NCBI GenBank assembly: GCA_017558255.1
Contig: JAFYVX010000177.1
Location: 1-44,815, forward strand
Reading direction: 5' to 3'
Origin: Bacteroidaceae bacterium
Lineage (GTDB): Bacteria; Bacteroidota; Bacteroidia; Bacteroidales; Bacteroidaceae
Length of the DNA: 44,815 nt
Below are positions 1 through 44,815 of this stretch, in pieces. The position numbers and the translations under genes were made by a program. Numbering within the stretch: the first letter of the stretch is position 1; each line of letters begins with the position of its first letter. The notes beneath the pieces are model-generated. The model was not told the origin of the DNA. It worked only from the letters and a program-made list of their open reading frames with translations, and did not search any database.

Positions 1-48
1 ACTCTGATGGTACTGAAGCTGCAGTAATACAAATTCGTCTTTAGTCAT
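1..48 (-). CDS. 5' end of an unidentified CDS that runs off the left edge of the window (MTKDEFVLLQLQYHQS...)
   Basis: Minus-strand ATG at 46-48, open to position 1. A TACCTTTG -7 box lies 39 nt upstream (87-94). Only 16 codons are visible. Confidence 0.3.
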   Translation of the reverse strand, partial: MTKDEFVLLQLQYHQS

Positions 49-86
49 AATAATAGCAGTTTTAACATTGTTGCAATTTTGCAGGG

Positions 87-94
87 CAAAGGTA
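87..94 (-). promoter_or_regulatory. Bacteroidetes-type -7 promoter box (TACCTTTG on the minus strand)
   Basis: The plus strand reads CAAAGGTA, so the minus strand matches the Bacteroides sigma-ABfr -7 consensus TAnnTTTG. It sits 39 nt upstream of the ATG at 48. Confidence 0.45.
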
Positions 95-327
95 CAACAA
101 TAATAAAACTGCTAAAATATGTAGTTTATCGGATGCTTACGGAAGAAAAGCTTTCTTTTTCCAACGCCTAAGAGATATAGTAGAAGGATGGGAATGCAAA
201 GATAGAGGAATACCATTGCTGAGAATTAAGTATGACAAACCATATAATCAGTTTGAAGCAATCATCGATACGTTCATTAAAAGCCAAACATGACGTAAAC
301 ATCCGTTACCTAAACGTATAAATATTT

Positions 328-362
328 AGGACTGACTTGCGATTTTGTTGCAAGCCAGTCCT
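328..362. terminator. Hairpin (13-bp stem with one A:C mismatch, 9-nt loop); candidate terminator downstream of the 406-1062 gene
   Basis: AGGACTGACTTGC (328-340) pairs with GCAAGCCAGTCCT (350-362). Both flanks are A/T-rich. It lies 44 nt past the stop of the minus-strand membrane-protein gene. Confidence 0.4.
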
Positions 363-405
363 ATTTCATTATCTTTAACTTTTCACGTTCACTTCATGCC
401 CACTA

Positions 406-1062
406 TTAGCCTGCCATCAAACCTACGATTGCCAACATGAGTATTACGGCTTCAAAGAAGATGCATACAAATGCCAATGCCGTGTCTGATGACGTAACTT
501 TCCTATATTCTTTTGGGAAAACGACCTTTACATCATCGGAACTGTAAAGAGCACTTATTATGGCAATACCATAGATCAGCCAAAAGATTGGAAACAACCC
601 TGGAAACTGCCCATAAGCCAAAGATACAATTATATTGACCGCATTAATTATTGTACATATCCAAGAATAGACAAGACATAGGAAGATAGAATTTGGTTTT
701 CTCTTCTCTATTCCTCGAGCGCCGATAATGCCAAGAATTCCCAATATCATGCTTGGTGCTATCAAAAGCAATGCCGCCAGCAATCCATAGCTCTCAAATT
801 GCACAAGTACATCAAAAATGGTAAACGCGATGGTTATTACAGAACCCCATAAAACACCCTTGTATATCATACCTATCTTGTCATGATAACCAAGGTCAAG
901 TTTGGACTCGTCCTCTGATTTCCAATGAATACTTTGGGAAGGAAGTGGAACTTCTTCTGTTTGAACATCCACCGACTGAGTTGGTTCCGAACTTACTTCC
1001 TGTAATTTCTCAATCTTGTTTTCATCACCGCTAAGGGTTGAATCGTTTTGCAATGAAGTCAT
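406..1062 (-). CDS. Multi-pass integral membrane protein of unknown function, with an acidic ~60-aa N-terminal tail followed by about 5-6 hydrophobic segments
   Basis: 218-aa ORF with an ATG start. Long hydrophobic stretches include VLWGSVITIAFTIFDVLV, LLAALLLIAPSMILGILGIIGA and FVCIFFEAVILMLAIVGLMAG. I recognise no family. Confidence 0.65.
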   Translation of the reverse strand: MTSLQNDSTLSGDENKIEKLQEVSSEPTQSVDVQTEEVPLPSQSIHWKSEDESKLDLGYHDKIGMIYKGVLWGSVITIAFTIFDVLVQFESYGLLAALLLIAPSMILGILGIIGARGIEKRKPNSIFLCLVYSWICTIINAVNIIVSLAYGQFPGLFPIFWLIYGIAIISALYSSDDVKVVFPKEYRKVTSSDTALAFVCIFFEAVILMLAIVGLMAG

Positions 1063-1217
1063 AATCCTTTTAATGTTTTTTGTATTGAAAATTGTCGAAT
1101 ACGTTTATGCCAATCACAAAATTACACTTTTTCTCGAAAGAAAATCAATCCTAAGAGAAAAAGTTCCATGAGCACTACTTTATACCCGTATTTTCAACTG
1201 TTCTCACGAAATTTTTC

Positions 1218-2906
1218 TTAATAATCTTGTTCTGAATAAGCTCTACTTTCCCTGAACACTATCACAGGCGTTATCTTCTTCAATGTTTCTTGGTCAACAA
1301 TGGAGCTAATAGGAAGAGAGTTGGTAAATTCTGCTCGCATCCAATCATTATTCCATAGTTGCGCAACATCCTTATTTGCTACGACCTGACACAGTCGTAA
1401 TGGATAGGGGGAAGTACCACGTTTCTTGTCTTGTGTGTAGGTCATGTTTTGAAGCCATAGTTGGTTGTAATCAGAATTGGGCTGATTGCAAAGTTTATTA
1501 TACACAAGGTCTATGATGCGCTGCTTCTCATTCATATCATTGAGCGAATCTATCATCCTACTCACAATGCGCAGGACATAGTGTACCGAACCTGCATTTT
1601 CAAGAGCAATCTGTATGCATACGGCAGAAAGGGCACGTATGCTACCACCGGGAATATATTTTGCCCGATTGTACGTCTTTAATTTTGAAAATATACTATC
1701 TGATTTATTCAACTGCGATTCTTCACCAAGTACAATAGTTTTACAATTATCTGTCATTGACCTGTTCTTATCTTCAAACGGTTTCAGCCATTCTTCTATT
1801 CGTTTGTCGATATCCGAAAGCATAGTCCTTACCGAACCGCTATCGGGATACTGGCGAGAGAACATTAGGATGTAAAGCAAATGCTTCTCAAAACTATCAA
1901 AATCAACACCTTTCTTGTTGTAAATTGGAGTATTGTAGATGTAGGCGAGTTTGTCGGCTTTTACTGCATCAGTAACGATACTTTCGCTTATCTTTGTTTT
2001 CTGGCTGTTCATGCGGAAATTCAATCGTTCCAATACCTGCTGTAGTACGTATGAGATTTCCTCAAGCACGTCTTTATTGCTACAAAAGATACGGTAGTCA
2101 TCACGATAGCGAATAATTTCGTAATTAGGGAAAGCCCTACCCTCTTCCTCATATTCCCGCGCTTTCTCCAGCAATGCCTCGTGCAACAGAAGATCTGAGT
2201 ACCCAAGGATTATCTCACCAACAAAGTCAAAAATGGCACTACCTTGAGGTATACCGATGTTGCGACCTTGCTGGAAGGCACGAAGGTATTTCTGTATGTT
2301 TTTTGCTATGGTGCTTTGATTACTTGTCGCATGAGATGTACCTTTCAGAGAAAAAGCCCAGTCAAATGCTTGTGGATTGACTGAACCATAGCAGTTTGTT
2401 ATATCCGTCACAAACATATAGCGATATTCCAATGACAGCTCTATGGAACGCTGCTCCATACTATTCCACCAGTTGTTGATTGTTGTTGCCTTGTGAAATG
2501 CCTCTTTCTCGTTGGGGATAACAGGAATAGCACAAGATGTGATATGCGGGACATTGAATTTCTCGAACAACGTCTTTATAATATGCCAGTTGTTTTCGCA
2601 ACAAACCTCTCGTACTAAAAAATAGTACAGAAAAGGATTGGCAAGAATGATGGGACGAACGGCATAGTGTCCATCCTTGTTCAACAAGATATCAATATTC
2701 ACGTCTGGAAACGACTCAAAAGAAACGCCTTCTTGCAGACACTCCTCATAGGGAGTGGTTCCTAGCTTTTCACGCACATGCTTTAGAACTTCGTCAAACG
2801 TAAAGTATTCAGGTAATTCAAACCCATGATAATGCTCGGATTTCATGAAAAAGTCCATCACTTCCTCATGATTCAAGGTCAGTATGTTTTTCGCCGCTTT
2901 TGCCAT
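1218..2906 (-). CDS. Defence-associated reverse transcriptase (UG/Abi class, RT domain plus helical C-terminal domain)
   Basis: RT motifs: TDITNCYGSV (motif A-like), NIGIPQGSAIFDFVGEIIL (motif B-like), and the catalytic YRDD at 2097-2108 in IIRYRDDYRIFC. There is no group II intron maturase/endonuclease context and no retron-like msr/msd space upstream. The start is set at the internal ATG 2904-2906 (MAKAAKN...), because the longer ORF would overlap the stop of the upstream gene. Confidence 0.8.
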   Translation of the reverse strand: MAKAAKNILTLNHEEVMDFFMKSEHYHGFELPEYFTFDEVLKHVREKLGTTPYEECLQEGVSFESFPDVNIDILLNKDGHYAVRPIILANPFLYYFLVREVCCENNWHIIKTLFEKFNVPHITSCAIPVIPNEKEAFHKATTINNWWNSMEQRSIELSLEYRYMFVTDITNCYGSVNPQAFDWAFSLKGTSHATSNQSTIAKNIQKYLRAFQQGRNIGIPQGSAIFDFVGEIILGYSDLLLHEALLEKAREYEEEGRAFPNYEIIRYRDDYRIFCSNKDVLEEISYVLQQVLERLNFRMNSQKTKISESIVTDAVKADKLAYIYNTPIYNKKGVDFDSFEKHLLYILMFSRQYPDSGSVRTMLSDIDKRIEEWLKPFEDKNRSMTDNCKTIVLGEESQLNKSDSIFSKLKTYNRAKYIPGGSIRALSAVCIQIALENAGSVHYVLRIVSRMIDSLNDMNEKQRIIDLVYNKLCNQPNSDYNQLWLQNMTYTQDKKRGTSPYPLRLCQVVANKDVAQLWNNDWMRAEFTNSLPISSIVDQETLKKITPVIVFRESRAYSEQDY

Positions 2907-2922
2907 AAATGCAATCTTCCAC

Positions 2923-3978
2923 TTAGTATCTCTGATACATGTAATCCACGATTTCTCTGAATACTGGACCTGCCATGCCGCCACCGCTACGAGGCAAACC
3001 TTTCTTGTTCATGCTGACAATTATAGAGTATTTGGGGGCTTCAGCAGGGAAATAGCCACAGAACTCTACAGCATATTCTGTACTGCCTGCATCTTCCACT
3101 TGTTCGCGTATGCCAGAAATTGTTGCAGAACCTTGTACGCCAGCAACCTCAACCTGCTCGGACGATGCGCGTCTGCCCAAACCGTCTGTTATCACATATC
3201 TCAATGCAACCTGTATGCTGTCTATGCTGGACTTGCTGGCAATCATCGGAACGATCGTTTCTGGTTCTCTCTTGAAGAGCGTAGGTCTTACCATCTTGCC
3301 ATCGTTAGCAATTGCATTTATGAAGGTCAAGACCTGTATGGGAGAGATGCGTTGTTTGTCACCAGTACAGTAGAAGGCCAAATCTTCCCAAGAACTATCA
3401 TGCGAAACGAATCTACGGTATGCCTTAAGGCTGTCAAGTCCATCCATCGCTTCCGGCAGACCATAGCCAATGGAATCAATTGCATTTAGGCATGCATCCA
3501 CACTGTCAAAGGCCTTTCGAACATTCTTGTACAGGGCGATGTGCGATGAATGTGCCAGACTCTGCTTGGCAGTAAGTGTGCCATATCCACCCCTATGCCA
3601 GTTATGGTCCTTTAGCACGGTATCCTTCATTTGATAAATGCCATAACTGGTATCTGCTGTATCACTCAAAGCAACTTTTCCACTCTCCAGCATTGCCAAT
3701 AATGTCGCTGCTCGTACCAGCCTTGACTCCTGACTTTTTCCACTCCCGACCATAGCCTTGATTTCACCTGTAGCAACTTCCATTACAATAGCCTGTCCGG
3801 ATGTAGCATTTATTTCTGCCATCTTGTTTTTCAGTATGGTGTCTACTGTGAACTGTAGCGCAGAGTCGATGGTTGATTCTTTTGCGGGGGTGGAACCTGC
3901 TTTGCGCCATTCGGAACAGGACACAATCATTAATACACTTGCAATGATGAACGCAGCATTTTTAATCATGATTTTCAT
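2923..3978 (-). CDS. Lipoprotein with a penicillin-binding-protein transpeptidase-like domain whose catalytic motifs are degenerate
   Basis: Signal peptide plus lipobox (LMIVSC, Cys21). GQAIVMEVATGEIKAMVG is the classic lead-in to the PBP2/3 transpeptidase domain. SxxK reads SRLV (3715-3726), SxN reads SSH, and KTG reads VQG (VAGVQGSA). The tail GGGMAGPVFREIV resembles the PBP3 C-terminus. Confidence 0.6.
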   Translation of the reverse strand: MKIMIKNAAFIIASVLMIVSCSEWRKAGSTPAKESTIDSALQFTVDTILKNKMAEINATSGQAIVMEVATGEIKAMVGSGKSQESRLVRAATLLAMLESGKVALSDTADTSYGIYQMKDTVLKDHNWHRGGYGTLTAKQSLAHSSHIALYKNVRKAFDSVDACLNAIDSIGYGLPEAMDGLDSLKAYRRFVSHDSSWEDLAFYCTGDKQRISPIQVLTFINAIANDGKMVRPTLFKREPETIVPMIASKSSIDSIQVALRYVITDGLGRRASSEQVEVAGVQGSATISGIREQVEDAGSTEYAVEFCGYFPAEAPKYSIIVSMNKKGLPRSGGGMAGPVFREIVDYMYQRY

Positions 3979-4022
3979 GTTGTATATCTACTTTATAATT
4001 TTAAGAAAAGAATGTGAATCAA

Positions 4023-4478
4023 TTACCAAGTATAAGTAGTGCTTCTCTTTGGAACATATGTTTTATTGCCGTTGCTGTTGATGTAGTATTGTCCGCCTCT
4101 GGATCCTGTATGAATAGTCCTCCCACTACCATAATTGTAGGCATCAATGGTGTAATCTCTTGCCACAGAACCCGATGTTCCTGTGTATATGTTTATGTTT
4201 CCGCTTGTGGAGAAATTATCCCAGTTGGTATCGTTTCGCTTTGTCTTGTAATGTCCCTTGACATAGGTTCCGTTGCTGCGCGTATAGCCCTCCTGGTAAA
4301 CAACATTGGTATTGGTGCTGTAGCTGTATGTGTTTAGATTTGAAAAGATGTCGCTGTTTGCAGAAACTGAACTCCTGGTACTTGATACAATTACCGGCTC
4401 GTATGTTGTATAATACTGTGCAAATGCAGATACAGTTGATACGATGACAGCAGCGATTAGAACGAAAAACTTTTTCAT
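4023..4478 (-). CDS. Small secreted Tyr/Thr/Ser/Asn/Gly-rich protein of unknown function
   Basis: Start taken at the internal ATG 4476-4478, which gives the signal peptide MKKFFVLIAAVIVSTVSAFAQ. The mature part contains two related GxYxxxNGTYV / GGQYYINSNGNKTYV segments. Confidence 0.6.
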   Translation of the reverse strand: MKKFFVLIAAVIVSTVSAFAQYYTTYEPVIVSSTRSSVSANSDIFSNLNTYSYSTNTNVVYQEGYTRSNGTYVKGHYKTKRNDTNWDNFSTSGNINIYTGTSGSVARDYTIDAYNYGSGRTIHTGSRGGQYYINSNGNKTYVPKRSTTYTW

Positions 4479-4561
4479 GACTTTTGATATTTGTATGGTT
4501 AGTAATAAATTTATATGATAAATGGGTATGGAATATGTATCAGACAATTCCTTTTCTGTTG

Positions 4562-4569
4562 CAAAGGTA
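4562..4569 (-). promoter_or_regulatory. -7 box TACCTTTG (minus strand) for the 4478->406 gene string
   Basis: Plus-strand CAAAGGTA, 84 nt upstream of the ATG at 4478. I found no closer TAnnTTTG. Confidence 0.4.
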
Positions 4570-4759
4570 CGGCAATAAGTCTGCTCATAAAGAATTGCTA
4601 CAACATTGTAGTCAAAATGCCGTCTTATTCACAAATAAGCATGAAACATTGTAATGGGGCACCTGTACCGTCCAGGCCGATTGCTGCAACATTGCAACAA
4701 ATTCTCCTGCTTATATTGGAAAAATGCCGCAACGTTGCATCTTTTTGCTTTTTATTATG

Positions 4760-4767
4760 TACATTTG
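4760..4767 (+). promoter_or_regulatory. -7 box TACATTTG for the 4794 gene
   Basis: TAnnTTTG match 27 nt upstream of the ATG at 4794. This supports the short start rather than the 4515 start of the ORF track. Confidence 0.5.
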
Positions 4768-4793
4768 TGGACAAAGAATATCACAAAAGGACA

Positions 4794-6182
4794 ATGAACA
4801 AGCTTGAGAAGATTTCAATATCACGTATAATTAGCGATTTGATCAAGGCCGACACTATCATTGATAGTCGCGAAATGGAACTTTTCAAATCGGTCAAGAG
4901 CAATTATAGGTTAAGTCAGGATTGTCTTTGTGATGCCAGGTTCATGACCTTCTCTGATGCGGTAAACAATTTGGCCGTTTTAGGAGAGAAAGAAAAGTTG
5001 GAATTGCAGGAATTGTTCAAGAGCATAACTCTGGCCGATGGCATGTGCAACAGGGAAGAGAGCCTGCTGATGATTGCCCTGCTTTATTGTCTGGAAGGCA
5101 GGAACGAAGCCGAGATGGTGCACGTAACTGTACCTCAGCAAGGCATTCAGTTAGAGACGTCGCAAATCATTTTTATCGAGTCGGAGTATGACGAGGAGGT
5201 GAACAATGTGATTTCCGAAAATTACCAGCAGATTGAAAATGCATTGAGGCTTGCCGGTTTTAATTTTGCATATATACCGCAAATAGCCAAAACCTACATG
5301 AACACCCCCCAAGACCTGTTCTGTTCGGTTATGTCGTTTTTGACCCCCAACTTCAACCACAAGGAACTTCAGCAGGTACAGGAAAAGGTTTCGGTTATGA
5401 CCACCTCGGAATTTTGCAAAAACCAATTGTGCAAGAAACTGCACATAAACTCCCTTTACGATGTTCCGCCATCACTGTTGCTTAAGGTAGGCGAAACGAT
5501 TTCAGACAACAATATCTTTGCCAATTTCCTGAAAATTGAAGTTGGCACCGACATCCTGCATGAAATTAAGCAGTTCATATATCTGTTCACCTCGATGATG
5601 AATGCCGAGTATTCCATCGTGCGCAACATATACAACACTGGTGACAGGTTCATCTATAGCGGTGTCTATAAGCAAATTATAGACTTGTACTTGATGCAGG
5701 AGGACACCATGAGCATAGTGCTGCTGAATCCCAACAAACGAAAAATCACCTTCCCCAAGATACAAGAGGAACTGAAGGTTTCGCGTTCGGGCAAGGCACT
5801 GTATCTGCTGATTTTGCTGGAATCGCTGACAGGTGGACTAAATCTCAACCAACCCCAAAATGCACGTCAGTTGCTGAAACACGAGGAGAAAATGTCCAAA
5901 CTGATGAAGAAATACAGTTTGATATACCAGATGTTTGGTGGCGACGCAGACTGCATTCCCAATTTGTTGGACCCAACCATAAGAAACCCCAAGATATCAA
6001 AGATAAACAAATACCTGCAATCACTGCAATGCAAACTGTCCAACAACGAGGACTATATGATTCATCGCACAGCCGAAGGATTGTATAAAATCAACCTAGA
6101 CACATCTATGATTTTTTATATGAATGACGAGATGATACCCTGGATGCAATCAGAGAAATTGAGGAGGATTGTGTCGATGTAG
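4794..6182 (+). CDS. Protein with a TerB-like N-terminal domain and a ~350-aa C-terminal region of unknown function
   Basis: Two helix pairs carry the TerB signature: IISDLIKADTIIDSREMELF and LFKSITLADGMCNREESLLMIAL (ADG..s..E pattern). Start set at MNKLEKISI (4794), downstream of the -7 box. Confidence 0.45.
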   Translation: MNKLEKISISRIISDLIKADTIIDSREMELFKSVKSNYRLSQDCLCDARFMTFSDAVNNLAVLGEKEKLELQELFKSITLADGMCNREESLLMIALLYCLEGRNEAEMVHVTVPQQGIQLETSQIIFIESEYDEEVNNVISENYQQIENALRLAGFNFAYIPQIAKTYMNTPQDLFCSVMSFLTPNFNHKELQQVQEKVSVMTTSEFCKNQLCKKLHINSLYDVPPSLLLKVGETISDNNIFANFLKIEVGTDILHEIKQFIYLFTSMMNAEYSIVRNIYNTGDRFIYSGVYKQIIDLYLMQEDTMSIVLLNPNKRKITFPKIQEELKVSRSGKALYLLILLESLTGGLNLNQPQNARQLLKHEEKMSKLMKKYSLIYQMFGGDADCIPNLLDPTIRNPKISKINKYLQSLQCKLSNNEDYMIHRTAEGLYKINLDTSMIFYMNDEMIPWMQSEKLRRIVSM

Positions 6183-6189
6183 CAAGTGA

Positions 6190-6228
6190 CTTTCTGTTAC
6201 TTACCTAACGTTGGTAAGTAACAGAAAG
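6190..6228. terminator. Perfect 16-bp hairpin; bidirectional terminator between convergent genes
   Basis: CTTTCTGTTACTTACC (6190-6205) pairs with GGTAAGTAACAGAAAG (6213-6228), with a 7-nt loop. It lies between the stop at 6182 (+) and the stop at 6266 (-). Confidence 0.75.
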
Positions 6229-6265
6229 GGGGTATTGATAATCCTATCGTATTATATCTTAGGCA

Positions 6266-7528
6266 TCAAAAAACATAATCTTCTGACAACAGTCGTATCG
6301 GAGCCTTAGGATTAAGGGTTAAAGATGTTAGATTAGGACAATCGCTAAAAGCAAAGCGACTCATTTTTTGGAGTGATGACGACAATTTTACGGTTGTTAA
6401 TGAAGAGCAATTATCAAAAGCAAAATAATCAATACTGGTAACAGAATCTGGAATATTAATTTCCTTTATAGACTCACACTCTTTGAACGCGTGCGAACCT
6501 ATTTTTTTGACTGACATAGGAATTGTTACCTCATCTAAAGACTTGCACTTGCTAAAAGTATAGTCACATATTTCCGTAATAGAGTTAGGGATGATAATTT
6601 TACTTATAGAAATGCAACCTTCAAAGGCAGCTCGCCCTATCTCCGCTACGGAATCTGGCATAATAATCTTTTTTATAGCCTTGCAACAACTAAACGAACT
6701 AGAACCAATCTTTTTCACAGAACATGGAATAGTGAAATCAACAAGACTATAGCAGTGATAGAAAGTCCAGGACTTTATTTCATCTATAGAGTGCGGAAAT
6801 ACAACAGATTTCAGTTCTTTACATTTACAAAATGCGCTGGAACCTACACTTGTTACTGATATTGGTAATTCTATCTTTGATAGATTTGAGCAATTTTCGA
6901 AAGCGCTGCTACCAATTAAACTCACAGACTGTGGTATTGTCACATTGTTTAAATAACTGCAGTTCTCAAAGGCCATATTTCCTATACATGACACAGTATC
7001 GGGGATCTGTATTTCTGTAAGATTTGTACAGTCCTTGAACGAAGCGTCACATATATATTGAAGTCCTGACGGCAATGTTATATCAGTCAAATACGCACAC
7101 TGACAAAATGTGTTTACCAAACCTACTGTGTCCTCACGCAAAGAATATCTATACTTGTTTTTATCTGTAACTCCTACCGCCCACTTGCCTGCATAGCGTA
7201 CATTTTCGTAAACAGGCAGGGAACTGCAACCCTCGAATGTATTTTGGTAAATATACTTTACCGAAGCGGGAATACTTATTTCCTTAAGCGAGCGACATCC
7301 CTTAAATGCTGCGTCGCCTATTACCTTTAAAGAGGAAGGCAGTGAGATGCTGGTCAAACTACTACAACCGTCAAAGAGGTTTGCTCCAAGTTCCAAAACT
7401 CCTTCAGGAATTTCAACAGACACCAATTCTCCTTTTCTTGATATTCTGTCAACCTTGACAACTAGGTCTGCTCCAACAGGAACTGGGCACTCTTCACCAT
7501 TCCTGTATTTTAAAACTAAACGTTCCAT
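6266..7528 (-). CDS. BspA-type leucine-rich-repeat protein (LRR_5 repeats) with no signal peptide
   Basis: About 14 tandem ~23-aa repeats of the form IxIPxSVxxIGxxAFxxCxSLxx, for example ISIPASVKYIYQNTFEGCSSL and VTIPMSVKKIGSHAFKECESI. Confidence 0.85.
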   Translation of the reverse strand: MERLVLKYRNGEECPVPVGADLVVKVDRISRKGELVSVEIPEGVLELGANLFDGCSSLTSISLPSSLKVIGDAAFKGCRSLKEISIPASVKYIYQNTFEGCSSLPVYENVRYAGKWAVGVTDKNKYRYSLREDTVGLVNTFCQCAYLTDITLPSGLQYICDASFKDCTNLTEIQIPDTVSCIGNMAFENCSYLNNVTIPQSVSLIGSSAFENCSNLSKIELPISVTSVGSSAFCKCKELKSVVFPHSIDEIKSWTFYHCYSLVDFTIPCSVKKIGSSSFSCCKAIKKIIMPDSVAEIGRAAFEGCISISKIIIPNSITEICDYTFSKCKSLDEVTIPMSVKKIGSHAFKECESIKEINIPDSVTSIDYFAFDNCSSLTTVKLSSSLQKMSRFAFSDCPNLTSLTLNPKAPIRLLSEDYVF

Positions 7529-7601
7529 ATTAAGATTTATTTAATGGTTGATGTTTGGTATAATCTTACTAAGTTAAACATCTAAGGCCAAATAGTTGTT
7601 T

Positions 7602-8549
7602 TTAATCAATATTCCAATAATAACTAGGATCACCTTCAAATACACTATCTATATCTTGGTCAGAGTAACCAGCAACATCTTGAGCATACGAACCGCGATA
7701 ACGTTCATATGTTTCATAATCATCATAATCATCATATTGATAATCCCTATAGTAAAATTCTTTTCTCTTTTTAAAGCCTCCCTCGTCTTCGTACAACTCG
7801 TCAAGTATTTCAAAAACCTGGGCTATATAATGATTGTAGACCCTATTTCCGTAAAGTGTCAAAATATTATCTTCTCCATCTGTATCAACACCTAATCGGT
7901 TCATTAAGGTTTCAGCCAAACTCTTCCCATTGCAATCAACGTAGCACCATTTTCTATTTTCATATTCATACTTATATCCAAACTGAAAAAATTCATCAAA
8001 CAGAATGAATGCACATTGATTTTGAAAAATGGAACTCCCCAAATCTGTTGAAAGCATACTAAGACAGTGATGACATATGTAAGTTGGTAGATCCTTTATA
8101 TATAGTTCTTTCATATAAAAATGAGGTGCAGATATAACTCCATATTCTGTAGCCTTTGAAAAGACTTTCGCCAAAACCAAACAGTTTGATTCTTCCAATT
8201 TATCTATATTTGAAAGGGCATCATTTGAGGAATAATGTTTTCTAATATATTCTGGAATATCATCGTATTCAGAATTCATCAGTCCTTTATATTCAGGGTA
8301 GTCATCTGTTAACAATTGAGTATACTTTTTCAAATGTCCTCTTAACCAAAATGAACATGATTCCGCAAATTTTTGCTTATTTTGTTTTCTGTATTCTCCC
8401 CTCAACATATCTTTAATTTCGGAATACAATTCGGATGGCATTTGAGATTTGGAAAAAAATGAATAGACTTTTTTAACCTTAAGAACAGAGATTAAAGGTT
8501 TCCAAAATTCTATACGTATAAAAGTTGGGTCAATAATATATACATTCAT
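7602..8549 (-). CDS. Hypothetical protein with a Tyr/Asp/Glu-rich C-terminal tail
   Basis: 315-aa ORF, co-directional and closely spaced with its neighbours. The tail reads EFYYRDYQYDDYDDYETYERYRGSYAQD. I recognise no family. Confidence 0.5.
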   Translation of the reverse strand: MNVYIIDPTFIRIEFWKPLISVLKVKKVYSFFSKSQMPSELYSEIKDMLRGEYRKQNKQKFAESCSFWLRGHLKKYTQLLTDDYPEYKGLMNSEYDDIPEYIRKHYSSNDALSNIDKLEESNCLVLAKVFSKATEYGVISAPHFYMKELYIKDLPTYICHHCLSMLSTDLGSSIFQNQCAFILFDEFFQFGYKYEYENRKWCYVDCNGKSLAETLMNRLGVDTDGEDNILTLYGNRVYNHYIAQVFEILDELYEDEGGFKKRKEFYYRDYQYDDYDDYETYERYRGSYAQDVAGYSDQDIDSVFEGDPSYYWNID

Positions 8550-8635
8550 GTTGTAGAAAATTAGATAAAACTAACAAATATTACAATAACCGCCTTAATG
8601 CACTGATACTTAAATAGTTAGTTAAGTATTGCACT

Positions 8636-9142
8636 CTAATTTAATTTCAACCTCTTTATGTAATTCCGCAGTGTGTGTATGCACAGTTTCATGGCGGTTT
8701 TGTTGGTTTCGCTGGCTCCGTCATATATAGCCCATGCAAATGATGAGGCCCTGACCATGTCGCGGTTCTCTATGCATGAAAACATGTGATACTTCAAGTC
8801 TTCCAGTGTCATGCATTTCATGAAGTCCAGGCATATGTTCCTGTCTTCGTACAGGTATGTGGCATTGTATTGTACACGGTCTCCCTTTGAAACCCTATCA
8901 CCCTTGAACGCTGCAAATGAAGCCAAAATTCTCTGCCCACTATCCGAGGTGATAATGTAGCCCCTTTTTGTAAACCCAGAAATCACCCCGTTTCCGCACA
9001 TGAAGTAGTCGTCCCCGATTTCCTCAACTATACAGTCAAAGATTTCCTCCAGCTCGTCCTCAATCAAGGTTATCGTTTCTGTGGGGTCTCCTGTTGCCAG
9101 ATAACCCTTTATCCTATCACGCAATCCAATATAGCTGTTCAT
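8636..9142 (-). CDS. Hypothetical protein
   Basis: 168-aa ORF with an ATG start, lying 46 nt after the stop of the upstream gene. No recognisable motifs. Confidence 0.5.
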   Translation of the reverse strand: MNSYIGLRDRIKGYLATGDPTETITLIEDELEEIFDCIVEEIGDDYFMCGNGVISGFTKRGYIITSDSGQRILASFAAFKGDRVSKGDRVQYNATYLYEDRNICLDFMKCMTLEDLKYHMFSCIENRDMVRASSFAWAIYDGASETNKTAMKLCIHTLRNYIKRLKLN

Positions 9143-9188
9143 ATAAGTATAGACTGTTCCTTAAAAATGTTCGACCTGTTATATCCAA

Positions 9189-9917
9189 TTATGCTGCACA
9201 GGAGTGCATGAAGTATTTGCTGCTGATGTAGTTTAGAATCTTTTCCATGGTCATGCACACCTGTCCGTCCCATTCATCGTTTATGTATGGATAGCATTCG
9301 TATACCATATATTCATTGCAGTGCCATGTCAACTGCACTCCGTTGGGCAAATAAACGTAAACGAGGTAGTTGGCATTTTTACCCGCTTCGTCATTTATGC
9401 CATACTTCCAGCCAAGGTATTCCAGATACTCCGCCATCTGGTATATGAGCAGGGTCTTTCTTTCATATATCCTTGCCTTCACATCCTTCTTGTGCCTCTT
9501 TGCCGAGAGGTTGGCAAACTCTGTTTGCAAGAGCATCAATATCAAGGTCGTCTCCGGGTCCCTTGTCGTCTTTGACAGGCGCTTCAGTCTCTTTATAACC
9601 TTTCTGAGCCCCATGCCACAAGCATCAGCGAGGAAGGCATCAAGCTTTTCCAGACTAAGCGTATTCTGCTGCGAGGACATCCTGGCCTTCTCCTTTCTTG
9701 ATTCTATACACTGCTGCAGCCTTAGCCTTAAAAGCGGATTATGAGTCTCGTTCATCATTTTCCTTATCTCATCGTCCTTGTATCCGTAAATGGAAAAGGA
9801 ATCGGCCTCCTTCTTATTCCTATTATACATGGATATAACAGAGGTTTCTGATACTTCACCCTTATGATAGGCGAGCCTTACCTTCTTTCCTACACCTTCA
9901 AGAATTGTCTGCGTCAT
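9189..9917 (-). CDS. Hypothetical protein
   Basis: Start set at ATG 9915-9917 (MTQTILEG...), 35 nt downstream of a -7 box. Contains a basic helical middle and a C-terminal YLVYVYLPNGVQLTWHC...NDEWDG segment. I cannot name the family. Confidence 0.5.
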   Translation of the reverse strand: MTQTILEGVGKKVRLAYHKGEVSETSVISMYNRNKKEADSFSIYGYKDDEIRKMMNETHNPLLRLRLQQCIESRKEKARMSSQQNTLSLEKLDAFLADACGMGLRKVIKRLKRLSKTTRDPETTLILMLLQTEFANLSAKRHKKDVKARIYERKTLLIYQMAEYLEYLGWKYGINDEAGKNANYLVYVYLPNGVQLTWHCNEYMVYECYPYINDEWDGQVCMTMEKILNYISSKYFMHSCAA

Positions 9918-9951
9918 ACGATAATAATTTAGATAGGTTGGTTTTGCGATG

Positions 9952-9959
9952 CAAAGGTA
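9952..9959 (-). promoter_or_regulatory. -7 box TACCTTTG (minus strand) for the 9917->6266 gene string
   Basis: Plus-strand CAAAGGTA, 35 nt upstream of the ATG at 9917. Confidence 0.5.
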
Positions 9960-10147
9960 TGGCAAGTATTTCGGAAGGCACAATTGTTACAACATTGCAG
10001 GAAATAGCAATAAAAACCAACACAGAATCTTTACAAGGTTGTAGCGGTACTGGAAACCATAAAAACATCTGCCATCAAACGCTAAACATTATTACCCGAA
10101 GGCTATCAAACTAAGGTAGTCAATACTCTATGGTAAACGTCAAAACA

Positions 10148-10414
10148 TCAAGGTTCGCCAAGATAGTCTTCGATAATGCTGACCTGGCGAGGGGAGAGGA
10201 GACGCTGGGAACTGCTGTAACCAGTATCGGCGAGGGCTGACATGAGACCACGCGTCAGTTCTATTTCCTTGCGAAAGGCACGAACGGCCGCTTTGTAGCT
10301 GCGACCGGGATAATATTGCATTGCCAAGCGTCCGAATTGGTTTTTCTTGCGGCTTTTCAGTCGTTGTGGGGACTTGCTTTTGTTTTTTGGTTTGGTGGTG
10401 TTGGTAGCGTTCAT
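10148..10414 (-). CDS. DUF4248-family small protein
   Basis: 88 aa with a basic N-terminus. The YPGRSYKAAVRAFRKEI...LADTGYSSSQRLLSPRQVSIIEDYLGEP layout is typical of Bacteroidales DUF4248 proteins. Confidence 0.7.
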   Translation of the reverse strand: MNATNTTKPKNKSKSPQRLKSRKKNQFGRLAMQYYPGRSYKAAVRAFRKEIELTRGLMSALADTGYSSSQRLLSPRQVSIIEDYLGEP

Positions 10415-10515
10415 TTTTTTTGTGTGTTAGTTAGACATGGGTCATAGCGAAGGCGATAAAATATTATCATGGGTAGAGAGAGGCACAAAAATGCGACAAA
10501 ACAGTGTTTTTGACA

Positions 10516-10523
10516 CAAAAATA
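10516..10523 (-). promoter_or_regulatory. Possible -7 box TATTTTTG (minus strand) upstream of the DUF4248 gene
   Basis: Plus-strand CAAAAATA, about 100 nt upstream of the ATG at 10414. The distance is long, so this is weak. Confidence 0.3.
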
Positions 10524-10667
10524 TGTCATTTACACCCATTTGTATAGTTCTTTCTTCTTCCATCCTTCTTCTATCTACCAAGTATAGCATTATAGCATAG
10601 CAGTATACCCTCTATACTACTCCATTGTTATTAAACATAGTGCAACATTTGGACACACCTCATTATT

Positions 10668-11510
10668 TTAGCCAAAGATGACATCGAAATCGTCCTGTTT
10701 TTGGTAGTTGCACCTCCCCTTACCCAAACGCTTTGCGTTGTCGAAGATGATGTTTGTGAAACGACGCTTGTCTGCTGTAGCCAGGATGGTGTACCAGTTG
10801 GCCTCTATGGTATAAAGGAAACCCGTCTTGCGGTCCTGCAGCACCACGTTGTGCGGTGCAACCATGACGCCCTGCATGGCCTCATCGCTGGAACAGGCCG
10901 AGAGGAACTTCATCTTTGAATGCGTCACTTTGAGCCTACCTTCAGCCTCCAGCTCCTTTACCAGTCGGTGTACAGTATTGCGGTGATTCACGCCCACATA
11001 TTTGGCTATCCACTCCTCTGTCAATGCTACCTCAGGAACAAACAAGTTAGTACGGTCTGTATTAAATACTCCATTGTAATTAAACTTATCCTTCCTTTCG
11101 TATCCATTGACGAGGTTAAGGAGGAGGAGTTTTCTCAACTCCTTTAGCAACCCTCTCAGCGAATATTCCCTATTGTCAAGTTTCACGGCAAACAGCGAGA
11201 AGTATCCCCTACCCTTTCTGTTTACCCCGCACTTGGTATATTTCTTCTTAAAGTTCTTTGCCAGCAAGCCACCCGTAGCGTCATTGTACCTGAACAGCAC
11301 ACTGTGCTTGGCAGCCTCGAAAAGTTCCTTAGCCTTTGTCATACCGCAATGCATCAGCTCGGCAATGCCCCTTGCGGTGACATTGGGCATGAGGCTGTCG
11401 CCATAGTTGTGCTTGATGATGATGCTCATGGCAAGCAGCTCGAGCGAATGCTTGTTGGCCTTCTCCCGATGCAACAACCCAAGTGGTATGTTTACGAACT
11501 TTGGTTTCAT
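10668..11510 (-). CDS. Putative winged-helix DNA-binding protein of unknown role
   Basis: Start set at ATG 11508-11510 (MKPKFVNIPLG...), because a -7 box lies inside the longer ORF. The HTH-like segment is TEEWIAKYVGVNHRNTVHRLVKELEAEGRLKV. Confidence 0.45.
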   Translation of the reverse strand: MKPKFVNIPLGLLHREKANKHSLELLAMSIIIKHNYGDSLMPNVTARGIAELMHCGMTKAKELFEAAKHSVLFRYNDATGGLLAKNFKKKYTKCGVNRKGRGYFSLFAVKLDNREYSLRGLLKELRKLLLLNLVNGYERKDKFNYNGVFNTDRTNLFVPEVALTEEWIAKYVGVNHRNTVHRLVKELEAEGRLKVTHSKMKFLSACSSDEAMQGVMVAPHNVVLQDRKTGFLYTIEANWYTILATADKRRFTNIIFDNAKRLGKGRCNYQKQDDFDVIFG

Positions 11511-11546
11511 TACTATCAACCTCTTTAAGTGTATTCTATACATTTG

Positions 11547-11554
11547 CAAAAATA
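11547..11554 (-). promoter_or_regulatory. -7 box TATTTTTG (minus strand)
   Basis: Plus-strand CAAAAATA, 37 nt upstream of the ATG at 11510. Confidence 0.45.
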
Positions 11555-11906
11555 CGCATTTTTATTAACACTTACAAGGAAGTGCCCCAAATATTTTCAA
11601 CAAACGCCCCATAATTTTCGCAAGCCTGTTATCCTATCCTTTTCACATGGGATATGGTATTGTATTTCTGATTTTTAGCGTATACCACAATTCGCACAGA
11701 TATGATACAGAATAGATAAACAGATAGTCTGCACACAGACTTCAGAAATAATAAAAAAATAATTGCCAATTTGATAACTTAAAACTCACTACTATAACAT
11801 CCACACTTCCCTCCCTTGTCCATCATTGCGTCGCCACATTACATTGGCCATCGCGTCGCGACGCGTTGTTCATCGCATCGTGAAGCACTCTATCAAATAC
11901 AAGGAG

Positions 11907-11939
11907 GGGGTGCAAACCCAACACACTGGTCTGCACCCC
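11907..11939 (-). terminator. 8-bp GC-rich hairpin downstream of the HU-like gene
   Basis: GGGGTGCA (11907-11914) pairs with TGCACCCC (11932-11939). On the minus strand it is followed by CTCCTTGTATTTGATA. It lies about 85 nt past the stop at 12023. Confidence 0.3.
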
Positions 11940-12022
11940 TCTGATTTTGCGTTCAAGGTTATCATTAAACGCTCTCAACACCAAGCGTTCATCGCCAATC
12001 GCCAACCGTTCATCGCCAAAAG

Positions 12023-12526
12023 TTATTCCAGATTGCCGTCGCCACCTTCATCGTCGGCACCCTCGCCGGGTTTGATGGTGGCAGCATTGTTCAGCGCCTC
12101 CTTCTCTGCCTTTCGTGCATCGGCCTGTGCCTTGCGCGTGCCCACGTATTCGAAAGTCACTTCGTTCAGCAGGTCTTCGAACTCGCAGGATGGTTCCCAA
12201 CGCACCTTCACCTTCTTGATGAGCGAGGTGCTGAACTCCTCGGCATTGTTGGCCGACTCGGACTTGAGCGAGACATAGAAGGCGCCGAGGTCGCCAAGCA
12301 CCACCTTGTTGCCAAGCAGCAACTGCTCGCGAATACAGGAAGTAAGTTGTGTCGCAACTGCCATTACATCGCCCTTGTCATACTTGCTTGAATGATTGGA
12401 CATGTGCTTGGCCATGTCGCTGAGATTCATTACTTGGCGAACTTGAGCTACGGGGTAGGTCTTGTTGCCCTGCTCTGGTTTACCCGGACGCACCATGCGT
12501 AGGGCCAGTGAATAAGGTATACTCAT
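12023..12526 (-). CDS. Bacteroidales HU-like (HU-HIG type) DNA-binding protein
   Basis: Start at ATG 12524-12526 (MSIPYSLALRMV...). The segment LSDMAKHMSNHSSKYDKGDVMAVATQLTSCIREQLLLGNKVVLGDLGAFYVSLKS is the typical fold signature. The C-terminal tail is acidic and low-complexity. Confidence 0.7.
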   Translation of the reverse strand: MSIPYSLALRMVRPGKPEQGNKTYPVAQVRQVMNLSDMAKHMSNHSSKYDKGDVMAVATQLTSCIREQLLLGNKVVLGDLGAFYVSLKSESANNAEEFSTSLIKKVKVRWEPSCEFEDLLNEVTFEYVGTRKAQADARKAEKEALNNAATIKPGEGADDEGGDGNLE

Positions 12527-12657
12527 AGTTTTGTATTCTCCCGTTCCTCCGTGATTGTTGTCTGTCTGTTCCACATGTATTCAGTATCCCTACAAGCCGA
12601 AGTGGAGGAACGGCGACGAAGATTTACTTCGTACCCGTGGGCGCTGAATGCTTTTCC

Positions 12658-12762
12658 CTAAGCGCACGACTGCACCCCAAAGGTGGTGGCTATGGCCGTG
12701 AGCACTATGATGATGATGTTGAGGACTTTGCCCCATGTCGAATTGTTGTTGAATGTACCCAT
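12658..12762 (-). CDS. 34-aa hydrophobic micro-protein (MGTFNNNSTWGKVLNIIIIVLTAIATTFGVQSCA); resembles the Bacteroidales 'smalltalk' small-protein family
   Basis: It is below the ORF-track length cutoff, so I translated it by hand. ATG at 12760-12762, TAG at 12658-12660. A TATTTTTG -7 box lies 28 nt upstream. It has a single TM-like core and a ...QSC(A) end, and it sits directly upstream of the HU-like gene. Confidence 0.55.
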   Translation of the reverse strand: MGTFNNNSTWGKVLNIIIIVLTAIATTFGVQSCA

Positions 12763-12789
12763 AGTGTATTGTGTTTTAATTATTCACCA

Positions 12790-12797
12790 CAAAAATA
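12790..12797 (-). promoter_or_regulatory. -7 box TATTTTTG (minus strand) for the micro-ORF / HU-like gene
   Basis: Plus-strand CAAAAATA, 28 nt upstream of the ATG at 12762. Confidence 0.5.
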
Positions 12798-12898
12798 CCC
12801 ATATACTCGGACGGGATGCGAATTAGCAGGAATTAGCAGCAAATTCACAACAGGGGCAAATTTGCACGCTACACATTGTTTATTTAGGAAAAAAAATG

Positions 12899-12906
12899 TA
12901 ACTTTG
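12899..12906 (+). promoter_or_regulatory. -7 box TAACTTTG; likely BREX operon promoter
   Basis: TAnnTTTG match 39 nt upstream of the brxA ATG. A TTG (12876-12878) lies about 20 nt upstream as a possible -33 element. It is the only consensus box I found ahead of the 28-kb same-strand array. Confidence 0.5.
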
Positions 12907-12944
12907 TGCTGGAAATACAAGCAAAGACCTAACTGCACCTAACA

Positions 12945-13571
12945 ATGAACAAACCCCATAGTCCATACACCGCAGCAATAACAGGTGGAGGATTCCTGTA
13001 TGAGGAGACCTGCATCCTGCTGCCGCTGCTGCTATCGGACAACAGAGAAGAACTGCTCAGAGATGAAGCCCTAAACAACCGTCTCCTGCACATCAACTCC
13101 GAGACCTCGCGCAAGCGCAACATTGCCGAGATAAGCAGACGGTACGACACCATGCCTGCCAGTTTCTGGACCCGTTTCCAAAGTATGGACCAGGACGACC
13201 AGAAGGTGGCGCTCTTCTTTGTCATTCTCAAGACATACAAGATATGCTTTGACCTTCACATAAACGTGACCATGCGCAAATGGAACAGCATTTCCAAGAA
13301 GGTGGAGCACGACGACCTGATGATGGAGTTCAACGAAATTGCAGCCAAAGACCAGTTTGTCGACTCGTGGTCCGATGCAACCAAGAAGAGAGTGGCAAGC
13401 GCATACCTCACCATCCTTAGGAAGATAAACATGATACGGCCAGACAGTTCTCTCACCTCCATCCAATGCAGCAATTGGAGGCTTTACATAGAATTGGGCG
13501 AAATGTGGTTTCTCGAAGCCAGTCTTCTGCAGCCCTACCAGATTGAAAACATCAAAAAAGAACTCCTATGA
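12945..13571 (+). CDS. brxA: BREX protein BrxA (DUF1819)
   Basis: 208 aa, first gene of the array. Its size, position and 4-nt ATGA overlap with the next gene match the type 1 BREX order. Confidence 0.8.
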   Translation: MNKPHSPYTAAITGGGFLYEETCILLPLLLSDNREELLRDEALNNRLLHINSETSRKRNIAEISRRYDTMPASFWTRFQSMDQDDQKVALFFVILKTYKICFDLHINVTMRKWNSISKKVEHDDLMMEFNEIAAKDQFVDSWSDATKKRVASAYLTILRKINMIRPDSSLTSIQCSNWRLYIELGEMWFLEASLLQPYQIENIKKELL

Positions 13572-14179
13572 CCATAAAGGAACTAGACGACAAGCTGAAC
13601 AGCCCTGGCTTTCAGGACACGGAAAACGGCGACCTGTTCTACAATTTCTTCATCTACCAGTACCCTGCCGAAAGGGAATACGACATCAGGCAGCAGGTAC
13701 AGGAGTTCAAGGCCAACCTCATCCGCCCTATCAACTATGTGGACGTGCTCACCCTGAACCTGTTTGAAGAGTTCTGCACATTCCTGGACCAGAAACGCTT
13801 CCTCAAGCACCCCAGCATGCTCAGGTACCAGCTGGAAAAGGAACTGTCCGACCCATCCAAGGCGCAAAACACACAGGACACGCTGACGCGCAATGCACAC
13901 AGCCCAGAATTTGTGAAGTACCTGCACCAGCGCATCATAGACCACATCAACATACAGGACGACTACAAGCGCCCCTACGTGTTTCTCTACGGAATAGGCA
14001 GCATGTACCCCTACCTCAGGGTCAACGAACTGCTGGCTCTCTATGAGGACTACAACGAGACTGGCCGATACAAGCTCATAGTGTTCTATCCAGGGCACAG
14101 GGAACAGAACTCGTTCAAACTGTTTGGCACCCTGCAGGACAACCACACATACCGAGCCACATTGCTGATAAACGAATAA
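13568..14179 (+). CDS. brxB: BREX protein BrxB (DUF1788)
   Basis: 203 aa, overlapping the brxA stop. The DLFYNFFIYQYPAEREYDIR segment is typical of DUF1788. Position matches the BREX order. Confidence 0.8.
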   Translation: MTIKELDDKLNSPGFQDTENGDLFYNFFIYQYPAEREYDIRQQVQEFKANLIRPINYVDVLTLNLFEEFCTFLDQKRFLKHPSMLRYQLEKELSDPSKAQNTQDTLTRNAHSPEFVKYLHQRIIDHINIQDDYKRPYVFLYGIGSMYPYLRVNELLALYEDYNETGRYKLIVFYPGHREQNSFKLFGTLQDNHTYRATLLINE

Positions 14180-14216
14180 ACACACATACATACACACCCA
14201 CCCCACACAATTAGCC

Positions 14217-17200
14217 ATGAAACTGAAAGAACTATACAGCAAGTCCATCAACCGCGCCGTCAACCCAGCTGTCAGCGCCACCAAGTTCGACCCCGAGACC
14301 GAACACATCGAAATACAGGAATATGTCTTCACCGACGAGATTCTCAACGGCCTGTTCCGCATTCTCGATGCCATAAAGAACAACACCCCCTACGACCACG
14401 TGGGCATATGGATTGACGGCTACTACGGTTCGGGCAAGTCCCACTTTCTGAAGTATCTGGACTACTGCATAACCCCACGCACCCATGAAGCGGCACTCGC
14501 ACGTCTGCTGCAGGCCGTTAAGGGCATCGACCCCATGGACGAAAAGCACAACCTCAGTTTCGGCTATGACCAGATGCTCTCCATTGCCAATTGGCTCAAG
14601 CGTGCCACCATAGACACCTGCATCTTCAACCTCGAAACCAGCTACGACAACTCCACCGACAAGCGGCAAGCTTTCCTGCATATCTTCTGGAACGAGTTCA
14701 ATGGCAAGCGTGGATTCAACAAGTTCAACATCACACTGGCCCAGAACCTTGAAAAGCCTCTCAGCGAAAAGGGTGTCTTCGAGGCCTTCAAGCAGCGTAT
14801 TGCCGAAGAGGCTGACGATGCCGACTGGAACGACCCCGGCATCGCTGCCGACATCATCGACAACGAACTGGACTGGGTTCTTGACATTGCCGTGGAACTT
14901 GCCCCCACCCTCGACAAGGAAAGCATTCGTGAGCGCATCATCAAGCGCGACACCAACATGAGCATCGACCGCTTTGGCATGGAACTGGCAACCTACCTCA
15001 AGAACAAAGGCGAAGACTACCGTTTGATTCTTTTGGCCGATGAAGTGTCTCAGTTCATCAACAAGGAACGCGACCGCTATCTCAACCTGCAGGAAATCAT
15101 CACCAAGCTTTCCGAGGCATGCGACAACAAGGTATGGGTGGCATGCACAGCACAGCAGGACCTCTCCGAGATTATGGACGACTGCCACATTGCCGAGGAA
15201 AAGGACAAGGAGGGCAAGATTAAGGGACGCTTCGAGGTGAAGGTGTCGCTGAAGGGCACACAGCCCGAGGTTATCACACAAAAGCGCATCCTGGACAAGA
15301 AGGACGAGGTGAAGCCTGAACTCGAGAAGATGTACGACAAGCAGAAGGCTGCCTTCGGTCTGCAGTTCAAGCTGCCCAGCTCCTACGAAAGCTACACCTC
15401 CAAGGACGACTTCGTGGCCTACTACCCCTTTGTGCCCTACCAATTCAAGCTCATCATGCAGGTGTTCAACTCGTTCCTCAACCTGGGCTATGTTGCCAAG
15501 GAGGTAAAGGGCAACGAACGCAGCATCATCAAGGTTATCCACTCCACCGCCAAGACCAATGCCGAGGCCGAGGTGGGCAAGTTCATCTCGTTCGACGAAC
15601 TCTACAACAACATGTTCGAGGAGGGCCTTCAGGCTCGCGGACAAAAGGCGGTGAACAATGCACTGGACATTGCCAAGACCTACACCCGCGACCCCAAGCT
15701 GGCCCGACGTGTTGCCAACATACTGTTCATGATATGCAACATCTCGCAAACCGACCAGCTGCTCTTCCCCGCCTCGGTGGACAACGTCACGTCACTTCTG
15801 GTCAACGACATGTCCGTTCCGCGCCTCACCATCAAGAACGAGGTGGAGAAGGTCATCGAATTCCTGTGCGACAACAACATCATACGCCGCGAACAAGGCA
15901 AGCAGGGTGCTCCCGACACCTATTCCTTCTACAGCGAGGAGGAGATGAAGGTGGCACAGCTCATACAGAGCCAGGCTCCCGACACCAACTCGCAGGCCGA
16001 GCAGCTGAAGGACATTTTCTTCAAGTATCTCAGCAGCCTCAAGAACAAGGTGCAGTACTGCACCCGCTCCTTTGCCTTGCAGGCATGCATCATGCAGCGC
16101 AACTATCTCAGCAACAGCGCCGACATTGTGGTGGACTTCGTCATGGATGCCGACTACGACAGCGCCGAGACACTTGCCCTGCACAACCAGCCCAACCGCA
16201 TGGTCTACTACGTGGGTCCCAAGTTCCGCGAAAACAAGCGCCTCTTCAATGCCTTCTACTGGTACTGCCAGGTAAACGGCTACATGACCACCCCTGTGCC
16301 CAACGAGGACAATGCCAAGACACGCAAGGAATTTGAAAAGCGTGCAGAAGAAGTCATACAGACACTACTCATTCCTGAATTCCAAAAGATTCTTGACACA
16401 TGTCCTATCATATCGGGTATGTCAGTCATTGACGACATAGAGTTAGGCAACAAACGGGGCAACGACCGTTATAACCTGGCTATTCAGAAACACATGAGTA
16501 GTATCTATACCAAAGCCAAATTGGTGGGTTCAGGTATGCCAACTACTACAGACCAACTGAAAAAGGCCATACTTCGAGCTGTACAACCAGGTGAATACGA
16601 AGGTTTCAATGCAGAGCTCAAACCTGCTGAGCATGAGGTTGAAATCTATCTCAACAAGCAGTTCCATGAGGTAAATGTAACTGATGTATTGGCAAAATTT
16701 GCCAAGGCTCCCTACGGATGGGATTCAATCTGCACACTTTATGTCATCAACGAACTTGTACGTCGTCATAATCGGGATTATTCGTATGCCAACAATCCGA
16801 ATGTGGAGACCAATATTGTCGCCAACCGCATTGTAACTGAAACAAACAAGTTCACCTTGCGTCAAGCAAAGGCCATCAATCCGCAAGTAATCCAACAGTT
16901 TACCAATGCTTGGAAAGATATTTTCGGCACCACCGATACCTTGGGAACAACCGATAGCACTCAGATATTCCGTATGTGCCGTGAGCCGGAAAGCGAACGT
17001 AGTTTGATAAAGCGTCGTGATGCATACCGAAGAATCGAATCACAAATCAGCGGTTACAGTTTTGTAGCTCCTATTCGTGATGCTATCGATTTGTTCGAGT
17101 CATGGCTTAACGAGCGTGACCAACTTAATTTCTTCCAAGTTGTCATTGCCAAACAACAAGAAGCGCATGAATTGATTGACAAATGCAAAGAGTTGGTTCA

Positions 17201-17846
17201 GTTCACTCATGACCAGCTGGATACTTTCAAGCAGATTCTGAACTTTGTCAACGATAACTCCTATAACTTCCCATTCCTGTCAACTGAGTATTTGGATAAG
17301 GTGGAAGCTATACAGAAGATTCAGACTGATACATGGCCTGTTTCTTCACTTCGTGGATATATCCGTTTACAGAAAGAGTTGAGTTATGCTTTGGATGGAG
17401 TACGTGAATCACTCCGCCAGCAGATTCGCACAGCTTATAACGAAATCTTCAGTTATTTGGAGAATGTTGCTAAAGAGCAGAATGTACCTGTTTCTATCTT
17501 ATCAAACAGAGAGAATGTTATATTGAGCAAGACAACTCCTACTAACATATTGGTTCTTAAGGGGAACACGTCAACCGATGCATTCTATCAAGCTGAAATT
17601 GAGAAGATATTGGATTATGCCAATCGGCACCAGCCAGTTCCTTCTCAACCAGAAAAAGGCAAAGAAGAACCAGGAAAAGAACAGCCTACACCACCAACAC
17701 GTAAACGTATTCGTCAGGCATCATTACAGACAAAAACCCAATTACCTCTATCAAACGAGGAAGACATTGACCGTTATTTGGCTGGATTGAAAAAACAATT
17801 GCTCAAGCTTTTGGTGGATCATGATAGCGTGATGATTGTCAAATAA
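14217..17846 (+). CDS. brxC: BREX ATPase BrxC/PglY
   Basis: 1209 aa with Walker A GYYGSGKS at 14418-14441 and Walker B-like ILLADEVSQF. Size and position are canonical. Confidence 0.9.
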   Translation: MKLKELYSKSINRAVNPAVSATKFDPETEHIEIQEYVFTDEILNGLFRILDAIKNNTPYDHVGIWIDGYYGSGKSHFLKYLDYCITPRTHEAALARLLQAVKGIDPMDEKHNLSFGYDQMLSIANWLKRATIDTCIFNLETSYDNSTDKRQAFLHIFWNEFNGKRGFNKFNITLAQNLEKPLSEKGVFEAFKQRIAEEADDADWNDPGIAADIIDNELDWVLDIAVELAPTLDKESIRERIIKRDTNMSIDRFGMELATYLKNKGEDYRLILLADEVSQFINKERDRYLNLQEIITKLSEACDNKVWVACTAQQDLSEIMDDCHIAEEKDKEGKIKGRFEVKVSLKGTQPEVITQKRILDKKDEVKPELEKMYDKQKAAFGLQFKLPSSYESYTSKDDFVAYYPFVPYQFKLIMQVFNSFLNLGYVAKEVKGNERSIIKVIHSTAKTNAEAEVGKFISFDELYNNMFEEGLQARGQKAVNNALDIAKTYTRDPKLARRVANILFMICNISQTDQLLFPASVDNVTSLLVNDMSVPRLTIKNEVEKVIEFLCDNNIIRREQGKQGAPDTYSFYSEEEMKVAQLIQSQAPDTNSQAEQLKDIFFKYLSSLKNKVQYCTRSFALQACIMQRNYLSNSADIVVDFVMDADYDSAETLALHNQPNRMVYYVGPKFRENKRLFNAFYWYCQVNGYMTTPVPNEDNAKTRKEFEKRAEEVIQTLLIPEFQKILDTCPIISGMSVIDDIELGNKRGNDRYNLAIQKHMSSIYTKAKLVGSGMPTTTDQLKKAILRAVQPGEYEGFNAELKPAEHEVEIYLNKQFHEVNVTDVLAKFAKAPYGWDSICTLYVINELVRRHNRDYSYANNPNVETNIVANRIVTETNKFTLRQAKAINPQVIQQFTNAWKDIFGTTDTLGTTDSTQIFRMCREPESERSLIKRRDAYRRIESQISGYSFVAPIRDAIDLFESWLNERDQLNFFQVVIAKQQEAHELIDKCKELVQFTHDQLDTFKQILNFVNDNSYNFPFLSTEYLDKVEAIQKIQTDTWPVSSLRGYIRLQKELSYALDGVRESLRQQIRTAYNEIFSYLENVAKEQNVPVSILSNRENVILSKTTPTNILVLKGNTSTDAFYQAEIEKILDYANRHQPVPSQPEKGKEEPGKEQPTPPTRKRIRQASLQTKTQLPLSNEEDIDRYLAGLKKQLLKLLVDHDSVMIVK

Positions 17847-17863
17847 CCAGAAATTGTATTACT

Positions 17864-20800
17864 ATGGATACCAATAGAATAAAGAAGTTTGCCTCCGAGG
17901 CACGAAATATACTGAAAAAGGGCATCGCTGCCAAGATTACATCGCTGGGCTTCGACAGCAAGGGAAATGTGCAGGAGCTCCACAAACCGCAGCTCATGCA
18001 GGGCGGTTCGCTCTGGAACGGCCAACTTCAAACCGAGGGTTTCTACCACCGTTGGATGGCACTATACAGCCGTGTCTGCCAGAAAGGCATCAAGGAAGTC
18101 TACGAAGAGGCCGCCTACACGTGGTTCAACCGACTGATGGCTATCCGTATCCTGCAGAAGAACGGACTTTGCGAGGGTGTGATGGACTATGCCGATGCTG
18201 CACGTACTCCGCAAATAGTGAACGAAGCGCGTACTGGCAGCATACCACAGATGACGGAGGAGAACCGCCGCCATCTGATGGACCTCTTGGACGACGACAC
18301 CAAGGTGACCGAACAGTTTGCCTTGCTCATCACTGCCTGGTGCCAGCAGAATGCCATCATCGCCGCTTGTTTCGGTGGTATAGCTGACTACACCGAACTG
18401 CTCCTGCCTAACAACATCCTGGCCGAGGGTGGTTTCGTAGATATGATTAACCACACCGAGTTTATTACGGACGAGGAATACCACTCGCCCGAACTGATTG
18501 GCTGGCTTTATCAGTTCTATATCTCCGAACGCAAGGACGAAGTGTTTGCCAAGAAAGGCAAGTTTGAAGCCGATGAAATACCTGCTGCCACACAGATCTT
18601 CACCCCCAACTGGATTGTGAAGTACATGGTGCAGAACACCGTGGGACGCATCTATTTGGATAACAATCCATGGACAGCAGACGAGTTCAAGCCTAAGTGG
18701 AAATACTTGGTAGAGCCATCAGAGGAAACTCCACAGGATAGCATCTATCGCTACGATGAACTTACCGACTTGAAGGTTGCTGACTTGGCTTGCGGTTCGG
18801 GACACATCCTGAACGAGTGCTTCGATCTGCTTTACGACCTTTATATCTCCGAAGGATACAGCCGACGCGAAGCCATTGAGAACATTTTCCATAAGAACCT
18901 GACAGGCATCGACCTCGATACCCGTGCCAAGCAGATGGCGACTTTTGCCCTGTTGCTCAAGGCAAGCCAGAAGGACCAGTCCTTTGCCGATGCACATGTA
19001 TTGCCTCATGTACTTTCCATGCCACAATGCAACCAAGACACGTGGACCGTTTTGAGCGAACAGTTCAATAGCCGCTATGGCTTGCATTGCCCAGAAACTT
19101 CTGACAAGGAACTCAGTGCTACCTTTACGCTGATGGAGGATGCAGATAGTTTGGGTTCTATCATGAAGTTCCGTATATCGGACACCACCCGCCTTTATAT
19201 TCAGCAATCTCTGGAACAATACCATGGCGATGCCATGCCCAACAAGGCATTCAAACCTCTCGTTCATGGCATGGAACTGGTGCACACGCTCACGGAGAAG
19301 TATTCGGCATTGGTGATGAATCCTCCTTATATGGGTAGCGGAAACATGAACTCTGTGCTGTCCAAGTATGTGAAGGACAAGTACGAGGAGGGTAAAGCGG
19401 ACCTGTTCTCCACATTCATGATATTGGCCATCAATAGACTTGCATCCCAAGGTAAGTACGGTATGATAAACATGCACTCTTGGATGTTCCTGTCATCCTT
19501 TGAGAAACTGCGCAATACAATACTCAACGAGCAACAGATAGACAACCTGCTCCATCTTGGTCCTCGCACTTTCGATGAACTTAGTGGTGAAGTGGTACAG
19601 AATGCAGCATTCGTTATAACCAAGAAACGCTCCAATGGTTTGGGTATATATTATCGATTGGTAGATGGCAAAGATTGTTCCGATAAAGAGCGAATGTTCC
19701 TAAATGCCCCAAATCTTGATAATCTATATTACCCCAACATCCCACAAAAGAACTTTGAGAAGATTCCTGGATGTCCGATTGGGTATTGGGTGAGTGAGAA
19801 GATAATAAAAATTTTCACATCTCTTCCCAATATTAACGATGTTGGTATTACTAGGCTTGGTATGACAACTGGAGAAAATGCAAGGTTTGTTAGATTGTGG
19901 CATGAAGTCAATAGTACACTTTGTAAATTTGATGCGACTTGTCAATTAGATTTAGATAAGAGCAACGCTTATTTCGTACCATATAATAAAGGAGGAAGTT
20001 TTAGAAAATGGTATGGTAATAATGATTGTGTTCTTTATTGGAAAGATGAAGGATATGATATAAAGCATTTTGCTGATAGCAACGGAAGAATTCGTTCAAC
20101 AGTTCCCAATACGGAGTTTTATTTTTTACCATGTGCATCATGGTCTAAAATTAGTTCTGGAAAGATTGCCTTTAGATATAAATGCTGTAGTATTTTTGAT
20201 GTTGCCGGAGCTTGTTATTTTGCATATAAGTATGATTTAAGATATATGATGGGGTTTCTAAATTCTAACATTGTAGATGTTATAATTGGAGCATTATCCC
20301 CAACTCTTAATTACGAAGGTGGACAAATAGCATCATTGCCTATATGTTATACGGATAATCATAAGTTGGTAGAAAATATTGTAGCAGAAGCTATTTCACT
20401 ATCCCAATCAGACTGGGACTCTCACGAAACCTCTTGGGATTTTGAAGAAAACCCCTTGACGTTTATATCGAAACGCCTTGACGTTTTAAAAAATCTTGCT
20501 GAAGTTGTAGAACAATATAAAGAAGAATGGACGGAACGCTTCATGCAGCTCCATGCCAATGAAGAAGAATTGAACCGCCAGTTCATCGACATATATGGCC
20601 TTCAAGACGAACTGACTCCCGATGTGCCATTGGATGAAATCACCATCCTTCAACAAGGTGAGATTAAGATTGAAGACAATCAAATCAAATGGAACAACGA
20701 TGTGTTGATGAAGCAACTCATCTCGTATGCCGTAGGTGTATGGATGGGACGCTATCGCTTGGACAAGCCAGGATTGAACATCGCGCATCCCGAACCAACC

Positions 20801-21403
20801 GATGACGAATTGGCTCCGTACACCTATCAAAGTGCTACGGTAAACATAGACGACGATGGCATCATCCCTATCCTACCCCAAGGATGCCCATTCGATGACA
20901 ACCTGCCCAACCGCATTGCCGACTTCATACGCATTGCCTTTGGAGAGGAACACCTGACTGAAAACCTCAACTACATGGAAAAGCAGTTGGGCATGAGCAT
21001 AGAGCAATACCTGCTGAAGGACTTCTGGAAAGACCACAAGAAGATGTACCAGAACCGCCCCATCTACTGGCTATTTTCATCAAAGAAGGGTGCATTCAAG
21101 TGCATCACCTACATGCACCGCATGGATGCCTATACCGCCGAGCGAGTACGCAGCAAGTACCTGCTCCCCTATATAGAAATGCTCCAGAACAAGGTAAACG
21201 ACCTTTCCAACCGTGCCTCACAGCTCAGCACCACCGAGCGCCGCCAGCTGGACAACATGAAGAAGACCCTCGAAGAGTGCAACGAATACCACGACCGCCT
21301 GCAAGTCCTGGCCGAAGACACCGAACGCACCACCTTCGACCTCGACGACGGCGTAATAGTAAACTATGCCAAGTATGGCGATGTGTTAGCCAAGATTAAG
21401 TAA
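17864..21403 (+). CDS. pglX: BREX N6-adenine DNA methyltransferase PglX
   Basis: 1179 aa. SAM motif I DLACGSGH at 18782-18805 and catalytic motif IV NPPY at 19319-19330. Position matches the BREX order. Confidence 0.9.
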   Translation: MDTNRIKKFASEARNILKKGIAAKITSLGFDSKGNVQELHKPQLMQGGSLWNGQLQTEGFYHRWMALYSRVCQKGIKEVYEEAAYTWFNRLMAIRILQKNGLCEGVMDYADAARTPQIVNEARTGSIPQMTEENRRHLMDLLDDDTKVTEQFALLITAWCQQNAIIAACFGGIADYTELLLPNNILAEGGFVDMINHTEFITDEEYHSPELIGWLYQFYISERKDEVFAKKGKFEADEIPAATQIFTPNWIVKYMVQNTVGRIYLDNNPWTADEFKPKWKYLVEPSEETPQDSIYRYDELTDLKVADLACGSGHILNECFDLLYDLYISEGYSRREAIENIFHKNLTGIDLDTRAKQMATFALLLKASQKDQSFADAHVLPHVLSMPQCNQDTWTVLSEQFNSRYGLHCPETSDKELSATFTLMEDADSLGSIMKFRISDTTRLYIQQSLEQYHGDAMPNKAFKPLVHGMELVHTLTEKYSALVMNPPYMGSGNMNSVLSKYVKDKYEEGKADLFSTFMILAINRLASQGKYGMINMHSWMFLSSFEKLRNTILNEQQIDNLLHLGPRTFDELSGEVVQNAAFVITKKRSNGLGIYYRLVDGKDCSDKERMFLNAPNLDNLYYPNIPQKNFEKIPGCPIGYWVSEKIIKIFTSLPNINDVGITRLGMTTGENARFVRLWHEVNSTLCKFDATCQLDLDKSNAYFVPYNKGGSFRKWYGNNDCVLYWKDEGYDIKHFADSNGRIRSTVPNTEFYFLPCASWSKISSGKIAFRYKCCSIFDVAGACYFAYKYDLRYMMGFLNSNIVDVIIGALSPTLNYEGGQIASLPICYTDNHKLVENIVAEAISLSQSDWDSHETSWDFEENPLTFISKRLDVLKNLAEVVEQYKEEWTERFMQLHANEEELNRQFIDIYGLQDELTPDVPLDEITILQQGEIKIEDNQIKWNNDVLMKQLISYAVGVWMGRYRLDKPGLNIAHPEPTDDELAPYTYQSATVNIDDDGIIPILPQGCPFDDNLPNRIADFIRIAFGEEHLTENLNYMEKQLGMSIEQYLLKDFWKDHKKMYQNRPIYWLFSSKKGAFKCITYMHRMDAYTAERVRSKYLLPYIEMLQNKVNDLSNRASQLSTTERRQLDNMKKTLEECNEYHDRLQVLAEDTERTTFDLDDGVIVNYAKYGDVLAKIK

Positions 21404-21424
21404 GAAAACAAAGAACAGCATATT

Positions 21425-22360
21425 ATGATTACAATTAAGAGAATAGAGATAAAAGGTTACTTCGGACGTGGAGACTTCGAATGGAATCTTGACTCTGTGG
21501 TAAATATCTTAGGTGGTAAGAATGGAAGTGGTAAATCATCCATATTCAAGCTTTGCTATTTGTTGCTGTCAAACAAAACAATTGATGACGATACGGACAA
21601 GAAGTTCATGAAAATCTTCAAAGAAGTCAAACTGACTTATTCGAACGGATGGACTCAAACTTGGGTACATCAAAGCAATAATGATGATTATACATTAGAA
21701 ATAGGAGGTTCTCAAGCATCATCATATAGAACAGCTTCACAAATTGTTGACATAAATGGTCAAAAACGAACTTTCGAGGAGCTACAAAAGCAGATAAAAG
21801 TATATCTGATAAATTCGTTTGAACAGCATGTAGCTGATGCAACCAGTTACGAACAACAACCAAAGTCTGAGACATTGAATGATCCAACTATGCTCGATTT
21901 GATGATTAAGAATCAGATTGACCAACGTAACAAGGACTTCTCAAAAATAATGGAAGACATCGTAGATATGCCAGAAGACAGTACGCCCGAAAACCAAGCA
22001 TATATCAAAGCATACAGAAAAACCTATACTTCCATCAACCATTTCCTTAATGAATACGATAAGCCTAAGAGCTCATTTGAATTTATTAAGAAGGGAGAAA
22101 CAATCAAGTATGACCAACTCTCTATGGGTGAAAAACAGATATTATTATTGATGCTCATGGTTGGCAATACCAAGCAAGAACCATGTATCTTCTTTATGGA
22201 TGAGCCTGACTTGAGCATGCACATCGACTGGAAAGAAATACTTGTGAAGGAACTTCATGAGCTGAATCCGAATATGCAGATTATCCTTTCAACTCATGCA
22301 CCAAGCGTCATTACAGGATGGCATGACAGAGTAAAAGAAGTCAGCCAACTTATCAAATGA
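21425..22360 (+). CDS. Compact ABC/AAA_21-type ATPase, PARIS AriA-like
   Basis: Walker A GGKNGSGKS at 21512-21538, signature-like LSMGEKQ, Walker B IFFMDEPDLSMH and H-loop LSTHAP. It is paired, 8 nt apart, with a DUF4435-like gene. Confidence 0.6.
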   Translation: MITIKRIEIKGYFGRGDFEWNLDSVVNILGGKNGSGKSSIFKLCYLLLSNKTIDDDTDKKFMKIFKEVKLTYSNGWTQTWVHQSNNDDYTLEIGGSQASSYRTASQIVDINGQKRTFEELQKQIKVYLINSFEQHVADATSYEQQPKSETLNDPTMLDLMIKNQIDQRNKDFSKIMEDIVDMPEDSTPENQAYIKAYRKTYTSINHFLNEYDKPKSSFEFIKKGETIKYDQLSMGEKQILLLMLMVGNTKQEPCIFFMDEPDLSMHIDWKEILVKELHELNPNMQIILSTHAPSVITGWHDRVKEVSQLIK

Positions 22361-22368
22361 GGTAGATT

Positions 22369-23358
22369 ATGGCGACATTGACAAGTGCATATAATCCCAG
22401 TTATTCAGAAAACGCATCTATACTAACCGGTAATCCCAACAGAGTAATTGTTGAGATTGAAGACAGTATAGATAAGGGATTTTGGGAGAACATATTGAAG
22501 GAACAATGTCCTTCAAAAGATTTACATTTCAATCCCTATCACACGGTTCTGAATGATAATGATATGGGGAATAGAGTGAAAGGTAAAACCCGTATTATGG
22601 AAATGGCCGATCAAATGAATGATTGGCATATAGGTTGCATCGATAGTGATTATGATTGGATACTTTCAGATTATTGTAACAAAGGCAAGACGATAAACGA
22701 CAACAAGTATCTATTACAAACATACGCATACTCATTTGAGAACTTGGTATGCTTGTCATCTACACTGAATGACTTCTGCCAAGAAACGACAGAAGAATGT
22801 ACAGATATAGACTTTAATGATTACGTTCAGAAAGTATCAGAGGTCATATATCCACTTCTGATATGGTCGGTTTATCTATATAGTAAAGGAAATCATGATT
22901 TCACACCTACTGCTTGGCATGATATTCTAATAAGTACTTTAAATGATACAAAAGCTTCATTGGAATTAATCAAAGAAAGAGTGAAGGCAAAGCTTGATGA
23001 ACTTAATACAAATCATACTTCTGAAATAGCAGAAAGGAATAATATGCAAGACTCTCTTTCTAACGTGAAAAGTATCACAAAAGAAAATGCCTATCTCTTC
23101 GTTAGAGGTCATGAATTGTTTGATCATTTGGTAAATAGTATTCTTAAGCCAATCATTGGCGGATTGAGAACACAACATTACAACACCATTAATAAATTAG
23201 ATATGGATAAAGATGCTCGTACTATTGCGTTGAAGGATTATTCTAATAAACAAAAATCTGTAAAAGATTTACTGTACAAGAATTATCGTTATAAAGAGCA
23301 AACTTTTATCTATGATATGATTTGTAAAGACGTGGAGAAGATTTGGACAAAGAATTAA
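22369..23358 (+). CDS. DUF4435/Toprim-like protein, PARIS AriB-like
   Basis: N-terminal RVIVEIEDSIDKGFW (conserved Glu) and IGCIDSDYDW (DxD) fit the Toprim/DUF4435 pattern. It follows the ATPase gene immediately. Confidence 0.55.
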   Translation: MATLTSAYNPSYSENASILTGNPNRVIVEIEDSIDKGFWENILKEQCPSKDLHFNPYHTVLNDNDMGNRVKGKTRIMEMADQMNDWHIGCIDSDYDWILSDYCNKGKTINDNKYLLQTYAYSFENLVCLSSTLNDFCQETTEECTDIDFNDYVQKVSEVIYPLLIWSVYLYSKGNHDFTPTAWHDILISTLNDTKASLELIKERVKAKLDELNTNHTSEIAERNNMQDSLSNVKSITKENAYLFVRGHELFDHLVNSILKPIIGGLRTQHYNTINKLDMDKDARTIALKDYSNKQKSVKDLLYKNYRYKEQTFIYDMICKDVEKIWTKN

Positions 23359-23416
23359 TATTCTAATAATAAGCAGAATGTTAAACTCACAATACATAAC
23401 CAGAATATAATACGCC

Positions 23417-24244
23417 ATGCCAACACCCGATTTTCCCAAATTGATAGATTGTGGAACATGTTCACTACACATTGTTACACCTAATAACGTATGGTTTATT
23501 GAAGAACTTTTCAGATTTGCCGACGTCAGGAAATTCTATGTGCTGCGCAGTGACCACGCTGCAAACATCAAACTGTTCTGCCAATATGTGCTCAATGCTA
23601 CATCTCAAAAGTATACACTGAACTATATTATATACAACAACTACGGAGATGAGGCAGGATTCATTTCAGCCGAACCCACCATGAATCCGATGACCAATAT
23701 GCCAACATGGAATATGGGATATGCCGTGCATCCGACGCACAGACAACGAGGATATGCAACAAGTGCCGTAAACGCACTGACCAATTTCCTGCTTCATAAT
23801 TTCTCTCTACAGAATGTGATGCTAGACATCTGCGAAGAAAATCATCATTCAATCAAGGTTGCACAAAAGTGTGGTTTCAGGAAACCTAATGACGGAATGG
23901 GGTATTTCGACATGCAGAATCCTGAACTTGGCATGAGGATGCGATGGTTCAAGCAACTTGCAGGAGAAAGAACCTCCTACTTTAACCTGGCTGTACAATA
24001 CTACAGACAGAAGGCATACGCACCATCCGTAGAGGCATTCAAACAGGCCCTCAGTGTGCCCTACCAGCCCGGCACACCATATACCGATGCTCAAATCTAT
24101 TCGAACATGGGCATGGCACTGTCTTCATTGGAAAGATATAATGAAGCTTTCCAATGTCTAAAGAAAGCTCAAAGTTTAGGATTGAACAATCCAAGTATTG
24201 AGAAGGAATTGAATTGGTTGAGAAATAATATTGGACTTTATTAA
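23417..24244 (+). CDS. GNAT N-acetyltransferase (RimJ/RimL-like) fused to C-terminal TPR repeats
   Basis: GNAT motif A region: GYAVHPTHRQRGYATSAVNALTNFLL...IKVAQKCGF. The C-terminal ~90 aa form TPR-like pairs (YFNLAVQYYRQKAYAPSVEAFKQAL; YSNMGMALSSLERYNEAFQCLKKA). Confidence 0.7.
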   Translation: MPTPDFPKLIDCGTCSLHIVTPNNVWFIEELFRFADVRKFYVLRSDHAANIKLFCQYVLNATSQKYTLNYIIYNNYGDEAGFISAEPTMNPMTNMPTWNMGYAVHPTHRQRGYATSAVNALTNFLLHNFSLQNVMLDICEENHHSIKVAQKCGFRKPNDGMGYFDMQNPELGMRMRWFKQLAGERTSYFNLAVQYYRQKAYAPSVEAFKQALSVPYQPGTPYTDAQIYSNMGMALSSLERYNEAFQCLKKAQSLGLNNPSIEKELNWLRNNIGLY

Positions 24245-24268
24245 TAGGATTAGGAATCACTAATTATT

Positions 24269-27200
24269 ATGGGATTTGATAAAAGCAAATTAACTAGGGC
24301 AGAGCGCGATTTCTTTGAACATCGCAAATTGAAGGATAAATTCTTCATAGGATGTTTTAATAAAACGGAGTCAGGTTATCTTATATCTGACATTCGTCGT
24401 TCTGACTTCTCTAAGATTAAATATAAACCTGCTAATTCAAAATCATTTACCATTGATGTAGCTGGATTATTGAATAGGAATCTTAAAGAAGACTGCTATT
24501 ATTTGTTTACATGGGTTATGCTAGAGTCTAATCCCGAATACATCTTTGGCGTTGATGAAAATGAGGATATCAAGCTTATTAGTCCACATGACATAGTTTC
24601 TCTACTTTATCACGACATATACAATTATCCAGCCAGTGCATCAGAGAAGATTGTCAACACACTAGACACATTAAAGAATCAACTTACCGCTAGTGGCAAG
24701 GAAGTCTTTATATATGAACTGCTCCAGAATGCTAATGACTATCCACTGAAAGTTGATGGCAGAAAACAACCTGTGGATGTTGAATTCCATATCACTGACA
24801 ATTACTTGGTGTTCCAACATTCCGGCGACTATTTTGATGCCAAGAACATTGCTGCTATTTGTAGCATTAACGATAAAGAAAAAACAGACAATAGTGAAGC
24901 TATTGGTTATAAAGGAATCGGGTTCAAAACTGTATTCTTAGACAACAACTATGTATTATTAAAGACTGGAGCGTACTCCTTCTGTTTTGACTACGAACAT
25001 ACAAAGAATATTGATGATACTCCTTGGCAAATTCTTCCTATATGGACTGACGATGAGGATGTGGACGATGAAGTATTGGATATAATTGATAATGCCGATA
25101 GCAAATTCCGTGTTCAAATTGCTTTGCGACCAACTGAACCTGAAATATTACATGAAAGCGAACAGAACTATGAAGAACTATTCGCTGATGTTTTTGAAAC
25201 AGAACGAGTAATTTTATTTATACCATATATAAGAAGTGTCAGTGTATATATGGATGGCGATGATGAGCCTACCATTGTCAAGGTTAAAGAAAACGACAAG
25301 TGGTGTGTGTCTGAAGCTAAGAAATACGTTAGTGATGTTCCCGAAGAATTGACAGAAGAACTGAATCGCCGCATAAATAAAAATGATGGTAAAATTCCGG
25401 AAAAGTATTTTAACTTCAAGAAAACGTCAGTTGGCTTTGCTTGTAAACGTGACGGAAATAAACTTATGCCTGTAGAGAATACATGCTTATATTGTTATCT
25501 TCCTGCAAAGAAAGCCAAATGGGGTTTTGGATTCCTTATGAATTCAGATATGATTCCAACTGGTCCACGTGATAATGTTGAGCCTAAAGAGAAAATAAAT
25601 CATATAATAGCAAAAATAGCTGGCAAGCAATTCTTTGCATGGATTCAAGATTTGCTTAATTCAAATGAGTTTGACTATGATTCAGTATTCAGTCTTATTC
25701 CAAACTTTGAAGATTGCAAAGAAAGATATGAGGATGATGAAGACGTGGTTAAATTCATCGAAGAATTCCAAGAGGGTTTTGAAGAAGAATTGAAAGATGG
25801 TGCAATCATACCTGTCGAAGAAGACGGTCAAATGGTACTGAAACCTCTTGATGAAGTTAACTATGACGAAACTGGTATCACCTGTACTGATTTGATGACT
25901 GATGATGAAGTTCGTGAGTTTACTAGCTGGAAAGACTTTTTCCCACATACAGACTTGCGTGATTATGATAGTTATAGTTTAAGACCTGGAATAGAAACGT
26001 TTTTGCGTACCTATGTTCTAAATAATTACACATTGGATTTCAGTCATATACTTAAATCATGCGAAAATACAAAGTTCCAAGAATGGCTTTCAGACTCTGA
26101 TAACAACAATGCTTTTCTTAAATTTTTGGTAAGCAAAGAACAAATTATCGAGTTTAAGGCCAAGAAAATCTTCATGACCGAGGATAAAGAATTACGAGCA
26201 GCTGTATCAATATACGAAGATATTGATGCTTTCTATCCTGACCTTGTTGCTTTCAATGATTATTTACCACGTCTGGCCAAAGTTACTCGTGATTATTTCA
26301 AGAACAATGAAGAATGGGATTCCATCCATGATGACTTGTTTAAATCCTTCGATCCAGATATTTTCGTAGATAAAGAACTGAGAGATAAGAATAATATTGA
26401 AGACACCAAGCAACGTTTGAGGGAAAAGAAAGCATCTTTAGGCTTTTTTAATTTCCTTGCAGAGCATGTAGGCTATACTAATGCCTACAAAGAGTTCCCT
26501 GTTCTTAGCTTTGTGGATGATGAGTTCATAGATGACTTTAGAGGGAATATCTATTTCTACAGTAAAGAGGGGGAAGAACTGTACAATGAAGAATGGACAG
26601 CGGAAGGATGGGTGAATCTCATATCTGAAGAGTATTCGGATAAAGCAAAAGAATACTTTGAAAAAGAATTTGGTGTCCCTGAATTTAGTGTTGAAAGCTT
26701 CTTTGAGGATGTAATTTTTACAAAAGAGGCCAGGGGGTATCTAAACGACTTGGGACAGGAGCATATAGCTTTTGTCAAGTATTGCTTTGAACATAAAGAT
26801 AGCCTTGGCGACAATAATCTTACAGATTATTCACTTTGGACATACGACAAAGAGGGTGAAAATGAGCACATACTAAGCGAAGATGTCATTTTCTTCCAAA
26901 ATGATTTGTTAGAAGATTTTCAAGGCAAAACGTGGATTAAGAATGGCTGGATGTATCGTTTGGATGAAGAATACCTTGAAGATGTTGAAGAAAGGGAATC
27001 ATTCTGCCAGTTCCTTGCCGACAAGTTTGGTGTTCTCACGTTCACGATGGAAACCTTCTATGACAAAGTTGTTTCAGAGCATATAACGGATATTTGTGAA
27101 AATGTCGGTGGTACAGAATCAGATAAAGATACAGATGAAAGTATCGACATCTTGACATATCTTGGTGAGAACTATAAACTTATATTTGAAGATAATGGTA

Positions 27201-30200
27201 GTGAGAAGTTTATAAACCTTCCGCTCTATCGATATGACACATGGGATTCCATAACCAATAGAGATATTCCTGTATATCTTCATAATGCTGAATTGGAAGC
27301 TTTGCTCGATGCTAATTGGATGCCTGATGATGTAGCATACATGTTGGAGGAAAGATACAATGAAGTTTTCTCCAAATATCCTCAGTTGATGAAGAAATTG
27401 CAGATTTCCAAATATTCTTTCAAGCTATACAAAGAATCATTATTGTCTGACATGGATTCGTTAGCAGATTCCACATCAGAAAAAGAAAAGAACGTAGAGT
27501 TCCATCGTTTTATGTTCTCAAACAAGGATGATTTGACAAAGTCAGATTATAAGGCCCTGAAATCTATAGCTATTTATGCAGTTGATAAGGATGGCGAAGA
27601 AGATAACCATTCTTTAGATGAAGCTCTTTATCTTGCAGATATATATATGGAAGCAGGAAAGGGTGTTGAAACTATGGTGAAAAAATATGATGAGACGGCA
27701 TGTTTCATTTCTGATGCATATATATCTGAAGAAAATGAGGAAGATGATATTGAAGCATGGCGTGATTACTTTGTCAACTTGGGAGCTAGGTATAATATTC
27801 GTGACATAGTATTCACAAGTATAGTTCCTAACTTGTCTGACATCAAGAATAAAGATATAGTATCTCTTCTTGCCGACTATTATGATGATTTCCAGGCAGA
27901 AGGTAAATGGGATGAAGTCAAGGATGACCTATGCAATCTTAATGTTTTGACCAAAGGCGGTGAAGACGATTTCAGACCAATCGGAGAAGTGTTATTCAAT
28001 GACTGCTATGACTCAGACCCATATCCATATATCGTAATAGAAGATGAAATATCAGATTTATATCGCAATGCCTCTCCTGAAGTCATGCGACTTCTTAGAG
28101 AGATTGTCAAAGAGGCAGAATCTCGCTCATTCAGCACATTAGACGAATGGAAACAAGAGAAATTGGTATGGTATCTATATCTGCAAAAAGAGAATTTAGA
28201 TAGTATAAAGCCTATTCATGTCAGATTTATTCAGGACCTGGCTAAGGATTATATTCTTCATAGTGATTTGTACACAAGGACTAAAGTCAGAGAGATTTTA
28301 CTCAAAGGGAAAGATGATGAATTCTATTCCCCAAAAGAATTGACTGAGGGATCAGCATACAAACCTCGTTGTGACTTTGAACGTTTTGACATTCCTTTAA
28401 CATATTTGAGTGAATGCTATCTTCCATTTGAGAATCCTGATGCAAAAGTGTTCAGGAAAATCTTTACGGATATGGATGTTGTTTATGACATCCATGAGAG
28501 GCATCTGCATTTAATGAAAGATAGTTATACATTTACTATTTATTTCTGGACTGAATATCTTGTTCAATATGCCAATCGTACTCATATAACTTCTATGGGT
28601 ATTGAGGAATTGAACAAGCATGCTACTATTCCTACTGGAAATTCTAATAGAAATGAAGTCAAGAAGCCTTCTCAACTATATTCACAATCACTTATTCAAG
28701 ACGGATTCGTGAAAGGTATGGTTATGGGCTATGAAGATAAAATGCCTTTAGAGTCAATATTCTCAACCAAAGAAGTAAAGGACGAGATTCTTAGCAAATT
28801 GAATTTTGCAACTTCATTAAGTTTCTGCGACTGTCTTGACTGTCTTTTACATACTAAAAACAAGGCAAAAAGACAGCATATCTTATCATGGCTTGCAAAC
28901 AAGAACAATATTGATGAAGATGCTATAAACAACTATTTGGCTAATAAAGATTCTATTTGGCGTAATGGTAGAGGTGAATTTGTTAGACTGAAGGAATTGT
29001 ATGTTATAGACATTAATGAAGAGCGTCTTAAACAACTTTTTGGTAAAAATGCCAAAGTCATGTCCCAGGAATATATTGATAGTGAATATGTTTTCAGTAG
29101 TTTCTGTAAAATCTTTGGTATAAATGCCTTGACTCAAGATGATTTTGATTTGACACCAGAAATTATCGAGGAGCCAACAACAGAGGAAATGAGGAAGAAA
29201 TTAAGATTACCTTTGTTGATTGTAGCTGCTGTTTCTGCCCCCAATAATTGGAAAGAACTGTATGATAATTACTGTGAGAAGCTGGACGAGCTAATATTCC
29301 GTAGATGTAAGTCAATCACCTTGAATTATAAGGGAGAACTGAAAGATTCAAGTATTCAATACCATAAAGAGACTACAGAACTGTTCTATGTGAAGGACTG
29401 GATGGGAAGACGTGTATTCAAAGATTTTATTGCCGACTTAATAGGGTATTTCGACATTGATTTGGATTCCAATGTATTGGAGGCTATTTTTGAAGCAGAC
29501 GATGAAAACCAAACAGAAATCATCGACCAATACGTTAACTATGAATTGAGTTGCGATAATGATTTCATGGAAATACTTGCAGAATTGAATACAGACATTG
29601 CCATGGGCGTTCAGATAGTTGACCGTTCTGATGAAGAGGATATTTCTGATACATCATCTGAATTTGGGAACAACAATCGTGATGAATTGAATGACGATGA
29701 AGACGAAAATCAGAATGCAGATGAAGAAGATTTTGAATCAGAAGAAGATGGAGAAGAATACGAAGATGCTCAGGATGAAGAAGATGATAATAGTAATGAT
29801 GAAGACACTGATGAGGATGAAGACATTTCTACAGTTGATGACAATGATTTAGGAGATGATTACACAGAATCTGATTATGTAGATGAAGAAAGTGATGACG
29901 ATGAGCTAGTTGATGATGAAGAAGATGGTAATAAAGAGCAGAAAGAATCTGCTTCTCGCAAACCAAATACTTCTAATTATGATGAGGATAATGATTTTGG
30001 TGTGGCATATGATTATACACATCATGCAAATGACAGACATAGCTCCCAATCTTCTCATGACCACAATTATGAATCAAGGAATCGGTCAAATTCACAATCT
30101 CAACACAGAGAATCATCTTCAGAACATCAATATGACGAAGATAGGCAAAGAACCAAGAGACAGAGCACTGGCAAACGTCGCAATTATATGGGCTACGACC

Positions 30201-30826
30201 CAGATGAAACAAGTCATAGACAGTTCAATGTGGGTAAGCAAGAAGCGACAACTCTTGAAACAAGAGAAGCTACAGCGGATGAAATTTCTCGTCTTAGTTC
30301 ATTGTTGGGCCGCGCATTCGATAGCGATTCCATAGTTGATGAGAACTATCTAGTCAGAATGCGATTCTACAATAGTGTGAAGGAAGAAATCGGTGAGCCG
30401 AAGATGAGTGAGAAAGAATTTATTTCTAAAGGACACAAGTACATGCAGACAAAATCAGGAAAGTATGTACATCGTTGTAGCGCACGAGGTGGTATTTTAT
30501 ATGTATCCCCTTCCATTTGGAATCGAGTGAAGTATGATAGTTGCATTATCTGTATGTATTACGGCAAGAAAGCCAATCAGTTCCTTTACATACGCTCACA
30601 AAAGGAACTTATGGATATGATTGATAAGGATGCTATTCTTGTACAGGTAACTGGCAATGACAAGGGACGTTTTGTGAACAAGGTGTATGATTCCCATTTC
30701 CCAGAAATGGACGGAAACATCTACACAATGATACGAACTATCAAGACTCATGGTGATGATTTCATCTTTGAGCCAACAGATACGAGCAATAAGAATGATA
30801 ATGATTTTGACCCAGACTTGGTATGA
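24269..30826 (+). CDS. 2185-aa sacsin-type GHKL (HATPase_c_3-like) ATPase with a repeat-rich middle, a polyacidic tract and a C-terminal globular domain
   Basis: Bergerat-fold boxes: ELLQNANDY (24716-24742), FQHSGDYFDAKNIAAICS and GYKGIGFKTVF (24905-24937). It is one uninterrupted ORF, and its stop overlaps the start of the next gene (ATGA). Confidence 0.7.
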   Translation: MGFDKSKLTRAERDFFEHRKLKDKFFIGCFNKTESGYLISDIRRSDFSKIKYKPANSKSFTIDVAGLLNRNLKEDCYYLFTWVMLESNPEYIFGVDENEDIKLISPHDIVSLLYHDIYNYPASASEKIVNTLDTLKNQLTASGKEVFIYELLQNANDYPLKVDGRKQPVDVEFHITDNYLVFQHSGDYFDAKNIAAICSINDKEKTDNSEAIGYKGIGFKTVFLDNNYVLLKTGAYSFCFDYEHTKNIDDTPWQILPIWTDDEDVDDEVLDIIDNADSKFRVQIALRPTEPEILHESEQNYEELFADVFETERVILFIPYIRSVSVYMDGDDEPTIVKVKENDKWCVSEAKKYVSDVPEELTEELNRRINKNDGKIPEKYFNFKKTSVGFACKRDGNKLMPVENTCLYCYLPAKKAKWGFGFLMNSDMIPTGPRDNVEPKEKINHIIAKIAGKQFFAWIQDLLNSNEFDYDSVFSLIPNFEDCKERYEDDEDVVKFIEEFQEGFEEELKDGAIIPVEEDGQMVLKPLDEVNYDETGITCTDLMTDDEVREFTSWKDFFPHTDLRDYDSYSLRPGIETFLRTYVLNNYTLDFSHILKSCENTKFQEWLSDSDNNNAFLKFLVSKEQIIEFKAKKIFMTEDKELRAAVSIYEDIDAFYPDLVAFNDYLPRLAKVTRDYFKNNEEWDSIHDDLFKSFDPDIFVDKELRDKNNIEDTKQRLREKKASLGFFNFLAEHVGYTNAYKEFPVLSFVDDEFIDDFRGNIYFYSKEGEELYNEEWTAEGWVNLISEEYSDKAKEYFEKEFGVPEFSVESFFEDVIFTKEARGYLNDLGQEHIAFVKYCFEHKDSLGDNNLTDYSLWTYDKEGENEHILSEDVIFFQNDLLEDFQGKTWIKNGWMYRLDEEYLEDVEERESFCQFLADKFGVLTFTMETFYDKVVSEHITDICENVGGTESDKDTDESIDILTYLGENYKLIFEDNGSEKFINLPLYRYDTWDSITNRDIPVYLHNAELEALLDANWMPDDVAYMLEERYNEVFSKYPQLMKKLQISKYSFKLYKESLLSDMDSLADSTSEKEKNVEFHRFMFSNKDDLTKSDYKALKSIAIYAVDKDGEEDNHSLDEALYLADIYMEAGKGVETMVKKYDETACFISDAYISEENEEDDIEAWRDYFVNLGARYNIRDIVFTSIVPNLSDIKNKDIVSLLADYYDDFQAEGKWDEVKDDLCNLNVLTKGGEDDFRPIGEVLFNDCYDSDPYPYIVIEDEISDLYRNASPEVMRLLREIVKEAESRSFSTLDEWKQEKLVWYLYLQKENLDSIKPIHVRFIQDLAKDYILHSDLYTRTKVREILLKGKDDEFYSPKELTEGSAYKPRCDFERFDIPLTYLSECYLPFENPDAKVFRKIFTDMDVVYDIHERHLHLMKDSYTFTIYFWTEYLVQYANRTHITSMGIEELNKHATIPTGNSNRNEVKKPSQLYSQSLIQDGFVKGMVMGYEDKMPLESIFSTKEVKDEILSKLNFATSLSFCDCLDCLLHTKNKAKRQHILSWLANKNNIDEDAINNYLANKDSIWRNGRGEFVRLKELYVIDINEERLKQLFGKNAKVMSQEYIDSEYVFSSFCKIFGINALTQDDFDLTPEIIEEPTTEEMRKKLRLPLLIVAAVSAPNNWKELYDNYCEKLDELIFRRCKSITLNYKGELKDSSIQYHKETTELFYVKDWMGRRVFKDFIADLIGYFDIDLDSNVLEAIFEADDENQTEIIDQYVNYELSCDNDFMEILAELNTDIAMGVQIVDRSDEEDISDTSSEFGNNNRDELNDDEDENQNADEEDFESEEDGEEYEDAQDEEDDNSNDEDTDEDEDISTVDDNDLGDDYTESDYVDEESDDDELVDDEEDGNKEQKESASRKPNTSNYDEDNDFGVAYDYTHHANDRHSSQSSHDHNYESRNRSNSQSQHRESSSEHQYDEDRQRTKRQSTGKRRNYMGYDPDETSHRQFNVGKQEATTLETREATADEISRLSSLLGRAFDSDSIVDENYLVRMRFYNSVKEEIGEPKMSEKEFISKGHKYMQTKSGKYVHRCSARGGILYVSPSIWNRVKYDSCIICMYYGKKANQFLYIRSQKELMDMIDKDAILVQVTGNDKGRFVNKVYDSHFPEMDGNIYTMIRTIKTHGDDFIFEPTDTSNKNDNDFDPDLV

Positions 30827-32595
30827 CAAATAATGAGACCATAAACAACTATGTACGCTTCTTCCGTGATCAAAAACGTGAAGTAGAAAGAGCATATAGC
30901 TATATTCTGGACTCATCAGTAAGCATGTTGCTTAAAGATGGTGCTTTGAATGTAGGGACTATTGTTAGTGCCTCGCCTAAAACAGGTAATATCACAATAA
31001 AGATACGAAAAGGATATGCTCCCCGTTTGAAAATGATGAAGAGCTTTACCATTGTTACTAAGAAAGCAAAAGATAAATTCGGTCAAAGTGCTCTCTTATG
31101 GAATATTACCTTTCGTACTTTCCATGATGGTGTTGGTTTAAGGATGGGTGAATCAGATATAATGCCCCTTTATTTCAGGAAGAGCCCTGACACACAATAT
31201 GATTACATAGTATGTGGTGCTATTGATTTGGAAATGTTTTCATTTATAAATGAATGTGTAAACAATAGAGGTAATGCTATAACAGCATTATTATACGATT
31301 CATACCCACCTACAGAGTATTTTGAGAATCTTGCCTATTTTACTCATGCACTTCAGGAATCAAAAGAACTACTTCTGAGACCTCAGATTAGTTATGACGA
31401 ATGGGAACCTGAAGAGTTAGCTTATACCGATGAGGAACCAAACATTATATCAGAAACAGTCGCAAAAACCTTAAACTTTGAAGGTTGTTGCATTCTTCAA
31501 GGTCCTCCTGGTACAGGAAAGAGTTATACAATTGCCACAATTATATCTTCATATCTAAAAAAAGGACTTTCCGTTTGTGTTACCACAATGGCAAATACAG
31601 GCCTTGTTGAGTTGGCAAAGCAGTCACCATTAAGTAAAGAACTTGCAGATGGGAAGATTTACAAGACATCACTTAAAGCTGATGAAGCGAAGTCTGCCAT
31701 AGGATTAAAAGCCGCTAAAAGTGATTTGGTAGTTCCACAAGGCTGTCTTTTGTGTACATCATATTATAAACTCTCGTCTATAGTAGGTGTGAATAGTAAT
31801 GAGAAATCAGCATTCTTTGACTTGATGGTTATCGAGGAAGCATCTCAAGCATTCTTGTCAACTATCGTAGCATTCAAAACATTAGGACGACAATGTCTGA
31901 TAGTTGGCGACCCGATGCAGTTACCACCAATTGTACAAGGACTGGGACAAAAACCAGAATATAAATTGTGGAATGCAGATATCCAGTGCAACGGAATGAG
32001 TGCATATGCTATGGGGACTTCTATCAAAAGTTACCGAATAGTTACAACATTCCGATTAACACCCAATAGTGCAGCACTTACAAAACTTTTCTATAGCAAC
32101 AATTTCCGTTCTGTAAAGAAGAAATATATAGATTTTGGCGGGTTAAGTAAGAAATATTTTCCACGTGATGGTGGAGTTTTGTATAAGTTTGTCAGTGGTT
32201 TTGTTGACCAGAATTATAATATTCGGTCTCTCAATTTTATCTCAGAACTTGTACAAACAATAGAAAAGCATCGCCCGGAAAGCAGTATGGCTATCATATC
32301 TCCTTTCCGTGAGACTGTCAAAAAGCTTCAAAGCGAATTGCAGACTGACAATAGAAAGTTAAAGGACTTTACTATTGAGACTATTGACCGCATACAGGGA
32401 ATGACTGTAGATTATGCCATCTTATATTTGCCAGCTGCTGGTTCTAGTTTTGCACTTGATGAAAGACGTTTCAATGTGGCTACAAGTCGTTCTTTGAGCA
32501 CAACATTAATTATCTCTGATGTCGAGTTACATCGTTTAGCAAAATTTAGAGGTAAAATTAAAAATTTCATTCAAGCATCTAAAAGAATTGATTAG
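30823..32595 (+). CDS. Superfamily 1 helicase, Upf1/DNA2-like (AAA_11/AAA_12 pattern)
   Basis: GPPGTGKS (31501-31524), VIEEASQ (motif II), LIVGDPMQLPP (motif III), DRIQGMTVDY (motif V) and RRFNVATSRS (motif VI). An ~200-aa N-terminal domain of unknown function precedes the motor. Confidence 0.8.
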   Translation: MTNNETINNYVRFFRDQKREVERAYSYILDSSVSMLLKDGALNVGTIVSASPKTGNITIKIRKGYAPRLKMMKSFTIVTKKAKDKFGQSALLWNITFRTFHDGVGLRMGESDIMPLYFRKSPDTQYDYIVCGAIDLEMFSFINECVNNRGNAITALLYDSYPPTEYFENLAYFTHALQESKELLLRPQISYDEWEPEELAYTDEEPNIISETVAKTLNFEGCCILQGPPGTGKSYTIATIISSYLKKGLSVCVTTMANTGLVELAKQSPLSKELADGKIYKTSLKADEAKSAIGLKAAKSDLVVPQGCLLCTSYYKLSSIVGVNSNEKSAFFDLMVIEEASQAFLSTIVAFKTLGRQCLIVGDPMQLPPIVQGLGQKPEYKLWNADIQCNGMSAYAMGTSIKSYRIVTTFRLTPNSAALTKLFYSNNFRSVKKKYIDFGGLSKKYFPRDGGVLYKFVSGFVDQNYNIRSLNFISELVQTIEKHRPESSMAIISPFRETVKKLQSELQTDNRKLKDFTIETIDRIQGMTVDYAILYLPAAGSSFALDERRFNVATSRSLSTTLIISDVELHRLAKFRGKIKNFIQASKRID

Positions 32596-32607
32596 TATAA
32601 GATTATT

Positions 32608-35148
32608 ATGGTACAAAAAAGAATATATAGTTATTTTGAGCGTAATCCTCAACTTCACGTACTCTTCATCTTCGACAAGATGAACATCATCCAAACAGAC
32701 TTGGAAGGTACAGAATGGGATGAGGATAAATATATATATAAGGTATTTGATGGTGCTTGGTTTAATACGAAGTATGCCATTGAAAATACATGGAAAGAAA
32801 AGCGAATCGTGCTTTTATTTCCAGAAACAATGTATCCACAAACGGAAGAGCAAATGCTGAAGTTTCCATTATTAGATATGTTAAAAGCTAATATGGAATA
32901 TAAGGAAGAAGATTATGCAAGCTTTATGCAACAATATGACCTTCCACAAAAGTATGCATCTTTCATCAAAAGAAACATTACCGAGATTATGTCCAATAAG
33001 ATTAGCACTATGTTAAACGGACATTTCTCTGCTGAAACTTTTAGTGAAGATGTTGTATGTCGTGGATTTATTTCATCATATCTTGGTGAAAAGAAACCAC
33101 TTGAATGGAGTTTAATCATTGTGAAAATGATTATACTTGGATTAGTCAGTGAGGAGAAGAAAAGAAAAGAATTTTTCCTGAAATTAGCTAAGAATCTAGA
33201 TGCAAAAAAGGCTGTAGAAAAGAAACTCACCAATATTTTCGGTTTCAGTTATAATCCTAATACTGAAATCAAGATGAAAGAAGTTGTTGAATGCCTGAAG
33301 TATAATTCTATTACACAGTTGCTTACAGTTTCACCCTCAGATAACTATAAACAGCTAAAGATTTCCAATGCCCTTCAACTAGAGCAAATAAACAAGTTGT
33401 ATGATACTGGTTTACATGATAGAATTTTATCAGAAAAGTTCTTGAATGCTATGCAAACTATTGGCTCCGACATAAAGGAAGAATCTATCATTGAATCCTA
33501 TGGAATCGACGCAGACTATTTCTATATGACAGAAAATCTCTGCTGGCCAATACTAAAAGCGATTGTAGAAAGCAAATTAGTCACTGAGCCGGCAGAAGCC
33601 AATGAACAAATGAGAGAACTAAGCTTGAAGTTCCCTACTAACTCTGATATTCAAACAGTCATTCGCTTCATCGAGCAAATGGCATTGTATTATGATAAAG
33701 TTAAGGGCATTGGCACATTAAAATTAAATAGTCCTGAAGAATATGTCCAAAGATATATTAATGAGTTTTATCTTGTAGACATGTTCTATAGACGTTCATT
33801 AGAGGCATACCACATGCTCATAACCAAGGAGATTCCCATAGAAAGCACACTAAGCAATGCAAAGAGGAATCTGGACAGGGAATATGCACGCATCTCAAAT
33901 GTACTGAACCTGGAATGGCTTACGTGCATAAACGAACGAGAGGAACTGTTCGCTGCCCTGTCTGTGCCCAAGCAGGAAGACTTCTGTGCTGAAACAATGG
34001 ATACGGCAACCAAGAAGGTTGTTATAATATCGGATGCACTGCGCTTTGAGGTTGCCAAGGAACTGATGCAGGAACTGTCCAAGGAAAAGAATATGGCTTC
34101 CATTTCGGCAATGAGAGCCATGCTACCTACGGAGACAAAATTCTGCAAACTGGCGCTCCTACCCCACCATTCATTGGAATTGCAGGGAACGGAAATGCTT
34201 GTGGACGGACAAGTGCTCAACACAATAGAAAAGAGGACTGTTCATTTGCAAAAGTACAGGGAAGAGGCCATGTGCGTGAACTACGAGGAAATTATGAACG
34301 CATCACAGCAGACGGCACGTGAAATATGCAAACGTCCGCTTGTATACATCTTCCACAATACAATTGATGAAGCAAGCCACTCACAATGTCAGTTTGAAGT
34401 AATAAGAGCATGCCGCACTGCCATAGAGCAGTTGGCGGTGCTGGTGAAACGTCTGCATGCTTCGTGGAATGTCAGCAATGTGATTATCACCTCGGACCAT
34501 GGGTTCGTGTACAACGACATGGTGTTTGAAGAGAAGGACAAGCATTCTGTTGAAGAGGATTTCATTGAAAAGAAAACCCGATACTACCTGACAAGCCAGA
34601 ACACTCCGGCAGAGGGTATTGCCAAATATAGGCTACAGAGCGTTTCGGGAATACAGGCGAATGACGACACCTATGTTGCTGTTCCCATAGGCACAAACAG
34701 AATGGCTGCATCGGGCGGATACAGCTTCACTCATGGCGGCGCTACGTTGCAGGAAATGATTGTACCCGTAATACGCAGCGTACAGAAGAGGAAAGAAAAG
34801 ACGGAGAAGGTGGGTGTGTCGTTGATGAACCATAACCTGAACATGGTTAGCAGCCAGGTGAAGCTACACATTATTCAGACCGAGGCCGTGTCCATGACTG
34901 TAATGGAAAGAAAGATAGTGTGCTGCATCTACAACGGCGATGAACCTGTGACAGGCGAAAAGGAGTTGGTGCTGAACAGCACAGACAGCGAAAACCTGAA
35001 CAATCGTGTCTACGAATTAAGCATGAATCTTACAAAGAGCGTGTCGAGCAGCATGCTGCAGCTCAGGATTTATGACGTCGATGACAGACTCAACCCATTG
35101 ATAAAGGAAACGGTAAAAAATAGCACTCTAATTGAACAGGACTTCTAA
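32608..35148 (+). CDS. pglZ: BREX alkaline-phosphatase-superfamily protein PglZ
   Basis: 846 aa. PglZ-domain motifs VVIISDALRFEVAKEL and ITSDHGF (SDHGF at 34492-34506). It is followed by brxL. Confidence 0.85.
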   Translation: MVQKRIYSYFERNPQLHVLFIFDKMNIIQTDLEGTEWDEDKYIYKVFDGAWFNTKYAIENTWKEKRIVLLFPETMYPQTEEQMLKFPLLDMLKANMEYKEEDYASFMQQYDLPQKYASFIKRNITEIMSNKISTMLNGHFSAETFSEDVVCRGFISSYLGEKKPLEWSLIIVKMIILGLVSEEKKRKEFFLKLAKNLDAKKAVEKKLTNIFGFSYNPNTEIKMKEVVECLKYNSITQLLTVSPSDNYKQLKISNALQLEQINKLYDTGLHDRILSEKFLNAMQTIGSDIKEESIIESYGIDADYFYMTENLCWPILKAIVESKLVTEPAEANEQMRELSLKFPTNSDIQTVIRFIEQMALYYDKVKGIGTLKLNSPEEYVQRYINEFYLVDMFYRRSLEAYHMLITKEIPIESTLSNAKRNLDREYARISNVLNLEWLTCINEREELFAALSVPKQEDFCAETMDTATKKVVIISDALRFEVAKELMQELSKEKNMASISAMRAMLPTETKFCKLALLPHHSLELQGTEMLVDGQVLNTIEKRTVHLQKYREEAMCVNYEEIMNASQQTAREICKRPLVYIFHNTIDEASHSQCQFEVIRACRTAIEQLAVLVKRLHASWNVSNVIITSDHGFVYNDMVFEEKDKHSVEEDFIEKKTRYYLTSQNTPAEGIAKYRLQSVSGIQANDDTYVAVPIGTNRMAASGGYSFTHGGATLQEMIVPVIRSVQKRKEKTEKVGVSLMNHNLNMVSSQVKLHIIQTEAVSMTVMERKIVCCIYNGDEPVTGEKELVLNSTDSENLNNRVYELSMNLTKSVSSSMLQLRIYDVDDRLNPLIKETVKNSTLIEQDF

Positions 35149-35163
35149 CAGCATTATTAAGAT

Positions 35164-37245
35164 ATGACACTGCAGGAAAAGATATTGAGAGCCTTTAATG
35201 GCAAAGTGGTGAGAAAGGATTTGGCTTTCCTGGTAAAAGGCGGTCTGCCAGTTCCTACGTATGTATTGGAATTTCTTCTTGGACAATTCTGTGCCAGCGA
35301 TGATGAGGATTTAATTGACAAAGGACTGGAAAGAGTAAAAGAAGTAATCCAGTACAACTATGTGCACCGTGCTGAGGCAGAATCTGTGAAAGGAAAAATT
35401 CGTGAAGCAGGAAGCCATCGCATCATTGATAAGGTTACCGTGGTTCTCTATGAGAAAGCGGATGAATACCAGGCGTCCTTCGCCAACCTGGGACTGACGG
35501 GGGTTCCCATCGGTACACAATACGTCAAGTTAAATCCTAAACTGTTGTCTGGCAACGGTGTATGGTGTATAGTTACCGTGGGCTACATTTCTGGAGAAGA
35601 TATAAAGGTGAGGTGGGAAATACTGAATATGAAACCCATACAAATCTCCGACATCAATGTCAGCGAGTATGTTGACCAACGACAGTACTTTACCACCGAC
35701 GAATGGATTGACTTCCTGATGCATACTGTGGGACTGAACCCTGAAAAGATGAACAGAAGGGAAAAGTTCATCACACTGGCGCGTCTGCTGCCACATGTAG
35801 AAAACAACTTCAACTTCATGGAGCTGGGACCAAAGGGTACGGGCAAATCCCATGTATTCCAAGAATTGTCTCCCTATGGGGTACTTGTCAGCGGTGGTGA
35901 TGTAACACCTGCACGCCTGTTCGTGCGCATGAGCGGCAAGAGAGAGGAATTAGGTCTTGTGGGATATTGGGATGTAGTGGCATGGGACGAGTTCGAGCAG
36001 CAAAAGGGACGTTCAGTTGATGCCGTTCTTATAGATACCATGCAAAACTACCTTGCCAACAAATCGTTCAATAGAGGCAAGGGAACTCATGAGGCATCGG
36101 CATCGATGTGCTTTGTCGGCAATACGAAACATACCGTTCCATATATGCTGAAGAACAGCCACCTATTTGAGTCTATACCAACGTCGTTCATAAAGGGTGC
36201 TTTCCTTGACCGTATACACCTGTACAATCCTGGCTGGGAAATCAAGATGCTGAAGAAGGAGTCGTTCTCTAAGGGCTTCGGACTGATTACAGACTATATT
36301 GCTGCTATTCTGCATGAATTGCGCAACAAGGATTTGACAAGCATGCTGAAAGACTATGCCAAATTCGACCCGTCTCTGTCCGAGCGCGACCACCTTGCTA
36401 TCAGAAAAACTTTCTCTGGTATGGTGAAACTGCTTTATCCCGACCTGAAGATGACCGACGAGGAGGCGTATGAACTGGTAGATTTTGCTGCAGAAAGCAG
36501 AAAGCGTGTCAAAGACCAGCTGTATGTAATAGACGAAACATTCAGGGCAGAACCTGCTGTATTTAAGTATGTCAACTTGAAGACTGGCATAGAAATGAAT
36601 GTGGAAACGCTGGAGAAGGTGAGCAATGCGCTGATTGTTCCAATAAATCAGGCTATGTCCCCAACTGACAACAGGGTCAACGATGCTGATGCCAGACCAT
36701 ACAATCCGCAAGCGGCTATACCTATGGAAAAAACCACAAGGGAAGAGACCAAGCGGACTGATGCTCCTGCACTGAGAGAACAGAACCTGTCCTTCAGAAT
36801 GGGACAGACTGGAATTTCATTTGAAAAACTGTTTGCACCTTACATGCAGAATGCAAATGAGATTGTCGTTGAAGACCCTTATATCCGAACATCTTGGCAA
36901 ATAAAGAATTTCCTGGAGTTTGTGACAATGCTCATAGATACACGACCTGTGGATGACTTGAAACTGAAATTGGTGACAAGTGAAGAGGAAGAAAAGTGTC
37001 TTGAACTCATAGACAGGCTTGATGACATCAAAGACGACCTCGCTGCGTACGGTATCGAATTTGAATATACACTAAGAGACTTCCACGACCGTTGCATCAA
37101 GACGGACACTGGATGGACCATAACCCTGGGACGCGGTCTTGACATGTTCGAGAAATACTCTCCCTTCAGCATTGCTAACAGCCGTCAGGACAAACGTAAA
37201 TGCAAAGAGTGCATGATAACATATATGAAATCTAAATCCATATAG
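35164..37245 (+). CDS. brxL: BREX Lon-like protease/ATPase BrxL
   Basis: 693 aa with Walker A GPKGTGKS at 35827-35850 and Walker B-like VVAWDEFEQ. It is the last canonical type 1 BREX gene. Confidence 0.85.
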   Translation: MTLQEKILRAFNGKVVRKDLAFLVKGGLPVPTYVLEFLLGQFCASDDEDLIDKGLERVKEVIQYNYVHRAEAESVKGKIREAGSHRIIDKVTVVLYEKADEYQASFANLGLTGVPIGTQYVKLNPKLLSGNGVWCIVTVGYISGEDIKVRWEILNMKPIQISDINVSEYVDQRQYFTTDEWIDFLMHTVGLNPEKMNRREKFITLARLLPHVENNFNFMELGPKGTGKSHVFQELSPYGVLVSGGDVTPARLFVRMSGKREELGLVGYWDVVAWDEFEQQKGRSVDAVLIDTMQNYLANKSFNRGKGTHEASASMCFVGNTKHTVPYMLKNSHLFESIPTSFIKGAFLDRIHLYNPGWEIKMLKKESFSKGFGLITDYIAAILHELRNKDLTSMLKDYAKFDPSLSERDHLAIRKTFSGMVKLLYPDLKMTDEEAYELVDFAAESRKRVKDQLYVIDETFRAEPAVFKYVNLKTGIEMNVETLEKVSNALIVPINQAMSPTDNRVNDADARPYNPQAAIPMEKTTREETKRTDAPALREQNLSFRMGQTGISFEKLFAPYMQNANEIVVEDPYIRTSWQIKNFLEFVTMLIDTRPVDDLKLKLVTSEEEEKCLELIDRLDDIKDDLAAYGIEFEYTLRDFHDRCIKTDTGWTITLGRGLDMFEKYSPFSIANSRQDKRKCKECMITYMKSKSI

Positions 37246-37247
37246 TC

Positions 37248-37607
37248 ATGGCTAAGCTTAGCAAAGATGCCTTCGCCATTATGGCTGTCTGCGAAAAGAC
37301 AAGAGAACCCTTTGGCGTAACTATAGACCCTCGACAGGGCTGCTATGCTTTTGCATGGGCGTTCAAGATAAAAAAGGAACAGGCAAAGAGAGAAGGATAT
37401 GACAAGAGGCATGTGCACGGGGCTGTAATGTACGATGACAACTTCAATGGATGTCCACATTGTGGCTCCAAGCAATTCTACATCTGCAACAGATGCGGAA
37501 AGGTGGTGTGCTATCATGGTCAAGAATACGTGACATGCCCCAACTGCAACAGTTCAAGTACATTGCAGGCAGCGGAAAGTGTTGACTTGTCTGGTGGAGG
37601 ATTCTAA
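37248..37607 (+). CDS. Small Cys-rich zinc-ribbon protein (TerY-C-like)
   Basis: 119 aa. CPHCGSKQFYICNRCGKVVCYHGQEYVTCPNC contains three CxxC pairs. The gene starts 2 nt after the brxL stop. Confidence 0.55.
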   Translation: MAKLSKDAFAIMAVCEKTREPFGVTIDPRQGCYAFAWAFKIKKEQAKREGYDKRHVHGAVMYDDNFNGCPHCGSKQFYICNRCGKVVCYHGQEYVTCPNCNSSSTLQAAESVDLSGGGF

Positions 37608-37633
37608 AAGAATAATAAATACATATAACAGTT

Positions 37634-38899
37634 ATGCTGGAACTTAAAACAGGTGACAAGGTTACTTTAACTAATGGTTCTGAGGCAACCATAGTAAGGG
37701 AACTTGGACGTGGTGGACAAGGTATTGTCTACCTCGTAGAACTGGGCGGACAGAAGATGGCACTAAAATGGTATCTGAACAAACCCACAGAATGGTTCTA
37801 CAAGAACCTTGAGGAAAATATTGCAAAAGGGGCACCATCGGAGGCTTTTCTTTGGCCTGAATATATGACAGTTGTAAAGAATGGCTACTTTGGTTACATA
37901 ATGAAACTGCGCCCACAAGGATATTATGAATTCGGGCATTATCTTCTTGCCCGTGCTCAGTTTAAGTCCTTGGATGCCATTGTAAATGCTGCCATGAAGA
38001 TTTGCGAGGGCTTCAAATCACTTCACCTGTCAGGACTTAGCTATCAGGACTTGAACGACGGCAACTTCTTTATCCACGCAGAAACTGGCGACGTCTTGAT
38101 ATGCGACAATGACAATGTGGCTCCTGAGGGTGAAAATTCGGGTATATTAGGCAAAGCCAGATACATGGCTCCAGAAGTTGTGACCGGTACAAAAATGCCA
38201 AGCAAGCAGACCGACCGCTATTCCCTGTCGGTAGTCCTATTCCTTTTGTTCTACGGCAACCATCCATTGGAAGGTGCTCGTGTTCTTGCATGTCCTTGTA
38301 TGACAGAAAAATATGAAAAACAATTCTACGGAAGCGAAGCCATATTTATCTATGACAAGTCGAACAAAAGCAACTTGCCCGTACGTGGAGTCCATAACAA
38401 TGTCATGCGTAAATGGCCTGCTTTCCCTGCTTTATTAAGAGAGGCCTTTACTAAAGAGTTCAGTCAGGAATGCCTTAAAAACCCATCTGCACGATGCCTG
38501 GAAAGAGATTGGCAGAAGAATATCCAAAAGATACGCGACATGCTTGTCGTGTGTCCTATCTGCAAACAACAAACCTTTGTCGAAGACTTGTCTGCCCCAA
38601 AATGTGTGAATTGTGGAAAAGACATTACAATATCTGGAGTATTGAAACTCAATGACAGAGATATCTTATTGACACCCAATACCAAGGTGTATATTGATAT
38701 GGATAACAAACCTGACATTGAAGTAATCGAAATTCCTGGCGATAAATATCCTATACAATTGAGGAATATAAATTCCAACAAATGGACTGTGGAGACACCA
38801 AGCGGTAAACTTAAGTCTATAGCCCCCAACCAGTGCATGCCTGTGAAAGCAGGATTAAAGGTTAGTTTTGGAGGTACCGTAAAAGGAGAAATTATTTAA
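37634..38899 (+). CDS. Ser/Thr protein kinase with a C-terminal zinc ribbon and an FHA-like beta domain
   Basis: G-loop GRGGQG (37706-37723), VAIK-like MALKW, catalytic-loop-like SYQDLNDGNFF, DFG position CDNDN, and ARYMAPE. These are followed by CPICKQ...KCVNCG and a beta-rich tail (NINSNKWTVETPSGK...GLKVSFGG). Confidence 0.75.
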   Translation: MLELKTGDKVTLTNGSEATIVRELGRGGQGIVYLVELGGQKMALKWYLNKPTEWFYKNLEENIAKGAPSEAFLWPEYMTVVKNGYFGYIMKLRPQGYYEFGHYLLARAQFKSLDAIVNAAMKICEGFKSLHLSGLSYQDLNDGNFFIHAETGDVLICDNDNVAPEGENSGILGKARYMAPEVVTGTKMPSKQTDRYSLSVVLFLLFYGNHPLEGARVLACPCMTEKYEKQFYGSEAIFIYDKSNKSNLPVRGVHNNVMRKWPAFPALLREAFTKEFSQECLKNPSARCLERDWQKNIQKIRDMLVVCPICKQQTFVEDLSAPKCVNCGKDITISGVLKLNDRDILLTPNTKVYIDMDNKPDIEVIEIPGDKYPIQLRNINSNKWTVETPSGKLKSIAPNQCMPVKAGLKVSFGGTVKGEII

Positions 38900-38921
38900 A
38901 AACAACTTAAACCAATAAATT

Positions 38922-39668
38922 ATGGGACTTTGTGACAACGAAAGCATTCCAAGAAGAAAAATGACACTTTTCTTTGTGATTGACACATCTGGCAGTATGA
39001 CTGGCAGTAAAATTGGTAGCGTCAATGATGCTATCGAGAACGTTTTGCCTATGATAGGTGAAATATCAGACGAAAACCCTGATGCGGAAATCAATATTGC
39101 AGCATTGGAATTTTCTACTGGAACCAGATGGCTTTATGACGCACCCAAAGAGGCCAAAGAATTTATTTGGCAGAATGTAGAAGCAGATGGATTGACATCG
39201 CTTGGTGAAGCATGCGAAGAGCTGAACAAAAAACTTTCTCGTAATGGTGGTTTTATGTCTAGTCCAAGCGGATGCTTTGCACCAGCTATCATTCTATTGT
39301 CCGATGGAGGTCCAACAGACAACTTTGAAGATGGTTTGAAATCCCTACAAGACAATAGTTGGTACAAGAATGCCATCAAGATAGCAATAGCCATTGGTGA
39401 TGATGCAGACAAGCATGTACTGAAAAAGTTCACCGGTTCTGCAGAAGCGGTTATCACAGTACATAATATCGATGCATTAAAGCAAATGATACGTATTATT
39501 GCCATCACCTCTTCTCAGATTGGCAGTAAGAGTACATCTGCAACTGATGCAACAAAGCAGGAACAGGTTATTGAAGAAGTAAATAAGGCCGCTGCCGATA
39601 TAGATGGAGTAGAAACGGCTGCTGCTCCTGCACCTGCGGCGGGTGATTCATACGATGAATGGGAATAA
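38922..39668 (+). CDS. von Willebrand factor A domain protein (TerY-like)
   Basis: MIDAS motif DTSGS at 38982-38996 within FFVIDTSGSMTGSKIG, plus ILLSDGGPTD. The C-terminal tail is Ala/Pro-rich and acidic. Confidence 0.75.
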   Translation: MGLCDNESIPRRKMTLFFVIDTSGSMTGSKIGSVNDAIENVLPMIGEISDENPDAEINIAALEFSTGTRWLYDAPKEAKEFIWQNVEADGLTSLGEACEELNKKLSRNGGFMSSPSGCFAPAIILLSDGGPTDNFEDGLKSLQDNSWYKNAIKIAIAIGDDADKHVLKKFTGSAEAVITVHNIDALKQMIRIIAITSSQIGSKSTSATDATKQEQVIEEVNKAAADIDGVETAAAPAPAAGDSYDEWE

Positions 39669-39686
39669 GATAATATCCAACGCAAT

Positions 39687-40934
39687 ATGAACTGCATAGA
39701 ACATCATTGCCAAGGAGAAAGTCACAAGTCGGACGACAAACCCTGTCAAGATTATGCTTATGCTGAGTCCAGAGATGGACTTAGCATGGCCATAGTCTGT
39801 GATGGCCATGGAGGCGAACGGTATTTCAGAAGTCATTACGGCTCCAGGTTTGCTACCGAAATAACCATAGAGGCAGTACATGAATATGTCAGAAATAAGG
39901 CTGCGTCCTTTGAAAACAAGGAAAAGAAATCGGTTTTTGATGCTTCTCCGTTCACCTCATATGATGCAGCAAATGCCACTGATGCACAATTGGACTGTGA
40001 CGCACACAAGTCTCTGATGTGGTTGTTTTCTTCTATTATCAACCAATGGAACGTCAGGGTTACACAACATGCTCAGGAAACTGAACTGACGGAATGGGAA
40101 TTGAATCACGTAGAACAGAAATATCTGGATGAGTTCTCTGTCAAGAGGAAGTCAGAAGGTTCGACTTTCGAAAAGACCTATGGCTGTACTCTAATGGCGT
40201 ATGTACAGACACCAACATATTGGTTTGCGTTCCATCTTGGAGATGGGAAATGCGTATCAATGCGTGTGGAAAACGAGAAACTTGTCTGCGAACAACCCAT
40301 CCCCTGGGACGAGCGCTGCTTCCTGAACAAGACAACATCATTGTGTGATTACAATGCCTTGGAGGAATTCCGCTATTGTTATCAAGGAAATGGCGAGTTC
40401 CCGCTTGCTGTATTCCTTGGGTCTGATGGAATGGACGACTCTTTTGGTGATGGATATAATTTATACAACTTCTATATTCAGCTATTTAAACTGATAATCC
40501 GGAAAGGCAAAGATAGCGCATATAAAGAACTTGTCAAATCACTCCCGATAATTAGTAAAATAGGCAGCAAGGATGATATGTCGGTAGCAAGCGTATTTGA
40601 CGACAGAGATATTACGAAGACATTCTTCATGCTTACAGGTTTTCAAAAAGCAGAACTGAGCCAACAATTGGATGACGTAGAGAAGAAAACCATAGAATTG
40701 CAAAAAAAGATAGAGTCCGCCGAAAACTATGACAGTTTGACAAGAAGCCAGCAGATAAACATCGACTATGCTAAAAAAGATTTAGTCAAGGCACAGGAAA
40801 AAGTCTCAAAGCTTGATTACAGAATCCGCTTCATCAAGGGCGAGGAGACAAGGTATAGAAACCGTCTGCTCGAACAAGGACAGGCAACACCTCCAGTAGA
40901 CCCTGATTCGTCTATGGAATTGATTAACCAGTAA
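39687..40934 (+). CDS. PP2C-family Ser/Thr phosphatase with a C-terminal coiled coil
   Basis: CQDYAY...AIVCDGHGG (DGHGG at 39801-39815), HLGDGK and FLGSDGMDDSFG. The last ~100 aa are heptad-like (QQLDDVEKKTIELQKKIESAENYD...). Confidence 0.75.
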   Translation: MNCIEHHCQGESHKSDDKPCQDYAYAESRDGLSMAIVCDGHGGERYFRSHYGSRFATEITIEAVHEYVRNKAASFENKEKKSVFDASPFTSYDAANATDAQLDCDAHKSLMWLFSSIINQWNVRVTQHAQETELTEWELNHVEQKYLDEFSVKRKSEGSTFEKTYGCTLMAYVQTPTYWFAFHLGDGKCVSMRVENEKLVCEQPIPWDERCFLNKTTSLCDYNALEEFRYCYQGNGEFPLAVFLGSDGMDDSFGDGYNLYNFYIQLFKLIIRKGKDSAYKELVKSLPIISKIGSKDDMSVASVFDDRDITKTFFMLTGFQKAELSQQLDDVEKKTIELQKKIESAENYDSLTRSQQINIDYAKKDLVKAQEKVSKLDYRIRFIKGEETRYRNRLLEQGQATPPVDPDSSMELINQ

Positions 40935-41031
40935 GATTCTTTATCAGCAAAAATTTAATGACAACGAGTACTTGCAAGTATTACTTACAAAAAGCAGACT
41001 GGTCTTCACTTTCACACAAGATATCGTTGTC

Positions 41032-41673
41032 TCAGACCATCACCATTCCATTCACTTCTCCTATGTACTGGAGGAGTTCTTCGCGGCCCATGCGGGTTTC
41101 GCTGCTGGTGACGAAGTGCGGAGGGAGTTCTTCCCATTGCTTTGACAACTCCTTCATGTAGTGGCGCACATTGCCTGCAAGGTGTCCTTTGGATACCTTG
41201 TCGGCTTTGGTAAATATGATGGCAAAAGGCACGCCGTTCTCGCCAAGCCACTCTATGAACTCGAGGTCTATGCGCTGTGGTTCATGACGCACGTCTATCA
41301 AGAGGAAAAGCAAGGTCATCTGCTCTCTTTCAAGAATGTATGAACTAATCATATGCTCAAACTCCTCCTGTGCCTTTTTGCCACGCTTTGCATATCCATA
41401 ACCGGGCAGGTCGACAAGATACCATGGATGGTCTTCAGCCTTGGCTGGCATCTTACCCTCCTGTGCCTTGTTGATGAGGAAGTGGTTGATAAGTATGGTC
41501 TTACCCGGTGTTGCAGAGGTTTTTGCCAGCTTGTTGTTGTCAGCAAGCATGTTTATAAGGGAACTCTTGCCAACATTACTTCTGCCAATGAAGGCATATT
41601 CCGGATAACCTGCCTGTGGACACTGTTCCACCTTGGCACTGGAGATGAGATATTCTGCTGTCTTTATAGTCAT
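41032..41673 (-). CDS. engB: Ribosome-biogenesis GTPase YihA/YsxC (EngB)
   Basis: G1 [13 protein letters not shown]3 DLPGYG, G4 TKADK. Start set at ATG 41671-41673, since the longer ORF uses a TTG that overlaps the stop of the upstream gene. Confidence 0.85.
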
Positions 41674-41681
41674 AGTTGCGA

Positions 41682-43007
41682 TTACCAATTATAGTTCAAA
41701 CCAAGAGAAAGCCATTCCTGCATCATGATATATCCATTATCACCTTTATAAGAGGTGCTGCTGTCATCGAACTTGGGATAGACGAAGAAGGTGGCAGAGA
41801 GATATTTGTTGATGGTAAAGTTAAAGGTATTCTCCCACTCTATGTTGGTGTATTTCAGGTTACTTATCCAATACATGCGTGACCTCCATGAGACGTTCTT
41901 GGCTATCTGCCAATAGGTATTTACCGTTATACTGGGACCAAAGTTGTGATACGCATGATGACCTTCCTGAACACCATGCTTGGTAGATAGGCTCAGGCGG
42001 TCGACATATCGCATATTGTATGAGCAAGGAGCCAGGTAGACGTTACCATTGAACTTGTTGTTCTTGGTGGCGAACTTGTAGTCAAGACCGACAGAAACAG
42101 TGAGGTTCATCGGCGAGAGGAAACTTGTCCTCAAGTCGTCCGAGTTATGTTCATACAAGGGCACTATCTGGGTATAGGCCTCCACCTGGGTTGTATAGTA
42201 CAGAGTCTTGTAGGCCTTGTAGCCCAACTTTGTCCTCAGACGAAGCAGGTTGTCGGTGGGTTTCATCGAACGGCGTGTCTCCGACTCTCCTGTTGTCTGG
42301 AATCCGAGTCGTGCCTCCAGGCGGTTTTCCCATTGTATATTCTGCCTGTTATCATAGTTTGCATTCAATGTCAGCATGCACAGGAAAGAATAATTGTTAT
42401 CGCCACCCCTAAACCAGTTGTCGGAGAAATAGTTCTGCGTGAACTTCAAGGAACCCTCACCAGGGAACTTCCAGAAATTGGGTTTGCGAGTAACCAACTC
42501 CACACCCTCGTTCATCTCTGTTCCCAGATCTACGGTTACCACCTTGTCGGAAAGTTTAGTATCCGTGGTAAGGGAACCATGTACGTCATCGCGCAAGGTA
42601 CCGGCCTGTTCCACCTGAGAGTCTGTCTGCACCACTATATCCGGTCTGTTCACATACATCTTGGCAAAAGCATCATTCACCAGAAACATACGCATCAGGC
42701 TCTTGTCTGTGTGAATATCGAGTCTGTCGGCAGAAAACTGCTGCAGCACTGAGGAAGAATAGAATGTGGGAGGCAGTGACATGCGAAGGGCATATACATC
42801 CAATGGTCTCTTGTAGGTATTCTGCCTTATCGACTTGTTACGCTGGTGCACCAGTTCCTCTATCTTCTTGCCATAAACATCGGCAATGGAGTCAACACTA
42901 TATCTCCACACCACACTTTTGGACAGCATAGTGCTATCTTCATCTTTAATGGAAAAGGCAAAGGTAGAAAACAGTATAAATACGGTAAAAAACAAATATC
43001 TCTGCAT
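41682..43007 (-). CDS. Predicted outer-membrane beta-barrel protein (possibly DUF3078-type)
   Basis: Start at ATG 43005-43007 gives the signal peptide [19 protein letters not shown]. Alternating-hydrophobic strands run throughout, and the terminus is aromatic (...LSLGLNYNW). Confidence 0.55.
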
Positions 43008-43028
43008 ACTGACTATATATGTACGGCA

Positions 43029-43036
43029 CAAAGTTA
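43029..43036 (-). promoter_or_regulatory. -7 box TAACTTTG (minus strand) for the OMP-engB operon
   Basis: Plus-strand CAAAGTTA, 22 nt upstream of the ATG at 43007. Confidence 0.5.
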
Positions 43037-43196
43037 CAACATTATTTTAACTTTCATAGCACATATATTAATTAATGATAGCATTTATTTGTTTTTCCGT
43101 GGTTAATCGTAACTCCGAAACTATGTTTCTTAGTTACTCTCGCTCGGAAATTTAAAATTAAAGCAAGCTTTATTTTGTATTTCGCTCGCTTATTCG

Positions 43197-43204
43197 TAAC
43201 TTTG
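43197..43204 (+). promoter_or_regulatory. -7 box TAACTTTG for yidC
   Basis: TAnnTTTG match 34 nt upstream of the ATG at 43238. Confidence 0.5.
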
Positions 43205-43237
43205 CCCGCGTTTTGCATGAAAATCAAACAATAACTT

Positions 43238-44815
43238 ATGGATAAAAACACTATTACGGGCTTTGTGCTCATTGCACTTGTGCTGATTGGATTCAGCTGG
43301 TACAGTCGTCCTTCTGCCGAGGAAATCGCACAGATGCAGGAGACCGCCCGACAGGACAGCATCTTGCAGGCACAGCAGGCAGAGGCTGTAAAAAAGGCAG
43401 AGGAGCAAAAGGCTCTGGAACTGGCCATGAAGGCGCAGGACAGCACTGCTCTGTTCTTTGAAGCTCGCAATGCTCAGGGCGAGGAAGTGACCATTGGCAA
43501 TGGTCTGGTTAACATCACTTTGAACACTAAGGGTGGCAGCATCCAGAGTGCAAGCCTCACCCAGTACAAGAACCAGCAGAAGGAAGATGTGCAGCTCCTG
43601 CGCAAGGACTTGAACAACCTCAGTTATCAGTTGGTGGGCAAGGATGACAACATCGACACACGCGACTACACCTTCCAGGCTATCAATCGTACAGACAGCA
43701 CCGTGACCATGCGTCTGGGCAACGAGGCGTCACACCTCGACATCAACTACCATCTGGTAGCAAACAGCTATCTGGTGAAGATAAGCGTGCAGGCCACAGG
43801 AATGGGTTCTGTACTGCATCCCGGCACAGAGAGCATGATTATCAACTGGCAGGATGTAGCAGCCCAGCAGGAGAAGGGTTTCGACTTTGAGCAGCAGTTC
43901 TCTTCCTTGACCTACAAGGAGAAGAACGAGGATACCGACAACCTGTCAGAGTCGGGCGAGGAGAACGAGACCATGGAGAATCCTCTTGAGTGGGTGGCAT
44001 TCAAGAACCAGTTCTTCAGCTGCGTACTCATTGCTCCCGACCAGTTCGACAATGCAACCCTGAAAAGCAGTCCTTGCCAGAAGGGTTCAGGCGACCTGAA
44101 GAAGTACTCGGCACACATGAGCTGCGCATTCGACCCACGTGGTGCACAACCCACAGAGCTTAGTCTCTATCTTGGTCCCAACGATTTCCATATACTGAAG
44201 GATCATGACGACCTCATTGACTCTGGCAAAGACCTGGAGTTGGAGAACCTGGTATATCTGGGCTGGCCCTTGTTCCGCATCATCAACCGTTGGCTCATAC
44301 TTCCCTTGTTTGAATTCCTTTCTGGTTTCGGCATGAACATGGGTATTGTGCTGCTTCTGCTCACCCTCATTGTCAAGGCATTTGTCTACCCCACAACCAA
44401 GAAGAGCTACCTGAGCAGTGCCCGCATGCGTGTGCTTAAACCCAAGGTGGATGCTCTCAATGCCAAGTATCCCAAGCCCGAGGATGCAATGAAGAAGCAG
44501 ACAGAGATGATGCAGCTGTATCGCGAATATGGCGTAAGCCCCATGGGCGGCTGCTTGCCTATGCTCATTCAGATGCCCATCTGGATTGCCCTGTTCAACT
44601 TCGTTCCCAACGCCATTGCCCTGCGTGGCGAGAAGTTCCTTTGGGCAGACGACCTTTCTGCCTACGACGAACTCATCAGTTGGGATGCCGACCTGTGGCT
44701 CATTGGCGACCACCTGAGCATCTTCTGTGTATTGTTCTGCGCCACCAACATCATCAACACATGGATTTCCATGCGTCAGCAGAATGCACAGATGTCTGCC
44801 GAGCAGGCACAGCAG
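43238..44815 (+). CDS. yidC: Membrane protein insertase YidC (long Bacteroidetes form), 3' end outside the window
   Basis: Absent from the ORF track because it has no stop in the window, so I translated it by hand. It begins MDKNTITGFVLIALVLIGFSWYSRPS. Later segments are GMNMGIVLLLLTLIVKAFVYPTTKKSYLSSARMRVLKPKV and YREYGVSPMGGCLPMLIQMPIWIALFNF. The frame is open for 526 codons. Confidence 0.9.
   Translation, partial: MDKNTITGFVLIALVLIGFSWYSRPSAEEIAQMQETARQDSILQAQQAEAVKKAEEQKALELAMKAQDSTALFFEARNAQGEEVTIGNGLVNITLNTKGGSIQSASLTQYKNQQKEDVQLLRKDLNNLSYQLVGKDDNIDTRDYTFQAINRTDSTVTMRLGNEASHLDINYHLVANSYLVKISVQATGMGSVLHPGTESMIINWQDVAAQQEKGFDFEQQFSSLTYKEKNEDTDNLSESGEENETMENPLEWVAFKNQFFSCVLIAPDQFDNATLKSSPCQKGSGDLKKYSAHMSCAFDPRGAQPTELSLYLGPNDFHILKDHDDLIDSGKDLELENLVYLGWPLFRIINRWLILPLFEFLSGFGMNMGIVLLLLTLIVKAFVYPTTKKSYLSSARMRVLKPKVDALNAKYPKPEDAMKKQTEMMQLYREYGVSPMGGCLPMLIQMPIWIALFNFVPNAIALRGEKFLWADDLSAYDELISWDADLWLIGDHLSIFCVLFCATNIINTWISMRQQNAQMSAEQAQQ

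Follow-up and report, generated by a model that had tools for sequence, protein, structure and literature searches.

The gene pair described here is probably a self-contained, horizontally mobile module of the Tiamat superfamily, most likely directed against phages or plasmids, and carried as cargo in the variable pglX-pglZ slot of a BREX operon. The window, by which we mean the whole 44,815-nucleotide stretch analysed, encodes a giant sacsin/NO VEIN-type GHKL protein of 2185 aa (24269-30826, + strand), placed in the TmtA superfamily by matches of its ORF to TmtA and sacsin profiles, and a UPF1-like SF1 helicase of 590 aa (30823-32595, + strand). The stop codon of the first gene and the start codon of the second overlap as ATGA (30823-30826, + strand), as can be read directly in the sequence, so that the two are translationally coupled. 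In a type 1 BREX operon from Bacteroidales, the pair begins 24 nt downstream of a GNAT gene and ends 12 nt short of pglZ, with BrxA, BrxB, BrxC and PglX encoded upstream and PglZ and BrxL downstream, all on the same strand. The initial annotation had given the same ORF coordinates, overlap, GHKL motif positions and helicase motifs, and identification of the flanking BREX genes bears out its placement between pglX and pglZ.

Database searches retrieved 1712 homologues of the giant, whose full length is conserved among them, and 1143 of the helicase, figures that put the existence of the pair far beyond chance. Linkage between the two genes is strong. Among 61 informative genomic loci, the helicase gene is immediately downstream of the giant in 53, fused to it in six and absent from only two, while the reverse look-up found a giant directly upstream of the helicase homologue in three cases out of three. 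The proposal of a conserved, translationally coupled two-NTPase module is therefore upheld, helicase and giant being adjacent or fused in 59 of the 61. In the relatives the two genes are as a rule spaced by -11 to +12 nt; most of the larger values trace to the ORF start calls of our script. The family occurs in Bacteroidota, Firmicutes, Actinobacteria, Spirochaetes, Kiritimatiellae and an archaeon.

The sacsin-type character of the giant, already suggested by its motifs, is confirmed by a score of 66.8 bits for NCBIfam NF047352 (sacsin ATP-binding domain; cutoff 50 bits); Pfam SACS matches weakly. Bergerat motif I, ELLQNANDY, begins at aa 150 (nt 24716-24742) and the glycine-rich box, GYKGIGFKTVF, at aa 213 (nt 24905-24937). 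Across 11 diverse homologues there is no variation at E150, N154, D157, G186, G213, G216 or G218. Upstream of these motifs lies an extension (aa 1-146, 24269-24706, + strand) predicted by AF2, with pLDDT 83, to form a β-barrel followed by two helices. Its best Foldseek matches in the PDB are OB folds, namely RMI2, RPA32, exosome Csl4/Rrp40 and ExoVII, although the likeness is below significance (E of at least 0.05, TM about 0.35).

The long middle region (aa ~651-1784, 26219-29620, + strand) is conserved across the family and matches no family in a Pfam search. It had been described as repeat-containing, a description that we abandon since a BLASTP self-comparison at E<=1 produced no off-diagonal matches. 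The tail of the protein conforms better to the initial reading of a polyacidic tract, a basic Ser/Arg/His tract and a C-terminal domain of some 190 aa. By composition, residues ~1785-1989 (29621-30235, + strand) form a disordered linker, in which a polyacidic tract (about aa 1785-1890) precedes one rich in Ser, Arg, His and Asn (about aa 1891-1989); D makes up 28% and E 22% of aa 1770-1890. The acidic peak recurs in the family, the best 60-aa window having a median of 43% D+E while the remainder of these proteins has 33%. The conserved C-terminal domain (aa 1990-2185, ~196 aa, 30236-30823, + strand) is, like the N-terminal one, predicted to fold (pLDDT 83) and resembles known folds only below significance, in this case PD-(D/E)XK or restriction endonuclease-like folds. 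It appears private to the family: Pfam matched it in 0 of 40 homologues, and a search of 1.84 billion representatives gave 195 matches, all at the extreme C-terminus of proteins of 1400-2550 aa or in their fragments. Comparison with NOV_C by hhalign gave a probability of 0.3%, and Pfam detected no recognisable effector domain in the window's giant.

Tiamat (TmtA) was reportedly named by Millman et al. in 2022 as a single-gene anti-phage system, and is represented in PADLOC by models PDLC03964-03972. The last of these, PDLC03972, matches aa 109-650 of the giant (24593-26218, + strand), comprising the GHKL ATPase and the adjoining region, with E=1e-96 over profile positions 6-518 of 1302 (~40%). 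The idea of an undescribed system consequently survives only in part. The N-terminal 540 residues of the giant hit the profile of a named defence system, which brings this half of the pair within the known systems; none of the PADLOC 2.0 models covers the partner helicase beyond generic helicase motifs. The likeness to TmtA extends to a large, mostly helical body, to a weakly alignable segment just before the C-terminal domain (giant aa 1611-1725 against the pre-NOV_C region of the canonical TmtA at locus L087, domain E=0.002) and to residence in defence islands. There are also clear differences. The TmtA model aligns over its full length with the canonical proteins of L087 and L090, which measure ~1300 aa rather than 2185, begin directly at the GHKL domain without the OB-like extension, and end in a NOV_C (PF13020)/DUF3883 PD-(D/E)XK domain where the giant has its private domain and no NOV_C signal. 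Canonical TmtA also acts as one gene, whereas the giant is always paired with or fused to an SF1 helicase. A further relative, L086, matches profile positions 5-1107 only, has no NOV_C and does have a helicase. Since the only two helicase-less relatives among the 61 loci are precisely the NOV_C-bearing L087 and L090, the helicase stands where canonical members have their nuclease in cis. Judged by sequence, the pair is a helicase-partnered, two-gene form within the Tiamat superfamily, uncharacterised but not a wholly undescribed system. Our literature search found no experimental work on the giant-helicase family or on the mechanism of Tiamat.

Assignment of the partner to SF1 is likewise secure, Pfam AAA_11 and AAA_12 scoring 55.2 and 46.7 bits where the cutoffs are 27. 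A family-specific N-terminal domain (aa 1-205, 30823-31437, + strand) is followed by the RecA core, with Walker A at 31501 and motif II IEEASQ at 31828. The motifs GPPGTGKS (aa 227), VIEEASQ (aa 336), LIVGDPMQLPP (aa 359), DRIQGMTVDY (aa 522) and RRFNVATSRS (aa 548) are all in place. The helicase motifs are invariant in 50 partner helicases, and the closest PDB relatives are Sen1, IGHMBP2, UPF1 and DNA2. Invariance of the ATP-binding motifs in giant and helicase alike suggests that both are active enzymes. Most partner helicases bear a C-terminal RNase domain (PIN_4 in 29/50, PIN_9 in 5/50, HEPN_Swt1 in 2/50), and the family consensus retains the PIN acidic motifs IIDTN, DELD and TSDN. Pfam found neither a C-terminal PIN or HEPN domain nor any other recognisable nuclease domain in the window's helicase.

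The C-terminal domain of the giant and the N-terminal domain of the helicase come and go together. Both are present in all of the ~50 plainly full-length family loci, the helicase domain being encoded as a separate 208-aa gene in L001-L003, and both are missing from about 10 short or divergent relatives; two relatives have the helicase domain without the giant's. From this co-occurrence we propose that the two domains dock.

The initial annotation left open whether the pair is an autonomous system or a BREX accessory. Our results favour the former, an autonomous system lodged in the hotspot between pglX and pglZ: BREX genes are nearby in only four of 80 genomic loci, and a helicase 94% identical to that of the window is found with its giant outside BREX, beside a VapE-like gene. 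Moreover, a recently exchanged block of 9.6 kb (24200-33800), which takes in the giant and the helicase together with ~1.2 kb from the start of pglZ, is ~99% identical to BREX locus L010; nucleotide identity in 400-nt windows is 94-100% inside it and 71-92% outside. Near 34 kb, its right-hand edge coincides with a step in GC from 0.36 to 0.475. Elsewhere the slot contains PARIS and Zorya I, autonomous systems unrelated to the pair, as well as a helicase-GNAT pair. Taken together, the rarity of BREX, the exchanged block and the other cargo of the slot point to autonomous cargo to which the GNAT-TPR gene does not belong. An accessory or back-up effector working only with BREX, for instance on DNA that PglZ has marked or nicked, would suit the position of the pair inside the operon, the inclusion of part of pglZ in the block and the lack of a PIN domain in every BREX-embedded copy (window, L010-L012). 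A 2026 survey makes the case that back-up effectors, PARIS-like modules among them, are taken up into BREX loci (PMC12839542); cargo of the GHKL, Tiamat or UPF1-like kind receives no mention in it. We consider such a role unlikely, given also that Zorya genes separate helicase from pglZ in L012 and that PIN-less helicases occur outside BREX too (e.g. L007, L025, L035, L045). Even as autonomous cargo, the pair may be co-transcribed with BREX and engage in some functional cross-talk, since it is packed tightly in the operon, 12 nt from pglZ.

The GNAT gene could alternatively belong with the pair to a larger unit of three or four genes, in the order hel2 (a second SF1 helicase), GNAT-TPR, giant and helicase, the window's hel2 having been displaced by PARIS. 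This order is indeed seen in L010 and L011 within BREX, in L094-L097, where the giant is fused, and in L108 and L109 outside BREX, and the canonical TmtA of L090 is followed by a GNAT-TPR with 39% identity. Yet a TmtA-family gene adjoins GNAT in only two of 79 metagenomic GNAT-TPR loci, most of which lie in the BREX slot and continue with ZorA or directly with pglZ; hel2 and GNAT stand alone in L098-L100; outside the window's own clade, not one of the 53 genomic giant-helicase loci has GNAT; and the GNAT gene falls outside the exchanged block, with 77-82% identity to L010. A larger unit is thus decidedly improbable.

A two-gene immune module also accords with the company that the family keeps: PARIS, BREX, Zorya, HipBA, AbiE, AbiH, reverse transcriptases, SLFN/AlbA, GmrSD and relaxases. 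Sacsin in eukaryotes is a chaperone and UPF1-like helicases work in RNA surveillance (PMC3710099, PMC11090510), while several copies lie on mobilisable elements next to relaxase or Mob genes, so that one might instead envisage a chaperone or RNA quality-control machine, or a module that serves mobile elements for maintenance or addiction. We find this quite improbable for a family of patchy distribution, driven by horizontal transfer, whose copies sit consistently among defence genes, whose nearest named relative, TmtA, is a validated defence protein family and whose partner helicases mostly carry RNase effector domains of abortive infection type.

If the pair is an immune module, the giant would be a GHKL clamp, gated by ATP and probably a dimer, with the task of sensing infection, perhaps through binding of single-stranded nucleic acid by its OB-like N-terminal domain. 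Its C-terminal domain, borne on the acidic and basic disordered linker, would hold the helicase by the N-terminal domain of the latter, and activation would load the 5'-3' SF1B motor onto RNA or ssDNA of the phage, or of the host. RNA or ssDNA is probably the target, judging from what PIN, HEPN and UPF1-like proteins usually act on. A C-terminal PIN or HEPN domain would then degrade the loaded strand in most family members; the window's copy might have a motor-only output, stripping or stalling RNA-protein or replication intermediates, or might depend on an as-yet-unrecognised nuclease. Its 590-aa helicase, set against the PIN_4-bearing 29 of 50 relatives and the seven more with PIN_9 or HEPN_Swt1, could also be taken for part of a decaying, effector-less remnant without function, a reading to which the adjacent GNAT-TPR, apparently deprived of its usual hel2 partner, would lend support. 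Decay is nevertheless highly improbable: neither ORF is interrupted and no catalytic motif is missing, ~99% identity to a second locus extends over 8.3 kb without a frameshift, and a PIN-less class of ~590-620-aa helicases recurs in several lineages, Firmicutes included.

Related combinations are known. Prokaryotic MORC-type GHKL ATPases (MORC/paraMORC) share restriction-like operons with the helicases and nucleases to which they are linked (Iyer, Abhiman & Aravind 2008, PMC2292703), and the GHKL-Shedu protein VcSduA requires both ATPase and nuclease, mutation of either abolishing defence (PMC12137116). These resemble the present pair in uniting a GHKL ATPase with a helicase and/or nuclease, but their GHKL domains are MORC or MutL-like rather than sacsin-type, and their partners are superfamily II helicases and DUF4263 or restriction endonuclease-type nucleases, none of which Pfam or PADLOC found in the window, rather than an SF1 helicase. 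The best PADLOC matches of the helicase are to the UPF1/MOV10-like cores of Mokosh MkoA (E=2e-25) and MkoC (E=1.5e-14). The matches to Mokosh (MkoA/MkoB, MkoC) are limited to the helicase motifs, the best stretch being profile positions 965-1081 of 1112; unlike Mokosh, the pair has neither a PLD nuclease nor the Mokosh N-terminal region, and the partner is a GHKL giant. Type II/III CoCoNuT systems combine the UPF1-like helicase CnuH with the HEPN protein CnuE, often together with a TerY-P triad (PMC11090510), and share with the pair's family a UPF1-like SF1 helicase, RNase-type effectors and predicted RNA targeting, whereas the window lacks a McrB-like GTPase, McrC and a coiled-coil nuclease. 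A TerY-P triad is present in the window as well, beyond brxL at 37248-40934; its genes showed no linkage to the giant-helicase pair in the other loci inspected. Finally, eukaryotic sacsin and plant NO VEIN share the GHKL ATP-binding flavour of the giant, and NOV_C is the domain of canonical bacterial TmtA; the giant differs from sacsin in having no UBL, DnaJ or HEPN, from NO VEIN in having no NOV_C, and from both in its setting, which is that of bacterial defence islands.

Both genes lie where the initial annotation had placed them. A 2185-aa sacsin-type GHKL protein (hereafter the giant) is encoded at 24269-30826 on the plus strand and a 590-aa SF1 helicase at 30823-32595 on the same strand, the stop codon of the former and the start codon of the latter sharing the ATGA at 30823-30826; each of the sequence motifs quoted for the two proteins was also found at its claimed position. 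The pair was said to sit within a BREX operon on the same strand, and a complete type 1 operon does surround it, with brxA (12945-13571), brxB (13568-14179), brxC (14217-17846), pglX (17864-21403), pglZ (32608-35148) and brxL (35164-37245) all on the plus strand. The pair does occupy the interval between pglX and pglZ, but five genes are found there rather than two: AriA and AriB of a PARIS system identified with PADLOC (21425-23358, directly after pglX), a 275-aa GNAT-TPR protein with Acetyltransf_3 and TPR domains (23417-24244), the giant and the helicase. The PADLOC models hit are PDLC04164 for AriA (E=8e-35) and PDLC04165 for AriB, a DUF4435 protein (E=3e-38); at the closest related locus, L010, the PARIS position is filled by a 721-aa SF1 helicase. 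The ORFs from 12.9 to 40.9 kb are all assigned to BREX, PARIS, GNAT-TPR, the pair or a TerY-P-type module, while two small ORFs just 5' of brxA (11826-12278 and 12637-12942) carry no assignment.

The sacsin-type GHKL call on the giant holds, NCBIfam entry NF047352 scoring 66.8 bits (cutoff 50). The PADLOC model PDLC03972 for TmtA, the Tiamat protein, aligns to residues 109-650 at E=1e-96, and three more TmtA models do so with E-values between 1e-13 and 1e-21. Only positions 6-518 of the 1302 in the profile are covered, whereas the canonical TmtA at locus L087 covers 5-1293. Beyond residues 109-650, Pfam searches of the N-terminus, middle and C-terminus at permissive E-values gave nothing credible, and neither the giant nor an 11-sequence profile found a match by sequence in the PDB. 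The middle region had been described as repeat-containing, but self-BLAST does not reveal any internal repeats. Composition and AF2 modelling confirm the acidic tract, the Ser/Arg/His tract and the folded C-terminal domain of around 196 aa. Homologues of the giant form 1712 database clusters at E<=1e-3, mostly of 2100-2460 aa and mostly from gut Bacteroidales, none of which bears an informative name. The protein is conserved from end to end, with the Bergerat residues E150, N154, D157, G186, G213, G216 and G218 invariant.

Most helicase-partnered giants possess two domains that canonical TmtA does not, an N-terminal β-barrel and the C-terminal domain, each modelled by AF2 at pLDDT 83 from substrings of database proteins. 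The best structural matches of the barrel are OB folds, at non-significant scores. The C-terminal domain has no Pfam match, and a search of the BFVD viral structures with it also gave no match. A search of 1.84 billion representatives found it 195 times (about 200 clusters at 50% identity), always at the extreme C-terminus of giant-like proteins or their fragments. DUF3883 had been listed among the families to be sought in the giant; PF13020 (NOV_C) is absent from it and from 40 homologous C-terminal domains at E<=1, with L087 and L090, the two canonical TmtA loci, positive as controls. By eye, 'VHRCSA..ILYVSPSIW' in the C-terminal domain resembles 'IEVKST...lS.nE' of DUF3883/NOV_C, so that descent from a degenerate NOV_C may be conjectured, but the idea is not supported by hhalign against the NOV_C domains of L087 and L090, which gave a probability of only 0.3%. 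Nor does the structural comparison establish a PD-(D/E)XK fold: such nucleases top the Foldseek results but at E>=0.04 and TM<=0.3, the non-significant matches including PvuII, PA endonuclease and the Cas4-like protein ACE1.

The association of the two genes was assessed by scanning one genome per species, which yielded 80 loci, 61 of them informative in that the giant was at least 1200 aa long and followed by at least 1.5 kb of 3' flank. The hosts belong to the Bacteroidales, Lachnospiraceae, Oscillospiraceae, Anaerovoracaceae, Butyricicoccaceae, Eggerthellaceae and Sphaerochaetaceae, and further include Kiritimatiellae, a candidate Peregrinibacteria genome and a Methanomethylophilaceae archaeon. 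At 53 of the 61 informative loci a helicase homologue lies immediately downstream on the same strand (25-73% identity in alignment, typically 44-48%), the intergenic spacing typically being -11 to +12 nt. The helicase is fused to the giant in six more, giving proteins of 2640-2697 aa that all have GPPGTGKT near residue 2200, and only L087 and L090 have no helicase. Conversely, all three helicase homologues used for a reverse look-up, picked for long contigs only, directly follow a giant of 2179-2364 aa. The pair comprises two intact NTPases whose genes are obligately linked or fused. BREX genes are present at only four of the 80 genomic loci; the neighbourhood analysis called for by the initial annotation does find the pair outside BREX; the conserved presence in BREX-1 operons that would mark a BREX-1 core component was not observed.

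At L001-L003 two genes encode the helicase, one for its N-terminal domain (208 aa) and one for a helicase-PIN protein, so that this N-terminal domain is a discrete module. Its distribution follows that of the C-terminal domain of the giant: both are present at around 50 loci and neither at around 10, while the helicase domain occurs alone at two and the giant domain alone at none. The fused giant-helicases lack both. This joint presence and absence is indirect evidence that the two domains make contact.

One of the fused proteins (L062, 416-8509; 2697 aa) is encoded by a gut Candidatus Methanomethylophilaceae archaeon, which implies that the module has crossed between domains of life. On mobilisable elements, stand-alone copies have a gene for an XRE-type HTH protein of 71-73 aa just 5' of the giant (L001 2637-2858; L105 2578-2793; L106 270-485), which may regulate transcription of the pair; the gene is absent at the BREX-embedded copy. 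No phage record encodes the helicase, only four IMG/VR contigs encode a giant, and PLSDB contains distant DUF3883-type relatives only.

Tiamat was reportedly described as a single-gene system by Millman et al. in 2022, and PADLOC and DefenseFinder are said to define it likewise. The giant shares with TmtA the N-terminal sacsin or HATPase_c_3-type GHKL ATPase but lacks both the C-terminal NOV_C/DUF3883 and a full-length match to the TmtA profile; equally, Tiamat is one gene, whereas an SF1 helicase is adjacent or fused in 59 of the 61 informative relatives of the giant. The proteins at L087 (1296 aa) and L090 (1274 aa) are full-length TmtA matches that end in NOV_C/DUF3883 (PF13020) and have no helicase. 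That of L086 (1306 aa), in contrast, matches TmtA positions 5-1107 only, lacks NOV_C and has a helicase. By this comparison, a PD-(D/E)XK-type domain in cis and an SF1 helicase in trans or fused are alternatives within one superfamily. The pair is a new architecture within the Tiamat superfamily, not a categorically new system. The earlier description of it as an undescribed system stands as far as the helicase-partnered form is concerned, for which neither a PADLOC 2.0 model nor a paper was found, but not for the giant itself, which belongs to the TmtA superfamily. The literature search similarly found no paper on the giant-helicase family; among the matches listed, 'sacsin' occurs only in passing, in the HEPN section of a preprint, and the Millman preprint neither uses system names nor lists domains.

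Mokosh needs a PLD nuclease, as MkoB or fused in MkoC, whereas the PLD domain is absent from the giant and the helicase, and MkoA and MkoC are matched in the helicase core only. CoCoNuT types II and III have the McrB-like GTPase CnuB and the McrC protein CnuC, but there is no McrBC-like ORF between 12.9 and 40.9 kb of the window. MORC and paraMORC restriction-like operons combine a MORC-type GHKL and S5 module with a superfamily II helicase, in place of the sacsin-type GHKL and superfamily I helicase seen here, so that their resemblance to the pair is one of logic and not of family.

The AAA_11 and AAA_12 assignments suggested for the helicase are borne out by Pfam scores of 55.2 and 46.7 bits (cutoffs 27). 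Its closest PDB relatives by sequence are Sen1, IGHMBP2, UPF1 and DNA2, placing it by homology in the UPF1-like (SF1B, AAA_11/AAA_12) family of helicases with two RecA domains. The GPPGTGK, EASQ, GD..Q..P and T/S-R motifs are invariant across 50 partner helicases. Motif II reads IEEASQ rather than DEAxQ and, being invariant in those 50 members, is a family signature rather than a sign of decay. As regards the N-terminal 1B barrel and stalk insertion of UPF1, IGHMBP2 and Sen1, what the alignment shows is a positional equivalence, Walker A lying at residue 227 and that of IGHMBP2 at about 215. Matches to PADLOC (MkoA, MkoC and others) and NCBIfam models involve generic helicase motifs only, and Pfam at permissive E-values finds nothing credible in the N-terminus.

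Among the C-terminal domains of the 50 partner helicases, 29 are PIN_4, five PIN_9 and two Swt1-type HEPN, the acidic PIN motifs being kept in the family consensus. The window helicase ends at 590 aa with neither PIN nor HEPN, as do its closest relatives, and this class of roughly 590-620 aa recurs in other lineages. A third length class of about 690-717 aa is seen in the partner helicase alignment (e.g. loci L039, L033 and L031; proteins P0447 and P0469), some members having a C-terminal extension of about 100 aa with no Pfam match, perhaps a further effector or adaptor domain. RNA and ssDNA are the substrates of UPF1-like helicases (PMC11090510) and, taken with the RNase-type PIN and HEPN domains, this makes RNA or ssDNA, by analogy, the likely substrate of the pair.

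We propose that the giant would act as an ATP-gated GHKL clamp and sensor, by extension from general GHKL biology and from two precedents, the MORC-helicase operons (PMC2292703) and GHKL-Shedu, the latter requiring both ATPase and nuclease (PMC12137116). Its C-terminal domain would hold the helicase, which the giant would release or load onto single-stranded nucleic acid, the loaded strand then being degraded by the PIN or HEPN domain; the output of the PIN-less window copy would be that of a motor only or pass through a nuclease not recognised so far. The proposal draws on the NOV_C swap, the co-variation of the two terminal domains and the frequent fusion of RNases to the helicase. A bolder version, to which we would give rather long odds, is RNA-directed immunity in which a clamp with an OB-like sensor licenses a UPF1-like motor carrying PIN or HEPN RNases onto phage transcripts, with the C-terminal domain of the giant as docking and release switch and motor activity alone in the PIN-less BREX-embedded version. 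If true, it would provide a prokaryotic counterpart uniting sacsin and NO VEIN ATPases with RNA surveillance of the UPF1/SMG6 helicase-plus-PIN type, and the motor-only version would represent a novel type of effector output.

Tiamat has been validated as a defence system, and its superfamily is now seen to have a large second architecture in which a UPF1-like helicase, usually with a PIN RNase, takes the place of the cis nuclease; helicase partners number more than 1000, mostly in gut Bacteroidales. This architecture points to RNA or ssDNA as substrate and offers handles on the Tiamat mechanism in its two ATPase sites, its PIN site and its predicted docking interface. Tools that score TmtA only would miss the module or call it a single-gene Tiamat.

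In BREX-1 loci of related bacteria the slot between pglX and pglZ holds other cargo or none, the contents being another helicase with GNAT-TPR, Zorya I or a fused giant-helicase, alone or in combination. Outside BREX the neighbours of the pair are relaxase/Mob genes, HipBA, AbiE, AbiH, reverse transcriptases, SLFN/AlbA-HATPase_c_4 proteins, TIR, Zeta toxin, DEAD/MZB helicase and GmrSD. The giant of L010 is 99% identical to that of the window, whereas the BREX genes at this locus show only 72-92% nucleotide identity. A block at approximately 24200-33800, comprising the giant, the helicase and the first 1.2 kb or so of pglZ, is 94-100% identical to L010; its right edge falls within pglZ at about 33800 and coincides with an increase in GC from 0.36 to 0.475. 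The high identity of the block and the GC jump at its edge argue for recent cassette exchange by recombination, and its ending inside pglZ implies that around 400 N-terminal residues of PglZ travel with the cargo. For the remainder of pglZ the nucleotide identity to L010 drops to about 74% and, on this profile, the window PglZ is a recombinant. The Bacteroidales pglX-pglZ junction is a recombination-driven cargo slot for PARIS, Zorya I, helicase-GNAT and the pair, which matters when BREX phenotypes of Bacteroidales are read. A recent large survey of BREX neighbourhoods reports PARIS-like and nuclease 'back-up' modules, with no mention of cargo of the GHKL, Tiamat, Zorya or UPF1-like kinds (PMC12839542).

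Zorya type I (ZorA, ZorB, ZorC and ZorD) occupies the Bacteroidales slot in L012 (18664-26275), directly after the giant-helicase pair, and in L092 (9847-17253). The pglX of L012, a Parabacteroides locus, is in two pieces (2883-5828 and 7028-7762) separated by a 382-aa ORF (5857-7005) that may be an insertion or phase-variation element.

The GNAT-TPR gene was seen, besides the window, at L092, L094-L100 and L108-L188. At related loci its immediate upstream neighbour is often a second, distinct AAA_11/AAA_12 helicase (hel2, 586-730 aa), and this is the position of hel2 wherever that gene is present; among themselves hel2 proteins share 55-72% identity, against 23% with the window helicase. At 79 metagenomic loci GNAT-TPR mostly comes just after pglX, with or without hel2, and is followed by ZorA or pglZ, while L098-L100 have hel2 and GNAT-TPR alone among transposases. 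GNAT-TPR co-travels with the pair in the window's own clade, also outside BREX, and for this reason we retain, at low probability, the alternative that it modulates the pair without being core. A TmtA-family gene adjoins GNAT-TPR in only two of the 79 metagenomic loci and the window gene lies outside the exchanged, approximately 99%-identical block; on these two results it was rejected as a third component. The pair of hel2 and GNAT-TPR looks like a separate, undescribed module, BREX-associated or autonomous, of which the window copy appears to have lost hel2.

The TerY-P-type module (37248-40934), directly after brxL, encodes a TerY_C zinc-ribbon protein (119 aa), a Ser/Thr kinase with weak PD-T4-6 and MAD6 matches, a VWA protein and a PP2C phosphatase. 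It is kept in the BREX-embedded loci L010 and L011; at other loci no linkage to the pair was seen. In CoCoNuT loci, UPF1-like helicase systems come with such TerY-P triads (PMC11090510). Around 10 kb upstream of the BREX operon, a 588-aa reverse transcriptase is encoded on the minus strand (1218-2984; RVT_1, E=1e-9). It might belong to a retron or a group II intron, or be a defence-associated RT; further reverse transcriptase genes adjoin the pair itself in L001, L006 and L105.
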